From an uncultured Thermoleophilia bacterium (lineage in GTDB: Bacteria; Actinomycetota; Thermoleophilia; UBA2241), in assembly GCA_963829205.1 (NCBI GenBank), contig CAWHHT010000006.1:410471-474470 (forward strand): a DNA stretch of 64,000 nucleotides. The letters are read 5' to 3'. Positions 1 to 64,000 of this stretch are shown in pieces. Numbering within the stretch: the first letter of the stretch is position 1; each line of letters opens with the position of its first letter. Under the pieces are notes generated by a model. The model ran no database searches and had not been told where the DNA came from. It saw nothing but the letters and a program-made list of their open reading frames with translations. The translations under genes were made by a program, and so were the position numbers.

Positions 1-1826
1 CGCGGCCGAGGGGTGGTTCCGCGCCCGCGGCCTCGAACCCTTCGGCCTCGCCGACCTCGCGGGGAGCGAGGGCCTCCTCGGCGTGGTCGTCCAGCTCGTG
101 CTCAACGTCGGCCGTCGCCCCAACATCGCCGCGTTCCTGCTCGAGTTCCGCCACGCTCCGGACGCCTTTGCGGCCGCGGAGCGGATCCTCGCCGAGGCCG
201 GCGGCACGCTCCCGCGCCCGGCCAATCTGCGCCTCGTCCTCGGCTCGCACCTGCGCCACCTGCGCGCGGTCTGGGCCGAGGAGGACGCGCGCCCCTGGCG
301 CCGCCGGCCCTCCGGTCTCAGCCGTGGCGAGGGGATGCCCTGGGCCCGCCTCGACGGCCCGCGGGAGCTGCGCACACCGTCCGGGTCGCTGGCTCAGCCT
401 GTCGCGGCCTCCTCCGGCCGGGACGCAGGAGCGTACCTCTACGTCGATTTCCTCGGCGTGCGCGCCGGCCGCGCCTTTGCCGCCGGCATCGCCGGCCTTC
501 CGGGTAGGCCGCTCGCCCTCGGCGACGAGAGCGTGCGCTTCGCCGCCGAGCGCTTTCGGCCGCAGCAGAACAAGCGCTTCGGGCCCGGCCTTCTCGCGGC
601 GGAGATCGTGCTGCCCGCGGCATGCAGTCTCGCCTTACCTGCGCGACGCCTACCACCTCGCCCGTCGCTCCGGTGTGGCGCTCGACCCGGAGGTCTACTA
701 CCTCGGCGACGGCGACGCGCTCGTCATCGCCGGCTACCTCACCGATCACCGCACCGCGGCCTTCGACCTCGACCTCGTGCTGGCTCCGGCGCTGCTCGAC
801 CTCGCCGTGCAGCGCTTCGCCGGGCGGCCCTACGTGCTGGGGCGCTGGCAGGCATCGTTCGCCGTCGACCGCTTCGGGCCGGCGGGCGCGGAGCGGCTGG
901 CCGCGCTCAAGCGGGGCCTCGATCCGCAGGACCTGCTCAACCGCGGGGTCCTGCTCGGGATGGGCCTGCGCGGGCCGCTCGGCGGTCTCGTCGAGCGCGT
1001 CTACCGGCCGGGGGTGACGCTCGTGCGCCGTCTCTGGAGCACGCCTGGTACCGCGCCGCTCGGGCGGGTCGCACGCAAGGTGTTCGCCGCGGTGCCCGGC
1101 CCGGGCAAGGGGCGCGGAGAAGCGGCCGGGACGGCCGCCGCGGCCGCGCCCGCCGCCCGCGCCATCCACTGCGTCAACTGCGGCGAGTGCAACGGCGTCT
1201 GCCCCATCTACGACTCGTCCGCGATCGCGCTGCCGCAGGCGCTCGTCCACCACGGTGAGCTCGCCTACGCGGGCAACACGCCCGGCCCCGCCGTCGCCGC
1301 GTTGCTCGACCTGTGCATGCGCTGCGGCAACTGCGAAGAGGTGTGCCAGGCCGGCATCCCGCACCTCGAGGTGTATGCGGGGATGGCGGCCGCTGCTGAC
1401 GCGGCCGTGCCATACGATTTCGTGCGCCACACACTCGCCTTGGCCTCCGTGCGCGGCGCCTCCCGCTATCGCGACCGCTTCCTCGACGTGCGCCCCGGCA
1501 TGTACCTGCGGCGCGCGCCGGCCGCCCTCACGGGCGCCGTGCGCTTCCGCGTGCTGCGCGCCGAGAACGACGCCGGGCCGGCCGCGACCTGTCTCCACTG
1601 CGCCGCCTGCGTGCCGGCGTGTCCCACCAGCGCCAACCTCGAGTTCCGCGACGCCGACGCGCGTCGCATCTCCACGGACGAGCTCAGCTGCATCGGCTGC
1701 GGCGCCTGCGTCGAGGTCTGCCCGGCCAACAAGCTCAACGGCGGGCAGACACTGCGCGTCGTCGAGGCGCCGACCACCGCGGCCCTGGCCGCGATCGCCG
1801 AGTTCGAAAGGATGGGCGCCGAGTGA
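1..1826 (+). pseudogene. FAD-linked oxidase (GlcD-like; 5' end outside window) fused to a four-motif 4Fe-4S ferredoxin region; reading frame changes near 620-633
   Basis: From base 2, frame 2 reads GSEGLLGVVVQLVLNV...FLLEF. After about 625 the sensible frame is frame 3 (YYLGDGDALVIAGYLTDHRTAAFDLDL, LNRGVLLG), followed by CVNCGECNGVCP, CMRCGNCEEVCQ, CLHCAACVPACP and CIGCGACVEVCP. Stop TGA 1824-1826 overlaps the next GTG. Confidence 0.7.
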
Positions 1827-3937
1827 CGAGGCTGAGCAACGAGCTCGCGGAGATGGCCGCCGGCCGGCGTCGCCAGGCCGCCGTCCCGCCGGCCGATGGC
1901 CGCCTGGCCGCGTGGGAGGACCTGCTCGCCTACATCGTCGACCCGCACTCGCCGCTCGTGGCGGATCGGGAGCGCACGGCGGCGCTGCTGCACCATCTGC
2001 TCCAGACGCGCCGGCCTCGACGAGGACGAGTTCTGGGCCCTCGACCGGGCCCTTCGCAGCCAGGTCTTCCTCGGCGCCTTCGCGGGCGACTCGCGCGCCG
2101 TCCCGTCGCTCGAGCTCACCGCGTTCGACGTCGACAAGCTGCTCAAGGAGCGCTTCCGCCGCGAGCCGCTCACGGTGGGCGCCGCCTGGCATCACGGCTA
2201 CTGGCGCAGCTACTTCAGCCATGCGGCGATCACGCACCCCGCCAACGACGGGCTGCGCGAGGAGTTCAGCACCGCCTGGGACATCGTGCGCAAGCGGCCG
2301 GCGGTGCTGTACCGCGAGGGCGACGGACGGCGGGCGGAGGAGCTGCGCGCCGTCCGTGTCGATCTGCCGCTCATCGTGGGGCCGCTGCCCTTCGGCGGCG
2401 GCCTGCGCCTCGAGCTTGCCTACCTCGAGGCGATCGCTCAGGCCGACCCCGCACACGACATCCGCTCACGCTCGCTGGTCGTGATCGAGGCCGACAAGGC
2501 TGCTGAGCACGTCGCGGAACTCTTGCCGCACGCGGCGGACATCGTGGTGAGGCTCGCGCCGCGGCACATCGCTGCCCTCGCGGACGGCGCAACGTCCGGT
2601 GTCACGGGCGCCGCCTCGACGCTCGAGGGCGCGTCGGACGGCGCCGCGCTGGCGGAGCTCGTCCGCGCCGCCCGCATCGTCGAGCTCGACCCGTGGAGGG
2701 ATGGGCGCGGCGAGCTTGGCACCACATCGGGCGCCGCCAGCGGCACCGCACTTGAGGCCGGCATCGCCTGCCAGGAGGCGCTGCGGACCCTGGCCGATGC
2801 CGCGCTCGCGCTGAACCCGGGAGCTGCTGCTCAGCGTCCACATGCGCTACGACGGCGACGCCTTCTGGGGGCGCCTCGAGGAGGCGGCGCGCCACGCGGG
2901 CGTCGCCCTGATCCACTACCAGACCGGGGCGCGCAAGTCGTACCGGCTCACGCCCAAGGTCGACGCCTTCCTCAAGCAGAAGCTGCTGCGCGCCCGCGTG
3001 CAGCTGGTCTGCGCCGGCGGCGACACCGACACGCAGGCCTCGGCGGCGACGGTCTACGAGGGCGTCCTGCTGGGCGCCAACGGCGGCGCGATGACGCACG
3101 CCGCCGTCATCGCGCTCGTGCCCGAGATCGTCGACGTGCTCGCCGGCGCCGATGTGGCGCTCGCCGACGAGGCTCTCGCACGCCGCGGAGCCGGCGGCGC
3201 TGCGCGAGATGGCGCTGTGCTCGCTCACCTGCTGGCAGCACAGCATCCTCGACTTCCTCAGCTGCATGGGCATCGACGACGTGCAGAAGACGAGCGGCAA
3301 CACGATGGCGATCACCATCACGGAGGACTGGGTCCGCGAGGTCGATGCCCTCGCCACGGACGAGTTCGGCCGCGCCAACGCCGCGCAGAACGCGGCGCGC
3401 GTGGCGGCCGAGCCGCCTCCCGCGGAGGTGCGCGAGCGGTACCGCGTCTCGGCGCTGCTCGCCGAACGCCAGGCCGATCTGCCGCTGGTCAACGCGGCGC
3501 GCGTGCTCGCCCAGCGCGACGCCAACTACCACCTCGAGAACTCAAGCCGGGCGCTCAACGCCGACTTCCTCGAGGTCATCTACCGCATGGCGGCGGGGGA
3601 GATGCCCGAAGCTCGACGACTTCTTCGTGGCCGGCGACCAGGGCCCGTACTCGCTCGACCGGGTCGGGCTCAAGCTGTCGAAGGAGTCGGTGGCCTGGTC
3701 GCTGGAGCGTCTGCGTCGCGACCCTGCCCTGCTCGACTACATCCAGCTCGCCGTGCCGCGAGGCTTCTCGCGGCCCGGCGCGGCGGCCCCGGGCGCCTCC
3801 GTGAGCGTCCACGCGGAGCCGGAGGGCCCGGCGCTGGTGCGCGTCGAGGCCGACGCCCGCGGCGGCTTCGAGCTCGCGCTCGATCCCGGTCACCTGCTGG
3901 AGGACGCGCTGGACGGCGCGCGGCAAGCCGACGATGA
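1823..3937 (+). pseudogene. Divergent glutamate-synthase-family (GltB FMN-barrel-like) protein; at least 5 frame changes
   Basis: GTG 1823 sits in a GTGA overlap with the upstream stop. The protein-like frame hops at about 2006, 2820, 3180 and 3607. It must change once more to use TGA 3935-3937, which forms an ATGA overlap with the next ATG. Motifs LIVGPLPFGGG and RVQLVCAGGDTDTQ..GVLLGANGGAM resemble the GltB TIM barrel. Confidence 0.5.
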
Positions 3938-5357
3938 CGGCCGACGACGACGGCGACCGCGTCGGCGGTTCGCTGTGGCTCAAGGCCGTCGCCCCGGACG
4001 GTTCCGAGGCGCTCACGGAGCTGACGCCGGTGGGCCACGGCGCGCACGGCGCCAGCGTGCTGCGCGCTTCCGCCGACGGGACGGTCGTGCTCAAGCGCGA
4101 CCCGCGCGGCGGGCTCGCGCTGAGCGGCTTCGCCGTGCGCGAGCCCATCTGGCACACCGCCGTGAGCCACGCCTCCACGTCGCTCGGCGCCGCCAGCGAG
4201 GACTTCCTCACGGCGCGCATCGAGGGCAGCGCCGGCATCGTCATGACCTCGAGCGGCGAAGGCGGCCCGATCCGGCTCTCCTCTCCCGAGGACATGAAGT
4301 GGGAGAGCCTCCAGGCCGCCTCCGGCCACTTCGGCCTCACCGGCGCCGACCTGCGCAAGGTCCGCGACGTCGAGATCAAGATCAACCAGGGCGCCAAGCC
4401 CGGCAAGGGCGGCCGCCTGGCCGGCGCCAAGGTCACGCCCACGGTGAGCAAGGCGCGCAACATCCCCGTGGGCACCGACGCGCTCGAGCCCGACCCCAAG
4501 CACGACATCTACTCGATCGAGGACATGCCGGCCGAGGTCTGGCTCTGGCTGCTCTACCACAACCACTGCGGCATCAAGATCACCGGCTCCACCTACACGC
4601 GCTTCGTCGCCGCCGGCATGTGGAGCAACTTCGTCGTCGACTACCTGCTCGTCGACGCCGGGATGGGCGGCTCGGGCAACTACCACGCCGACTCGAGCCA
4701 CGTGGGCTGGCCGGACATCTTCCGCACGATGCTGCACACGCACCACGCGCTGATGGGCGAGCAGGTCGACCTCGAGGGGAGCGGCGAGCTGCGGCCGATC
4801 CGCGACCTCAACGGCGCGCCCTACGGGGCCGGCGGCGGCACGCGCCTGTTCGCCTCCGGCGGCCTGCGCGGCGAGCTCGACATGCTCAAGGTGCTGATCG
4901 CCGGCGCCGACGGCCTGCTCGAGGGCAGCATCGGCAAGGCCGTCGCCTTCGGCTGCACGCAGTGCGGCAACTGCCACCTCGACTGCCCGCGCGGCGGCAT
5001 CACCACCAAGCCGGAGCTGATGGTCCAGAACGACCGCGCGCTGATGGCCCAGCGCTTCCGCAACTGGTGCGTGCTCAACTCGGTCAAGCTGGCGGTCCTG
5101 ATCGACGCGCTCAACCGCGAGAGCGGGGCGCTCGCGGCGGACGGCAGCGTCGCCGTGCCGCGAGAGCTGCTCGACGACATCCGCAAGCTGCGTGGCCGCA
5201 CCGATCTGCTCGAGATGCCGGGCTGGGACGACGGCGGCGAGAGGGCGACGGGACTGGCGGCGAGATGTCTCAGGCTGAAGTCGAGCTTGAGAGCTCTGAC
5301 GCGAGACGCCGCCGCAGGCGGAGCACGACTCCTGCCGCGTCGGCTCGCTCGCCGTGA
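3934..5357 (+). CDS. Glutamate synthase FMN-binding domain protein (GltB domain-2 / PF01645-like); 3' end frame unresolved
   Basis: ATG 3934. Motifs: INQGAKPGKGGRLAGAKV, PVGTDALEPDPKHDIYSIEDM, LLVDAGMGGSG, FASGGLRGELD and CTQCGNCHLDCPRG. This frame has no stop; only frame 3 terminates (TGA 5355-5357, GTGA overlap with the next gene), which implies a frame change near 5230-5270. Confidence 0.65.
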
Positions 5358-8300
5358 GCGTGCCGGTGACGGTCGACGCCATCTGGGAGGCGGCGCGGCT
5401 CAGCTACAACGGCGGCAACAACCGCGGCGGCGGCATCGACTTCGCCGGCTTCGCGCCGCCCGCCGTGCGCGCGCGGAGCTGCCTGATCTTCAACACGATC
5501 GGCCCCGACCGGGCCGAGGCGATGCGCGAGATCCTCGGCCACCTTGGCGGCTGCCGGTTCTTCGGCGCCGACGGCGCCGAGCTGCCGGCAGCCGACGTCC
5601 TCGCCCGCCTCGAGGACTTCCGCCTGCCGGTGCGCGACAGGTACGCCGGTCCCGACGGCTGGCGGCTCGCCGACCTGCGCGAGGATCCGGGCGACTACAC
5701 GATGCTGTTCGTCGAGCTCGCAGCCGGACGGTGCTGGCGCGCTACGGCCGGCGCCTGCTGGCCGGCGACCGCTGGCTGCAGCGCCGCACCAAGTACGGCG
5801 ACCTCGGCGACGCCGAGCTCGAAGCGGCGCTGTCCGCTGCGGAGGCCGGCGCCGCGAGTCCCGGCGAGCGCCGGCGCGCCGCACGCCGACCGGGCAGAGC
5901 GGCTGAGCGCCTTCGTCGACGACGTGCGCGAGGAGTACTTCACCGTGCTCGCGCATCTCATCGACTCGCGCTACTACCGCACGCACGGCCAGCCGGGCGC
6001 TCCGGCCGGCAAGTACTCGGCCAAACGGCGCGGGTACGTGGTCTCGATGGGGCAGGACCTCGGCGCCGTCAAGATCAGCGGCTGGACGCACACGATCCCC
6101 GAGTACTTCGACTTCTCGCGCTTCTGGGCCGGGTACCCCGGCTTCGCCGGCGACGACCCGGCTCTGCGTGCCCACGTCTGGGGCATGCACCACCGCTACC
6201 CCACGAACTCGCCGGCGATCGACGCCGAGGGGCGGGGCAACCCGGCCGGTGCGCACCCGTTCAAGGCCTACAACGTCCTGCTCATGCACAACGGCGAGCA
6301 GGTCGGCGTGGATTCCACGGCGCCCTTCCTCGCGGAGTACGGCTACGTGCACACCGACCCCTCGATGGGTGAGGGCTTCGCCGAGTACGAGGGCGACTCC
6401 ACCTACGACCGCAAGGCGCTCACGGACACCGAGTACGCCGCCTACCTCGTCGACTTCACGCGCCGCGTGCTGGGCCTGAGCACCGAAGAGGCCTCCCAGG
6501 TGATCTCGCCGATCACCGGCCTGGACCTGGCCGCCATGGACGAGGAGCGGCGCCGGGTCCTTGAGCTGCTCTCACTGAACTACATCCAGCTCACCCCGAC
6601 GGGTCCCTACAAGTTCACGATCGTCGAATCGCGGCCGCCGGAACAGACGGCGGGCGATGATGAGGTCGATGCGCGGCACGGGGGAGCGGCCAGGCCGCGG
6701 CGAGTCGGGTTCCGCGAGAACATGGACATCAAGTTCCTGCGCCCGCACGAGCTCGTCCTCACCGTCGACACCGGCCCGGGCGGCGTGCAGGCGATCGCCA
6801 ACGGCAGCGAAGCCAAGATCGCCGACAGCATGCTGCGCGTGCTGCATCACCAGGGCGTGCTCAAGGACGCCGGCCACGACCTGCGCTTCAACATGCGTCC
6901 GGGCGGCGACCCGGGGCGCGGCGAGTTCGGCGGCGTCGTGGAGGCGTTCCTGACGCCGGCGGTCGGGGGGCAGACGGCGGCGCTGCGCCTCGACATCCGC
7001 AACCGCTTCGGCGAGCCGGTCGGGGTCGAGAGAGCCGGCACCAAGACCGACCTGGCGACGCCGCTCGGCGCGATCGAGGTCGCTGGCGCGTGGCGAGACG
7101 TCGTCGCCGCCGCGCTGGAGGAGCTTGGGCCCGAGCTGCCGGCCGCCGTCGCAGCCGCGAGCGGCCGTTTCATGGGGCCCGACGACGCGCTCCCTCCGGC
7201 CGCTGCGCGGCTGGTCGAGCGGACTCTGCAGGGCCTGCGCGAGCTGAGCGGCGACGACTACCGGCATCTCGCCGAGGTCGCGCTGCCGGCTCTCGCGCGC
7301 CGCGGCGACGCGGAGCGCGCCGTCGTGCTGCGCGCGCTCACCGAGTTGCGCAGGCGCGTCATGTTCGCCGATCTCGGCGGCAAGGCGCTTTCCGGCATCG
7401 AGTACACCACCGACGGCGGGCGCGCCGCCGATGGTTCGCCCGAGGGCGGCGTCTACCGTGTGCTCGACGACGTGGTGCCGCTGCACGCCGCGCTCTACCG
7501 CGCCTGCAGCGGTCAGCTGGCGCTCGACGGCGGCGCCGGAGCGTGGGGCCGACTCACCTTCGCGACCCGCGACGACCTCTTGCCGCCACACGACTCCTGT
7601 CGGGACGTGCTCGTCGTCGACTTCGCCGGCTTCGCCAGCGAGTCGTTCGGGCTCGAGTGCGCCTCGCGTCTCGTGAGCGAGGCGGTCCGGCTGGGCTGGA
7701 AGAACCTGGTCGGCTACGGCTTCGTCGGCGGCCCGCGGTACATCGGCTGCAACCTTCCGGGCCCGGACGGCGCCCCCGCCACCGGCGTCGTGATCGAACT
7801 CTACGGCCGCGAGGCCGGCGACTTCCTCGGCGCCCTCCTCGAGGGCGCCGACATCCGGCTGTACGGCCAGGGCCAGTGCCACGTCGGCATGAAGGCCGCC
7901 GCCGGCTCGATCTTCGTGCTGCAGGACGCCCTCAACACCTGCTTCTACGCCGCCCACGGCGGCACGTTCAACGTGTGGGATTCGGGCTCGCGCTTCGCCG
8001 TCGCCGGGCAGAACAAGGTGCTCGAGGACGACGGCGAGACGCCGGCGCAGGGGTTCCGGTCGATCCACTTCGGCACGCCCAACGAGTACGCCTTCGAGTA
8101 CCTGATGAGCGGCGGCGACAACTCGCTCCACGTGGTGATGGGCCTCGAGAAGCCTGACGCCGCCGGCGAGCTTCGGCTGAAGCGCAAGCCGTACGCCGGC
8201 AAGTTCTTCATGAGCGGCGCCGCGGCGGGGCGCGTGTTCGTGTTCGACCCGCAGGACAGCCTGGACCCGGCACAGTACCATGGCAACGTCGCCGAAGCGA

Positions 8301-8534
8301 TCACGGAGCCGACTGTGGACCGCCCACCTGGCGCCGTTCCTCGCCGCAGAGGCGGCGCGGCGCGGCGCCCCGCTGCGGATCGAGGGCGACGAGGTCGTCG
8401 TGCGCCTCGGCGGCGAGTGGCGCCGCTGGCGCTACGACGAGTGCTTCCTGCAGCTCGTCCCGCAGAAGGTCTCCCGCCGCCTGGTCAAGCGCGGCGTCAC
8501 GCCGCCGCAGCTGGCACAGCTGGTGCAGGAATGA
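5354..8534 (+). pseudogene. Class-II glutamine-amidotransferase-like N-terminus plus GXGXG (GltB C-terminal-type) domain protein; three frame changes
   Basis: GTG 5354. HHRYPTNS...AHPFKAYNVLLMHNGEQVG is class-II GATase-like, but there is no Cys after the initiator. GXGXG-type repeats: LVGYGFVGGPRYIG, ELYGREAGDFLG, RLYGQGQCHVGM, FNVWDSGSRFAV. The frame leaves at about 5724, returns at about 5880 and changes again at about 8310. Stop at 8532-8534. Confidence 0.6.
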
Positions 8535-8638
8535 GCTGCGGCGTTCTCGCCCGCGCTGCCCGCTGACCTGACGCGCACCGGGTACACTCTGGTCACACAA
8601 GGGCGCCACGGCGCCGACAAGACATCCAGGAGGCTCAC

Positions 8639-9700
8639 ATGGACGCGGATCGTCGCGTTGCCCTCGTGACGGGCGCCTCGTCCGGCATAGGGGCGGCGCT
8701 CGCCGACCGCCTCGCCCACGACGGCTACGATGTTGTCCTGGTCGCGCGGCGCCGCGAGCGCCTCGAGGCTCTCGCCCACAAGCTCGAGGACTCTGCGGGC
8801 GTGTCGGCCGAGGTGTTGCCGGCCGATCTCACCGACCCCGGCCAGCTGCTGGCCGTCGAGGAACGGCTCGACGCCGGCGACGGCGTCGACCTGCTCGTCA
8901 ACAACGCCGGCTTCGGCGGGTACGGACCCTTCGCCGAGCTGGAGCCGGATTTCGCCGATCGGCTGATCGGCGTCCACGTGCGCGCCCCGGTGCGGCTCAC
9001 GCGCGCGGCGCTGCCCGGCATGATCACCCGGGGCCGCGGCGCCATCGTCAATATCGCGTCCCTGCTGGCGCTCAGCGGCCCGCTACACGTACGCATGTCG
9101 GGCCGCGCGACCTACGCCGGCGCCAAGGCCTTCCTGCTCACGTTCACGCAGTCGCTGGCGCAGGAGCTCGAAGGCACCGGCGTGCGCGCCATGGTGTGCC
9201 TGCCGGGCATGGTCGAGACGGAGTTCCACGGCGTGCGCCGCGGCGACGCGCCCGCCCCGCCGTCCATGATGAGCGCGCCGGACGTGGCTCAGGCCATCGT
9301 CGCCGGGCTCGAGCTCGGCGAGATCATCTGCGTGCCCGGCCTCGAGGAGATCGGCAACTTCGAGCAGCTGCGCGGCATCCAGCAGGCGACGCTCTTCGGC
9401 GGCAACTCGGGCCAGCTGGCCTCGCGCTACCGGAGGTGCAGCCCTCGCTCAGATCCCGGTCTCGACCTTGATCTTGCCGCGCTTGATCGCCTTCATGACG
9501 AGCTCGTAGTCGCGTTCCGTCTGGTCGGCGTAGGCAAGCGCGAAGTCGGCGATCGCCTGGTCGAACCGGTCGCCGGCGCCCATGTAGGAGGCGATCGCGA
9601 CGCGCCGACCCGAGCGCGCGTGGCCGCGCGCCAGCGCCCAGCCGCAGGCCTCGGCGTAGAGCTCGAGCCCCGGCGGCTTGAGCAGGGCCACGTCCACTGA
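8639..9700 (+). CDS. Short-chain dehydrogenase/reductase; 3' end uncertain
   Basis: AGGAGG lies upstream of ATG 8639. Motifs TGASSGIGAA, NNAG and YAGAKA (Y-x3-K). The SDR-like sequence ends near 9430, but the ORF has no stop until 9700 and runs antisense into the next gene. Confidence 0.75.
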   Translation: MDADRRVALVTGASSGIGAALADRLAHDGYDVVLVARRRERLEALAHKLEDSAGVSAEVLPADLTDPGQLLAVEERLDAGDGVDLLVNNAGFGGYGPFAELEPDFADRLIGVHVRAPVRLTRAALPGMITRGRGAIVNIASLLALSGPLHVRMSGRATYAGAKAFLLTFTQSLAQELEGTGVRAMVCLPGMVETEFHGVRRGDAPAPPSMMSAPDVAQAIVAGLELGEIICVPGLEEIGNFEQLRGIQQATLFGGNSGQLASRYRRCSPRSDPGLDLDLAALDRLHDELVVAFRLVGVGKREVGDRLVEPVAGAHVGGDRDAPTRARVAARQRPAAGLGVELEPRRLEQGHVH

Positions 9701-10834
9701 AGCTTTCATGTCGCGCAGCTGGCGCCAGTAGAACTGCCGTTTCACCGGCGCGGGGCCGGTCATCCACCCGAGGAAGATGTCGCTGGCCGCCTGCATGAGC
9801 CGTTGCCCGGCGACCACGCGGTGACCGGCGTGCTGGAAGCGGCTCCTGCCGAGATACGCCTCGAGGACCGACCGGCCTGCCTCTTTGATCTGGAGGATGA
9901 GCGGGTCGTCGATGTCGCGGCCGCGAAGGAGGACGACGACGCAGAGGGTGCCGACGCTACCGACGCCGACGATCTTGCGCGCGATGTCGACGACGTCGAA
10001 ACGCTCGATCAGCTCCCGGCGGTCGTCCTCGAGCGTGGCGGCGTACTGGTGGAAGAGCGTGTGCGCGCTGTCGTCGGCGTTGTCGAGCTGCTCGAGGTGC
10101 ATCAGGACGGGCGGCTGATCGTTGAAGCGACGTTCGCCGTTCACGACCTCCGTCAGCTTGCCGGCCGCCTGCAGGCTATCGCGCGTGCGCGCCTTCGCCA
10201 GACCCTCGCCGACGCGCTTCACGATCTTGGGCGGTCGCGTCGCACGGAACATGTCGAGCAGGTCGTTGGCGACCACGTGCGAGTACCACACGTCCATCTC
10301 ACGCATCTCTGCGAAGGCCGCCATGTGCTCCCGGTAGGAGCGCACCGAGGCGAGCGTCACGTCCCGCGCGATGTCCACGGAGAAGCCGTTGCTGCGCGCC
10401 GCGAGCACGAAGCTCGCCGCGAGACGCTTGATGTCCCACGAGAACGGCCCGGGCAGGGTCTCGTCGAAGTCGTTGACGTCGAAGAGGAGCTCGCGCTCGG
10501 GCGACGCGTACATGCCGAAGTTGGAGAGGTGCGCGTCGCCGCACAGCTGGACGATCAAGCCTGTGCGCGGCAAGGGCGCGAGATCGGCGGCCATGAGCGC
10601 CGCCGAGCCGCGGTAGAACGTGAACGGCGAGGCCGACATGCGGCCCCAGCGGATCGGCACCAGGTCCTGCTGCCGGTCCGCGTCCTGCGCGCGCAGCAAA
10701 GCGATAGGGTCCGGGCGATCCGGGGCCGGCTTCCAGCCTGCGTGTGCCTTGCGGGGGACCAGCTTGCGTCGTTCTCGTCCGTCGGCGGCCCGCTCCTCGG
10801 GTGTCTCGTGAGACCAGGGCTCATTCTTGGGCAT
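9449..10834 (-). CDS. DUF2252 family protein
   Basis: Only the last 461 codons of the 1095-aa ORF look like protein (LVPIRWGRMSASPFTFYRGSAALMAADL, CGDAHLSNFG, FDVNDFDET). ATG at 10834. Confidence 0.75.
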   Translation of the reverse strand: MPKNEPWSHETPEERAADGRERRKLVPRKAHAGWKPAPDRPDPIALLRAQDADRQQDLVPIRWGRMSASPFTFYRGSAALMAADLAPLPRTGLIVQLCGDAHLSNFGMYASPERELLFDVNDFDETLPGPFSWDIKRLAASFVLAARSNGFSVDIARDVTLASVRSYREHMAAFAEMREMDVWYSHVVANDLLDMFRATRPPKIVKRVGEGLAKARTRDSLQAAGKLTEVVNGERRFNDQPPVLMHLEQLDNADDSAHTLFHQYAATLEDDRRELIERFDVVDIARKIVGVGSVGTLCVVVLLRGRDIDDPLILQIKEAGRSVLEAYLGRSRFQHAGHRVVAGQRLMQAASDIFLGWMTGPAPVKRQFYWRQLRDMKASVDVALLKPPGLELYAEACGWALARGHARSGRRVAIASYMGAGDRFDQAIADFALAYADQTERDYELVMKAIKRGKIKVETGI

Positions 10835-10977
10835 CGCGGACTCCTTCACGACATGACGGCGCCCCATGCGGTGGTGCGCCCTGCATTGAGGAGCGCATTC
10901 CCATGCAGGCGGTCGCAGAAACCGGGTGGCCGCCGGGCGTGGCCGCGCGGGGGGCGCACACACGGCCGCGACCGAGG

Positions 10978-12684
10978 CTACGCGGATGCGGGAGCGGCGC
11001 CGGCTGTCGTCGTCTCCTCCGGCGCCTTCGTCGCCTTTCCGCCGGGCAGGAAGCAGCTCATGACGAAGCCGAACAGCCCGAGCACGCCGACCGCGATGAG
11101 CGCGTCCCGCAGGCCCTTGTCGCGCGCCGCCTGATTGAACTGGATGAACTGGCGTGCGACGGCGGCAGGCGCGTTCCTGCTCTTCAGGTAGACGGCCACT
11201 TGGGCGTTGCTCACCGTCTGCGCGTCGCTGCGCAGGAAGACGATGACCTGCGGCTTCTGGCTCGCCGGGATGCCGCCGTAGTGCTCCACAGCACCCGAGA
11301 ACGAGGCGATCAGGGTGCTCATGAGCACGGCGCCGGCGACCGCGGTCCCGAAGGCGCCGCCGAGATTGCTCATGGCACGCGAGAGGCCGGAGATCTCGCT
11401 CTGCTCCTTGGCCGGCACGGCGCCCTGCGTGATGTTCATCAGCGGCGCGTTGATCAGGCCGATGCCGATGCCGGAGACGATCATGCCGGGCAGGAAGTCC
11501 CATTGCTGGGCGGTCGCCTTCAGTTCGAGCGCCACGAGCAGGATGCCGGCCACGAAGGTGAGCATGCCGACCTGCACGATGAGCTTGGGTGCGACGATCT
11601 GCGTGAGCTTGCTCACGCGGGTGGCCACGATGATGATCATGATCGTCATGGGCAGGATCAGCAGGCCGCTGTGGAAGGCGCTGTAGCCGAGGGCCATCTG
11701 CATGAACACAGGGCCGACGAACAGGAAGCCGGCCTGCATGAACATGAAGGCGACGATGGCGAGCAGGCCGAACAGCACGGCGCGGTTCTTGAGCATGCCG
11801 ATGTTGAGCAGCGCGTCCTTGCCGGCCTTGAGCATGTGGCGCTCCCATAGGGCGAACAGTCCGAGGACGACCACGCCGGCGACGACGAAGGGGATCACCG
11901 GCGAGACTCCGCCCTCGGCGATCAGCGTGCGCCCGAGGCCGACCATGGGCACGCGGGCGGCCGTCCAGCCGTACTTGCTCGCCTGGAGTACGCCGAGCAC
12001 GACGAGCGCCAGACCCAGAGCCGAGAGGAAGGCGCCGAGGTAGTCGAGCCGCGCCGGCGGGCGCTGCTGCTTGGGCACCTTGATGCGCGTCGAGAGCGCG
12101 AGCGTGGCCAGTACGACGCACACCTCCATCAGGAACGAGACGCGCCAGGTCAGATAGGTGGTGAGAAAGCCGCAGACGAGCGGCCCCAGAGCGGCGCCCA
12201 TCGCTGCCATGGCGCCGACCGCCGCAAAGGCCGAAACGCGCGGCTTGCCGGCGGGGTAGATCGTGCCGACGATCGCGAAGATCGCCGGGATCATCAGCGC
12301 CGAGCCGAGGCCCTCGAGCAGCGACCAGCCGAAGACCATCATCGGCAGACCTTGGCTGAGCGCCGTGATCAGGGCGCCGACGCCGTACATGGAGATGCCG
12401 ATGGTGAACGTCGTCCGGCGGCCCCACACGTCGCCCAGCTTGCCGCCGATGAGCATGAACGACGCCATGACGAGGGAGTAGAGCACCAGCGCGGACTGCA
12501 CGCCCGAGACCGTCGTGTCGAGGCTCTTGACCACCGACGTGACCGCGACGTTCATCGCCGTCGTATCGTAGGCGTTGATGAACTGCGCCATGCACAGGGC
12601 CACCAGGATGAGCTTCAATGGCAGCGCTGTGGCATCGGCCCCCGAGGCCATCCCGGTACGCAGGGTCTGCGCGTTGCTCGACAT
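10978..12684 (-). CDS. MFS transporter, DHA2 (EmrB/QacA-like, 14-TM type)
   Basis: 568-aa uninterrupted hydrophobic ORF with MFS-like loops (GKLGDVWGRR, PLVCGFL). Confidence 0.8.
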   Translation of the reverse strand: MSSNAQTLRTGMASGADATALPLKLILVALCMAQFINAYDTTAMNVAVTSVVKSLDTTVSGVQSALVLYSLVMASFMLIGGKLGDVWGRRTTFTIGISMYGVGALITALSQGLPMMVFGWSLLEGLGSALMIPAIFAIVGTIYPAGKPRVSAFAAVGAMAAMGAALGPLVCGFLTTYLTWRVSFLMEVCVVLATLALSTRIKVPKQQRPPARLDYLGAFLSALGLALVVLGVLQASKYGWTAARVPMVGLGRTLIAEGGVSPVIPFVVAGVVVLGLFALWERHMLKAGKDALLNIGMLKNRAVLFGLLAIVAFMFMQAGFLFVGPVFMQMALGYSAFHSGLLILPMTIMIIIVATRVSKLTQIVAPKLIVQVGMLTFVAGILLVALELKATAQQWDFLPGMIVSGIGIGLINAPLMNITQGAVPAKEQSEISGLSRAMSNLGGAFGTAVAGAVLMSTLIASFSGAVEHYGGIPASQKPQVIVFLRSDAQTVSNAQVAVYLKSRNAPAAVARQFIQFNQAARDKGLRDALIAVGVLGLFGFVMSCFLPGGKATKAPEETTTAGAAPASA

Positions 12685-12920
12685 GGTCCCTCCACGGTCC
12701 CCTGGGTGTGAGTGCCTCGCGGCGCATGGGCGGCACGCGGCAGATGTCCTATCGCCCTGGTCGTACGTATCGGCTGCGTGCGGCGGTGACTGTACATTCG
12801 CTGGCGGCGCACGCCGTCCCTCCCGCGGCGCCGGGCAAGGCGAGGTTCAGTGTGTCGGGGCGCTCGATTGGTGGAAGGCTAGTCGTGCATCGCTGAACGA
12901 CTTCTCCGAGAGGGCGCGAC

Positions 12921-13859
12921 ATGAGCAGGTACGATGTGGCAGTGGTCGGCGGCGGGCCGGCGGGGCTGGCGACAGCCATGTACGCCGGCCTCCGGGGGCT
13001 CGGCACGGTCGTCTACGAGGCCGAGGCCTTTGGTGGCCAGCTCATCAACCTGTACCCGACCAAGCCCGTCAACAACTTCCCGGCGCAGGCGCCGCTCCCG
13101 TCACGCGAGCTGGCGTTGCGGCTCGCCGGGCAGGCCGAGCAGTTCGGCGCCGAGCTGCGCGAGTGGCGCGCCGTCGAGGACGTCTCGCCGGACGACGGCT
13201 TCTTCCGCCTGCGAGGCTCGCTGCGCGAAGACGAGGCTCGCACCGTCGTCCTGGCTCTCGGCCTCGGCCGCTTCACGCCGCGCCGGCTCGGTCTTGAGGA
13301 TGAGGAGAAGTACCTCGGCAAAGGGCTCGCCTATCGGTTGCCGCCACGCGAGGACATCCGCGCCAAGCGTGCCGTGGTCGTCGGCGGCGGCGACACGGCG
13401 CTCGACACGGCGCTCTCGCTGCGCGAGGTGGCCGATGTGACCGTGGTCCGCCGGCGCGACGAGTTCCGCGCCTTCGCGCACACCCAGGACCGCTTCGCGG
13501 AGGCGGGCATCGACGTGGTGAGCAACGGCGAGGTGGTGGGCCTCCGTGGCCGCGAACGGCTCGAGGCGGTCGTCATCCGCTACCCGGACGAGAGCAAGGT
13601 CGAGTTGCCGGCCGATCTGTTGCTGGTCAGCATTGGGCAGGTACCGGACCTTTCCGGCGTCGCACACTGGGGCTTGGGTCTGCGCGGCTCGAAGATCGAC
13701 GTCGACTCAAGCATGCAGTCCGCCACGCCTGGACTCTTCGCCGTGGGCGATTTCGCGGCCTACCCGGGCAAAGTGCGCATGATCGCCACCGCCGTGGGCG
13801 AAGGCTCCACGGCGGCTTCGACGGCCGAGCGCTACCTGGCCGCCGCGTCCTCCAGCTGA
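12921..13859 (+). CDS. Thioredoxin-reductase-like ferredoxin-NADP+ reductase (no CxxC redox pair)
   Basis: VVGGGPAG and VVGGGDTALD dinucleotide motifs, GDFAAYPGK near the C-terminus, 312 aa, no active-site CxxC. Confidence 0.75.
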   Translation: MSRYDVAVVGGGPAGLATAMYAGLRGLGTVVYEAEAFGGQLINLYPTKPVNNFPAQAPLPSRELALRLAGQAEQFGAELREWRAVEDVSPDDGFFRLRGSLREDEARTVVLALGLGRFTPRRLGLEDEEKYLGKGLAYRLPPREDIRAKRAVVVGGGDTALDTALSLREVADVTVVRRRDEFRAFAHTQDRFAEAGIDVVSNGEVVGLRGRERLEAVVIRYPDESKVELPADLLLVSIGQVPDLSGVAHWGLGLRGSKIDVDSSMQSATPGLFAVGDFAAYPGKVRMIATAVGEGSTAASTAERYLAAASSS

Positions 13860-13930
13860 GGCGCGCCGCCGGCCGAGCTGCCAGGCGCTCGCGGTGAGGC
13901 TTCGCAGGGGGCCATGATACAGTCAGGCCC

Positions 13931-15193
13931 ATGGAGATGGGGCCCGGCCGAGCAGGTTGGACGACCCCGCCGGAGCCTCGGGGCGGGCCGCCCACGGAGG
14001 CGACGGCGGGTCCTGCGGCGTCCGCATCCGTCTCGGCCCCGCCCGGTTCCGCGGCTTCGCCGGCGCCCGGCGCCGGCGCTCCTGTCGCCCCCGAGCCAGC
14101 TCCGCCACCCTCGCTCGACGCCACTCGGCTTCGCGCTCCGACGACCGCCCGCGAGCGCGAGCGTCTCGGCCTCGTCGAGCCCAGGACGAGGGCCTGGCCG
14201 TTGGCCGCCGCTGCCCGCGGCATCGCGCTGTTCTTCGGAGCGTTCACGCTGCTCAACGTGGGCGGCACCCTGCGGACGCCGGGGTTCGACGAGAACATCT
14301 GGTGGATCGATCTCCACCTGCTGCCCCAGACGGCGGCGCTCGTCTTCCTTGTAGCCGCCGCGCTGGCGCTGATCGGCTACGCGGTGCGCCCGCGCATGGC
14401 GCGCTGGCGCCGCGTGGCGACGCTGCTGCTCGCCGGCCTCTGCGCGCTTGCGACCGCCTGGAACGGCCTCGACTTCTACGTCGAATGGAGGCGCGGCGCC
14501 TTCCGGCCGGGCGTGCCCCTGCCGCTGTCGTTCGTCTTCTGCGCCGGCTTCGTCTTCATCGTATGGGCCGCCCTGCGGCCGCCGCCGGCGGGGCGCCGCC
14601 GGCTGGCGACGGCGGCCGTCCTCGTCGCTTCGGCCGCCGCTTGCGTGGTGCTCTTCCCGCTTGCCCAGGAGGTCTTCTTCGGCAACACGGACTACCTGGG
14701 CGGCTCGTCGTCGCGCCCCGCCGACGCCGTGGTCGTCTTCGGCGCGGAGGTGCACGCCGACGGCCGGCCCTCGTTCGTGCTCGCGGATCGCATGGCCACC
14801 GCCATCGGCCTCTACAAGGACCGCCGCGTGAAGCGGATCGTCGTCTCCGGCGCCGTGGGCACCAGCGGCTACAACGAAGCACTGGTGATGCGCGACGTGG
14901 CCGTGCGTGCCGGCGTCCCGCGCAAGGACGTGGTCGTCGACTCGGCGGGCGTCAACACGGAGGCGACGGTGCGCGACACGGTCCCGTTCTTCGGCGGCGT
15001 GGGATGGAGGCGGATCGCCGCCGAGAGCGACTTCTACCACCTGCCGCGCATCAAGCTCGCCTACGCGCGCGCCGGCTGGAACGTCCTCACGGTGCCGGCG
15101 CACCCGACGCACCGCATCCCGCAGACGCCGTTCCTCGTCGCGCGAGAGATCCCCGCCTTCTGGGTCTACTACCTGCGCGCCATCGCCGGCTGA
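13931..15193 (+). CDS. Membrane-anchored DUF218 (ElyC/SanA/YdcF) family protein
   Basis: Pro/Ala-rich N-terminus, several TM segments, then DAVVVFGAEV...VSGAVGTSGYNEALVMRD...DSAGVNT, typical of DUF218. Confidence 0.65.
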   Translation: MEMGPGRAGWTTPPEPRGGPPTEATAGPAASASVSAPPGSAASPAPGAGAPVAPEPAPPPSLDATRLRAPTTARERERLGLVEPRTRAWPLAAAARGIALFFGAFTLLNVGGTLRTPGFDENIWWIDLHLLPQTAALVFLVAAALALIGYAVRPRMARWRRVATLLLAGLCALATAWNGLDFYVEWRRGAFRPGVPLPLSFVFCAGFVFIVWAALRPPPAGRRRLATAAVLVASAAACVVLFPLAQEVFFGNTDYLGGSSSRPADAVVVFGAEVHADGRPSFVLADRMATAIGLYKDRRVKRIVVSGAVGTSGYNEALVMRDVAVRAGVPRKDVVVDSAGVNTEATVRDTVPFFGGVGWRRIAAESDFYHLPRIKLAYARAGWNVLTVPAHPTHRIPQTPFLVAREIPAFWVYYLRAIAG

Positions 15194-15248
15194 GGGGCGC
15201 GGTCCGGCGACCCGGCGCACGGCAGGCGAAGCCTCGTCCGCAAAGCGG

Positions 15249-15284
15249 AGCGGGCGGGCCGGACGCGCGTCCGGCCCGCCCGCT
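15249..15284. terminator. GC-rich perfect palindrome between convergent genes
   Basis: AGCGGGCGGGCCGGACG cg CGTCCGGCCCGCCCGCT, a 17-nt inverted repeat between stops at 15193 (+) and 15308 (-). No T-tract. Confidence 0.55.
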
Positions 15285-15307
15285 GGGCGTCTCGCCTGGC
15301 GATGCCT

Positions 15308-18300
15308 CTAGCGCAACAGGCAGCCGTTGGACATGAGGTAGTCCTGCCAGTCGGCCTCGCTGGGCTCGCCGCACTTGCGCAGGAGCTTCTCCCACTCCAT
15401 GTCCACCCAGGCCTCGAGGTTGAGGAGCGTCTCCTCGTTTCCGGGCTTGAACAGGTGGGCGAACCGGCCCTGACGCTTGAGCCACGGGATGAGCGGTTCC
15501 TTGTGCCGCGGCCGGTAGGTGAGGTGGTACTCGCCGTCCACGACCTCGAACAGCGGCCAGTAGCAGGCGTTCACGGCCGCGCGCGCGAGGTCGATCGTCT
15601 CGGCCCCGTCCGAGCGCCAGCCACGTGGGCACGGCGTCATGATGTTGAGGAACGAGGCTCCCGGCGTGGCGAGTGCCTTGGCCGCCTTGCGCACGAGGTC
15701 GCGCGGGTCGTGCGGCGAGGCCTGGGCGACGTAGCCCAGCTCGTGGGCGATCATGATGTCGGTGAGGTTCTTGCGGTTCTGCCGCTTGCCGGCCGTCTCC
15801 TTGCCCACCGGGCTGGTGGTCGTCCAGGCGCCGAGGGGAGTCGCGCCGGAGCGCTGGAAGCCGGTGTTCATGTAGGCGCCGTTGTCGTAGCAGACGTACA
15901 GCATCTGGTGGCCGCGCTCCATGGCGCCGGAGAGGCTCTGCAGGCCGATGTCGTAGGTGCCGCCGTCGCCGCCGAAGGCGATGAACTTGACGTTGTCCTC
16001 GATCAGGCCCTTCTTCTTGAGGGCGCGGAAGGCGGTCTCGACGCCGCTGAGCGTGGCGGCGGCGTTCTCGAAGGCGGTGTGGATGTAGCTGCCTTCCCAC
16101 GAGGTGTACGGGTAGATCGTCGTGCTCACCTCGAGGCAGCCCGTGGCGGCGCTCACGACGACGGGGTCGCTGGTGCCCATGAGCACCTGGCGCACGGCGA
16201 TCGGGGCGCCGCAGCCGGCGCACATGCGGTGCCCGCCGGCCAGCTTGCTGCTCTGGGCCGCCAGCTCGATCCATTTGCCGCGGGCGTCCTCGAAGTGATT
16301 GGTCTCCTTGAGCGCGTCCACCGGGCAGACCTCGACGCACTCCTTGCACATGATGCAGCGGCTCTCGTCCACGCGGAACGAGGCCACCTCGCGCTCGTTG
16401 AACGTGAGCGCTCCGGTGGGGCAGGACGACACGCAACGGCCGCAGCTGATGCAGTCCGCCAGCTGGAGCGGCTCGCCGTAGGGTGTGTCCACGTTGATGG
16501 CAAAACCACGGCCGGTGAAGTCGTAGCAGGCCGGGCCGGCCACATCGCGGCACACACGCACGCAGCGCCCGCAGGCGATGCAGCGGTCCATGTCGCGGCG
16601 GATGAACGGGTGCTCGTGCTGGGCCTCGACCTCGCGCAGGCGGTTGCCCTTGACCACGAGGTCGTTGTCCGTGACATCGTACTCCACGCCGAGGCGCTGC
16701 AGCTCGCAGGCGCCGAGGCTGGGGCACTCGCACTGGAGGCAGCGCATCGCCTCCGCCCGGGCCGCGGCGAGGCTGTAGCCCTTCTCGACCTCGACGTCGG
16801 TCGCCGAGAGGCGCTTGACCTTGCCGACCTTGGGCATCGTGGCGCGAGCCGCAAGCTCGGCGCTCGCGCCCATCTTGAGCCACACCGGCGTGCGCTCGGC
16901 CAGGCGCTGGCCGAGGTCGCCGAGCTTGGGCTCGTCGGCGAGCTGCTCGAGGTAGGGCAGGCCGTTGAACACGGCCAGCTGGCCCTCGAGCTTCTCGAGG
17001 TCCTCGCCGCGCAGCCAGGCGTCGATGGACAGCGCGGTCCGCTTGCCGCTGGCCACGGCGTGGATCACCGACTGCGAGCTGGAGACGGCGTCGCCGGCGG
17101 CGAACACGCCGTCGTCAGGCGTGCGCCCCGTGTAGTAGTTGGCCTGCAGGCGCGTTCCTTCGCCCAGCGCCAGGTACTCGGCGCTCTCACCGAGCTTGGG
17201 CGAGTAGCCCGTGGCGAGGACGACGGTCGTTCCGGCCACGTCGAAGCGCGAGCCGCGGACCTCCTTGAGGCGGCCCTTCTCGCGCGTGACGCGCACGCAC
17301 TCCACGCCCTGCGCCTTGCCGCCCTTGGCCTTCACCTTCTTGGCGAGCGCCGCGAACTCGAACTTGACGCCCTCCTCGAGGGCGGCGGCGAGCTCGCGTG
17401 CGCCGGCCGGCATGGCCTCGCCCTCGTGCGGGGCGATGACGACGACTTCTTTGGCGCCCTTGCGCCGCGCGGTGCGCGCGACGTCGAGGGCGGTGATGCC
17501 GTCGCCGATCACGACCACGCGGGTGTTGAAGCGCACGGCGCGGCCCTCGCGGACGCGCTTGAGCACGTCGAGGGCACGCAGGGCGGCGTCGTCTCCGGGG
17601 AGGAGGTGCTTGGGCTCTTCCCAGGTCCCGACGCCGATCACGACGGCGTCGAAGCCTGCGTCGAACAGGCCTTCGGGGTCGACTTCCCAGCCGAGCTCGG
17701 ACTCGCCGACGAAGCGGACGCCCGCCTGCCACAGCGGCTCGAGCTCCTTGTCCACGACCTTGGCCGGGAGGCGGAACTCAGGGATCGTGTAGCGCAGCGA
17801 GCCGCCGGCCCGCGGGTTGGCGTCGTAGATCGTCACCTGGTGCCCGCGCGACGTGAGGAACCACGCCGCGGCGAGACCCGCCGGGCCGGCGCCCACGACG
17901 GCGACGCGCTTGCCGGTGGGGATGCCGGGGATGAGCCGCGTCTCGCTGTGATCGGCGGCCGCCCTGTGCAGGGCGCAGATGGCGATGGGGTCGTCCACGT
18001 CACCGCGGCGGCACACCGGCTCGCAGTACCGCGGGCAGACGCGCCCGAGGATGCCGGGGAACGGCAGCTCCTCGCGCACGATCGCGGCGGCGGTGGCGGC
18101 GTCGCCGGAGGCGAGCGCCGCCATGTAGGCCGGGACGTCGATGTGCGTGGGGCAGGCGTGCGAGCACGGCGCCTCGCAGTACGCGTTGTGGTCCGAGAGG
18201 TACATCTTGAGGTAGCTCTCGCGCCGGGCGCGCACGCGCGGGGTGTCCGTCTGGACCTCGAGGCCGTCGGCGACCCAGGTGGTGCAGGCCGCCTGCAGCT

Positions 18301-18490
18301 TGTCGAGGCCTTCGACCTCGACCATGCACAGGCGGCAGGCGCCCCAGGCGGCTGTGCCCTCTTCGTGGCAGAGCGCGGGGATGTCGATGCCTTCGCGGCG
18401 CGCTACGTCGAGGACCGTCTCGCCCTCACGGGCGCTGAGCTTCTTGCCGTCGATGGTGAGCATCACGGCAGCTTTGGTACGCGGGCTCAC
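15308..18490 (-). CDS. Fusion protein: plant-type 2Fe-2S, GltD-like NAD(P)H flavoprotein, NuoG/HydA-type 4Fe-4S, 2x[4Fe-4S] ferredoxin and PorB (TPP-binding beta subunit of 2-oxoacid:ferredoxin oxidoreductase)
   Basis: GTG 18490 sits in a GTGA overlap with the upstream stop (alternative ATG 18463). Motifs in order: GACRLCMVEV; CPTHIDVP...GRVCPRYCEPVC; VAVVGAGPAGLAAA; GDAVSSSQSV; RCIACGRCVRVC; CISCGRCVSSCP; CIMCKECVEVCP; then CAGCG...FGGDGGTYDIG...CYDNGAYMNTG (TPP motif). Confidence 0.8.
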   Translation of the reverse strand: MSPRTKAAVMLTIDGKKLSAREGETVLDVARREGIDIPALCHEEGTAAWGACRLCMVEVEGLDKLQAACTTWVADGLEVQTDTPRVRARRESYLKMYLSDHNAYCEAPCSHACPTHIDVPAYMAALASGDAATAAAIVREELPFPGILGRVCPRYCEPVCRRGDVDDPIAICALHRAAADHSETRLIPGIPTGKRVAVVGAGPAGLAAAWFLTSRGHQVTIYDANPRAGGSLRYTIPEFRLPAKVVDKELEPLWQAGVRFVGESELGWEVDPEGLFDAGFDAVVIGVGTWEEPKHLLPGDDAALRALDVLKRVREGRAVRFNTRVVVIGDGITALDVARTARRKGAKEVVVIAPHEGEAMPAGARELAAALEEGVKFEFAALAKKVKAKGGKAQGVECVRVTREKGRLKEVRGSRFDVAGTTVVLATGYSPKLGESAEYLALGEGTRLQANYYTGRTPDDGVFAAGDAVSSSQSVIHAVASGKRTALSIDAWLRGEDLEKLEGQLAVFNGLPYLEQLADEPKLGDLGQRLAERTPVWLKMGASAELAARATMPKVGKVKRLSATDVEVEKGYSLAAARAEAMRCLQCECPSLGACELQRLGVEYDVTDNDLVVKGNRLREVEAQHEHPFIRRDMDRCIACGRCVRVCRDVAGPACYDFTGRGFAINVDTPYGEPLQLADCISCGRCVSSCPTGALTFNEREVASFRVDESRCIMCKECVEVCPVDALKETNHFEDARGKWIELAAQSSKLAGGHRMCAGCGAPIAVRQVLMGTSDPVVVSAATGCLEVSTTIYPYTSWEGSYIHTAFENAAATLSGVETAFRALKKKGLIEDNVKFIAFGGDGGTYDIGLQSLSGAMERGHQMLYVCYDNGAYMNTGFQRSGATPLGAWTTTSPVGKETAGKRQNRKNLTDIMIAHELGYVAQASPHDPRDLVRKAAKALATPGASFLNIMTPCPRGWRSDGAETIDLARAAVNACYWPLFEVVDGEYHLTYRPRHKEPLIPWLKRQGRFAHLFKPGNEETLLNLEAWVDMEWEKLLRKCGEPSEADWQDYLMSNGCLLR

Positions 18491-20404
18491 TGCTGCCTCC
18501 CTTCGGCCAGCTCGAAGATGCCGGTCTCGACGGGCACCGCATCGAACTTGCACACCTGACGGCAGGTGTCGCACTTGATGCAGAGCTTCTGGTCGATGAC
18601 GTGGAGCTTCTTGCGCTCGCCGCTGATCGCGTCGGTGGGGCAGGCGTCGAAGCACACGTGGCAGCCGGTGCAGGCGTCCTTGTCGATGGTGTAGCGGATG
18701 AGTGGGCGGCACACCTTGGCCGGGCAGCAGCGCTCGACCACGTGCGCCATGACCTCGTCGCGGAAGTACCGCAGCGTGGTGAGCACGGGATTGGGGGCGC
18801 TGCCGCCGAGCTGGCAGAGCGAGCCCTCGATGATGTCGGCGCTCAGCTGCTCGAGCAGGTCGACGTCCTCGATGGTGCCCATGCCGGCGGTGATGCGCTC
18901 GAGGATCTCGAGCATGCGCTGGGTGCCGACCCGGCATGGGCACGCACTTGCCGCAGCTCTCCTCGGCGGTGAACTGGAGGAAGAACTTGGCGAAGTCGAC
19001 CATGCACGTGGTCTCGTCGACGACGACCATGCCGCCGGAGCCCATCATCGAGCCGTACTTGGTGAGGTTCTCGAAGTCGATGGGCGTGTCGATGAGATCG
19101 GCGGGCAGGCAACCCCCGCTGGGCCCGCCGAGCTGCACGGCCTTGAACTCGCGGTCGTCCCGCACGCCGCCGCCGACGTCGAAGATGACGTCGCGCAGCG
19201 TCGCGCCCATGGGTACCTCGACGAGGCCGGAGTTCCGTACCTTGCCGGTGAGCGAGAAGATCTTGGTGCCCTTGGACGTGTCCGTGCCGATGGCCGCGAA
19301 CTCGTCGGCGCCGTGGGTGATGATCCACGGGACCGTGGCATAGGTCTCGACGTTGTTGAGGTTGGTGGGCTGGCCCCACAGGCCGTGCGCGACCGTGCGG
19401 ATGTGCTTGCCGCGCGGCATGCCACGGTGCCCCTCGATCGACGCCGTGAGCGCCGTGGACTCGCCGCAGACGAAGGCGCCGGCGCCCTGGTTGATGCGCA
19501 GGTCGAAGTCCCAGCTGGTACCGAGGATCCCGGAGCCGAGCAGCCCGCGCTCGCGCGCCTGCTCGAGCGCCAGGCGCAGGCGCGCCACGGCGAGCGGATA
19601 CTCGTGGCGCACGTACACGAAGCCCTCGTCGGCGCCGATCGCGAAGGCGGCGATGAGCATGCCCTCGATCACGGAGTGCGGGTTGTCCTCGAGCACGGCG
19701 CGGTCCATGAACGCGCCGGGGTCACCCTCGTCACCGTTGCAGATGATGTAGTGGCGCTCGCCGGGGTTCTGGCGGCAGTAGCGCCACTTGCGGCCGGCCG
19801 GGAAGCCGGCACCGCCACGGCCGCGCAGGCCGGAGCGCTCGACCTCGTCGATCACGCCCTCGGGGTCCTGCTCCTTGAGCACGCCGGCGAGGGCGGTGTA
19901 GCCGCCGCGCGCCAGGTAGTCGTCGATGCACGTGGGGTCGATGGAGCCGTTGATCTCGCGCACGATGCGCGTCTGGCCCTTGTAGAACGGGATGTCCTTC
20001 TCGAGGGCGACGGCGGCGCCGGTGGCGGGATCGGTGTAGAGCAACCGCTCCACGACGCCGTCGCCGACGACGCTCGTCTCGACGATCTCCGCCATGTCCT
20101 TGGCCTTGAGGTGCGGGTAGAAGACGCCCTGTGGGTGGACCACGGCGATCGGTCCCTCCTGGCACAGGCCGTGACAGCCCGTGAGGACGACGCGCACCTT
20201 GTCGCCGAGGCCGCGCTTGTCGAGCTCCGCCTGGAGGGCGGAGCTCACGGCCGCGCGGCCGCTCGCGTTGCAGGTGGAGCCGGCGCAGACGCGGATCCTG
20301 ACCGTGTCCTGCGCGCCGGACGTGAGCTCAGGCCGGTAGGCGGCCTTGAGGGCCTTGTCGATGCGGCTCTTCCGGGCGGTCCCGGTCTTGCCTGTGGCCG
20401 CCAC
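18487..20404 (-). CDS. NuoF/HydB-like NADH-FMN subunit with N-terminal thioredoxin-like 2Fe-2S and C-terminal 2x[4Fe-4S]; interrupted by a 1-nt insertion at 18937
   Basis: GLRGRGGAGFPAGRKW, NGDEGDPGAF, ESCGKCVP then frame break. Deleting the base at 18937 restores CVPCRVGTQRMLEIL...SLCQLGGSAPNP...CTGCHVCFDACP...CIKCDTCRQVC. Confidence 0.8.
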
Positions 20405-20405
20405 T

Positions 20406-21236
20406 TCAGGCCTCCTTCTTGCGGATCTGGCGGACGAGCTTGCGGGCCTGTTGAGGCGTCACGCGCCCGTAGGTGTCGTCCTCGCCGATGCGCACGGCCG
20501 GAGCCAGCGCGCAGGCGCCGATGCAGTTGACCGTCTGCAGGGTGAAGAGCAGGTCCGGAGTAGTCTCGCCCACGGCGATGTCGAGCTCCTGGGCGAAGGC
20601 CTCCGCGACCAGCGGGGCGCCGGCCACGTGGCAAGCGGTCCCCATGCAGACGTTGATGACGTGCTTGCCCACCGGCAGCAGCCGGAACTGGGCGTAGAAG
20701 CTGGCGACGCCGAACACGCGCGAGAACGGCAGCCGCGCCTCCTCGGCGATCTCCTCGAGCGCCGGGCGCGGCAGCCACCCGAAGGCGTCCTGCGTCGCGT
20801 GCAGCGCCTCGATCAGGCCGGTGCCGCTGCGCAGCCCGGCGATCACCGGGTCGAGCAGCTTCATGTCGATCTCGGGCATGAAGCCGGCCGGCTTCTCGCC
20901 CATCACGCAGGCCGCACCGGCCCCGCAGCTCTCGCCGGGCAGGGTCGCCAGCGCCGCGGCCCGCTCGGCCTCGAGGTCGAAGGGGAGCTCTTCGTACTCC
21001 GGGCAGTAGTCGATCTCGATGCAATCCACGGGGCAGGTCCGCTCGCACAGCGTGCAGGAGTAGCAGCGGTAGCTGCCGTCCCGCTCCTTGACGAGGTCGA
21101 AGAGGCCGACGCCCCTGCTCTTGTCCACCAGCTCGCGGCGTTCGAAGTCGATGCCCTTGAGGACCTCGTAGAGAGCGGTGCCTCGGGGCTCCGCGGTCCC
21201 CTTGCCGCCGCCGTTCCGTCCGTTGCTTCTCGCCAT
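20406..21236 (-). CDS. NuoE/HydC-like 2Fe-2S subunit with an extra N-terminal CxxCxxCxxxCP motif
   Basis: CYSCTLCERTCP, then GWLP...FYAQFRL...CMGTACHVAG...CIGACALAP. One nt separates its stop from the next GTG. Confidence 0.8.
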   Translation of the reverse strand: MARSNGRNGGGKGTAEPRGTALYEVLKGIDFERRELVDKSRGVGLFDLVKERDGSYRCYSCTLCERTCPVDCIEIDYCPEYEELPFDLEAERAAALATLPGESCGAGAACVMGEKPAGFMPEIDMKLLDPVIAGLRSGTGLIEALHATQDAFGWLPRPALEEIAEEARLPFSRVFGVASFYAQFRLLPVGKHVINVCMGTACHVAGAPLVAEAFAQELDIAVGETTPDLLFTLQTVNCIGACALAPAVRIGEDDTYGRVTPQQARKLVRQIRKKEA

Positions 21237-21246
21237 GTCCGCCTCC

Positions 21247-22449
21247 TCAGTCGGCGCGCAGGTTGAGGTAGCGGCGCTCGGTCGAGGCGCGCTTCTTGCT
21301 CTTCGCGACGTCTTGCAGCTGCGCGAAGGCCTGCTCGATGTTGTCGGGGAAGATGTCGCGGCCGCCGAGGCCGTAGATGAACGGCAGCACCTGCGGGCGC
21401 GGGTCGCAGTCGTAGAGCGCCGCGCGGATCTCCAGGAACACCGGGCCGCCCTGGGCCCCGAACGAGTCGGCGCGGTCCATGACGCCCACGACCTTGACGT
21501 GCTGGAGCGCCTGCGCGAAGGCCTCGTGCGGGAACGGCCGGAAGGCGCGCACGCGCACCATGCCGGCCTTCACGCCCCTGGCGCGCAGCTTGTCGACGGT
21601 CATGCGCGTGGTGCCGGCGGTGGAGCCGACCACGACGATGGCGATCTCGGCGTCGTCGAGGCGGTAGGGGTCGAGCAGGCCATAGTGACGGCCGCTGAGC
21701 TCGGCGTACTCGTCGGCGACGTCCTGGATCACCTTGAGGGCGCGGTCCATGGCGCGGTTCTGCGCCACTTTGTGCTCGAAGTACCAGCCGTGGAGGCCGT
21801 CGAACGGGCCGACCGTCACCGGGTTCTTGGCGTCCAGCATCGGGTTGGTGGAGCGGTACGGGCCGATGAACTGCTGCACTTCGTCCTTGGTCAGCATCTG
21901 CAGCGGCCCGATGGCGCCGCTGATCACGTAGCCGTCGTACATGTGCATCGTCGGCAGGCGTACGTCCATCGACTCGGCGATGCGCACCGACTGGATGCAG
22001 TTGTCGTACGCTTCCTGGTGGTTCTCACCGTAGAGCTGGATCCAGCCGGTGTCCCGGCCGCCCATGGTGTCGCTGTGGTCGCAATGGATGTTGATGGGGC
22101 CGGAGAGGGCACGGTTGACCGTGGTCATGACCACGGGGAGCCGGTAGCTCGCGGCCACGAAGAGGACCTCCCACATGAGGGCGAAGCCCTGGGAGGAGGT
22201 CGCGGTCATGGTCCGCACGCCGCCGGCCGCCGAGCCGATCACGGCGCTCATCGCCGAGTGCTCGCTCTCGACCGTGACGAACTCGCTCGAGACACGGCCG
22301 TCGGCGACCATCTGGGCATAGAGCTGCACGACCTCGGTCTGCGGCGTGATGGGGTAGGCGCAGACGACATCCGGGTCTATCTGACACATGGCTTCGGCGG
22401 TCGCCTCGTTGCCGGTGACCGCCAGGATCTCTCTGTCAGTGGTGGCCAC
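21247..22449 (-). CDS. porA: 2-oxoacid (pyruvate):ferredoxin oxidoreductase alpha subunit
   Basis: GNEATAEAM...AYPITPQTE...ESEHSAMSA...TSSQGFALM, 400 aa, intact. Confidence 0.85.
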   Translation of the reverse strand: MATTDREILAVTGNEATAEAMCQIDPDVVCAYPITPQTEVVQLYAQMVADGRVSSEFVTVESEHSAMSAVIGSAAGGVRTMTATSSQGFALMWEVLFVAASYRLPVVMTTVNRALSGPINIHCDHSDTMGGRDTGWIQLYGENHQEAYDNCIQSVRIAESMDVRLPTMHMYDGYVISGAIGPLQMLTKDEVQQFIGPYRSTNPMLDAKNPVTVGPFDGLHGWYFEHKVAQNRAMDRALKVIQDVADEYAELSGRHYGLLDPYRLDDAEIAIVVVGSTAGTTRMTVDKLRARGVKAGMVRVRAFRPFPHEAFAQALQHVKVVGVMDRADSFGAQGGPVFLEIRAALYDCDPRPQVLPFIYGLGGRDIFPDNIEQAFAQLQDVAKSKKRASTERRYLNLRAD

Positions 22450-22452
22450 TGG

Positions 22453-22839
22453 TCACTCCTTCTCGTCGACGTTCATGACGATGGCGCCTTGTGGGCACTC
22501 CTTGGCGCAGATCCCGCAACCCTTGCAGTGCGCGAGGTCGAAGCCGACGGCCTTGCCGCCGTCGACCAGGACCGAGGCGTCGGGGCAGTAGAAGTAGCAC
22601 AGCATGCAGCCGTCGCACTTCTCGACGTCGATGACCGGGACCTCGCTGCGCCAGCCGCCGGTCTCGTTGTAGACCGAGTTGCCGGCTTCGATGATCGTGG
22701 CGCCGAGCTCGTGCCGTTCAGGGCCCCAGCTGTCGACGTCGCTGATGTCCCACTTGGGCTTCTTCGCGGCGGCCTTGCGGGCGCTCGGCTTCTTGAGAGG
22801 CGCCGGTCGCTTGGCCCCGGCCTTCTTCTCGACGGTCAT
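22453..22839 (-). CDS. porD: 2-oxoacid:ferredoxin oxidoreductase delta subunit (2x[4Fe-4S])
   Basis: CDGCMLCYFYCP and CKGCGICAKECP. Overlaps the porG stop by 4 nt. Confidence 0.85.
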   Translation of the reverse strand: MTVEKKAGAKRPAPLKKPSARKAAAKKPKWDISDVDSWGPERHELGATIIEAGNSVYNETGGWRSEVPVIDVEKCDGCMLCYFYCPDASVLVDGGKAVGFDLAHCKGCGICAKECPQGAIVMNVDEKE

Positions 22840-23453
22840 TCGCCCTGGACCTCCTCGTAGCTGCGCGTGATGGCGGAGATGTTGCCCTCCACGACCTTGG
22901 GCGGGAACTTCTTGCCGAAGTCCTCACGCAGGAAGTTGACGACGTTCTCGATCGGGAACAGCCCGGTGATGCGCGTCAGCGCGCCGACCATGGGCGTGTT
23001 GGGGATCGGCCGCCGGATGGTCTCGACGGCGATCCGCGTGGCGGCGATCGTGTAGTAGCGGAAGCCCTCGAGCCCGTAGTGCTTGCGGAGCTCGGCCGGG
23101 CTCATCTCACTGTTCACCAGGACGACGGCGTCGGCGGGCGCGCCCTTGGTCACGTCGACGATGCTCAGGAGCGACGGGTCGAGCACGACCACGATCTGCG
23201 GGTGCTCGACCCCCGCGTAGACCTGGATCGGCTCGTCGCTGACGCGCGTGAACGCGACGATCGGCGCGCCGGAGCGCTCCGGCCCATACTCGGGAAAGGC
23301 CTGGAAGTACTTCTTCTGGCCGAGGGCGAGCTCGGCGACCATCTTGGCCGCCGTGACGGCGCCCTGGCCGCCGCGACCGTGCCAGCGGATCTCAGTGAGG
23401 CCGCTGGGCGCCTCGGCTTTCTTCTTCGTCGCGCTCTTCGTCGCCATGGTCAC
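22836..23453 (-). CDS. porG: 2-oxoacid:ferredoxin oxidoreductase gamma subunit
   Basis: RWHGRGGQGAVTAAKM...FPEYGPERSGAP. GTG 23453 sits in a GTGA overlap with the recR stop. Confidence 0.85.
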   Translation of the reverse strand: MTMATKSATKKKAEAPSGLTEIRWHGRGGQGAVTAAKMVAELALGQKKYFQAFPEYGPERSGAPIVAFTRVSDEPIQVYAGVEHPQIVVVLDPSLLSIVDVTKGAPADAVVLVNSEMSPAELRKHYGLEGFRYYTIAATRIAVETIRRPIPNTPMVGALTRITGLFPIENVVNFLREDFGKKFPPKVVEGNISAITRSYEEVQGE

Positions 23454-24052
23454 TCCTCTCCGCGCCTGAGACTGCGCCGTCCTGAGAGGGCGCGACCCAA
23501 CGTGAGCTCGTCGGCATATTCAAGGTCTCCACCTACGGGCAGGCCGCTCGCCAGCCGGGTCGCGCGCACGCGCCCGGGCAGCAGGTCCGCCACGTACATG
23601 GCTGTCGCTTCACCGGTCATCGTGGGGTTGGTCGCCAGGATGACCTCCTCCACCTCGTCGTCCACGCGCGCGAGCAGCTCCGCGATGCGCAGGTCGCCGG
23701 GGTCCACGCCGTCCAGAGGGCTGAGGGCGCCGCCGAGGACGTGGTAGAGGCCGCGATACTCGCGCGTGCGCTCGATGGTCACGATGTCGAAAGGCTGCTC
23801 GACGACGCAGAGCACATGCGGATCACGGCGCGTGTCGGCGCAGATCGTGCAGAGGTCGCCTTCGGCAAGATTGAAGCAGCGGCTGCAGAAGCCCATCTTC
23901 TCCTTGACGTCAACGATCGCCGCCGCGAGCGGCAGGATCTCCTCCGGCCGCAGCCGCAGGATGTGGAACGTGAGGCGCTGGGCGGTGCGTGGGCCGATTC
24001 CCGGGAGCTTGGCCAGCTCGGTGATCAAGCGCTCGACCGCGGGTGAATACAT
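23450..24052 (-). CDS. recR: Recombination protein RecR
   Basis: LPGIGPRTAQRL, CSRCFNLAEGDLCTIC zinc finger, Toprim-like VEQPFD...ATNPTMTGEATA. Confidence 0.9.
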   Translation of the reverse strand: MYSPAVERLITELAKLPGIGPRTAQRLTFHILRLRPEEILPLAAAIVDVKEKMGFCSRCFNLAEGDLCTICADTRRDPHVLCVVEQPFDIVTIERTREYRGLYHVLGGALSPLDGVDPGDLRIAELLARVDDEVEEVILATNPTMTGEATAMYVADLLPGRVRATRLASGLPVGGDLEYADELTLGRALSGRRSLRRGEE

Positions 24053-24381
24053 TTACACGTCCCTCGTAACAGCATGAATACAGATACACTCTAGTCAGCG
24101 GGTGTGCCCGCCCCCGTGAGAGGAGGAGGACGCGAGTCCCGATTGTACTCTCCCTCAGGCCGATACGGCAATCCGGTCGTGCGTTGCCGAGCCGTTTCGG
24201 CCAGTGCTCCGTGGCGGCGGCTTGGAAGGAACGGTCCGGACCGCGACCGTCGGCGTAAAGCAGGACTACCATAGTCCGGTATGCACCGTCTATCAGCGCG
24301 CCGCCGGGACCGGCGGCGCGGGACTGTCGGGGCGCGTGTGCTGTCGGTCCGGCCGAGGCTGGGGTCGCCCCGGACGGCGCC

Positions 24382-24708
24382 TCAGAAGAGACCGGGGATG
24401 TTGGGGAGGTCGAGGCCGCCGGTCGCGCCGCCGAGCTTGGTGGAGGCAAGGTCCTGGGCGGCGCGCAGCGCTTCGTTCGTCGCGGCGACGACGAGGTCCT
24501 GGAGCATCTCGACGTCGTCAGGGTCCACGGCCTCGGGCTTGATGCGTACTTCCTTGACCTCGAGGGACCCGGTGACGACCACCGTGATGATGCCGCCGCC
24601 GGCGCTGGCCTCCACAGTCTCGACGGCCAGCTCTTCCTGCGCCTGGGCCATCTTGCGCTGCATCTCCTGGATCTGCTTCATCATCTTTGCCTGCTGCGGA
24701 TTGGCCAC
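24382..24708 (-). CDS. ybaB: YbaB/EbfC nucleoid-associated protein
   Basis: [19 protein letters not shown]...[14 protein letters not shown] start with AAGGAGA upstream. Confidence 0.9.
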
Positions 24709-24720
24709 GGGAGTGTCTCC

Positions 24721-26602
<1,882 letters not shown>

Positions 26603-26640
26603 CGGACGGTAAGTGTACCCTGCCGTCGAAGGTGAAAGAA

Positions 26641-26914
26641 GCGGTCGCGCACCCGCCGTCGAAGCGCGTTCTCCGAGCGTCCCCGCCGTGCGCAAGCTCG
26701 GGTCAGGCGACCCTGCGGCACATGGAATGGCCTGCTTACCGCTGCTTCCTCCCGGACCTGACGGGGTTCGCAGGGTTCCATTGCGTAGGACCCGACCTTC
26801 AACGCCGCGACACGGCTGACAGCCTCGCGGAACGGCCCCTCGGGCGGGAATTCAGCCCCGCTGTAGCGGATTGCGGGTACAGGGCACCGCTGGCTCCCCG
26901 CCTAGCGCGACCGG
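26641..26914 (-). ncRNA. ffs: Signal recognition particle RNA, large (Bacillus-type, with Alu domain)
   Basis: The minus strand reads ...GGCGGGGAGCCAGCGGUGCCCUGUACCCGCAAUCCGCU... (Alu domain) and ...GUCAGGUCCGGGAGGAAGCAGCGGUAAG... (helix 8). 5' GGUCGCGC pairs with 3' GCGCGACC. It lies immediately upstream of dnaX, as in scr-dnaX-ybaB-recR synteny. Ends are approximate. Confidence 0.8.
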
Positions 26915-27136
26915 TGTGGATGGTACGCCGGGGAGGGGGGAGAAGCAAACGGGTCTGTGCCTGCTAGGTGTCGCCCAGCGCGGTGCGATCGCGCCGCACG
27001 GTGGCGAGCTCGCCCGGGCAAGGTGGGGGTACATGCCCGCGGAGTGTCGCCCTGCGCGGCGCGCGCTCACGCCGCGCGGCGGTGGCTCGCCGGGCGCGGC
27101 ATTTGCAAACCGCCCGCCGCTGGCTACCCTGAGTGA

Positions 27137-29476
27137 ATGGGAGTCGAGAAGCGACACGGAGTGCGGAAGTACCTGCTCGCGACGCTGGTCGTCGCCATCG
27201 TGTCGCTGCTGGTCGCCGTCGGCGTCACCCCGCTGGGGGCTCCGGCGCCGCGGCCGGCCGGAGCTCCGGCCACGACCTTCTCCGCCGCGCGCGCGTTCTC
27301 CGAGCTGCGCCGCATCGCGGCGGTCCCGCACCCGATCGGCTCACAGGCCCAGGACAGGGTGCGCGCGACGATCGTCGCGCGCCTCCAGGCCCTCGGTCTC
27401 TCGCCGCACGTGCAGACGGCCGGCGTGGTCTCGCAGGAGGATGGTCGCGTCGCCGGCACCGTGCACAACATCCTCGCGCGACTCCCGGGGACCGCCCCGA
27501 CGCGTACCGTCATGCTCGTCGCCCACTACGACTCGGTGGCCGTCGCCCCCGGAGCCGCCGACAACGGCGGCGGCGTAGCGACGCTGCTGGAGGCGGCGCG
27601 CGCGCTGGCGGCGGGTCCCAGACCGCGCAACGACATCGTCTTCCTGTTCACCGACGGGGAGGAGAAGGGGCTCCTCGGAGCGCGGGCCTTCCTGCGCGAC
27701 GACCCCTGGGCCTACGGCGTGGGGGTCGTCCTCAACTTCGACAGCCCCGGCTCGTCATCGCCGGCGCTGATGTACGAGACGACGAGCGGCAACGGTGTGC
27801 TCGTGCGCACGCTGCTCGACGCGGGCCCGCACGCGTTCGCCTCGTCGCTCATGTACGAGGTCTCGCGCCGCCAGCCGGTCGAGACCGACTTCCGTCGCTT
27901 CAAGGCGGCCGGCGTGCCGGGCATGAGTTTCGGCGCCCTCGACGGCCCCGCGAACGACCACACCGGGTACGACTCGCTGCGCACCTTCCACCTCGCCAGC
28001 CTGCAGCACGAAGGCGATACCGCTCTGGCGCTGGCCCACCGCTTCGGCGCGATGGACCTCTGGAACCTGCATGCTCCCGACCGCGTCTACTTCGACGTCG
28101 TGGGGGGCTACGCCGTCTCCTACGGCGTCGGGTTCGTGTGGCCGCTCATGGCGGCCGCGGCGGCGCTCTTCGCCGCGGCCGTGATCGTGGCCTGGCGCCG
28201 CCGCCGCATCTCGCTGCGCGGCGTCGTCATCTCCGTGCCCGCTTCGTCGCTCGTGCTCGGCGCCGCGCTCGCCATCGTCGGCATCGTCTGGGGCATGTAC
28301 CGGCCGGCCTACGAGCAGCGCGTGTGGACCAACACCGGCGTCGTCGTCAGCGACTTTCACCGCCTGGGGCTGGTGCTGCTCGCGGCGGCCGTCGTGGTGG
28401 CCGTCTACGGGCTCCTGCTGCGCCGGCTGAGCCCCTGGGATCTCGCCGTGGCCGCGCTCTTCTGGTGGCTCGGCGCAGCCGTCGTGCTTGCCGTCGCCAT
28501 CCCGAGCGCGGCCTATCTGCTCACCTGGCCACTCGCGGCCGGAAGCCTCGGCTTCCTCGTCGCGGCGCTCCTCGGCGAACGCGTCTTCGACTCCGCCTGG
28601 GTCCTCGTGCCGCTCGCCGGGGCCGCTCCCGGCGTCATCCTCCTGAGCTCGGCCGACTACCTGCTGCTCATGTCGGCCGGCCTCAAGACGATGGCGACGG
28701 TGATCGTGGTGTGGTTCGTCGCCGGACTTCTCCTGCTGCCGCTCGCCGTGGCCCGTCGCGGTTTTCGCGGATGGCTGCCGGCCGGCCTGGCGGTCGCCGG
28801 CGCCGTCGTACTGATCCTCGTGGCCTCCAGCGCCGTGTTCGACGCCGACCACCCCAAGTTCACGAGCGTGTACTACCGGCAGGACGACCGCGGCGTGGGT
28901 CACTGGGAGACGATCGACCTCGTGAACCGCTGGACGCGCCAGTTCCTGCCGGACGTGGCCCGGTACCGCTACGGCCTCGACTACTTCCCGGGTCTGGGCG
29001 ACCGCCTGACCATCTCCGTGCCGGCGAAGGGCGATCACCTGCCACCCCCGCTGATCCGCGTGCTCGCCGACTCGGCCACCGGCGACCGGCGCACGGTGAC
29101 GCTGCGCGTGCGGCCGCGCCGGCCGACCGCGATCCTCAGCGTGCTCGAGGACTCCGTCGTCGGCTCGCTCACCGCGAGCGTCGACGGGCGCCCGCTGCAG
29201 AGCCGCGACACGACCATCCTCGACGCCACGCCGGTGCGCTGGTACTTCGACTACTACGCGCCGCCTGCCCGCGGCGTCGTCGTGACGCTGCGCTGCCAGG
29301 CAGGGAGGCCGTTGATCCTGCGCGCCGTCACGTACAGCTACGGTCTGCCGCCGACCGCGGCCCGGGGCCACACGCCGCGGCCGCCGGGCATGCTGCCCGG
29401 CTGGATCGGCGACGGCACCCTCGTCGAGAGCTCGCTCCGCCTTCCGGCCACGGCCGGCGCGGTCGCCGCTCGCTGA
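27137..29476 (+). CDS. Membrane-bound M28 family metallopeptidase
   Basis: N-terminal TM, VAHYDSVAVAPGAADNGGGVA, FLFTDGEEKGLLGA, then about 8 TM segments and a C-terminal domain. 779 aa, intact. Confidence 0.8.
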   Translation: MGVEKRHGVRKYLLATLVVAIVSLLVAVGVTPLGAPAPRPAGAPATTFSAARAFSELRRIAAVPHPIGSQAQDRVRATIVARLQALGLSPHVQTAGVVSQEDGRVAGTVHNILARLPGTAPTRTVMLVAHYDSVAVAPGAADNGGGVATLLEAARALAAGPRPRNDIVFLFTDGEEKGLLGARAFLRDDPWAYGVGVVLNFDSPGSSSPALMYETTSGNGVLVRTLLDAGPHAFASSLMYEVSRRQPVETDFRRFKAAGVPGMSFGALDGPANDHTGYDSLRTFHLASLQHEGDTALALAHRFGAMDLWNLHAPDRVYFDVVGGYAVSYGVGFVWPLMAAAAALFAAAVIVAWRRRRISLRGVVISVPASSLVLGAALAIVGIVWGMYRPAYEQRVWTNTGVVVSDFHRLGLVLLAAAVVVAVYGLLLRRLSPWDLAVAALFWWLGAAVVLAVAIPSAAYLLTWPLAAGSLGFLVAALLGERVFDSAWVLVPLAGAAPGVILLSSADYLLLMSAGLKTMATVIVVWFVAGLLLLPLAVARRGFRGWLPAGLAVAGAVVLILVASSAVFDADHPKFTSVYYRQDDRGVGHWETIDLVNRWTRQFLPDVARYRYGLDYFPGLGDRLTISVPAKGDHLPPPLIRVLADSATGDRRTVTLRVRPRRPTAILSVLEDSVVGSLTASVDGRPLQSRDTTILDATPVRWYFDYYAPPARGVVVTLRCQAGRPLILRAVTYSYGLPPTAARGHTPRPPGMLPGWIGDGTLVESSLRLPATAGAVAAR

Positions 29477-32161
29477 TTAGAGCCGCAGCACCAGCTTGCG
29501 CACGTCCGGCTCGTCACCCGGGCGCACGTCGAATCCGAGGCTCTCGGCGAAGCGCGTCATGCCCGGGTTGGCGGCCAGCACGTGGCCGTTGATCTCGCGC
29601 ACGTGGCGGTCGCGGGCCGCCTGGATGAGCGCGTCCATGAGCTTGCTGCCGATGCCCTTGCGTTGATAGTCGTCGCGCACGAGGATGGCGAACTCGCCCT
29701 CCTCCGCGTTGGCGGTCTCGATGCTGAGCCGGGCGACGCCGAGCATGGCCTTCTTCTTCTTGCCTTTGCCCTCACGGATGGCGGTGAGGGCGATCTCGCG
29801 GTCGTAGTCGATGTGGCAGTAGCGCACCAGCATCGATTTGGTGACTTCGCGTACCGGGCCGAAGAAGCGGTACTCGGCGGTCGTCGGCGACAGCGACTCG
29901 ATCATCTCGGCCCAGAGCGGCTCGTCCTCGGGCTTGATGGCGCGGATGGCCACCTTCTCGTTGCCCATGGGCACGTCCCAGTGATACTTGCTGGGATACA
30001 TGGAGATCATCAGGTGGGCGCCTGGAAGCACGATCTTGCGCACGTCCTTGGGCTCGATGACGATGCGCGCGTCGAGCGCGCAGATGCCGTCCGGACGCAC
30101 CTGCAGCGGGTTGACGTCCATCTCGATGATCTCGGGGAAGTCGACCAGCAGGTAGCTCACCTTGACCATCGCCTGCTCGAGCGCCGTCATGTCCACCGGC
30201 TCCTTGCCGCGGTACCCCTCGAGCAACCGCGAGACCTTGGTGCTCTGGATCATGGAGCGCGCCAGGGCCTGGTTGAGCGGCGGGAAGTCCACGGCCACGT
30301 CGCGGTAGAGCTCGACGCCCGTGCCGCCCATGCCGAACATCAGCGCCGGCCCGAAGGTGGCGTCCTTCTTGGAACCGATGATGACCTCATAGCCGCCGCG
30401 GCTCATCGCCTGGACGGCGACGCCGATGATGCGCGCCTCCGGGACGGCGGCCTGGGCCCGCTCGGTGATCTTGGCGAACTGGTTGGCGGCCTCGGGCGCG
30501 GAACGCACGTTGAGGGCGATCCCGCCGACGTCGCTCTTGTGTGTGATGTCGTGGCTGAGGATCTTGATGGCCACGGGGAAGCCGATCTCCTCGGCGGCCT
30601 TGGAGCACTCCTCGGCGCTCGTGGCGACCATGGTCCTGACCGCCGGGATCTGGTAGGCGTCGAGCACCGATTTCGCCTCCGGCTCGCTGAGGATCGAGCG
30701 GCCGTCCCTCGCGACCTCGATGAAGGTCCTCTTGACCGCCTCGCGGTCCGGCGAGAACTCGGGCAGGATGTCCGCCGGCGTCTCGTAGAGGTTCGCGAGG
30801 TTGCGCGTGTACTGGTACATGTACATGTAGGCGCGCACCGCGTCCTCGGGGGTGTCGAACGTGGGCACGTGGGCGCTGCGGAAGATGTTCACGCCCTCGG
30901 CGACCTTGATCTCGCCCATGAAGGAGGTGAGCAGCGGCTTGAGCTGGTGGGTGCGCGAGACTTCGACGAGGGCCTGCGCGGTGGCGGTGGGGTCGCTCAT
31001 CGCCTGCGGCGTGAGGATGGCGAGGACGCCGTCGCAGTTGGGGTCGTCCATGAGCGCCTGCGCGGCGACGGCGTAGCGCTCAGCGTCCGCGTCCCCGGCT
31101 ACGTCTACCGGGTTGCCGCGCGCCGCGAAGCCGGGGAGGGCCGCTTCCAGTTTGGCGTCGGTCTCCGGCGTCAGCTCGGCGAGCTCGCCGCCCAGGTGCA
31201 GCAGCCGGTCGCAGGCCATCACGCCCGGCCCGCCGGCGTTGGTGACGATGCCGAGGCGCGGGCCGCGCGGGCTGGAGACGCGGCTGAGCGCCTCGCTCGC
31301 ATCGAACAGGTCCTCGATCTCGTCGACGCGGACGACGCCGGCGCGCCGGAACACGGCGCTGTAGAGCGTGTCGTCGCCGGCGATGGCGCCAGTGTGGCTG
31401 GCGGCCGCGAGCGCGCTGCGCGCCGTGCGGCCGCTCTTGACCACGATGATCGGCTTGCTCTTGGCGAAGTGTCGCGCCGCGCTCATGAACTTGCGCGCGT
31501 CGGTGATCGACTCGATGTACAGGATGATGCTGCTCGTGTGGGCGTCGGCGCCGAAATAGTCGATGAGGTCGCCGAAGTCGACGTCGGCCATGGAGCCGAC
31601 GCTCACGAAGGCGGAGAACCCGACCTGGTTGGCGGCGGCCCAGTCGAGGATGGCGGTCCCGAGGGCGCCCGACTGGCTGAAGAAGGCGACGCGGCCGGCC
31701 GGCGGGATCACGTGAGCGAAGGTCGCATTGAGGTGCACGGACGGGCGGATGAAGCCGAGGCAGTTGGGCCCGACGACGCGCACGCCGTAGGACTCGGCGA
31801 TGGCGACGATCTCCTCCTCGAGCTTGCGGCCCGCCGCCCCGATCTCCTTGAAGCCGGACGACACGATGACGGCGCCGGCCACCCCGGCTTCGCCGCACTC
31901 GCGCATCGTCTCAGGCACGGCCTTCGCCGGCACGGCGATGATCGCCAGATCGATCTTGCGCGGCACCTGGCTGATGCTCGCGTAGGCCTGGATGCCCTGG
32001 ACCGATTGCGCCGAGACGTTGACCGGGTAGACGATGCCCTCGTACTCGGCGCCGATCAGGTTGCGCAGCAGGATGTAGCCCACCGACCCCTTCTTGTTGG
32101 ACGCGCCGATCACGGCGATGCTCTTGGGGTCGAAGAGCTTGTCCAGGTTCCTCGTGCTCAT
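29477..32161 (-). CDS. pat: Pat/PatZ-type protein acetyltransferase (ADP-forming acetyl-CoA synthetase-like domains plus C-terminal GNAT)
   Basis: LFDPKSIAVIGAS (CoA-binding), succinyl-CoA-synthetase-like and ATP-grasp regions, C-terminal GNAT (RDDYQRKGIGSKLM). 894 aa, intact. Confidence 0.8.
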   Translation of the reverse strand: MSTRNLDKLFDPKSIAVIGASNKKGSVGYILLRNLIGAEYEGIVYPVNVSAQSVQGIQAYASISQVPRKIDLAIIAVPAKAVPETMRECGEAGVAGAVIVSSGFKEIGAAGRKLEEEIVAIAESYGVRVVGPNCLGFIRPSVHLNATFAHVIPPAGRVAFFSQSGALGTAILDWAAANQVGFSAFVSVGSMADVDFGDLIDYFGADAHTSSIILYIESITDARKFMSAARHFAKSKPIIVVKSGRTARSALAAASHTGAIAGDDTLYSAVFRRAGVVRVDEIEDLFDASEALSRVSSPRGPRLGIVTNAGGPGVMACDRLLHLGGELAELTPETDAKLEAALPGFAARGNPVDVAGDADAERYAVAAQALMDDPNCDGVLAILTPQAMSDPTATAQALVEVSRTHQLKPLLTSFMGEIKVAEGVNIFRSAHVPTFDTPEDAVRAYMYMYQYTRNLANLYETPADILPEFSPDREAVKRTFIEVARDGRSILSEPEAKSVLDAYQIPAVRTMVATSAEECSKAAEEIGFPVAIKILSHDITHKSDVGGIALNVRSAPEAANQFAKITERAQAAVPEARIIGVAVQAMSRGGYEVIIGSKKDATFGPALMFGMGGTGVELYRDVAVDFPPLNQALARSMIQSTKVSRLLEGYRGKEPVDMTALEQAMVKVSYLLVDFPEIIEMDVNPLQVRPDGICALDARIVIEPKDVRKIVLPGAHLMISMYPSKYHWDVPMGNEKVAIRAIKPEDEPLWAEMIESLSPTTAEYRFFGPVREVTKSMLVRYCHIDYDREIALTAIREGKGKKKKAMLGVARLSIETANAEEGEFAILVRDDYQRKGIGSKLMDALIQAARDRHVREINGHVLAANPGMTRFAESLGFDVRPGDEPDVRKLVLRL

Positions 32162-32487
32162 TGCGCTCGTCCCAACTTTCGTGGTTGCTCTGTTCCGCCG
32201 TTTGCACCGCGTCCACGACGAGTCGGCCTTGCGACTCGTGGGTGAGCCCCGCGCGCGTGCAGGGCCTCGACGGCGAGTGCGCCCAGCACGAAGCGGAGTC
32301 CGGCACGGGACTCTCGCCTACCCTACGCCATGAGGCTCGCAGGTTCATCCTGCGGACCCATGGACGAGGTGGAGAAGCGTGCCGCCGGAGTTCGCCCCTT
32401 GGGCCGCGCGCCCGCCGCCCGCGGGCGTTTTCGCGGGCGGCGTGGTGGGAACGACCGGTCGACGACCCATGACCGGGAGGTGCGCCC

Positions 32488-33873
32488 GTGACCGATCCCC
32501 TCTATGCCCAGCGCTACAAGCTCGTGGAGGCGCTCTCGCCGGGCAGGGCACTCGCCGTCCATCGTGCCCTGGACTCGCAAGGCCGCACCGTGCGCATCAC
32601 GGTCGTGCGGCCCTACGACCCCGAAGGCTTCGAGCGACGGATGGGCTCAGTGGCGGCGGCCCGGCACCTCGATCTGCCGGTCGTGTTCGACATCGGGCGC
32701 GACGGACTGGACTGCTTCGTGGTCACGGAGGACGTCGAGGGGGCCGATTCGCTGGCGCTTGTCGCGCACGGCGCCCTGCCGGTGAGCGTCGCCAGCATGA
32801 TCGGCGCGCAGGCTGCCGCGGGACTGGCCGCGCTGCACGCCCAGGGCGTCGTCCACGGGGGTATCGGCCCGGCGGAGGTCGTGCAGACCGGCGACGGCAC
32901 CGTCAAGCTCACCGGCGCCGGGCTGGCCGGCGGATACCCGCAGCCGGACCTGCGCCCCGGCGCGCCGGCCGCGGGCGCGCAGTACCTCAGCCCGGAGGAG
33001 GCGCAGGGCAAGCCTGCCGAGCCGGCCTCAGACGTATACCGGCTCGGCCTCGTGCTCTACCTCATGCTCACCGGCGCCCACGTCTTCGACGGCCCCGACG
33101 CGCGCACGGTGGCGCAGGAGCACGTCGACGGCGTCGTCCAGCCACCCCAGCTTCGCAACCCCGAGGTGCCGCCGGCGATCGCTCAGGTCGTCCTGCGCAC
33201 GCTCGACAAGGACCCGATGCGGCGCGGCTCCGCCGCTCAGCTGCAGGCCGACCTCTCGTCCATCCTGGGCTCTGCCCAGGTCGACGCGGCGCCGCCCCCG
33301 GAGAAGCCCAAGAACCGCGGATGGATCTGGGCGCTGGGCGTGCTCGTCGTCGTCGCCCTCGCTCTGGTCGCCGCGCTTTGGGCGGCAGGCGTCTTCAAGA
33401 GCACGCCGGCGAAGCCGGACGTCAAGGTGCCCAGCGTCGTCGGCATGTCGCAGAGCGGCGCCACCAACACCCTGCTCGTCGCCAAGCTGGACGTGGGCAA
33501 GATCACCGAGGTGACCACGACCAGTGCGCCATCCGGCTCGGTCGTCTCGCAGGATCCTGCCGCGGGCGCGAGCGTGCCCGAGGGCACCAAGGTGGCGCTC
33601 AGTGTGGTCGCGGGAGCGTCGCCGAGCCCGACCGCGAGTACGGCGCCGGTGCCCGGCGTCGTCGGGCTGTCCCAGGCGTCGGCGCAGACGCAGCTCACCG
33701 GCGCCGGGTTCGTGGTGGTCGTGAGCAGCGAGTCGAGCGCCTCGGTACCCAGCGGCGACGTGATCTCCCAGTCGCCCTCCGGCGGGGTCGTGGCCGCCGC
33801 GGGGTCCACGGTGCAGATCGTCGTGTCCACCGGGACGCCAACCGCGTCGCCGACGGCGAGCGCCACGCCTTGA
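32488..33873 (+). CDS. PASTA-domain Ser/Thr-kinase-like protein with degenerate catalytic motifs (pseudokinase)
   Basis: Kinase fold recognisable (SPEE, DVYRLGLVLY). VAIK is replaced by VRITVV, HRDxKxxN by HGGIGPAEV, and DFG by LTGAG, and there is no Gly-rich loop. One TM (WIWALGVLVVVALALVAALW), then two PASTA-like repeats. Confidence 0.7.
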   Translation: MTDPLYAQRYKLVEALSPGRALAVHRALDSQGRTVRITVVRPYDPEGFERRMGSVAAARHLDLPVVFDIGRDGLDCFVVTEDVEGADSLALVAHGALPVSVASMIGAQAAAGLAALHAQGVVHGGIGPAEVVQTGDGTVKLTGAGLAGGYPQPDLRPGAPAAGAQYLSPEEAQGKPAEPASDVYRLGLVLYLMLTGAHVFDGPDARTVAQEHVDGVVQPPQLRNPEVPPAIAQVVLRTLDKDPMRRGSAAQLQADLSSILGSAQVDAAPPPEKPKNRGWIWALGVLVVVALALVAALWAAGVFKSTPAKPDVKVPSVVGMSQSGATNTLLVAKLDVGKITEVTTTSAPSGSVVSQDPAAGASVPEGTKVALSVVAGASPSPTASTAPVPGVVGLSQASAQTQLTGAGFVVVVSSESSASVPSGDVISQSPSGGVVAAAGSTVQIVVSTGTPTASPTASATP

Positions 33874-33906
33874 GAGCACGCTGAAGGCGGGCGCCCCCGC
33901 CTGCTC

Positions 33907-33958
33907 CGTACGCAAAGAGGGCGGGTGGCCCTGCGGCCGCCCGCCCTCTCGAGCGTAC
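33907..33958. terminator. Bidirectional GC-rich hairpin between convergent genes
   Basis: GTACGC..AGAGGGCGGG-loop-CCCGCCCTCT..GCGTAC, between the kinase-like stop (33873) and the acs stop (33981). Confidence 0.55.
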
Positions 33959-33980
33959 GTCTAGTCGAGACCGCCGCTGA

Positions 33981-35933
33981 CTACTGGCGGTTCTCCTTGA
34001 GCTCGTCGACGACGGCCGGGTCGGCCAGCGTCGAAGTGTCGCCCAGGGAGTCGAACTCGCCCTCGGCGATCTTGCGCAGGATGCGGCGCATGATCTTGCC
34101 CGAACGCGTCTTGGGCAGGCCGGTCGCGAACTGCATCTTGTCCGGCGTCGCGATCGGGCCGACGACCTTGCGCACGTGGACGACGAGCTCCTTCTTGAGG
34201 TCGTCGCTCGGCTCGACGCCGTCGTTGAGCGTCACGTAGGCGTAGATGCCGGTGCCCTTGATCTGGTGCGGGAAACCGACCACGGCCGCTTCGGCCACGT
34301 ACGGGCTGGCCACGAGCGCGGCCTCCACGTCCGAGGTGCCGATGCGGTGACCGGAGACGTTGAGTACGTCGTCGATGCGGCCCTTGAGCCAGTAGTCGCC
34401 GTCGGCGTCCACAGCGGCGCCGTCACCAGTGGTGAAGACGCCCTTGAACATCGAGAAGTAGACCTCCTTGAAGCGCTTGCCCTCTTCATCGCCCCACGTG
34501 CCGCGGATCATGCCGGGCCAGGGAGCGGTGATGACCAGGTGGCCGGACTCGCCGACGGCGGCGTCTGAGCCGTCGTCCTTGAGGACCTTCGCCTGGACGC
34601 CGAAGAACGGCTTGCCGGCGGAGCCGGGCTTGAGGGTGGAGGCGCCCGGCAGCGGCGTGATCATGAGGCCGCCGGTCTCCGTCTGCCACCACGTGTCACA
34701 CAGCGGGACGCGGCCCTTGCCGACCTTCTCGTAGTACCAGAGCCAGCTGTTGGGGTCGATCGGCTCGCCCACGGAACCCATGACGCGCAGGGACGGCATG
34801 TCGTGCTTGTCGACCCACTCGTCGCCCTGGCCCATGAGGCTGCGGATGACGGTCGGGGCGGTGTAGACGGTCGTCGTCTTGTGCTTCTCGACGACCTGCC
34901 AGTAGCGGTCCGGCTCCGGGTAGGTCGGGAGACCCTCGAAGAGCACGCTGGTGGCGCCGTTGGACAGGGGGCCGTACACGATGAAGCTGTGGCCCGTGAT
35001 CCAGCCGATGTCGGCGGTGCAGAAGTGGACGTCGTCGTCGTGCAGGTTGAAGACGTACTTCGTCGTGTCGTGCGCGTACAGCAGGTAACCACCGGTGCTG
35101 TGCAGCACGCCCTTGGGGGTGCCGGTGGAACCCGAGGTGTAGAGGATGAAGAGGGGATGCTCCGCGTCGACCGGCACCGGCGGGCAGTCGGCCGTGATGT
35201 CCGGCGCGGCCATCTCGTCGTGGTACCACACGTCGCGGCCCTCGACCATCGGGACGTCGCCGTCGACGCGCTTGATGACGATGACCGTCTCGACCGTCGT
35301 CTCGCCGTCAATGGCGACGTCGGCGTTGGTCTTGCTGGGCGTGTTCTTCTTGCCGCGCCAGCCCTTGTCGGCACAGACGAGCACCTTGGCGCCGCAGTTG
35401 TCGATGCGGGCCTTGAGGGCCTCGGCGCTGAAGCCGCCGAACACCATCATGTGGATGGCGCCGATGCGCGCGCAGGCCAGCATGACGACCGGCAGCTCGG
35501 CGATCATCGGCAGGTAGAGGGCGACGCGGTCACCCTTCTTGACGCCGTGCTTCTTGAGCACGTTCGCGAACCTGCTGACCTCGTCGAGGAGCTCTTTGTA
35601 CGTCTTGGCGTGCGTGTCGCCGGGGTCGCCCTCGAAAATGATGGCAGGCTTGTCGCCCTTGCCGGCCTCAACGTGGCGGTCGAGGCAGTTGTAGCTCGCG
35701 TTGAGCTCGCCGCCCTGGAACCACTTGATGCTCGGCGTGGGCTCGAAGCTCCACTCGAGCACGGTGTCCCACGGCTTCGTCCAGACCAGCGCGTCCTTGG
35801 CGCGGTCGGCCCAGTATCCCTCAGGATCCTCGATGGAACGCTTGTACGCGGCCTCGTACTCGGCCTCGCTCTTGAAGTAGGCGTTCTTCGAGAACTCGGG
35901 CGACGGTGGGAAAAGCTTCGGTTCGTCAGCCAC
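33981..35933 (-). CDS. acs: Acetyl-CoA synthetase (AMP-forming)
   Basis: YTSGSTGTPKG, WWQTETGG, GKIMRRILRKIA (the lysine of the SGKIMRR motif). GTG 35933 is preceded by GGGAGGTGA. Confidence 0.9.
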   Translation of the reverse strand: MADEPKLFPPSPEFSKNAYFKSEAEYEAAYKRSIEDPEGYWADRAKDALVWTKPWDTVLEWSFEPTPSIKWFQGGELNASYNCLDRHVEAGKGDKPAIIFEGDPGDTHAKTYKELLDEVSRFANVLKKHGVKKGDRVALYLPMIAELPVVMLACARIGAIHMMVFGGFSAEALKARIDNCGAKVLVCADKGWRGKKNTPSKTNADVAIDGETTVETVIVIKRVDGDVPMVEGRDVWYHDEMAAPDITADCPPVPVDAEHPLFILYTSGSTGTPKGVLHSTGGYLLYAHDTTKYVFNLHDDDVHFCTADIGWITGHSFIVYGPLSNGATSVLFEGLPTYPEPDRYWQVVEKHKTTTVYTAPTVIRSLMGQGDEWVDKHDMPSLRVMGSVGEPIDPNSWLWYYEKVGKGRVPLCDTWWQTETGGLMITPLPGASTLKPGSAGKPFFGVQAKVLKDDGSDAAVGESGHLVITAPWPGMIRGTWGDEEGKRFKEVYFSMFKGVFTTGDGAAVDADGDYWLKGRIDDVLNVSGHRIGTSDVEAALVASPYVAEAAVVGFPHQIKGTGIYAYVTLNDGVEPSDDLKKELVVHVRKVVGPIATPDKMQFATGLPKTRSGKIMRRILRKIAEGEFDSLGDTSTLADPAVVDELKENRQ

Positions 35934-36277
35934 CCTGTTCACCTCCCATGGACCTTTCACCGGTCCCCTTGTTGGATGGGCTTCCCATGCAGATGCCCGG
36001 GTAGTGCGGCATGGGGGGCTCGTCCGCGGCCGGCGGTCTACCAGGAACTCCGCGCGGCTGGACCCGCCAGCGAAGTGCCCACAGTCGTCGCTCCAGTGCG
36101 CCCTATGGTCCTGGACCACGCGGGCTGGACGACGGCAACGTGCACCTCGCTCCTTGGGCTAGGCCAATCGCTGACACTAGAGAGGTAGGTGGCGAAATGC
36201 AAGCTCGCCGGCGCAGGTTCATCGGGTTGGATGAACGAGGCGCACCAAGGGTGGCAGAAGCGGCGTGTCGGGGAGGG

Positions 36278-36353
36278 ATGGTGGGCGATGTTGGGTTTGA
36301 ACCAACGACCTCCCGCGTGTGAGGCGGGCGCTCTCCCACTGAGCTAATCGCCC
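36278..36353 (-). tRNA. tRNA-Val (anticodon CAC)
   Basis: Reverse complement is GGGCGATTAGCTCAGTGGGAGAGCGCCCGCCTCACACGCGGGAGGTCGTTGGTTCAAACCCAACATCGCCCACCA: cloverleaf, CAC in the anticodon loop, encoded CCA. Confidence 0.9.
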
Positions 36354-36438
36354 ACGGGCGCGAGGTGGGCGCGCCGACCGCACGCCCCCGCGGGAGGCAG
36401 AGGATACCACAGGGGCCCGAGCGGGGAAAACGTAGGGC

Positions 36439-36852
36439 ATGGACGTGCTGGAGCTCATCCGTAGGGGCTACAAGGCGCTCGGGCTTGGCGCAGACGACGA
36501 CGTGCTCGCCATGTTCGACCAGCTCGGCGGCGAGCCGGAGAGTTGGGTCGTCCACAACTTGAGTGTGTTCGGCGGCGAACACCCCGCGAGCGAGGTCGCC
36601 GCCCTCAGCCTGTTCGGAGGTCTCCCGCCGCACTTCGAGCTCGCCGGCGTGACCGTGAGGGGCTGGTCGCTCAACCGGCGCCAGACTCGGCTGATGGTGA
36701 CCGGCCACTTCCGCGTGCGCGTCCGCGGCACGTGGGAGGGCATGGAGCTGCCCTTCTCGCACGTGTGGTCGTTCGTCAACGGCCGCGTGACGTCGGTGCT
36801 CAGCGTGCTGGATGGTGTGGAGTTGCGGCGCGCAGCCCGGCGCGCCGCCTGA
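36439..36852 (+). CDS. SnoaL/NTF2-like small protein
   Basis: 137-aa ORF with protein-like composition. The assignment comes from general resemblance only. Confidence 0.4.
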   Translation: MDVLELIRRGYKALGLGADDDVLAMFDQLGGEPESWVVHNLSVFGGEHPASEVAALSLFGGLPPHFELAGVTVRGWSLNRRQTRLMVTGHFRVRVRGTWEGMELPFSHVWSFVNGRVTSVLSVLDGVELRRAARRAA

Positions 36853-36860
36853 GCCAGGCG

Positions 36861-37109
36861 CTAGAACAGGCCGCGCTCCTGCGCCAGGCCGCCGTCCTTC
36901 CAGTTCCACCACTTCGTGAGCTCGCCCTCCGGCTCCGGATCACCCGCGTAGTGGACGGCGCAGCGGAACACGTAGAGCACACAGCGGTCGACGTGTGCCC
37001 CGCTGATGGTCGTGAGCTCATCGTACAGGCGCGCCGGGTCGCGGCCCCGCAGATCGTCGACCCGGCGCACGCCCAGGCGACGCAGATCGCGCGCGGTGGA
37101 CGGTCCCAC
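36861..37109 (-). CDS. Helix-hairpin-helix domain protein (Cdd1/pathogenicity-locus-like); start unclear
   Basis: GVGPSTARDLRRLGV HhH motif. The upstream in-frame LESIPG has no start codon before a TGA. Confidence 0.5.
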   Translation of the reverse strand: MGPSTARDLRRLGVRRVDDLRGRDPARLYDELTTISGAHVDRCVLYVFRCAVHYAGDPEPEGELTKWWNWKDGGLAQERGLF

Positions 37110-37228
37110 GCCGGGGATGGACTCGAGCCGGCCCCCGTCCTCGGTGGATATTCACAGTCGGACCTCCTTGCCGTTCGCAGCCAAGCTACCCGGCCGCGCG
37201 GCAGCGGACACCATGAGGGGGGGCAGGT

Positions 37229-37957
37229 CTACACGACGTGGCGCGGACCGCGCGACGCCAGCCGGGCGCGGCGCGCGCGCCAATCCGGCATGACCGCCTC
37301 CACGCGGCGCCAGAACGCGCGCCCGTGATTGGGCTCATGCAGGTGTGCCAGCTCGTGCACGATGACGTAGTCGATGAGGTCGGGCTTGAGGAGCACGAGC
37401 TCCCAATGGAAGCTCACCGTGCGCGTGCGCGGATCGCACACGCCCCAACGCCGCTTCCCGAGGTCGCGAACGACGATCGCCTCCGGGGACGCGCCGACGA
37501 GCGGGGCGTACCGGCGAGCGCCCGCCTCGATCACGGCTCGTGCACGGGATGTGTACCAGGCGACGGCCACGGCGCGCGCCTCGACTGCATGACCACGGCG
37601 AAGCTCAAAGCGGCCACGGCGCAAGGCGAACGGCGCGCCGTCTCCGCCCGGGCTGTCGAAGACCGCAAGCGCGTAGGTGCGCCCGAGGTAGGGCAGGCGC
37701 TCGCCGTCGACGAAGCGCTTGGGCGCGGGAGGCGGCCCGAGGGCCTCGAACTCGGCGACCTTGCGACGCACCCAGGGCAGCTTCGCGCGCACCACGTCCT
37801 CGAGCTTGCGCGCAGGTACGCCCGCCGGGGCGAGGACGCGGAGGGTGCCGTCGGGGCCGACGGTCAGGCCGATCGTCCGCCGCCGCCTGCTCCAGCGCAC
37901 GGCGAACGTGAGGCCATCTACCGTCAGAGCCTCGATGGGTGCGGGGCGCAGTCTCAC
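37229..37957 (-). CDS. YgjP-like M48/DUF45 metal-dependent hydrolase
   Basis: HELAHLHEPNHGRAFW zinc motif near the C-terminus, 242 aa. Confidence 0.75.
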   Translation of the reverse strand: MRLRPAPIEALTVDGLTFAVRWSRRRRTIGLTVGPDGTLRVLAPAGVPARKLEDVVRAKLPWVRRKVAEFEALGPPPAPKRFVDGERLPYLGRTYALAVFDSPGGDGAPFALRRGRFELRRGHAVEARAVAVAWYTSRARAVIEAGARRYAPLVGASPEAIVVRDLGKRRWGVCDPRTRTVSFHWELVLLKPDLIDYVIVHELAHLHEPNHGRAFWRRVEAVMPDWRARRARLASRGPRHVV

Positions 37958-38077
37958 TCCGGCATCCTAGCTCATCGAGGGTGTCGCGGCGGGGGAGACT
38001 CCGAGCACCGGAGCGATGAGCCCGCCGGTTCGAAAGCCGGCCGGTCCCGGAACCCGCGATCCGGGCCCCGGACGCAC

Positions 38078-38105
38078 GAAGGGCGGCCCCGAGGGGCCGC
38101 CCTTC
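38078..38105 (-). terminator. Hairpin downstream of cspA
   Basis: GAAGGGCGGCCCC ga GGGGCCGCCCTTC, a 13-bp perfect stem 27 nt after the cspA stop. No U-tract. Confidence 0.6.
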
Positions 38106-38131
38106 GTGAGCACGTACAGAGAGAAGCGGCG

Positions 38132-38335
38132 TCAGGCCTTGCGGACGTTGCTCGCTTGCATCTTGCCGTTCTGGCCCTGAGTGACATCGAACGTGACCTT
38201 CTGGCCCTCATCCAGGGTCTTGAAGCCCTCCTCCTGGATCTCGCGGAAGTGGACGAAGAGATCGTCACCATCCTCACGAGAAATGAAGCCGTAGCCCTTG
38301 GCCGCGTTGAACCACTTGACGGTGCCTTCTGCCAT
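38132..38335 (-). CDS. cspA: Cold-shock protein
   Basis: [15 protein letters not shown] and DLFVHF RNP motifs. ATG 38335 with AAGGA 8 nt upstream, followed by a long AT-richer 5' leader. Confidence 0.9.
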
Positions 38336-38522
38336 TTGACGCATCCTTTTCCGCTCCCGTCAGGGAGCTTTAACGAAGCAACGTGACCGCTCTTTCGCCG
38401 CTGACAATGCCGGCGGTGAAGCAAGTGGTCACGCCGCCAACTCTCGAGCCACAATCTGACTCGTGGGGCTAGTGTAGTGCAAAACGCAAGAAAAGTAACG
38501 TGCAATCTCGATTGCGAACCCG

Positions 38523-40294
38523 TCAGACGGAGAGCTCGGGGAGGATCTCGGCGGCGGTGAGCGCGCGCAGCGCCTCCTCCGCCGCCTCATCGACGCCAAG
38601 CTCCGGCGGCAGGTCGAGGTCGGCTCCGAGGTCGCCGCCGTCACCGCGCCCGACCACGAAGACCTCATGGGGCGCGGCGAGCAGGCGCAGCCGCTCGAGG
38701 TCGAAGCGGTCCATGTCGCCGAGGGCCGCCACGAGCACGATCCCGGCGTCGGTCATCGCCCAGGCGATCTCGCCGATGCGCGCCAGGTGAGCCTCGCGGC
38801 CGAGCACGTCCTTCTCGCCGCCGAGGTCGGTGGCGCCGAGGCAGTACGAGTGCACTCCGCCGTCGAAGATGCGGCGCTCGAGGGCGGCGGCGACGGCGTG
38901 CGCGTCCTCGCCGGACTCGCCCACGAGCACGACCGCCTTGCCGCCGTGCCCGTAGCGCGCGGCGCGCTGCGCATCGGTGACGCTGCCGGCGCCGAAGCGG
39001 CGCTCTGCGGCTGCGTCCCCCGCCGCCTCGGGCAGGGCCTCCAGGACGATGCCGCAGCCGGCCGTGTCGAACCCGGCGACGACCACGAAGCGGGACGTCG
39101 GCTCGAGCACCTCCGCCGGGTCGAACGCCACGGGGCGGGTGGTACGGAAGACGACCTCGGCGACGTCGTGCCGCTCGACCTGGGCGGCGCCGGTGACGGA
39201 CTGCAGCTCCTGCGAGTCGAGCACGCTGAGCACCGACTCAAGCTCGACCGGCACGCGCGCGGCGCCGAGCCGGAGGACATAGCGGCGGCCGCGGATCAGC
39301 GGCGCGGTGGCCATCCAGAAGATGTTCGCGCGCAGCCGCGTGGCCATCAGCGGAGCGGGCTCGTCGGCGCGCACCATCAGCTCGCCCGGCTTGGCGTAGA
39401 CCTGTGTCTCGAGCGTCAGGCCGGTCGCTTGTCCTGCGTACGCCTCCTCCGGCCGGGGGCCGGAGAGTGCTTCGATCGTCTGCACCGTCGAGCGTTTGCC
39501 TGACGGCAGGAAGACGACGTCGTCGCCGGGCCGCACGCGGCCGGTCTCGACCGTGCCGACGAAGATGCGCCGGTCGTCGCCGGCCGCGGTGAACTTGTAG
39601 ACGTCCTGCAGGGGCATGCGGAAGGGCCGCTCGAGGTCGTCGTCGAGACTCTTGAAGTCCTCGACCTGCTCGAGCACGGTGGGACCGTCGTACCAGGGAG
39701 CCTGGGCGGCGCGCGCGACGATGTTGTCGCCGTCGCGGGCGCTGATCGGGATGAAGCTCGTGGGGTGCACGCCGAGGCGCGCGAGGAAGTCGGCGTACTC
39801 GCGCGTGACCGCGTCGAAGGCCTCCTGGTCCCAGCCCAGCAGGTCCATCTTGTTGACCAGCACCGCGATCTGGCGGATGCCGAGCATCGAGAGGATGTAG
39901 CCGTGCCGCTTGGAGTTCTCGCGCACGCCCTCGTGGGCGTCGATGACCAGCAGGGCGGCCTGGGCGCGCGAAGCGCCGGTGATCATGTTCTTGAGGAACT
40001 CCACGTGGCCGGGCGCGTCGTGGATGATGTAGTGGCGCTGGGCCGTGTTGAAGAAGCAGCGCGCCGTGTCGATGGTGATGCCCTGGGCCTGCTCGTTCTT
40101 GAGCGCGTCGAGCAGGAAGGCGTACTCGAAGGGCGCGCGTTGACGGCGCACATCGCCTTGACCTGCTCGAGCTTGCCCTCGGGCAGCGAACCGGTGTCGG
40201 CCATGAGCCGCCCGATGACCGTGCTCTTGCCGTGGTCGACGTGGCCGACCGCGACGATGTCCATGCGCTCGAGGTCGGGAGAGACGTAGCTCAC
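38523..40294 (-). pseudogene. cysN: Sulfate adenylyltransferase subunit 1 (CysN) with a C-terminal APS-kinase-like domain lacking a P-loop; frame change near 40145
   Basis: GTG 40294 in a GTGA overlap with cys[10 protein letters not shown] is in one frame, and [30 protein letters not shown] in another. In the tail, GESGEDAHA replaces GxxGxGKS. Confidence 0.8.
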
Positions 40295-41172
40295 ATGTAC
40301 CCCCCGCGGCGCAGCGACTCCAGGCCGCCGCCGTCGTCCTTGTCCTGGGCGCGGCCGCTGCGCTCCGCGATGTTGCTGAACTTGCCGGTGCGCAGCTCCT
40401 CGATGATCTCCCCGACGTTGGTGGCCGTGGACTGCACCGGCGTCGTGCAGGGCTAGCAGCCGAGGGAGCGGCAGCGCGTGCCGGTGCCGTCGTCGAAGTA
40501 GAGCGACGTCACCGGGATGTCCTCGCGCTCGATGTACTCCCAGACGTTGAGCTCGGTCCAGTCGAGCAGCGGGTGGACGCGCACATGCGTGCCCGGCTCG
40601 AAATCGGTCTTGAAGTAGCGCCACAGCTCGGGCGGCTGGTCGTCGACGTTCCAGTCGTTCTCCACGTCGCGCGGCGAGAAGTAGCGCTCCTTGGAGCGCG
40701 AGCCCTCTTCGTCCGCGCGCACGCCGACGATGACGCCGGTGTACGGCGAGAGGTCCTGGTCCTCGACGAGCTCGCCCAGCGTGTGGTCCATGCGCAGCCG
40801 CGGCCACTCGCCCGAGAGCGTGTGCTTGAGGGCCATCGTCTTGAGGTTGCGGCAGCAGGTGATGCGGTCGCAGTTCCCGTCGGGGAAGGTCTGCTTGTTC
40901 TTGAGCGCCTCACGGTTCTGCCCGACGACGAGGTTGAGGTGCCACTCGAGCGCCAGGCGGTCGCGGTACTCGATCATCTCCGGCATCTTGTAGGCGGTGT
41001 CGATGTGCACGAGCGGGATCGGCACGTGGCCGAAGAAGGCCTTGCGCGCGAGGTGCAGGAGCACGGTGCTGTCCTTGCCGATCGACCAGAGCATGCAGAC
41101 GTTGCCCAGCGAGCGGTAGGCCTCGCGCAGGATGTGGACGCTCTTGGCCTCGAGGGTCTCGAGCTGGTTCAC
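40291..41172 (-). pseudogene. cysD: Sulfate adenylyltransferase subunit 2 (CysD) with an in-frame TAG at 40453-40455
   Basis: [25 protein letters not shown], ...RCRSLGC-TAG-PCTTPV...[27 protein letters not shown]. Sequence after the TAG continues in the same frame as conserved CysD C-terminus. Confidence 0.8.
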
Positions 41173-41913
41173 GAGGCCGCTCCGCCGCCGGCCGGCCGCG
41201 CGCCGCTCCGCTGGTGCAGGCCGCACTCGCGGTGCTCGGCGCTCTCCCACCACCAGCGCCCGGAACGGGCATCCTCGCCGGGCGCGACCGCTCGCGTGCA
41301 CGGGGCGCAGCCGATGCTCGGGAAGCCGGCGTCGTGCAGAGGGTTGTAGGGCACGTCGTGGGCGCGGACGTAGTCCAGTACGCCCGCCTCGTCCCACGCC
41401 GCCAGCGGGTTGATCTTGACGATGCCGGCGGCGTCGTCCCACTCGGCCACCTCGACCTTCTGGCGCGTCGCGCCCTGGCCGCTGCGCAGGCCGCAGATCC
41501 AGGCGTCGAGCTCGGCCTGCGCGCGCCGCAGCGGCCTCACCTTGCGGATCTCGCAGCAGCGCTTGCGCGCCTCGATGCTGTCGCGGAAGAGATTGACGCC
41601 GTCGCCGTCGACCATCTCCTCCACCTCGCCGGCGGCCGGGAAGTACACGTGGATGGTCACGCCGTAGCGTTCCTTGGTGCGCGCGATCAGGTCGTAGGTC
41701 TCGGGGAAGAGGCGGCCGGTATCGAGCGTGAAGACGTCGATGTCGAGACCGGCCTCGGCGATCATCGCCGTCGAGGACCTGGTCCTCGAGGCCCAGGGAA
41801 GAAGCGAACGCGACGCGGCCGGGGAAGCGCCGGGCGGCGTCGGCGAGCACCTCTTCGGCCGAGGCGCCTGCCAGCTCGGCCAGGATCTCGGCCACGGTCT
41901 CCGGATGCGTCAT
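41169..41913 (-). pseudogene. cysH: APS/PAPS reductase, Fe-S (CC...CxxC) type; frame change near 41767
   Basis: AGGAGAG RBS before ATG 41913. [10 protein letters not shown] then break then [47 protein letters not shown]. Confidence 0.8.
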
Positions 41914-41955
41914 GCGGTCTCTCCTGGTGTCGGGCGGGGCGGAGTGCGGACTACG

Positions 41956-41992
41956 ATGCAATCAACTAACGGGACAAATAACTTGATTGCAT
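41956..41992. promoter_or_regulatory. Perfect 10-bp inverted repeat (ATGCAATCAA-N17-TTGATTGCAT) upstream of cysH
   Basis: AT-rich palindrome 43-79 nt upstream of the cysH start, in an otherwise GC-rich intergenic region. Candidate operator or promoter element. Confidence 0.45.
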
Positions 41993-42322
41993 ACTACGGC
42001 AAACCGCGCCTCTGCACAAGCCCGTCCGGGACTGCGTCGATGGACGTGCGATCGCGGCCGCCGGCACACCCCCGTGACGACCGAGCGGAGGGACGATGGC
42101 CGACGAGACTGCCCGCCTGGAGCTGCCGTTCAAGCCGGGCACAACCGCCGCGCTGCCCGCGCCTCCGGGCGTCCTGCCCGCGCTGTCACTGACGATGTAA
42201 CAAGTTCAACACGGTGAAGAGCGGCACCTTGATCGAAGGCGTATGGGAGAGGCGGCGACCGCTGCGGAACACATGGTGGTTCGCGGTGGAGTACTGCTAG
42301 TCCTGACCAAGGTCTTGCGGAA

Positions 42323-43275
42323 CTAGATGAGGGCCTCGAAATACTGCGGGTAGTAGCGCCTGTATCTCTCGAAATTGTCAAGCAGATCGTCGGCGAGCTC
42401 GAACGGCGCCTCAGTCTCAGGCGGTTGCGCGGTCACGTACTGTTCGAGTCGATGCTTCTCGGGGGCGGTCAAGAATGGTACGGAGATCTCGCGTGGCTCG
42501 CTGGTGCCATTGAAGTGTGCCCACTGCATGAAGGGTCGTTGAGACAGCTCCGCCACCCTCTTTGGTTCATCCAGCAGGCCGCCAACAGAGAGCATCTGCT
42601 TTCCATCGCGATATCGATAGCTGAACAGCTGGAGGTAGGCGACGTCACCACGCTCTCTGGCCGTGTCCGAGATCACGCTGTTGAGCGCGGCCTCGTAGGC
42701 CCGCGGGAGTCCATCCGGTCATAAAGAGGCGTGAACTGTCTGGTACGGGGCGGAATGGGGTCATTGATCTCCTCCGCCCGAGCGGCGCGAATCTCGTCGC
42801 CCGTCATGTCCTCCTCGGGCGGTTCAACGCGCAGCCGAGCATCGGCCTCCACGGTGACGAGCAGGACGCTGCCCGGAGCCAGGACCGATGCCAACTGTCG
42901 AACGTCAGCCATCTGATCCTCTCCCAGTGGTTGATCGTAGTCGGGCCAAGCCAGATAGCGGGCCTCGCGATCAAGCGAAGGGAGGACTTTTGAGAGCATG
43001 TCTAGGCGAAGTTCGATGAAACCGAACGGTTTGTTGAAGATCATTCGTTTCGGAATGCTGCCTCCCTCGACGCAGATCATCTTGTCGATGAAGAGATAGC
43101 GGTGGAAGACTTGGAAATCAGCGTAGAAGGGCGCTCCGAATCCGAGGTACGTATAGTCGCTGATCGGAAGCCCTTCGTGGCTCAGCTTCTGCATCGCTTC
43201 CACCAGCAGCTTGCGTTCGACTTGCTTCGACGGGCGGAGGGCGTAGTTCAGCTTGAGGTAACTCTCGACTACCAC
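42323..43275 (-). pseudogene. Hypothetical partner protein of the GHKL ATPase (about 317 aa if one frame change near 42715 is corrected)
   Basis: Low-GC. GTG 43275 overlaps the upstream TAG by 1 nt. ORFs 42673-43353 and 42323-42676 join as ...FTPLYDR/PDGLPRAYEAALNSVISDTARERGDVAYLQLF... No family recognised. Confidence 0.5.
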
Positions 43276-44594
43276 TAGCGGCACTCCTTCTTCATGAAGT
43301 AGTCGAATGCGTATGAGCCGATCTGTCTGCCGGATCTGAACTTCGGAAAGCACTTCTTGATTCGATCGACGTCAGCCTTCTTCTTCTTGAACAGTATGTT
43401 GACCTCGGGTTCGACGTCCTTGGCCTTGAGAGTCACCAGCTGGAACTCCGAGTCGGCTGGCTTCAGATCAGCGATATTCACCCCTCGGACTTCATCCAAG
43501 GCCATTCTCTGGGCAATGCGTGTCCTCTTGGCAATCACCGTACAGGCCATTGAGGAAGTCAATGACAGGGCGTGCTCGCAGCTCCATCTCGCGTAGCGCC
43601 GCCTGATAGACACCCGATTCGAAGACGACGCCCTGCTTAGTGGTCGTCCACGGTAGGGCGTCGACATCGTCGCTTCGGAAGCAGATGTAGCCCACGAAAT
43701 GGCCGTACTTCGTGTGCCACTGCGGTATCACGCCTCCTCCCCAGCCAGTTGCGGCAGTTCGGTCGCTCTCAAGGATCATGCGCCCATTGCAGAATACGTA
43801 GGTTCCCCGAGGTGTCCTGTCATTGCGCGGCGCGACACCGGCGACCACCAGTACATCAACCCCGTCCACATCGAAGGAACGCTGTCCTGGGCGGATCTCC
43901 TCACCGCCTTGACCGACTTTGGGCAGAACTGACTTGACCGAGTGTCGATTGATCTGGATCGACAGTCCCTCATCGAGGAAGAGGGCATATGTACCGGCGA
44001 TGCGCCGTTCCAGTTCGGAAGCGAATCTATTCGAGGAGAACACTTGGGAGACGTCCGGGTGCAGATCCGTGATGGGGGTCTCCGTGCTTGCGTTCTGGAT
44101 CTCGCGGGGGGGTCTTGTCTTCGGCGCGGAAAGTTCCATTCCGGTTCTTCATCTGGGAGCCACTCCGGCACATCAATGGTCAGCTTGAAGCGAGCATCAT
44201 CAGTTTGCGATTCGAATACGATCGTGTTGCCTAGCTTGAAGAAGGCTCGCTTCATGCCGATACCGTAGACGCTCAATCCCCCCTTGGTATTCGTGTCAGA
44301 AGGGCTGCCGAGGAGGAAGGCGTGTTGTCGTGCCTCCTCAACGGCCATTCCGCCACAGTTGTCCTCGAGACGGAAGCCGCCATCAAACTCGACTGACACC
44401 CGGTAGTCGCGCAAGGCTTCGCTTGGGGCCTCGCCTGCGAGCTGGCGCATGACATTGGTTCCAGTGCGCGCGACGGCCTTGTCGATGGAGTTGTCGATCA
44501 GATCGAGGATGCTGTCGCTGATCCGAATGTCTCGCGTCAGCATGTCCACGAAAAAACGCTTGCTCGGATAGGCATGAATGGCTTCTTCGGTCAC
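43275..44594 (-). pseudogene. GHKL (HATPase_c_3, MORC/MutL-like) ATPase, about 440 aa, two frame changes (about 44113-44140 and about 43545)
   Basis: Bergerat motifs ILDLIDNSIDKAV (N box), EDNCGGM (G1) and SVYGIGMKRAF (G2). Continuation in other frames: TYALFLDEGLSIQINRH, YVFCNGRMI, ALPWTTTKQGV. Confidence 0.65.
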
Positions 44595-44769
44595 GCGCCC
44601 CCCTTGCTTCCGTCGACCCAGCGACGTGTCTGGTGGCCGGCCACTCGTGGTGCTTGACGTTTAGTATATTCTGTCCAGTCTGTGCCCACTACGGTATTCG
44701 GCGACAACCACACGGTGGTTCTGGAACCACGACATCGAATCTGTCAAGATGACCACATGAGCAACCAGG

Positions 44770-45130
44770 ATGCGCCAGGAACGGGAGGGGACCCGGATCG
44801 CTGATAGGTGGAGCGGCCGGGACCGCGTCGTCGTCTTCCAGGGCGACAACCGCCAACTGCTTCGTGACATCCCGAGAGAGACCATCCAGCTCATCGTCAC
44901 ATCGCCTCCGTACAATGTCGGCAAGGAGTACGAGACCAAATCGAGCCTTGAGCAGTACCTCGACGCCCAGACTAGAGTCATCAAGTCGTGCTGCCGTGTC
45001 CTGCAACCTGACGGCAGCTTGTGCTGGCAGGTCGGCAATCACATCGCACCAGACGGAGGAGTCGTTCCATTGGATGCCCTGCTGTACCCGATCTTCAGGC
45101 GGCATGGGCTTGTTCTGCAGGCACTACGGA
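44770..45130 (+). pseudogene. N4-C/N6-A DNA methyltransferase fragment (N-terminal half only)
   Basis: IQLIVTSPPYNVGKEY (motif IV SPPY), RVLQPDGSLCWQVG. No motif I (FxGxG) follows. The ORF runs into tRNA-Ser without further MTase-like sequence. Confidence 0.6.
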
Positions 45131-45278
45131 CATGGACCTTCACTGGATTCGATCATGAGGGCCTGGGTCATCTGGGCGATCTATGCCCTCGTGACACGGC
45201 CGTGGAAATACAGCGATCCGGAGTCATTGAGGCACTCGGCTGGGCGCTGGCGAGTGCCCCCACCAAAAGAGCTGCAAA

Positions 45279-45371
45279 TGGCGGAGAGGGGGGGGATTCG
45301 AACCCCCGAACCCGGTTAGCCGGATTAACGGTTTTCGAGACCGCCGCATTCAACCGCTCTGCCACCTCTCC
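45279..45371 (-). tRNA. tRNA-Ser (anticodon CGA)
   Basis: Reverse complement is GGAGAGGTGGCAGAGCGGTTGAATGC...CTCGAAA...long variable arm...GGGTTCGAATCCCCCCCTCTCCGCCA. Confidence 0.9.
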
Positions 45372-45460
45372 GCGAGGGGCGCCTCAGGGTGACGACTCTT
45401 GCCGCCGGGACTCGCGCCCGGCTCCTCCGCCGGGCCACCGCCGATCCCGGTAGGGGGAAG

Positions 45461-45554
45461 TGGCGGAGAGGGAGGGATTCGAACCCTCGAGGCAGGTCAT
45501 CCCCGCCCACGCGATTTCCAGTCGCGCTCCTTAAGCCAGCTCGGACACCTCTCC
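45461..45554 (-). tRNA. tRNA-Ser (anticodon GGA)
   Basis: Reverse complement is GGAGAGGTGTCCGAGCTGGCTTAAGGAGCGCGACTGGAAATCGCG...GGGTTCGAATCCCTCCCTCTCCGCCA. Confidence 0.9.
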
Positions 45555-45679
45555 GCGGTGCCCGGCGGTGCGCTCCCTGAGAGCGGACGAACAGTATACG
45601 ACAGGGGGGCGCAGGGGTCGAAACGGGGCGGCCGGGCGGCGCGCGAAGCGACACGCCCGGCCTCGTCCGCAGTCCGGTC

Positions 45680-47272
45680 TCAACCCGTCCCGGGTGCCCC
45701 GCTCTTGTGGAGGACCCCCTTGGGCACGAGGAGCAGCGCGACGACCACCGCCACGATGGCGAAGGCCGCGGCGATCTTGAGCGAGGAGCCGATGCCCTGC
45801 GAGAGCGCGCTGTGCACAGCGTCCCGGACGTCTGCCTGCACCTGGGTCGAAAGTGACTCGTAGATCTGCTTCGCCTTGTCGGAGCTGCTGAACGCGTCGT
45901 TGACCTGCTGCTGTTGCGCGCTGGTGAGGTTCGCGGCCGCCGCCTGAGCCTTGAGGGACGAAAGCTCCACGGCCCGGTAGATGCCGCCGAACACGGCGAC
46001 ACCGAAGGCGCCTCCGACCATGCTGCACATCTTGAAGGCGCCCGACGCGGCTCCGGTCTCGGCGGGTGGCGCGAGGCCCACCGCGACGTCGCTGAGCGGC
46101 GTGGAGTAGAGGCCGATGCCGATGCCCTGGACGAAGAGGCCGGCCGCGAACCACCAGTAGGGGGTCGTGGGGCTCAGGAACCCCACGAGGAACGTGCCGA
46201 CGCCCATGATCAGGAACCCGCTGGCGAGCGGTATCCGTGGCCCCCGGCTGAGCTCCAGCCGGGCGCCGATGACGATGAAGGCGAGGATGCTGACCGTGGA
46301 TGGAAGCAGGAGCAGGCCGGCCGTGAACGCGTCGTAACCGCGCACCTCCTCCAGGTAGAGCGCCAGCACGTACATCGTCCCCGCGAGCGTGATGTTGTAG
46401 ATGAGGTTGTCGATCAAGGCGCCGTCGTAGGACCGCCGTTTGAACAGACTGAGGTCGATGAGCGGCTCGCTGACGCGGCGCTCGATGAACACGAAGGAAG
46501 CGAGGAACACCACCGCGATCACGATGGAGCCCAGGACGAGACCCGAGTTCCAGCCGAGCGCCGGTCCCTCGTTGAGCGCGTACAGCAGGGCGACCAGGCC
46601 GGCGGCGACGGCCGCGAGGCCGACGTAGTCGATGTGCCGGCCGGCGTTCTCGTCGCGCGACTCGGGCGTGCTCCGCCGGACGAGCACGAGGGCGAGCGCG
46701 CAGAGCGGCAGATTGACCCAGAAGATCGCCGGCCAGCCGAAGAGAGTGACGAGGCCGCCGGAGATGGCGGGAGCGGCGGCCTGACCGACGGCCGTGGTGG
46801 CCATCCAGGCGCTGAACGCGGTGACCTGCTCGCGAGCCGTGAACTCGAGGGGGATGATGGCGAGCGTCGCCGGCAGGATCGCAGCGGCGCCGACGCCCAT
46901 GAGCGCGCGGCCGACGATGAGGAGCGTGGCGCTGGGGGCCAGTGCGGCCAGCACCGAGGCGGCGGCGAACACGACGAGGCCGATGTCGAGGATGTGCCGC
47001 CGGCCGAAGATGTCACCGAGCCGGCCGGCGGCGATGACCAGCGCTCCGCACGTCAGCGTGAAGGCGGTGTTGACCCACTGGAGGGTCGTCACCGACCCGC
47101 CGATGTCCGCCGAGATCGCCGACGTCGCGACCGGGATGTTGGCGGCCGCGAACCAGACGATGGCGGCGGCAAGGCACAGGGCGACGAGCGACAACCAGCG
47201 CTTCGCGTTGAGGGCGGCGGGCGGGGCGGCTTCGGCCACCAGACCGCCTGCCGCCTTGCCGCCGTCGCTCAT
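45680..47272 (-). CDS. MFS transporter (DHA2-like, 14-TM type)
   Basis: 530-aa hydrophobic ORF, GRLGDIFGRR loop, intact. Confidence 0.8.
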   Translation of the reverse strand: MSDGGKAAGGLVAEAAPPAALNAKRWLSLVALCLAAAIVWFAAANIPVATSAISADIGGSVTTLQWVNTAFTLTCGALVIAAGRLGDIFGRRHILDIGLVVFAAASVLAALAPSATLLIVGRALMGVGAAAILPATLAIIPLEFTAREQVTAFSAWMATTAVGQAAAPAISGGLVTLFGWPAIFWVNLPLCALALVLVRRSTPESRDENAGRHIDYVGLAAVAAGLVALLYALNEGPALGWNSGLVLGSIVIAVVFLASFVFIERRVSEPLIDLSLFKRRSYDGALIDNLIYNITLAGTMYVLALYLEEVRGYDAFTAGLLLLPSTVSILAFIVIGARLELSRGPRIPLASGFLIMGVGTFLVGFLSPTTPYWWFAAGLFVQGIGIGLYSTPLSDVAVGLAPPAETGAASGAFKMCSMVGGAFGVAVFGGIYRAVELSSLKAQAAAANLTSAQQQQVNDAFSSSDKAKQIYESLSTQVQADVRDAVHSALSQGIGSSLKIAAAFAIVAVVVALLLVPKGVLHKSGAPGTG

Positions 47273-48612
47273 TTCTTGTCGGCCAGCTCGGCGATGAACA
47301 GCGCCTCAGTGAGGATGCACCGCTCGAGCTCGCCGAGGTCGACGCTCTCGTCGGGGGCGTGGATCTTGCACCGCGGCTCCTCCGTTCCCCAGAGGATCAT
47401 CTCGGCGCCCGGCTGCGCCTCGAGGAAGGCGGCGACGAGCGGGATGGAGCCGCCCTCGCCGTAGTGGACGACGTCCTTGCCGTAGGCGGTCGCGAGCGCC
47501 CTTGTCGCGGCTGCATACGCCGGGCCGTCGGTCGCGGCGAGGAAGCCCTCGCCGACGCCGCCCGGCGTGACCTTGACTCGGGCGTGCCAGGGCGCCGCGT
47601 CTTCGAGGTGCCGCGTGACGACGCCCTGGGCCTCTTCCGGGTCCTGCCCGGGGGCCAGGCGCACGCTGACGCGCGCCCGCGCCTTGGGGATCAGCGCGTT
47701 CGCGGCTCCTTCGACGACCGGCGCGTCGATGCCGATCACGTTGATCGACGGCTTGCCGTAGAGCCTGGAGGCGACGCTGCCGCTGCCGATGAGGTCGACG
47801 CCCGGCAGCACGCCGGCGTCCTTGCGGTAGGCCGCCTCGTCGTACTCGGCGCCGTCGTACGCGATCGTCTTGAGGCCCTTCACGGCGACGTTGCCGGCGT
47901 CGTCGTGGAGCGTCGCGATCATGTGCGTGAGCGCGATGAGCGCATCCGGACCCGGGCCGCCGAACATGCCGCTGTGCACGGCGCCCTCGAGCGTCTCGAC
48001 CTCCACGTCCACGGCAGCCATGCCGCGCAGGGACGTGGTGAGCGTGGGCACGCCGAGGGAGTAGTTGCCGACGTCCGCGATGACGATGACGTCGGCCTTC
48101 AGCAGGTCGGCGTTGGCCTTGACGAACTCCTCGATGCCGCCGGCGCCGTTCTCCTCCTGGCCCTCGATCAGGACCTTGACGCCCACCGGGCTGCCCGGTC
48201 CCAGGGCGAGCAAGGCGCCGGCGTGCATGATCACGCCGGACTTGTCGTCGGCGGCGCCGCGGCCGTAGAGGCGGCCGTCGCGCTCGGCCGGCTCGAACGG
48301 CGGGCTCGTCCAGGCCGAATCCTCGCCCGCCGGCTGCACGTCGTAGTGCGCGTACAGGAGGACGGTCGGCGCGCCGGGCGCGGCCGGCCGCGCGCCGAAC
48401 ACGGCCTGTGGTGCGCGTGCGATGTCCACCATGCGCACGTCGGGGAGGCCGGCCGCCGTCATCAGCTCCGCCACGGCGGCCCCCGTCTGCCGCAGCGGCT
48501 CTTCGGGGAACCCTTCGAACGCCACGGAGGGCAGGCGTACGAGCTTCTCGAGCTCCGCGCGCAGTCGCGGCATCAGGCTCGCCGTCTTCGCCTTGAGGTC
48601 GCCGCCGGTCAT
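47269..48612 (-). CDS. M20 family dipeptidase/deacylase
   Basis: LLYAHYDVQP, GRGAADDKSG, EGQEENG. 4-nt overlap with the downstream MFS gene. Confidence 0.8.
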   Translation of the reverse strand: MTGGDLKAKTASLMPRLRAELEKLVRLPSVAFEGFPEEPLRQTGAAVAELMTAAGLPDVRMVDIARAPQAVFGARPAAPGAPTVLLYAHYDVQPAGEDSAWTSPPFEPAERDGRLYGRGAADDKSGVIMHAGALLALGPGSPVGVKVLIEGQEENGAGGIEEFVKANADLLKADVIVIADVGNYSLGVPTLTTSLRGMAAVDVEVETLEGAVHSGMFGGPGPDALIALTHMIATLHDDAGNVAVKGLKTIAYDGAEYDEAAYRKDAGVLPGVDLIGSGSVASRLYGKPSINVIGIDAPVVEGAANALIPKARARVSVRLAPGQDPEEAQGVVTRHLEDAAPWHARVKVTPGGVGEGFLAATDGPAYAAATRALATAYGKDVVHYGEGGSIPLVAAFLEAQPGAEMILWGTEEPRCKIHAPDESVDLGELERCILTEALFIAELADKK

Positions 48613-48642
48613 CGTCCGCTCCTGAAGGTCATCTCGTGCTCC

Positions 48643-49062
48643 TTACTGGGTGTTGCCGAGCTTCAGGCCGCGCACGAAGTCCTGAAAGCCGGCGAGTTTC
48701 TGCGGCGCGTACACCGAGAGGAAGATCTCGGCGACGTGTACGAAGTCGGGGTCGAGGATGATCGGGCGGCTCGCCGGGCCTGCGGTGCCGAGCTGCGCCG
48801 CGTACTGCGCTTCGAGCAGCGCGGTGTCGGGGTTCTTGGCGGCCGCGCCACCGTCGGCGCCGAAGAGCGAGACGACCTCCGCCTGGCTCGGCGCCTTGTA
48901 GCCGGCGGCCTCCATCTTGCTGATGAACTCCTGCGCCTTGGCGCGCGCCTCGCGCGTGTTCTTGCCGTGGTCGTACAGCGCCACGCCGGCCACCATGAGC
49001 GCCAGGATCGCCACGATGACGACGACGTAGATCCAGGTGTGGGACTTCTCCTCCACCGTCAT
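48643..49062 (-). CDS. Small single-TM hypothetical protein
   Basis: Only the last 139 codons of the 668-aa ORF are protein-like (HTWIYVVVIVAILALMVAGVALY...). ATG 49062, 8 nt after the permease stop. Confidence 0.5.
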   Translation of the reverse strand: MTVEEKSHTWIYVVVIVAILALMVAGVALYDHGKNTREARAKAQEFISKMEAAGYKAPSQAEVVSLFGADGGAAAKNPDTALLEAQYAAQLGTAGPASRPIILDPDFVHVAEIFLSVYAPQKLAGFQDFVRGLKLGNTQ

Positions 49063-49070
49063 CACCCCCC

Positions 49071-50546
49071 TCAGTCCTGTTCCGCGTCTGGCGCCGGCAC
49101 GGCGTTCTTCCAGCTCGGCTTGCGGAGCTTGAGGAAGAGGAACGGCACGACGAGGCCGATGAGCAGCAGGCCGCCGCCGATGATGAGGACGTACGTGATC
49201 GTGTTGCCGCTGCCGAACTGCGACGAGGGCACGAAGCCGATGAGGAACGCCAGCACGGAGCTGACGAAGCCGACCGTGGCGAGGACGAAGACCATCGGCG
49301 CGCGGTAGCCGCGCGGGTGGTCTGGCTGAGTGCGCCGCAGCCGCATGACCGAGATGAACATCAGGAAGTACATGATCAGGTACACCTGCGTGGTGATCAC
49401 CGAGAAGATCCAGTACACGCTGGAGACGTTGGGGATGAGCGCGAACATGAGCGCGATGACGCTGACGATGGCGCCCTGCACGAACAGGATGTTGACCTGG
49501 ATGCCGGCGGCGTTGACCTTCTGGAAGAACGGCGGCAGATAGCCTTCCTTGCGGCCGATCAGCAGCAGGCCCTTGGACGGCCCGGCGAGCCAGGCCATCA
49601 TGCCGCCCAGCGAGGCGGTGATGAGCATGATGCCGAGGATCGGCGTGAGCCACTCGACGTTGAAGTGCGTGAAGAAGGCGGTGAACGCCTGCATCACACC
49701 ACCGGTCAGGGTGAGCTCGGCCGACGGCACGACCCAGCTGATCGCCAGGGCCGGCAGCACGAAGATGGCGACTACCACAGGCATGGCGATGAACATCGCC
49801 TTGGGGAACTCCTTGCCCGGGTCCTTCATGCTCTTCACATGGACCGCGTTCACCTCCATGCCGGCGTACGACAGGAAGTTGTTGACGATCAGCACGAGGC
49901 TGGCGAGACCGGCGAACTGGGGCAGCAGATGGCTGGCGTTCATGGGCGCCGCCGAGGGGTTGCCCTGGAAGAGGTAGATGATCCCAAGAAGCACCAGGGC
50001 CGCCCCCGGGATGGCCGTGCCGAGGAGCATGGAGCTGCTCGAGAGCTTGGCCACCAGGCCCACGCCGCGCATGCTCACCATCGTGGAGACCCAGTAGACG
50101 ATGATGATCACCGCGGCCGTGTAGTAGCCGTTGCTCGCGAGGCTCGGCATGAACACGTACGCGAGCGTGCTGGCCACATAGGCGAGCAGGCTCGGGTAGT
50201 AGGTGAGCGTCATCGCGAACTGGGTCCAGATGGCGATGAAGCCGGCCCTGGGGCCGATGCCCTGCGTGACCCAGTTGTAGACGCCGCCGTCCCAGCCGGA
50301 GGCCAGCTCGGCGGCGACCAGCGACGTTGGCAGCAGGAACACGACCGCCGGCAGCGCGTAGAGGAAGATACACGCGAGCCCATAGACCGCCATGCTCGGC
50401 GTGTTGCGGATGCTCGCGACCGCCGAGACCGTCATGAAGCACATGGTGAGCCACGTGATCGTCTTCACGGACGGTGCGGCCTTCGCTTTGGCTGGTGTCG
50501 CGGCGGAGCCAGCCGCCGCCTCCGTGCTGGCCATCGATCCCCCCAA
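49071..50546 (-). CDS. APC-superfamily amino acid permease (GadC/glutamate-GABA antiporter-like)
   Basis: 12-TM type ORF of 491 aa. AELASGWDGGVYNWV and FLSYAGMEV motifs. Confidence 0.75.
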   Translation of the reverse strand: MGGSMASTEAAAGSAATPAKAKAAPSVKTITWLTMCFMTVSAVASIRNTPSMAVYGLACIFLYALPAVVFLLPTSLVAAELASGWDGGVYNWVTQGIGPRAGFIAIWTQFAMTLTYYPSLLAYVASTLAYVFMPSLASNGYYTAAVIIIVYWVSTMVSMRGVGLVAKLSSSSMLLGTAIPGAALVLLGIIYLFQGNPSAAPMNASHLLPQFAGLASLVLIVNNFLSYAGMEVNAVHVKSMKDPGKEFPKAMFIAMPVVVAIFVLPALAISWVVPSAELTLTGGVMQAFTAFFTHFNVEWLTPILGIMLITASLGGMMAWLAGPSKGLLLIGRKEGYLPPFFQKVNAAGIQVNILFVQGAIVSVIALMFALIPNVSSVYWIFSVITTQVYLIMYFLMFISVMRLRRTQPDHPRGYRAPMVFVLATVGFVSSVLAFLIGFVPSSQFGSGNTITYVLIIGGGLLLIGLVVPFLFLKLRKPSWKNAVPAPDAEQD

Positions 50547-50671
50547 GGTCGTCTTCGTAGACCCTCATCGGCGCCGAAAGCTCGCCACGCAAAGGGTGCC
50601 CATGGCAATAGTACGCGACCGGCGCCCGCATGTCTGCTCTCGACAGCACCCCTCGAGCGGTAGCGGTGTGG

Positions 50672-51136
50672 CTAGCGACGCGCCTGGAAGAAGTCGCGCA
50701 GGAGCTCGACAGACTCCTCCGCCAGCACCCCGCTCGTGATCTCGAGGCAGTGGTTGAGGCGGTCGTCCTGGCAGACGTTGTAGAGCGTGCCGGCGGCGCC
50801 GGCCTTCTCGTCCGGGGCGCCGTAGACCAGGTGGGGGATGCGCGCCTGGACGATGGCGCCGGCGCACATCGGGCAGGGTTCCATGGTGACGTACATCACC
50901 GTGTTGAGAAGCCGCCAGCTGCCCATGTGCCGGGCGGCGTCCTCGATGACGACCATCTCCGCGTGCGCCAGCGGGCTGGCGCGCAGTTCGCGCTCGTTGT
51001 GGCCGGCGGCGATCACCTCACCGTCGAGCACGATCACGGCTCCGACAGGGACGTCGCCATGACCGGAGGCGCGCTCCGCCTCGCGCAGCGCGAGGCGCAT
51101 GTAGTACTCGTGTCGCGGGAAGTGAAGATCGCCCAT
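50672..51136 (-). CDS. tadA: tRNA adenosine(34) deaminase
   Basis: HAEMVVI and TMEPCPMCAGA zinc motifs. ATG 51136 chosen over the longer ORF. Confidence 0.85.
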   Translation of the reverse strand: MGDLHFPRHEYYMRLALREAERASGHGDVPVGAVIVLDGEVIAAGHNERELRASPLAHAEMVVIEDAARHMGSWRLLNTVMYVTMEPCPMCAGAIVQARIPHLVYGAPDEKAGAAGTLYNVCQDDRLNHCLEITSGVLAEESVELLRDFFQARR

Positions 51137-51285
51137 GGCTGCATCATGCCCGAAATGCGCACAAACCGGAACGCGGCGTCCGATAGAGGATGTACTTGCG
51201 TGCGCAAATGTGTGAGATATCCCGGCGGCGGGAAGGACCATGCCGAACTAGTTACAAGTGAAAGTACATCGGTGAGGAGGACGCC

Positions 51286-51864
51286 ATGGCGGCGACAGAG
51301 GTAGCGACGAGAGTGTGGCAAGGAACGCAGTTCCCGGCGGCGGGGACCTGGGCACTCGACGTGACGCACACGGCGGTCGAGTTCGAGGCCAAGCATCTGA
51401 TGATCGCCAAGGTCAAGGGGCGCTTCGCGGAGTTCGAGGGCGCTCTCACGATCGCCGACGACCCCACGCAGTCCTCGGTGTCGGTGACCATCAAGGCGGC
51501 GTCGATCGACACGCGCACGGAGCAGCGGGATGACCACTTGAGGTCTCCCGACTTCCTCGAGGTCGACAAGTACCCCGAGCTCACGTTCGTGAGCACCGGC
51601 GTCGAGCACGAGGACGGCGACGACTGGCTGATCCACGGCGACCTCACGATCCACGGCGTCACCAGACCGGTGACGCTCAAGACGGAGTACGAGGGGCAGA
51701 CCATCGACCCATGGGGAGGCCAGCGCGTGGCCTTCTCCGCCGAGACCAAGATCGACCGCGAGGACTGGGGCCTCACGTGGAACCAGGCGCTCGAGGCCGG
51801 TGGCTGGCTCGTGGGCAAGGACCTCAAGCTGAAGATCGAGGTCGAGGCCGTCCTGCAGGGCTAG
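51286..51864 (+). CDS. YceI family periplasmic protein
   Basis: HTAVEFEAKHLMIAKVKGRF...LTIHGVTRPV...IDREDWGL. Confidence 0.8.
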   Translation: MAATEVATRVWQGTQFPAAGTWALDVTHTAVEFEAKHLMIAKVKGRFAEFEGALTIADDPTQSSVSVTIKAASIDTRTEQRDDHLRSPDFLEVDKYPELTFVSTGVEHEDGDDWLIHGDLTIHGVTRPVTLKTEYEGQTIDPWGGQRVAFSAETKIDREDWGLTWNQALEAGGWLVGKDLKLKIEVEAVLQG

Positions 51865-51876
51865 AGTCGGCGCGCC

Positions 51877-53146
51877 CTAGGGTCGCGGCACGAAGTGCGG
51901 CGTGATCACTTCCGTCAGCCTCGGACGGCTGTCGATCTCCACCACCGCGACCTGGCGCCGCGCTGTGGCGCCGCCATGTGCCAGGCTCACGACTCCGGTC
52001 ACGCCGTGATACCCGCGGGTGGCGGCCAGGGCATCGCGGATGGCCGCCGGGTCGGCCGACTTGGCCGTGAGCGATGGCGTGCGCGATCAGGTTCACGGCG
52101 TCGTAGCCGAGGCCGGCGAACGAGTTCTCGGGGGCGCGGCCGTACGCGGCCTCGTAGCGACGTGCGAAGCGTCGCATGGCCGCCGTGCCGTGCGCCACGC
52201 CGAACGCGGCCTGCGTCGTGAACGAGACGCCGCCGCCGGTCTGCAGCCGCTGCCGAGAACAGCTCGGTGTTGTCGTAGCTGTCGCCGCCCATGATCCGCT
52301 GCACGTAGCCGGCGGCGCGCAGTTCGCGTACGACGATGGCTGCGTCCAGGGGGCCGACCGCCACGTAGAGCAAGTCGGGCCGGACCGGGTCGCGTGTGCC
52401 CGATCACGGGGTCGTCGGCCTCGCCGTCGCCGCCGTAGATGGGCTGCGACGCGAGTGGCGCCAGGACCTTGGCCACGTCGTCCGTGGCGGGGTGAAACCC
52501 CTTGTCGAGGACGACGTGGCCGTGCTGAGCGCGGAAGCTCTCGGAGAAGTAGTGCGTAGCCGCCGCGCGTACTCCATGTCCTCGTCGTAGATGATGGCCG
52601 CCGTGGAGGCGCCGAGCGTCTGGCGCGCGTACTCGGCGCCGGCGGCGGCCTGCACGTTGTCGCCGAACGAGGCCATGAACAGCCAGTCGGGGACCTTGGC
52701 CGGGAGCAGCGGGGACGTCGCGCCGCTCGTGAGGAACGGGATGCGCGCGTGGGCGGCGACGGGGGCGGCCGCCAGCACCTGGTCGGTGTCGCTGAGGCCG
52801 ATGATGGCGCTCGCGCCGGCCCGCACGAGGCTGCGCGCCGCGGCGCGCGCCGTCGCCGGGCTGCTCAGCCCGTCGCGCTCGAGGAGCTCGACGCGCCGTC
52901 CCAGGAGACCGCCGGCGGCGTTGATGCGGTCGACGGCCAGGCGGGCGCCGTCGAGGGAAGGGCGCGTCGAGAGCTCGACTGGGAGCCGGTGAGGTCGAAG
53001 ACGGCGCCGATGCGGATCGGCGGCGGAGACGCGCTCGCCGACGGCGTGGGGCTCGGGGCGGCGCCGCCGCAGGCGGCGGCCACGACGACGATCGAGGTCG
53101 CGACGGTCGCGGCCGCGATCGCTCGGAGAGTCGTGCTCTTGCTCAA
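51877..53146 (-). pseudogene. LivK-type ABC transporter substrate-binding lipoprotein, at least 5 frame changes
   Basis: TTG 53146 after GGAGAGGA. Lipobox VVVAAAC. Fragments in three frames: IRIGAVFDLTGSQ / ARLAVDRINAAGGLLGRRVELL...FLTSGATSP / THYFSESFRAQHGHVV / LLYVAVGPLDAAIVVRELRAAGY / RFARRYEAAYGRAPENSFAGLGYDAVNLIAHAI / KSADPAAIRDALAATRGYHGVTG. Breaks at about 52975, 52555, 52395, 52250 and 52065. Confidence 0.7.
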
Positions 53147-53319
53147 ACGGGTCCTCTCCACGACGACGGAGCCCACCCATGGTAGTGCAGAGAGGACGCG
53201 GGTTCATCCCGAGCACCCGCGCGACTCGAGGGCCGGCCCCTGAGCGTCGAGCCGGAGGCCGCGATCCCGGAGGGCAACGGCGACCCGATCGTGCTCCGCG
53301 ACTAGCATGGAGACGGATC

Positions 53320-54618
53320 ATGGACGGGACCGGGCGGCACCAGAGAGTCGCACGTTCGCGGCGGTCGCGACCTGCCGCGGCGACCACCTCGATGCTTGCG
53401 GCAGTCGCCGGCCTGGCCTCGCTCGCACTGCTGCCGTGGCTCAGCAAGCCCGCGTTCCCTGATGAAAGCGCATCCCTCGTCGCGGCTGGTCTGAGCTGGA
53501 CGGCGCTCTGGAGGCACGCGCACGTGGTCGATCTGGTGCTGGTGCCGTACTACTCGCTGCTGCACCTGTGGACGCAGCAGGCCGGAGGCATCGAGTGGGC
53601 GCGGTGCCTGTCTCTCCTGGCGTTCGGGCTCACCGTGTTTCTCGTCGGGCTGCTCGGGGTGCGGCTGGGCGGACGCTGGTGTGGAGTGCTCGCCGCGACC
53701 CTGGCCGCGACCAATCCCCTGCTCGTCACGGCCGCTCTGAGCGCCCGACCCTACGCGCTGTCGGCACTGGCGGCCACGGCAGCCGTGATCGCGCTCTTCC
53801 GGTGGCTTGGCGGCGGCGGGAGCCGATGGGCGTGGTGGTTCTGTGCAGCGTGCGTCGCGGCCATGCTGCTCCACCTGTTCGCCATCCTGGCGCCGCTGTC
53901 GGTGCTCGCCGCGACGATCGCGCTGAAGCCGGCCATGTTCAGCGGCAGGGCGAGCGCTCTGGTCGCGCCCGTGGGGCTCGTACTGGGCGCGGCACTGGCG
54001 CTTGCCTTCCCGGCGGCCGGCCAGCGCAGCCAGATCGGCTGGATCCCGTCTCCGTTCGAGGGCGTTCAGCTGACGAGAGCGGTGGAAGGGCCAGCGTCCG
54101 GCGGCCGCCCGCTCTACGCCGTGCTCATGCTGGCGCTCGCCTGCGTGACGACCGGAGTGTGCCTGTGGGCGCGGCGCCACGGCGGCCGTGGAGGTCGGCT
54201 CCTCGACCTCCGTCTGCTCGGCATCCTGTGGGCGTGGGCCGCTGTCCCCACCGTGGCTCTGGTGGCGGGCTCTCTTGCGAGGCCGGTGTTCCTCGATCGC
54301 TACGTGACGTCGTCGGTCCCAGGGCTCGCGCTCGCGCTCGCATTGCCCGCCGCCTGCGCGCTGGGCACGATCTCCGTCCGGGGGGAGAACGACCGGTCAC
54401 GCATCATCGTGCAGGGCATCGTCTGGGTATGGCTCGCGGCCGGCCTGTTCCTCGCCTTCGCGATGCCCGCCGCTCGACTGACGTACCGCGAGGCGATCTC
54501 CCGGGGGCCGGTCGACGATGCTCGGGCCGCCATCGGCGCCGCGACAGCCGGGCGCATGCCACACGCCGTCTGGGCGGACCGGAGGGACGGCCGAGAGCGC
54601 GCTCACGCGCAGCAGTAA
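53320..54618 (+). CDS. GT-C fold glycosyltransferase-like membrane protein (ArnT/PMT_2-like)
   Basis: Polytopic membrane ORF with an early loop FPDESASL (DE motif). Family assignment is tentative. Confidence 0.5.
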   Translation: MDGTGRHQRVARSRRSRPAAATTSMLAAVAGLASLALLPWLSKPAFPDESASLVAAGLSWTALWRHAHVVDLVLVPYYSLLHLWTQQAGGIEWARCLSLLAFGLTVFLVGLLGVRLGGRWCGVLAATLAATNPLLVTAALSARPYALSALAATAAVIALFRWLGGGGSRWAWWFCAACVAAMLLHLFAILAPLSVLAATIALKPAMFSGRASALVAPVGLVLGAALALAFPAAGQRSQIGWIPSPFEGVQLTRAVEGPASGGRPLYAVLMLALACVTTGVCLWARRHGGRGGRLLDLRLLGILWAWAAVPTVALVAGSLARPVFLDRYVTSSVPGLALALALPAACALGTISVRGENDRSRIIVQGIVWVWLAAGLFLAFAMPAARLTYREAISRGPVDDARAAIGAATAGRMPHAVWADRRDGRERAHAQQ

Positions 54619-54636
54619 GGGAGAGCGGAGAGGATG

Positions 54637-54714
54637 TGGTGCGCACGGCAGGACTCGAACCTGCGGCCTTCGGTTCCGTAGACCGACGCTCTGATCCAAC
54701 TGAGCTACGTGCGC
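54637..54714 (-). tRNA. tRNA-Arg (anticodon ACG)
   Basis: Reverse complement is GCGCACGTAGCTCAGTTGGATCAGAGCGTCGGTCTACGGAACCGAAGGCCGCAGGTTCGAGTCCTGCCGTGCGCACCA. Confidence 0.9.
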
Positions 54715-54778
54715 AACGGGGAGAAAGTATACCCGAAAACCGCGTCGTCGCGGAACCCGGCGTTCGGTGGAGGGAGAC

Positions 54779-54871
54779 TGGCGGAGAAGCCGGGATTCGA
54801 ACCCGGGAAGGAGTTTGACACCCCTTAACCGCTTAGCAGGCGGTTGCCTTCAGCCACTCGGCCACTTCTCC
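54779..54871 (-). tRNA. tRNA-Ser (anticodon GCT)
   Basis: Reverse complement is GGAGAAGTGGCCGAGTGGCTGAAGGCAACCGCCTGCTAAGCGGT...CCGGGTTCGAATCCCGGCTTCTCCGCCA. Confidence 0.9.
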
Positions 54872-55181
54872 GCGAGGGGCGCCCAGCGGCGCCGCCGGCG
54901 GCGCCCTGGGCGCCGCGGTCACCTAGTGTACCGCAAGAGGCTGGGCGCCGGAACCGCGTGATCCGGGCGCCCGCGGGCGCTCCAGCCGGGCGGCCGCCGG
55001 CCCATCGGCGTCGCCGCAGACCCCCTGTAGGGCCGCTCGACCACGGCCGCCGCGTCGGCTACTATTCCGGCCGAGGCGGCCTCGGCGAGCGGCTCGACCC
55101 CGGCGTGTGAACGGCACCGTGCGGCGCGGACCGCGGCGCGGTGGCTGGCCAGATGCTTTGGGGCGGAAGGACGTGGTGGGG

Positions 55182-56654
55182 ATGGGCAAAGCAGGGGAGA
55201 GGACCAGGACGGCGATCGCCGCCGACCCCGTGGTGAAGGACCGCAGCGCGTTCGATGCCGAACGGCCGCTCGAACGCGAGCTCGAGATGAGCGTCAAGGA
55301 CGGGTTCACGCTGTCCGCCGTCGGGGACTGCATCATCACCCGCCCACTGTCTCCCTACCTCGACGACGAGGGCTTCGCCCGCATCATCGGCGTCCTGCGC
55401 GACGGCGACGTCGTGTACGGCAACCTTGAGACGTCGCTGATCGACATCGACCGGTTCAGCGGCTACCCGCACTCGTGGGAAGGCGACTACCCCCTGATCA
55501 GCCATCCCGCCGTCGCCGAGGACCTCGCTCAGCTCGGCTTCGACATCATGTCGCGCGCCAACAACCACGCGCTCGACTGGGGCATCGAGGGTATGCGAGA
55601 GACCAGCCGCCGCCTCGATGACGCCGGCATCGTGCATGCCGGCGTGGGCGAGCATCAGGGCCTGGCGCGAGCGGCGCGCTACCTCGAGACGCCGCAGGGC
55701 CGGGTGGCACTCGTCTCCTTCACGTCGTACCTCCTGCCCACATCCGAAGCGCTGCCCGCGAAGGACGCGGCTCCGGGCCGCCCCGGCGTGAGCGCCCTCA
55801 AGTTCCACCGCAAATGGGTCGTACCGGCCGCGGTGATGGCGGCGCTCGCCACGATCCCTGCGCCGCCCGAGCCTGAGGCGACGGACCCGGGCGCGGCCGG
55901 ATCCGAGGGCGCGCACGGGAAGGCGAGCATCCCCTCCGCCCTCACGCGCTTCGAGACGCGGTTCGAGCTCGGCGATGCTCCCGGCACCGCCTACGACGTC
56001 GACCAGGAGGACCTCGCCGGCGTCCTCAAGAGCGTCCGTCTGGGCAAACAGCACGCCGATTTCCTTATCGCGGCGCTGCATTCCCATCAGGCGCGCGACG
56101 AGCGCCCCTGGCCCGCGGCTCCGCTGATGCCGCCCGATTGCCTCGCAGACGTGGCCCATGCTGCCGTGGACGCCGGCGCGGACGCGTTCATCACGGTCGG
56201 CGCCCACAATCTCGGGCCGATCGAAGTCTACAAGGATCGGCCCGTCTTCTACGGTATGGGGAACTTCTTCTGGAGCGACCTTCAAGCACCGCTGTCCGCG
56301 GATCTCTACCAGCCCCACCTCGTCGGCGACCTGCTGGCGCGAGCGTTCGAGCATCCGGATCGCGCCACCGATGCGGATCTCACGGCGGTGTTCGAGGCCC
56401 AGGAGTTCGCACAGCCGTGGGTGTTCGAGAGCATCGTGGCCAAGGCCGTCTTCGCGCGCGGGCGGCTGGCCGAGATCGCCATCCACCCGGTGTGGCTTCG
56501 CTACGGCGAGCGATTGACGCGCAGCGGGATCCCCATGGTCGCGCCGCCCGCCCGCGCCCTCGCCATCCTCGAGTGGCTGCGCGCGGCGTCCGCACCCTTC
56601 GGCACGGAGATCGTCGTGGAGGACCACGTCGGTCGCGTGCCGGTGGGGACATGA
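55182..56654 (+). CDS. CapA family (poly-gamma-glutamate biosynthesis-like metallophosphatase) protein
   Basis: AVGDCI...VVYGNLET...SRANNHALDWG...HAGVG. Start is ambiguous (55107 GTG, 55182 ATG, 55287 ATG). Confidence 0.7.
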   Translation: MGKAGERTRTAIAADPVVKDRSAFDAERPLERELEMSVKDGFTLSAVGDCIITRPLSPYLDDEGFARIIGVLRDGDVVYGNLETSLIDIDRFSGYPHSWEGDYPLISHPAVAEDLAQLGFDIMSRANNHALDWGIEGMRETSRRLDDAGIVHAGVGEHQGLARAARYLETPQGRVALVSFTSYLLPTSEALPAKDAAPGRPGVSALKFHRKWVVPAAVMAALATIPAPPEPEATDPGAAGSEGAHGKASIPSALTRFETRFELGDAPGTAYDVDQEDLAGVLKSVRLGKQHADFLIAALHSHQARDERPWPAAPLMPPDCLADVAHAAVDAGADAFITVGAHNLGPIEVYKDRPVFYGMGNFFWSDLQAPLSADLYQPHLVGDLLARAFEHPDRATDADLTAVFEAQEFAQPWVFESIVAKAVFARGRLAEIAIHPVWLRYGERLTRSGIPMVAPPARALAILEWLRAASAPFGTEIVVEDHVGRVPVGT

Positions 56655-56724
56655 GTCGGCGACCAGCCTTCGAGGTGCGCGCCGGCCTCGAGGATGAGGA
56701 CTGTGGACTGAGACTGGAGGGTGT

Positions 56725-58086
56725 GTGGACATCGAGGGGATAGAGCCGGCCGTGGTCGCCGATGTGGAGGCCGAGACCAGCGAGCTGCTCAGCCGGCTCA
56801 TCCAGATCGACACGAGCAACCCGCCCGGCGACGAGACCAGGGTGGCGGAGTTCATGGACGCCTGGTTCCGCGAGGCCGGCCTGCGGGGCGAGATCGTCGG
56901 CGAGCCGGCCGACCGGCGCAGCTTCGTGCTACGCCTCGAGGGCCGGCGCCCCGGGCCGTCGCTGCTGTTCCTGGCGCACGAGGACGTGGTGCCGGCGAAC
57001 GCCGCCGACTGGCAGGTGCCGCCGTTCTCCGGCCTCATCAAGGACGGCTACGTGTGGGGCCGCGGCGCCGTGGACATCAAGAACCTCGTGGCGGCGCACG
57101 CCGTCGCGGTCCGCCGCCTCGCCGCGGCCGGCTCGACGTTCTCCGGCTCGGTCCTCTACGCCTGCACCGCCGACGAGGAGGAGGGCACCGTCGGCGGCGC
57201 CCGCTGGCTCGTCGAACACCGGCCCGACCTGATGCGCTGCGACTACGTGATCAACGAGGGCGGCGGGCACTTCCTGCAGCACGGCGGCCGGCCGGTCTAC
57301 CTCCTCGAGAGCGGCGAGAAGGGCACCGCGCAGTTCCGCGTCGTCGTGCGCGGCGAGGCCGGTCACGCCTCGGTGCCCCTGCGCCGCGGCAACGCGGTCG
57401 TCGGCGCGGCGCGGATCGTGGAGGCGCTCGTCGCGCACGAGCTGCCGCTCGTCATCGACGAGTCGTCTCGTGAGCTCGTCGAGCTCCTCGTCGACGACCC
57501 GGAGCTGCGCGCGCGTCTGCGCGACCCGGAGACGGCGAGAGCCGCCCTCGCCGACCTCGCCGCGCGCGACGGGGGGCTGGCCGACATGATCGAGCCGCTC
57601 TACGGCTTCGCGTTCTCGCCGACGATCGTGCACTCCAACAGCGTCGCCGTGAACGTGTACCCGACGCGCGTTGAGCTCTGCGTGGACTGCCGCATCGTGG
57701 CCGGGCACGGCGAGGACGAGGTAGAGGCCGAGGTCCGCGCCGCGCTCGCCGGGGTAGAAGCCGACTGGGAGCTCGAGTGGATCGGCGTGATCCGCGGCAA
57801 TGCGTCCCCGTACCCGACGCCGCTCTCGGACGCCATCCGCACGGTGCTCGGCCGGCACGTGCCGGGGGCCGAGCTCGCCAACAGCCACTCGGTCGGCTTC
57901 ACCGACTCCAACTGGTTCCGCGCCGCCTATCCCGACACCGTGGCGTACAACTTCGCGCCGCACGTGGAGGAGAGCTACGACGAGGTGACGGGCCGCTACC
58001 ACAACGTCGACGAGCGCATCCGCGTGCGCGACCTGGCATTCCAGGCGCTGTTCGCCGAGCGGCTGGCGCTGGAGCTGCTGCCGTAG
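56725..58086 (+). CDS. M20 family peptidase
   Basis: GGAGGG before GTG 56725. LIQIDTSNPPG, AHEDVVPA, WGRGAVDIKN, ADEEEG. Confidence 0.8.
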   Translation: MDIEGIEPAVVADVEAETSELLSRLIQIDTSNPPGDETRVAEFMDAWFREAGLRGEIVGEPADRRSFVLRLEGRRPGPSLLFLAHEDVVPANAADWQVPPFSGLIKDGYVWGRGAVDIKNLVAAHAVAVRRLAAAGSTFSGSVLYACTADEEEGTVGGARWLVEHRPDLMRCDYVINEGGGHFLQHGGRPVYLLESGEKGTAQFRVVVRGEAGHASVPLRRGNAVVGAARIVEALVAHELPLVIDESSRELVELLVDDPELRARLRDPETARAALADLAARDGGLADMIEPLYGFAFSPTIVHSNSVAVNVYPTRVELCVDCRIVAGHGEDEVEAEVRAALAGVEADWELEWIGVIRGNASPYPTPLSDAIRTVLGRHVPGAELANSHSVGFTDSNWFRAAYPDTVAYNFAPHVEESYDEVTGRYHNVDERIRVRDLAFQALFAERLALELLP

Positions 58087-58112
58087 GGCGTCGCGGGGCG
58101 GGGCTCTCTAGA

Positions 58113-58721
58113 TCAGGCCGGCTTCACCGGATGGCGGATGACCGTCTTGAGGCGCTCCGGCGCCGTCCTCCTGGGGTCGCCGAGGTAGATCTCGTGGTGG
58201 CGCCCGCGCAGCTCGTACCCCTGGTCGGCCACGAAGTCGTGGAGGCGCGCGATGGTGGGCGCCTCCTCGGCGTAGGGGCCGATGTGCATGAGCTGGGCCG
58301 CCTGGCCCTCGACGAAACGCTCGAGCCGGAGGAGACCTGCCGCCGGAAGCGGCCGCCGCCGCGCCGCCGCGTCCGCGGCGGCGGCGACCTCGGCGGCCGT
58401 CACGGCGTCCGGCACGGCGATCATCATCGTCCAGTTCCATGCGTCGCGATCGGTCTGGAGCTCGTCGAGCGACGGCGGATCGCCGTCGGTCCACCAGAGG
58501 CCCTCAAGCGGCGCGACCTTGAAGTCGCGCTCTGGCTGGGCCTTCTTGAGCGTGAACTTGAGCGTGTAGGCGACGCCGTACAGCGCCTGCAGGGCGGCCT
58601 CGTACTGCTCAGAGGAATTCGGATCGCCGCGGCCGTCGAGCATCAGGAAGGCGATCTCCGGCACGTCGACGATCGCCGGCGCCTTGGCCGACGGCGAGTA
58701 CAGCGGCTTGAGCTCTCTCAC
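58113..58721 (-). CDS. GyrI-like small-molecule-binding domain protein
   Basis: 202 aa. FLMLDGRGDP...LEGLWW...HIGPY...HHEIYLGDPRR pattern. Confidence 0.65.
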   Translation of the reverse strand: MRELKPLYSPSAKAPAIVDVPEIAFLMLDGRGDPNSSEQYEAALQALYGVAYTLKFTLKKAQPERDFKVAPLEGLWWTDGDPPSLDELQTDRDAWNWTMMIAVPDAVTAAEVAAAADAAARRRPLPAAGLLRLERFVEGQAAQLMHIGPYAEEAPTIARLHDFVADQGYELRGRHHEIYLGDPRRTAPERLKTVIRHPVKPA

Positions 58722-58758
58722 GAGGTCGATGGGGCTGATCGCGTGCGTCCTCCCGCCG

Positions 58759-59223
58759 TCAGACGACCGGCCAGTCGATCTCGGTCAGCAGGGCGTGCTC
58801 CGGGACCGTGCTCGGGTCGTTGAGGTAGATCTCACGCGGGGGGCCGCCGGGGCTCACGCCTTCGACGGTCATCGCCGCCGTCAGCGCTTCGTAGGCCGGC
58901 GAGATCTCGTGGTAGGGACCGACGTGCGTCGTGCAGGCCACCCGGGCGGCCGGGATCTGCTCGAGCGTCACGCGGCCGGCGCCTGCCGCGCCGGCCGCCA
59001 CCGGCATGCAGACGACGATGTCGCCCTCGGTGGTCTCGTCGAAGCGCTCCGGATACAGGACGAACGGCGGGCCGGCGTAGGTCGCGCCCGCCGCCTGCCC
59101 GCAGGCCATGATCTCGCCGAACGCCGCCCCGAGCCGCTCCGCGACGGTGCCCAGCGACACACGTTCGTGCACCGCCAGCACGTGCTGCTCCGGCACATCC
59201 TTGAACTTGACGTCGTAGGTCAT
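58759..59223 (-). CDS. GyrI-like domain protein
   Basis: GGAGGACGGAGG before ATG 59223. HVGPYHEISPAYEAL...REIYLNDP. Confidence 0.65.
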   Translation of the reverse strand: MTYDVKFKDVPEQHVLAVHERVSLGTVAERLGAAFGEIMACGQAAGATYAGPPFVLYPERFDETTEGDIVVCMPVAAGAAGAGRVTLEQIPAARVACTTHVGPYHEISPAYEALTAAMTVEGVSPGGPPREIYLNDPSTVPEHALLTEIDWPVV

Positions 59224-59408
59224 ACCTCCGTCCTCCTGGCCGAATGCGCGCGTCGCGGCCACCCTAGCAGAGCCGGCCCTCGTTACGCGCCGTTAGCGGC
59301 GATTAAGGCTTTCGGCATGAACTGTGCCGGTCGTCGTCCAGAGGGAACACAGGGGGGCATGGGTGGCGAGACCGCGTCACCCGCATCTCCTATTGTTGGA
59401 GGACCGAC

Positions 59409-60470
59409 ATGAGACTCGAAAGGCTGATCCGTTCGAAGCTCGCGCTTGCGCTCGTTGCCGTAGTGGCCTTGGCCGTACTCGCGGCGCCCGCCTTGGCGGC
59501 GCCGCACGGCGCGTTCAACCACAACGGCGACCGCCTGATCGCCGACCAGTTCAACAATCGCGTCATCGAAGTGACCAAGGCCGGCGCCATCGTCTGGCAC
59601 TTCGGCACCGGATCGTCCATAGCCGGGCCGCATACCGTGGTCGCCCCAAACGACGCCGAGCGCGTCCCCGGCGGGCTCACGCTCATCGCCGGCACCGGGG
59701 CGCCGGCCGGGACGGCCGGGTACCCGGCGGCCGGAGCACCGGACAACCGGGTCATGCTCGTCAACCAGGCGGGCAAGATCGTCTGGCAGTACGGCAAGGC
59801 CGGCGTCGCCGGCTCGGGACGCAACCGGCTGAACGCGCCGGTGCAGGCGACCTACCTCGCCAACGGCGACATCCTCATCACCGATCAGGGCAACGCGCGC
59901 GTCATCCTCGTGGACCGCGACCACAAGATCCTGTGGCAGTACGGGATGACCGGGAAGACCGGCAGCGGGCGCAACCAGCTCAACAACCCCAACAGCGCCC
60001 AGATGCTCGCCAACGGCAACGTGCTCATCGCCGACGAGGGCAACAACCGGGTACTCGTCGTGAACAAGGCGAAGCACGTGGTCTGGACCTACGGCAAGGT
60101 GAGCGGCGGCCCGCTCAACGCTCCGGCGTTCGCCAGCCGCCTGAGCAACGGCGACACGCTCATCGCCGACGGCGGCAACAACCGCGTCGTCGAGGTCAGC
60201 ATGGCGAAGCACGTTGTGTGGAGCTACAAGACGAACAAGGGCGCCGGCAGCGTCGCGAACCCGGCACCGTCGCAGGCGGTGCGCCTGCGCAACGGCGACA
60301 CGCTGATCAGCGACCAGTTCAACGATCGCGTCATCGAGGTCAACAAGGCCAAGCAGATCGTCTGGACCTACGGGCACATCGGCGTCGCCGGCAATGGCGC
60401 GGGGCAGCTGAACGCTCCGTATGGCGCCAAGGTCATCGGCGACTACACCGGGCTCACGCCGGTGAAGTGA
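59409..60470 (+). CDS. Secreted beta-propeller repeat protein (NHL-like, 6 repeats)
   Basis: Signal peptide ALALVAVVALAVLAAPALA. Repeated units ...GDxLIADxxNNRVIEVxKAxxIVWxYG. Confidence 0.7.
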   Translation: MRLERLIRSKLALALVAVVALAVLAAPALAAPHGAFNHNGDRLIADQFNNRVIEVTKAGAIVWHFGTGSSIAGPHTVVAPNDAERVPGGLTLIAGTGAPAGTAGYPAAGAPDNRVMLVNQAGKIVWQYGKAGVAGSGRNRLNAPVQATYLANGDILITDQGNARVILVDRDHKILWQYGMTGKTGSGRNQLNNPNSAQMLANGNVLIADEGNNRVLVVNKAKHVVWTYGKVSGGPLNAPAFASRLSNGDTLIADGGNNRVVEVSMAKHVVWSYKTNKGAGSVANPAPSQAVRLRNGDTLISDQFNDRVIEVNKAKQIVWTYGHIGVAGNGAGQLNAPYGAKVIGDYTGLTPVK

Positions 60471-60524
60471 CCTGCCGCAGCGGCCGCCGCTCGCCGCAAG
60501 CGGGCGGCCGGTGAATCGAAACGT

Positions 60525-60555
60525 GGCCGGCGGGCACGGAAGGTGCCCGCCGGCC
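60525..60555. terminator. Bidirectional hairpin between convergent genes
   Basis: GGCCGGCGGGCAC ggaag GTGCCCGCCGGCC, a 13-bp perfect stem. Confidence 0.55.
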
Positions 60556-60590
60556 CCGGCCGTTCCAAGCCGGGGCAGAAGCGACGAGGC

Positions 60591-61856
60591 TCAGCCGCCG
60601 CCTCCACCGTGGATGCTGCCGCTCTCGCCGCTGTGGCAGACCCGGCAGTTCTTGATGAAGGTCGCCTTGCCCTGCAGGTAGATGGGCTCCGCGTTGTCGA
60701 CCGACTTGGTCGAGGCCCACTCGGCGTGCGGGCTGTTGTGGCACGCCTCGCACATGATCTTCTTGCCGTTCATGTCCTCAGGTCCGTTGGCAAGGTACGA
60801 GTTGCGGTAGAGCTGGCCCGGGTTCTCGGCGAACTTGGCGCCGTGGCAACCGCCGCACGTGGGTTCCTGAAGCCAGGCTTGCCTTCCAGCCGCCTGCGTG
60901 TCGGCCACGGTCTGCATGCTGCCGTGGCACCTGGCGTCGGTGCAGGTGAAGCCGAGCGCCGCCATGCGTCCGCGGAGGCACTTGGTCTGCGCACCGGGAT
61001 GGCAGGCGTAGCAGGCGGGGTTGACGGTCGTCATGGTCATCTTGTCCGCGTGGAAGCCGTGTATCGCCTGCGAGAGCGGTTCGACGCCGGGCACGCCCGG
61101 CCTGCCGAGCGCGTTGTCGGCGTGGCACTCGCTGCAGGCGTGCCGGACGCCGGCTTGCAGGTCGGCGTAGAGGTGCGTGCCGTTGCCGGCATCGTGTGCT
61201 TGCAGGATGCTCGCCGCCGTGTTCTGCGGACCGTGGCAGAAGTCGCAGCGCATCTCGTCCGAGACGGGGATGACGACCTTGGGCTGCGTCGCGATCACCT
61301 TGCCGGTCTTCCTGCTGCGCACTGTGATCTTGACCGTCTGCAGAGGGTTGAACACGAGCTGGTCGCTGTACGGCGTCACCGGGATCGCGGTCGCGATCCA
61401 CCAGCGGTCCTTGCTCGACCACTTCATGGTGCCGCTGAGCTTGTTGCCGGTGATGCCGACGTTCGCCTTGAGGCCGGGGAAGCCGTAGCTGGCAGCGTAC
61501 CTCCAGAAGTCGGTCTTGCCGGCCGAGTACGTGTTGCCGATCACCGAGTACTGGATCTTGATGCCGCTGGTCACGAGGCTCGCGCCCTCGGCGCCGCGCC
61601 GGAAGACCTGGACCTTCATGTTGTTGGCCGGCGGCAGGATCATGAAGCCGGCGTAGCTTTTCTGGAAGCAGTGCATGCCCAGGTCGTTGACCGCGAAGAC
61701 CGCGTACTTGGCCTTCGAGCTCGAGATCGGCAGGTGGCGGCCAGCCGCGTCAGCGGGTGTGGCTACAAGAAGCATCAAGAGGAGAGCCATGATGCTCAGA
61801 CCGAGCGCGCCGCGTCCGTACAGCTTGTCATTCCCACGAAGTGGTCGTGCCTCCAT
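60591..61856 (-). CDS. Multiheme cytochrome c (six CxxCH plus one CxxxxCH) with an N-terminal non-heme domain
   Basis: CDFCH, CSECH, CYACH, CTDARCH, CGGCH, CEACH, CRVCH. TM or signal segment MALLLMLLVATPADA. Start ambiguous (61856 or 61787). Confidence 0.75.
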   Translation of the reverse strand: MEARPLRGNDKLYGRGALGLSIMALLLMLLVATPADAAGRHLPISSSKAKYAVFAVNDLGMHCFQKSYAGFMILPPANNMKVQVFRRGAEGASLVTSGIKIQYSVIGNTYSAGKTDFWRYAASYGFPGLKANVGITGNKLSGTMKWSSKDRWWIATAIPVTPYSDQLVFNPLQTVKITVRSRKTGKVIATQPKVVIPVSDEMRCDFCHGPQNTAASILQAHDAGNGTHLYADLQAGVRHACSECHADNALGRPGVPGVEPLSQAIHGFHADKMTMTTVNPACYACHPGAQTKCLRGRMAALGFTCTDARCHGSMQTVADTQAAGRQAWLQEPTCGGCHGAKFAENPGQLYRNSYLANGPEDMNGKKIMCEACHNSPHAEWASTKSVDNAEPIYLQGKATFIKNCRVCHSGESGSIHGGGGG

Positions 61857-62006
61857 GCCCTTCACCCCCCGATCCCGCCGCGCCACCGCGGCGTTTCGTG
61901 CCCGCTCCATCGGGCAGCCTACCCGGACCGCCGGCAAGTGATCGTGCGAAGCCGTTGGCTGGGCGACCGGCGGCGGAGCGGCGGCTTCGCGGGCCGGTCC
62001 CGAGGT

Positions 62007-62438
62007 TCAGAAGGGACGGGCGGCGAGGACGGCGGCGGCGCTCGCGGCCATGAAGGCGACCTGGACCGCGATGCCCCACGCGCGGCCGCAGCCGCCGTGC
62101 GGGAAGCGCTTCCAGTGGCTGGGGAACCAGTGCGCGTCGGGCTTGCCCCGGAGCCCGGCGAAGAGGACGTCCAGATCCGGTGCGCCGCTCACCGGGCCCA
62201 TGAAGGCAAGCCAGAACGGCATCCCGAGCACCAGCCAGGCGACGAGCCAGACGGCGAGCCCCGCGAGGCAGTCGCACAGACCGTAGGCGACAGCGTGGCG
62301 CGCCTTGGTGTAGTCCGATGCGGGATGAGGTCCATCACCACATGGGCGAGGATCACGGCAACGAGCACGAGCCACCCACGGGCCGCCGAGTGCGGCGGCG
62401 ATGGCGAGGCCGGCGAGGACGTGCGTCGTGACCCACAT
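62007..62438 (-). pseudogene. Small integral membrane protein, apparently with two compensating frame changes (about 62365 and 62305)
   Basis: The ORF reads hydrophobic except for ARARCRDPRPCGDGPHPAS. The alternative frame over that stretch reads LVLVAVILAHVVMDLIPH, which fits a TM helix. Confidence 0.4.
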
Positions 62439-62459
62439 GTCCGCGTGAGCCTACGAGAA

Positions 62460-63104
62460 TCAGCGGCGCCTGGCTATCTCCTCGGCGATCATGGCGACGA
62501 CCGCCGGCAGGGCGTCGGCGACCGCCGGCGACAACGTGTCGGCGTTGGGGCGCACGTCGCCGACCTGGACCGCGAAGATGACGACCTCGGGGTCGGCGCC
62601 GGTGAGGCGCGTGTTGGCGACGAGATGCGGGACGCCCATGCCATGGATGTTGTTGGAGCGCAGCGAGACGACGCCGGCCTCGTCGGGCCCGAAGCGGAAG
62701 ACCTGGCCGGGCTCGGCGCCCTGGCCGGAGGCGTCCAGGGCGTCGACGACGATCACCGTGTCGGCCTCGCGGAAGTGCTTGATGAGGCCGAGGCCGGCCG
62801 TCTCGCCCAGCACGGCGTCGAGACCGGGTCCGAAGGCGTCGGGGATGTGCCGCCCGACGCCGGCCGCGACCGGCCCGCCGTGCAGCGGCGTCACGTCGTG
62901 GCCGGACTGGGCCAGCAGCCGCCTGACGACGGCAACGCCGACGCCGTCGTCGCCCATGAGCGTGTTGCCGACGCCGAGGACGGCGAGACGCCGGCGGGCG
63001 GCAGGCCCTCCGGCGTCTCGCGCGCTGTCGGCGTTCGCCCCGGCCAGCTCAGCCGCCTTCGCCGGGCGCCGTATCTGCCGCCTTGGACGGGGAGCTCGCT
63101 CCAT
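62460..63104 (-). CDS. [NiFe]-hydrogenase maturation endopeptidase (HyaD/HybD family); start uncertain
   Basis: LAVLGVGNTLMGDDGVG...VIVVDALD...HGMG. The longest ORF overlaps the cytochrome b gene by 56 nt. Confidence 0.75.
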   Translation of the reverse strand: MERAPRPRRQIRRPAKAAELAGANADSARDAGGPAARRRLAVLGVGNTLMGDDGVGVAVVRRLLAQSGHDVTPLHGGPVAAGVGRHIPDAFGPGLDAVLGETAGLGLIKHFREADTVIVVDALDASGQGAEPGQVFRFGPDEAGVVSLRSNNIHGMGVPHLVANTRLTGADPEVVIFAVQVGDVRPNADTLSPAVADALPAVVAMIAEEIARRR

Positions 63105-63765
63105 TGCGCGGTCGCTGGCGCACGTCCACGCATTCGGCGCGCACGGGACGGCCCTCCCTCCAGAGGAACATCAGCGGGATCTCCCACGGCGCCTCGATGA
63201 GCACGATGTACACGTGCGCCGCTGTGATCACGATGAACAGCCACATGGCGATGTAGTGGATGTTGCGGATCATCTCGGTGCCGCCGAGGAAGTAGGTCAT
63301 GGGCTGGAAGAAGCTCGCCGTCACGTGCCACATGGCGAGGCCGGTGGTCGCGTCGACGATGATCGCGAAGAGCAGGCAGCCGTAGGCAAGCTTCTGCAGC
63401 GGGTTGTACTTGGCCGTGCAGGGATGCGTCTTGCGCAGGAACAGGTAGTACTTGACGATCTCCCAGAAGGTCCCCTTGTTCTCCTTCTGCGGGAAGAAGA
63501 AGTGCCAGTCCTTGATCCGCTTCGTGCTGCCGACGTCCGCCGACCCGGTCCCGAAGAACCCCCAGTACACGCGGAAGATCCCGGTGCCCACCAGGAAGAA
63601 CGCGGCGAACAGGTGCACGTAGCGCACCGTGCCGAAGGACCAGCCTGTGAACGGATTGTGGATCCAGAAGCCCGTGAAGATGAGCGTGAACAGGGCGACG
63701 ATGTGGATCCAATGGGTGATCACGGTGCTGATCGGGTGTTCGGCTCTCGTGGTGTGCTTGGCCAT
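63049..63765 (-). CDS. Ni/Fe-hydrogenase b-type cytochrome subunit (HyaC/HupC-like)
   Basis: 4-TM protein. THWIHIVALFTLIFTG, RYVHLFAAFF, NPLQKLAY, IHYIAMWLF (His ligand pattern). Confidence 0.8.
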   Translation of the reverse strand: MAKHTTRAEHPISTVITHWIHIVALFTLIFTGFWIHNPFTGWSFGTVRYVHLFAAFFLVGTGIFRVYWGFFGTGSADVGSTKRIKDWHFFFPQKENKGTFWEIVKYYLFLRKTHPCTAKYNPLQKLAYGCLLFAIIVDATTGLAMWHVTASFFQPMTYFLGGTEMIRNIHYIAMWLFIVITAAHVYIVLIEAPWEIPLMFLWREGRPVRAECVDVRQRPRNGASSPSKAADTAPGEGG

Positions 63766-63780
63766 GGTCCGTCACCCGCC

Positions 63781-64000
63781 TCAACGAACGCGGAACTTGA
63801 GGATCTGGTTGCTCGTCGGTTCAATCACGTGAACCGCACAAGCCATTCAGGGGTCGAAGGTGTGGACAAGCCGCAGGATCTCCAGCGGCTGCGCCGGGTC
63901 CGCGACCGGCAGGCCGACCAGAGCCTCCTCCACCGGACCTCTCACCCCCTTGTCGTCGCGGGGAGAAGTTCCAGTTGGACGGTGGAACGGCGGCGAACGA
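63781..64000 (-). CDS. [NiFe(Se)]-hydrogenase large subunit, C-terminal 72 codons (5' part outside window), with in-frame TGA at 63847-63849 in place of the first Cys of DPCxxCxxH
   Basis: The minus strand reads SFAAVPPSNWNFSPRDDKGVRGPVEEALVGLPVADPAQPLEILRLVHTFDP-TGA-MACAVH-VIEPTSNQILKFRVR-TGA. Not in the ORF track because the TGA splits it. Confidence 0.8.
63817..63836 (-). promoter_or_regulatory. Candidate SECIS hairpin
   Basis: mRNA reads UGA AUGGCUUGUG CGGUUCA CGUGAU UGAACCG. The 7-bp stem starts 10 nt after the UGA, can be extended by G:C across a bulged A, and has GU in the loop. Confidence 0.5.

Follow-up and report, generated by a model that had tools for sequence, protein, structure and literature searches.

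The right edge of the window (the whole 64,000-nt stretch of DNA analysed here) raises the question of whether a TGA that falls inside a hydrogenase gene is read as selenocysteine or as a stop. The minus strand of this edge carries the 3′-terminal part of an operon for a membrane-bound group 1 uptake hydrogenase of a Thermoleophilia-like actinobacterium, and the TGA (63847..63849, minus strand) is a proposed selenocysteine codon that takes the place of the first Cys in DPCxxCxxH, the nickel-ligand motif at the C-terminus. The best explanation, which we hold to be highly probable from comparison of the sequences, is that the UGA would be decoded as selenocysteine by means of a SECIS hairpin, yielding a [NiFeSe] uptake hydrogenase whose tail would be cleaved off by a protease.

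The large-subunit gene and its operon

The [NiFe]-hydrogenase large-subunit gene is cut by the window edge, which leaves ~50 codons of its 3′ end ahead of the TGA (63850..64000, minus strand; terminus ...LEILRLVHTFDP). Minus-strand reading agreed with what the sequence-only reading had described for the remainder of the gene: ...HTFDP is followed by TGA (63849-63847), by 21 in-frame codons (63784..63846, minus strand) that spell MACAVH (second Cys ligand and cleavage-site His) and a 15-residue tail (VIEPTSNQILKFRVR), and by the true stop, a TGA (63781..63783, minus strand) with an equivalent in the relatives. A 39-residue stretch of the subunit was found to be 97% identical (tblastn) to residues 486-524 of the related loci L001, L003 and L004. 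The ortholog in L001 is a complete large subunit with PF00374 (best solved match 1FRF, E 1.7e-127), a domain also present in the large subunits of other relatives. The N-terminal nickel-ligand motif RxCGxCxxxH, in a part of the gene past the window edge, reads RICGVCPTPH in L001 and is invariant in the alignment of the relatives' large subunits. In an alignment with solved [NiFe] large subunits (1FRF included), the TGA lands on the first Cys of DPCxxCxxH, and the peptide that follows, kept in all relatives, resembles the tail of the D. fructosovorans enzyme (CIACGVHVIEPETNEILKFKV). A real stop at this TGA would entail the loss of two of the four Ni-Fe ligands. Since TGA is the main ordinary stop in the window (16 of 23 genes), it is not globally reassigned there.

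Downstream of the large subunit lies the gene for a probable Ni/Fe-hydrogenase b-type cytochrome subunit (63049..63765, minus strand; 238 aa, membrane anchor), which scored 117.3 bits against TIGR02125, slightly short of the cutoff (121.5), is 91% identical to its L001 counterpart and has orthologs carrying PF01292 (Ni_hydr_CYTB) at the same position; an exact-protein look-up of the window cytochrome b returned no record. This gene sits between those for the large subunit and for a hydrogenase maturation endopeptidase of the HyaD/HybD/HycI family (ORF at 62460..63104, minus strand), whose real start is probably near 62999, judging by comparison with L001. The presence of a maturation protease gene downstream, claimed earlier, was confirmed by a score of 101.5 bits against TIGR00072 (cutoff 47.45), and the L001 ortholog (10776-11315) occupies the position at which the relatives carry PF01750 (HycI). 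The relatives retain the operon (small subunit, large subunit, cytochrome b, protease). In the small subunits of L001, L002 and L004 a Cys stands where D. fructosovorans has Pro238; such a Cys goes with a [4Fe-4S] medial cluster, as in [NiFeSe] enzymes, and we therefore predict this type of cluster in the three relatives.

The upstream peptide quoted by the sequence-only reading (NWNFSPRDDKG) did not hold as a single frame, as SFAAVPPSNWNFSP is in frame from 64000 and RDDKGVRGPVEE... from 63999. Compared with the four closest relatives, the window has a 2-nt deletion (63957..63962, minus strand; exact place ambiguous within a CCCCGCG run), and the large-subunit gene as assembled thus carries a frameshift ~36 codons upstream of the TGA. 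Alignments to L001, L002 and L004 give TTCTCCCCGCGACGAC in the window where the relatives have TTCTCGCCGCGCGACGAC or TTCTCGCCCCGGGACGAC, and putting the two missing bases back would restore CCGCGCGAC. If the deletion were real, the gene would be a pseudogene in this genome, with the TGA and the hairpin as now unused relics of a recently inactivated [NiFeSe] hydrogenase gene. We consider this unlikely. In its favor, the window is frameshifted relative to L001-L004 and other genes in it are disrupted: the earlier caveat about lesions elsewhere was justified, as cysD contains a TAG, a binding-protein gene is frameshifted (+1 insertion) and a low-GC island holds fragmentary genes. The TGA is not one of these lesions, because, unlike the cysD TAG and the frameshifts, it is ancestral and conserved. 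Against inactivation speak the 97% identity of the protein to its relatives past the frameshift, the untouched hairpin and the intact cytochrome b and protease genes. Moreover, the same gene is frameshifted repeatedly in long-read ENA/MFD assemblies (P0062, P0106, P0129, P0177 and L008), a recurrence that indicates assembly errors in a GC-rich stretch; for the 2-nt deletion, an assembly error seems to us more likely than a pseudogene. Elsewhere in the window, an apparent 1716-aa fusion ORF (15308-20458) was rejected as a single gene because of period-3 phase shifts inside it.

The in-frame TGA and the hairpin behind it

Exact-protein look-ups covered 11 proteins from the homolog searches, and the comparison included, with the window, 17 distinct orthologous sequences from Thermoleophilia, Aquicultor/Actinomycetota and Coriobacteriia assemblies. 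The TGA is present in all 17 (the window and 16 others), and in each the reading frame goes on through xxCxxH and a 15-25-residue tail to a real stop. Of the 120 best homolog clusters in the databases (59-93% identity), 117 stop exactly at ...FDP; one has FDA before the TGA and two are frameshifted. No TGC or TGT was found at the TGA position in these best 120 clusters, so that the comparison with related genomes proposed earlier turned out in favor of a retained TGA and hairpin, with a Cys codon in none.

This pattern bears on the possibility that the TGA is a true stop, the last 21 codons being a separate small peptide gene (for which VhuU of Methanococcus voltae, a separately encoded peptide, provides the model) or the enzyme working truncated. 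Gene callers do end the protein at the TGA, and 14 of the 16 aligned sequences have ATG as the following codon. This codon is, however, ATC, ATT or CTC in L008, L024 and L030, none of which is a start codon, and DPCxxC motifs usually have Met, Ile or Leu there; the enzyme would furthermore be left without the first C-terminal nickel ligand altogether. We find the true-stop reading hardly credible.

The 7-bp hairpin that had been proposed to start 10 nt past the internal UGA was recovered with the same arms and loop. This SECIS-like element (63817..63836, minus strand; by folding and conservation) pairs CGGUUCA (5′ arm, 63836-63830) with UGAACCG (3′ arm, 63823-63817) around the loop CGUGAU (63829-63824). 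RNAfold extends it by a lower stem (GCUUGU, 63843-63838, with ACGAGC, 63816-63811; bulged G at 63837; 63811..63843 overall, minus strand) that is lineage-specific, being replaced by a different one in L020 and lacking in L013 and L016. The stability of the hairpin is unremarkable (z = -1.41; 20 of 200 dinucleotide shuffles fold at least as well). Its 18-nt core (GGTTCACGTGATTGAACC, 63835-63818) is identical in 15 of the 17 distinct sequences, the exceptions being an A to G change that keeps a U-G pair and a loop change; one basal C-G pair is G-C in L008 and L030. Third-position entropy (per codon, over 16 aligned sequences) is 0 at codons +4 to +8 after the TGA and 0.34 at +9, while most flanking codons have 0.7-2.0 bits. 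Of the alignment cells, 98.2% are paired, and the consensus folds into precisely the 7-bp hairpin. Covariation is slight, amounting to a single compensatory pair and a single wobble, and values as high as those observed were attained by 76 of 500 shuffles. The support thus stems from invariance rather than from covariation, for which the stem is too invariant to give a signal. The codons that build the hairpin are very rare in the 70% GC window (GTT 1.3% of Val, ATT 0.6% of Ile, GAA 9.6% of Glu), with a joint frequency, by window codon usage, of ~7.5e-6. What distinguishes the hairpin from chance is thus its conservation and codon choice, and not its stability.

Like the E. coli fdhF element and the bSECISearch model, the window structure is a coding-region stem-loop directly 3′ of the UGA, with a small apical loop and G-U at loop positions 2-3. 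The spacing of 10-11 nt to the upper stem is likewise similar to that of the minimal fdhF element. Its sequence is nevertheless unrelated to fdhF, and Rfam returned no match at gathering thresholds over the whole window and nothing relevant at E values up to 10 over 63700-64000. Compared with other bacterial SECIS elements, its 18-nt core varies unusually little, and this over three actinobacterial classes. The bSECISearch consensus criteria, in the form quoted in PMC13188914, are an apical loop of 3-9 nt with an upper stem of 4-16 bp, a G at loop position 1 or 2 (usually followed by G or U), 16-37 nt from the UGA to the apical loop, and a free energy of -7.5 kcal/mol or lower. The hairpin falls within all four criteria as quoted there: the loop has 6 nt and the stem 7 bp (6 bp in L012 and L022), G2 is followed by U3 in 16 of the 17 sequences (position 2 is U in L006), all sequences have 17 nt between the UGA and the loop, and the isolated hairpin has -8.1 kcal/mol. 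The comparison with the published bacterial model that had been suggested earlier hence gave a fit, in the quoted terms, of loop, stem, G-U, spacing and energy.

A conserved peptide might in principle impose such a structure on the RNA, and we weighed whether the hairpin could be a by-product of AVHVIEP, devoid of RNA function. In favor of this, the amino acids V, H, E and P dictate three of the seven stem pairs, the Cys-type enzyme of D. fructosovorans has a comparable tail (HVIEPETNEILKF), and the Cys-type gene L028 forms a weaker hairpin (6-bp stem, 8-nt loop). The synonymous sites required for pairing show, however, no variation at codons +4 to +8 of the Sec-type genes, and the needed GTT, ATT and GAA are the very codons that the window avoids. 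A homolog search with the 71 C-terminal residues returned 9 short fragments, of which two were usable as Cys-type controls. Of the three Cys-type relatives compared for a similar peptide, L027 (..CIACGVHVIEPE..) and L029 (..CVACAVHVFEPK..) encode the same or nearly the same peptide with common codons (GTG/GTC/ATC or TTC/GAG) and form no hairpin. Besides, the Cys-type tail varies (VIHP, VIDP, IVEP, ITEP, VFEP), whereas the Sec-type tail is always VIEP. An origin of the hairpin in the peptide is therefore highly improbable.

Proposed decoding of the UGA

Taken with the codon choice and the Cys-type controls, the conserved TGA, the in-frame peptide beyond it and the near-invariant hairpin support the original proposal that this TGA encodes selenocysteine and is not a stop. 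Under this selenocysteine reading, the UGA at 63849-63847 would place selenocysteine in the nickel-ligand motif, which would then read DP-U-MA-C-AV-H and make the enzyme a [NiFeSe] hydrogenase. Starting 10 nt further on, the hairpin would act as a bacterial SECIS, binding SelB charged with Sec-tRNA(Sec), so that selenocysteine would be inserted when the UGA occupies the A site, and translation would then continue for 21 codons to the true stop (63783-63781). After Ni-Fe insertion, the protease encoded downstream would be expected to cleave past the His and to free VIEPTSNQILKFRVR, while the cytochrome b would relay electrons from H2 to the quinone pool, the presumed physiological direction being H2 uptake.

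The machinery for such decoding was sought along with the site itself. Neither the window nor ~520 kb of related loci yielded selA, selB, selD or a tRNA-Sec: NCBIfam/Pfam scans of ~35 window ORFs gave no sel genes, and ARAGORN detected no tRNA-Sec in the window (which has only five ordinary tRNAs) or in 18 loci. Searches over 523 kb for other selenoprotein sites, by the hairpin+TGA pattern and by the 18-mer (<=3 mismatches), pointed to the hydrogenase site only, besides a few hairpins with no sequence relationship to it; a scan for in-frame stops in high-GC3 surroundings gave too much noise to be useful.

One may ask whether the TGA is read through without selenium, e.g., as Cys or Trp by a near-cognate tRNA, the hairpin serving only as a stimulator of read-through. 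Such decoding would accord with the lack of selenocysteine machinery in the window and fetched loci, and we stress that conservation proves recoding, not which residue enters. Yet in the known [NiFeSe] enzymes Sec replaces Cys at precisely this position (PMC13582414). The hairpin agrees with the SelB-type bSECIS model as to size, spacing and loop G-U, and Actinobacteria are listed among the phyla with the Sec-decoding trait (PMC5322559). Were a Cys wanted, a change of TGA to TGC or TGT would be simpler, and a Cys codon occurs in none of the best 120 clusters. Read-through without selenium is accordingly very unlikely.

Relation to known hydrogenases and distribution

Under the preferred selenocysteine reading, one close parallel is periplasmic HysAB (Desulfovibrio vulgaris Hildenborough and Desulfomicrobium baculatum; HydDB group 1a; 2WPN, 1CC1), with which the window system shares a UGA/Sec at the first Cys of DPCxxCxxH, a hairpin just downstream, a Tat-exported small subunit and a C-terminal tail cut off by a dedicated protease; the small-subunit Cys of the window's closest relatives also predicts an all-[4Fe-4S] chain, as in HysAB. 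HysA-type chains are, however, only distant (E 1e-80 to 1e-86, versus 1e-127 for the Cys-type 1FRF), and three clade members, with the TGA taken as Cys, scored below the cutoffs of NCBIfam NF033181 (NiFeSe_hydrog; 481-497 bits, cutoff 600) and NF045518 (HysA; 362-366 bits, cutoff 780). Unlike HysAB, the window system has a cytochrome b partner, and its host is an actinobacterium instead of a sulfate reducer.

For both subunits the best solved matches are prototypical HynAB enzymes (D. fructosovorans, D. gigas, D. vulgaris Miyazaki; group 1b; 1FRF, 2FRV, 1H2A), whose C-terminal tail is nearly the same as that of the window clade (HVIEPETNEILKFKV). They differ in having Cys in place of Sec (the related Cys-type gene L027 has no hairpin). 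At the position of the small-subunit Cys of L001, L002 and L004 they have Pro238, and with it a [3Fe-4S] medial cluster. The closest solved structures belong to group 1b; the operon content matches the gene set of HydDB group 1i in Actinomycetota, the ‘Coriobacteria-type’, which is actinobacterial and has the same set of large and small subunits, cytochrome b and protease (PMC5037454, PMC9686372). Coriobacteriia assemblies occur within the same homolog set at ~60% identity. Group 1i has been reported only from Coriobacteriales, and the HydDB table gives [NiFeSe] variants only for groups 1a, 3a and 3c, not for 1i (PMC5037454, PMC9686372).

In the full-text literature searched, [NiFeSe] hydrogenases are said to occur only in methanogens and a few sulfate-reducing deltaproteobacteria (PMC4730141, PMC13188914), and this literature contained no report of a selenium-containing hydrogenase in Actinomycetota, Actinobacteria, Actinobacteriota, Coriobacteriia or Thermoleophilia. 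That the window gene is a [NiFeSe] hydrogenase outside these sulfate reducers and methanogens is well supported. With less assurance, we lean towards the view that the respiratory uptake hydrogenases linked to cytochrome b include an entire, widespread clade of so far unrecognised selenium enzymes with their own nearly invariant 18-nt SECIS, a clade that may extend over Thermoleophilia, Aquicultor-like lineages and Coriobacteriia from soils, sediments and the subsurface. If so, the range of [NiFeSe] hydrogenases would be wider than that known from sulfate reducers and methanogens, the oxidation of H2 in these actinobacteria would hinge on the supply of selenium, and hydrogen cycling in soils and sediments would be tied to selenium availability. 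[NiFeSe] hydrogenases are prized for their high H2-production activity and fast recovery from oxygen, and a separate actinobacterial clade would be a source of new catalysts, a cytochrome-b-linked version among them.

Two of the sequences, L008 and L030, belong to a second subfamily made up mostly of Cys-type siblings and yet have the identical hairpin, which may reflect several conversions from Cys to Sec, or the transfer of the 3′ gene end, under the constraint of one SelB specificity.

Such a clade would have been overlooked because gene callers stop at the UGA. More than 100 database clusters hold the large subunit without its last 22 residues, two metal ligands included, and none of the curated models recognises these clusters as selenoproteins; the invariant 18-nt core provides a simple marker for correcting the truncated entries.

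The in-frame TGA of the large-subunit gene

At the right edge of the window (minus strand), the hydrogenase large-subunit gene reads ...GPVEEALVGLPVADPAQPLEILRLVHTFDP up to a TGA (63849-63847), which is followed by MACAVH, VIEPTSNQILKFRVR and a second TGA (63783-63781). The sequence-only reading had taken the internal TGA for selenocysteine (Sec) instead of a stop, and its translation of the region holds except upstream, where 'NWNFSPRDDKG', presented as one stretch, joins two reading frames. In comparison with its four closest relatives (Thermoleophilia) the window lacks 2 nt in a CCGCGCG run (~63957-63962), and the gene as assembled is frameshifted ~36 codons upstream of the TGA. This deletion may be genuine, given that the window carries other lesions (a TAG in cysD and an inserted base in a binding-protein gene). 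An assembly error is nevertheless the probable cause, because the same gene is repeatedly frameshifted or interrupted in long-read (ENA/MFD) assemblies (large-subunit proteins P0062, P0106, P0129 and P0177, and locus L008 at 9241-9912) and the conservation downstream is perfect; the recurrence suggests repeated assembly errors in this GC-rich gene.

A TGA occupies the same codon in all relatives readable at the DNA level (a further 16 distinct sequences, spread over three actinobacterial classes), and in these, as in the window, it invariably precedes an in-frame xxCxxH, a 15-25-residue tail and a genuine stop. Of the best 120 homolog clusters (59-93% identity), 117 terminate precisely at ...FDP, one at ...FDA before a TGA and two are frameshifted; none has a Cys at this position. 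Judged by this conservation, the TGA is a codon and not a lesion. Its translation is shown by the purifying selection that the downstream peptide is under, since a true stop would cost two of the four Ni-Fe ligands together with the protease cleavage site. As TGA is also the main ordinary stop in the window (16 of 23 genes), there is no reassignment of the genetic code. A split gene with re-initiation at an ATG after the TGA was ruled out, the codon there being ATC, ATT or CTC in L008, L024 and L030. In one lineage (L024-L026, e.g., L024 8142-8147) FDA-TGA replaces FDP-TGA, with Ala for the normally invariant Pro before the Sec/Cys ligand.

No tRNA-Sec was found in the window or in 18 loci of relatives, and no sel genes among the scanned ORFs; Sec decoders are reported to occur within the phylum Actinobacteria (PMC5322559). 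Supported by the conserved TGA, the downstream peptide and a frozen hairpin with SECIS features (SECIS being the hairpin 3' of the UGA that directs Sec insertion), the proposal that this TGA is a selenocysteine codon is very probably correct.

The hairpin downstream of the UGA

The hairpin lies where it had been placed, starting 10 nt past the UGA (minus strand: 5' arm CGGUUCA, 63836-63830; loop CGUGAU, 63829-63824; 3' arm UGAACCG, 63823-63817). RNAfold adds a bulged G and a second stem beneath it; some lineages have a different lower stem and others none, which agrees with E. coli fdhF, where the upper stem-loop alone suffices. The published bacterial SECIS model (loop 3-9 nt, stem 4-16 bp, a G at loop position 1 or 2, a distance of 16-37 nt to the UGA, free energy -7.5 kcal/mol or lower) accommodates the hairpin on four of four criteria (loop CGUGAU, 7-bp stem, distance 17 nt, -8.1 kcal/mol). 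Its stability is unremarkable on its own (z = -1.41 vs shuffles) and covariation is nearly nil (a single compensatory change, C-G to G-C, and a single U-G wobble).

Third-position entropy is 0 at codons +4 to +8 and 0.34 at codon +9, most neighbouring codons having 0.7-2.0 bits. Fifteen of the 17 distinct TGA-bearing sequences share the near-invariant 18-nt core (GGTTCACGTGATTGAACC) without a change, and within 523 kb of fetched DNA this core was found at the hydrogenase site only. The window has a GC content of 69.9%, and the hairpin codons are uncommon here (among Val codons GTT makes up 1.3%, among Ile codons ATT 0.6% and among Glu codons GAA 9.6%; joint frequency ~7.5e-6). Of the control loci with Cys at the ligand position (Cys-type), L027 (CIACGVHVIEPE) and L029 (CVACAVHVFEPK) use common codons and have no hairpin, while L028 has only a weaker 6-bp version. 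Because the protein sequence of Cys-type tails varies (VIHP, VIDP, IVEP, ITEP, VFEP), whereas the tails of TGA-bearing (Sec-type) genes always read VIEP, it appears that the RNA constrains the tail peptide and not the peptide the RNA. Together, these data demonstrate that the UGA for the nickel ligand is recoded and that selection acts at the nucleotide level on an RNA element placed at SECIS spacing.

A second Sec-type subfamily (L008 and L030) has a different tail (..KTGK..SP.GR) and mostly Cys-type siblings, yet carries the same core (L008 9927-9944, L030 4834-4851; basal pair G-C), which could mean that Cys was converted to Sec independently or that the gene's 3' end was transferred.

Operon and relation to known hydrogenases

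The large-subunit gene is followed (minus strand) by a b-type cytochrome gene (63765-63049) and then by the anticipated hydrogenase maturation protease ORF (62460-63104; TIGR00072 101.5 bits, cutoff 47.45). In cytochrome b the window shares 91% identity with L001 (an uncultured Thermoleophilia assembly), 75-82% with three more Thermoleophilia assemblies, ~50% with Aquicultor/Actinomycetota assemblies and 44% with a Coriobacteriia assembly. The L001 operon comprises four genes, namely the small subunit (7112-8347, Tat signal RREFLK), the large subunit (8344-9918, then TGA and 21 more codons), cytochrome b and protease; this order is kept in all further loci long enough to show four genes, and establishes a conserved operon with membrane anchor and protease. 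Just downstream of it in the window are a multihaem c-type cytochrome (~7 CxxCH/CxxxxCH motifs) and an NHL-repeat protein (60591-61937, minus, and 59409-60470, plus), and L002 has a multihaem cytochrome at the same place; this cytochrome may be an electron-transfer partner.

We propose that the hairpin would be bound by SelB with Sec-tRNA(Sec), Sec inserted at the UGA and translation continued to 63783-63781, after which the protease would cut behind the His with loss of 15 residues; the mature enzyme would be Tat-exported together with the small subunit, passing electrons via cytochrome b to quinone.

Among solved structures, both subunits come closest to the Cys-type enzymes of Desulfovibrio fructosovorans, D. 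vulgaris Miyazaki and D. gigas (large subunit E 1.7e-127), whereas the classical Desulfovibrio/Desulfomicrobium [NiFeSe] enzymes are far more distant (E 1e-80 to 1e-86). By the proposed mechanism the enzyme would work as these classical ones do, with Sec as the same nickel ligand and a SECIS within the coding region. Clade members, even read through, score below the cutoffs of two NiFeSe models (NF045518 362-366 bits, cutoff 780; NF033181 481-497 bits, cutoff 600) and fall outside the HysA family. A Pro238 to Cys change converts the medial [3Fe-4S] cluster to [4Fe-4S], as in [NiFeSe] enzymes; the small subunits of L001, L002 and L004 have Cys at this D. fructosovorans position, but those of L013, L016 and L022 keep Pro, therefore the Cys is not clade-wide.

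Gene set and host, the two features on which we base the likeness, agree with HydDB group 1i ('Coriobacteria-type'), which is reported from Coriobacteriales only and has no [NiFeSe] note in the HydDB table, where such variants are given for 1a, 3a and 3c only (PMC5037454, PMC9686372). Reviews place [NiFeSe] hydrogenases in sulfate reducers and methanogens only (PMC13188914, PMC4730141), and a full-text literature search (subscription journals outside its scope) returned no report of a selenium-containing hydrogenase in Actinomycetota. The mechanism is known; what is new, as far as could be checked, is the lineage and its sharply conserved SECIS. In practice, the findings allow a systematic annotation error to be corrected and point to H2 oxidation dependent on selenium among common actinobacteria of soils and sediments.

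Other features of the window

The cysD gene (~40380-41170, minus) has its in-frame TAG (40455-40453) inside the conserved RSLGC-x-PCT motif, with a normal frame afterwards; unlike for the hydrogenase TGA, no sign of its conservation was found. The periplasmic binding protein gene (Peripla_BP_6, 51880-53300, minus) is split over two frames, with the +1 insertion near 52070 relative to L001. A low-GC island (42200-45200, 53-61% vs 70%) without period-3 coding signal adjoins two tRNA-Ser genes (45279-45554) and contains half an O-methyltransferase, a HATPase_c_3 ATPase and a DNA methylase N-terminus; its appearance is that of a decayed restriction-modification or defence island. Over 1716 codons (15308-20458, minus) one frame without stops runs through NuoF-like, 2Fe-2S, GltD-like and PorB-like matches, and probably represents several genes and not one fusion protein, because the codon-position GC phase shifts at 18390-18990. 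Directly upstream of dnaX lies a large (Bacillus-type) signal recognition particle RNA (26645-26910, minus, 207 bits).
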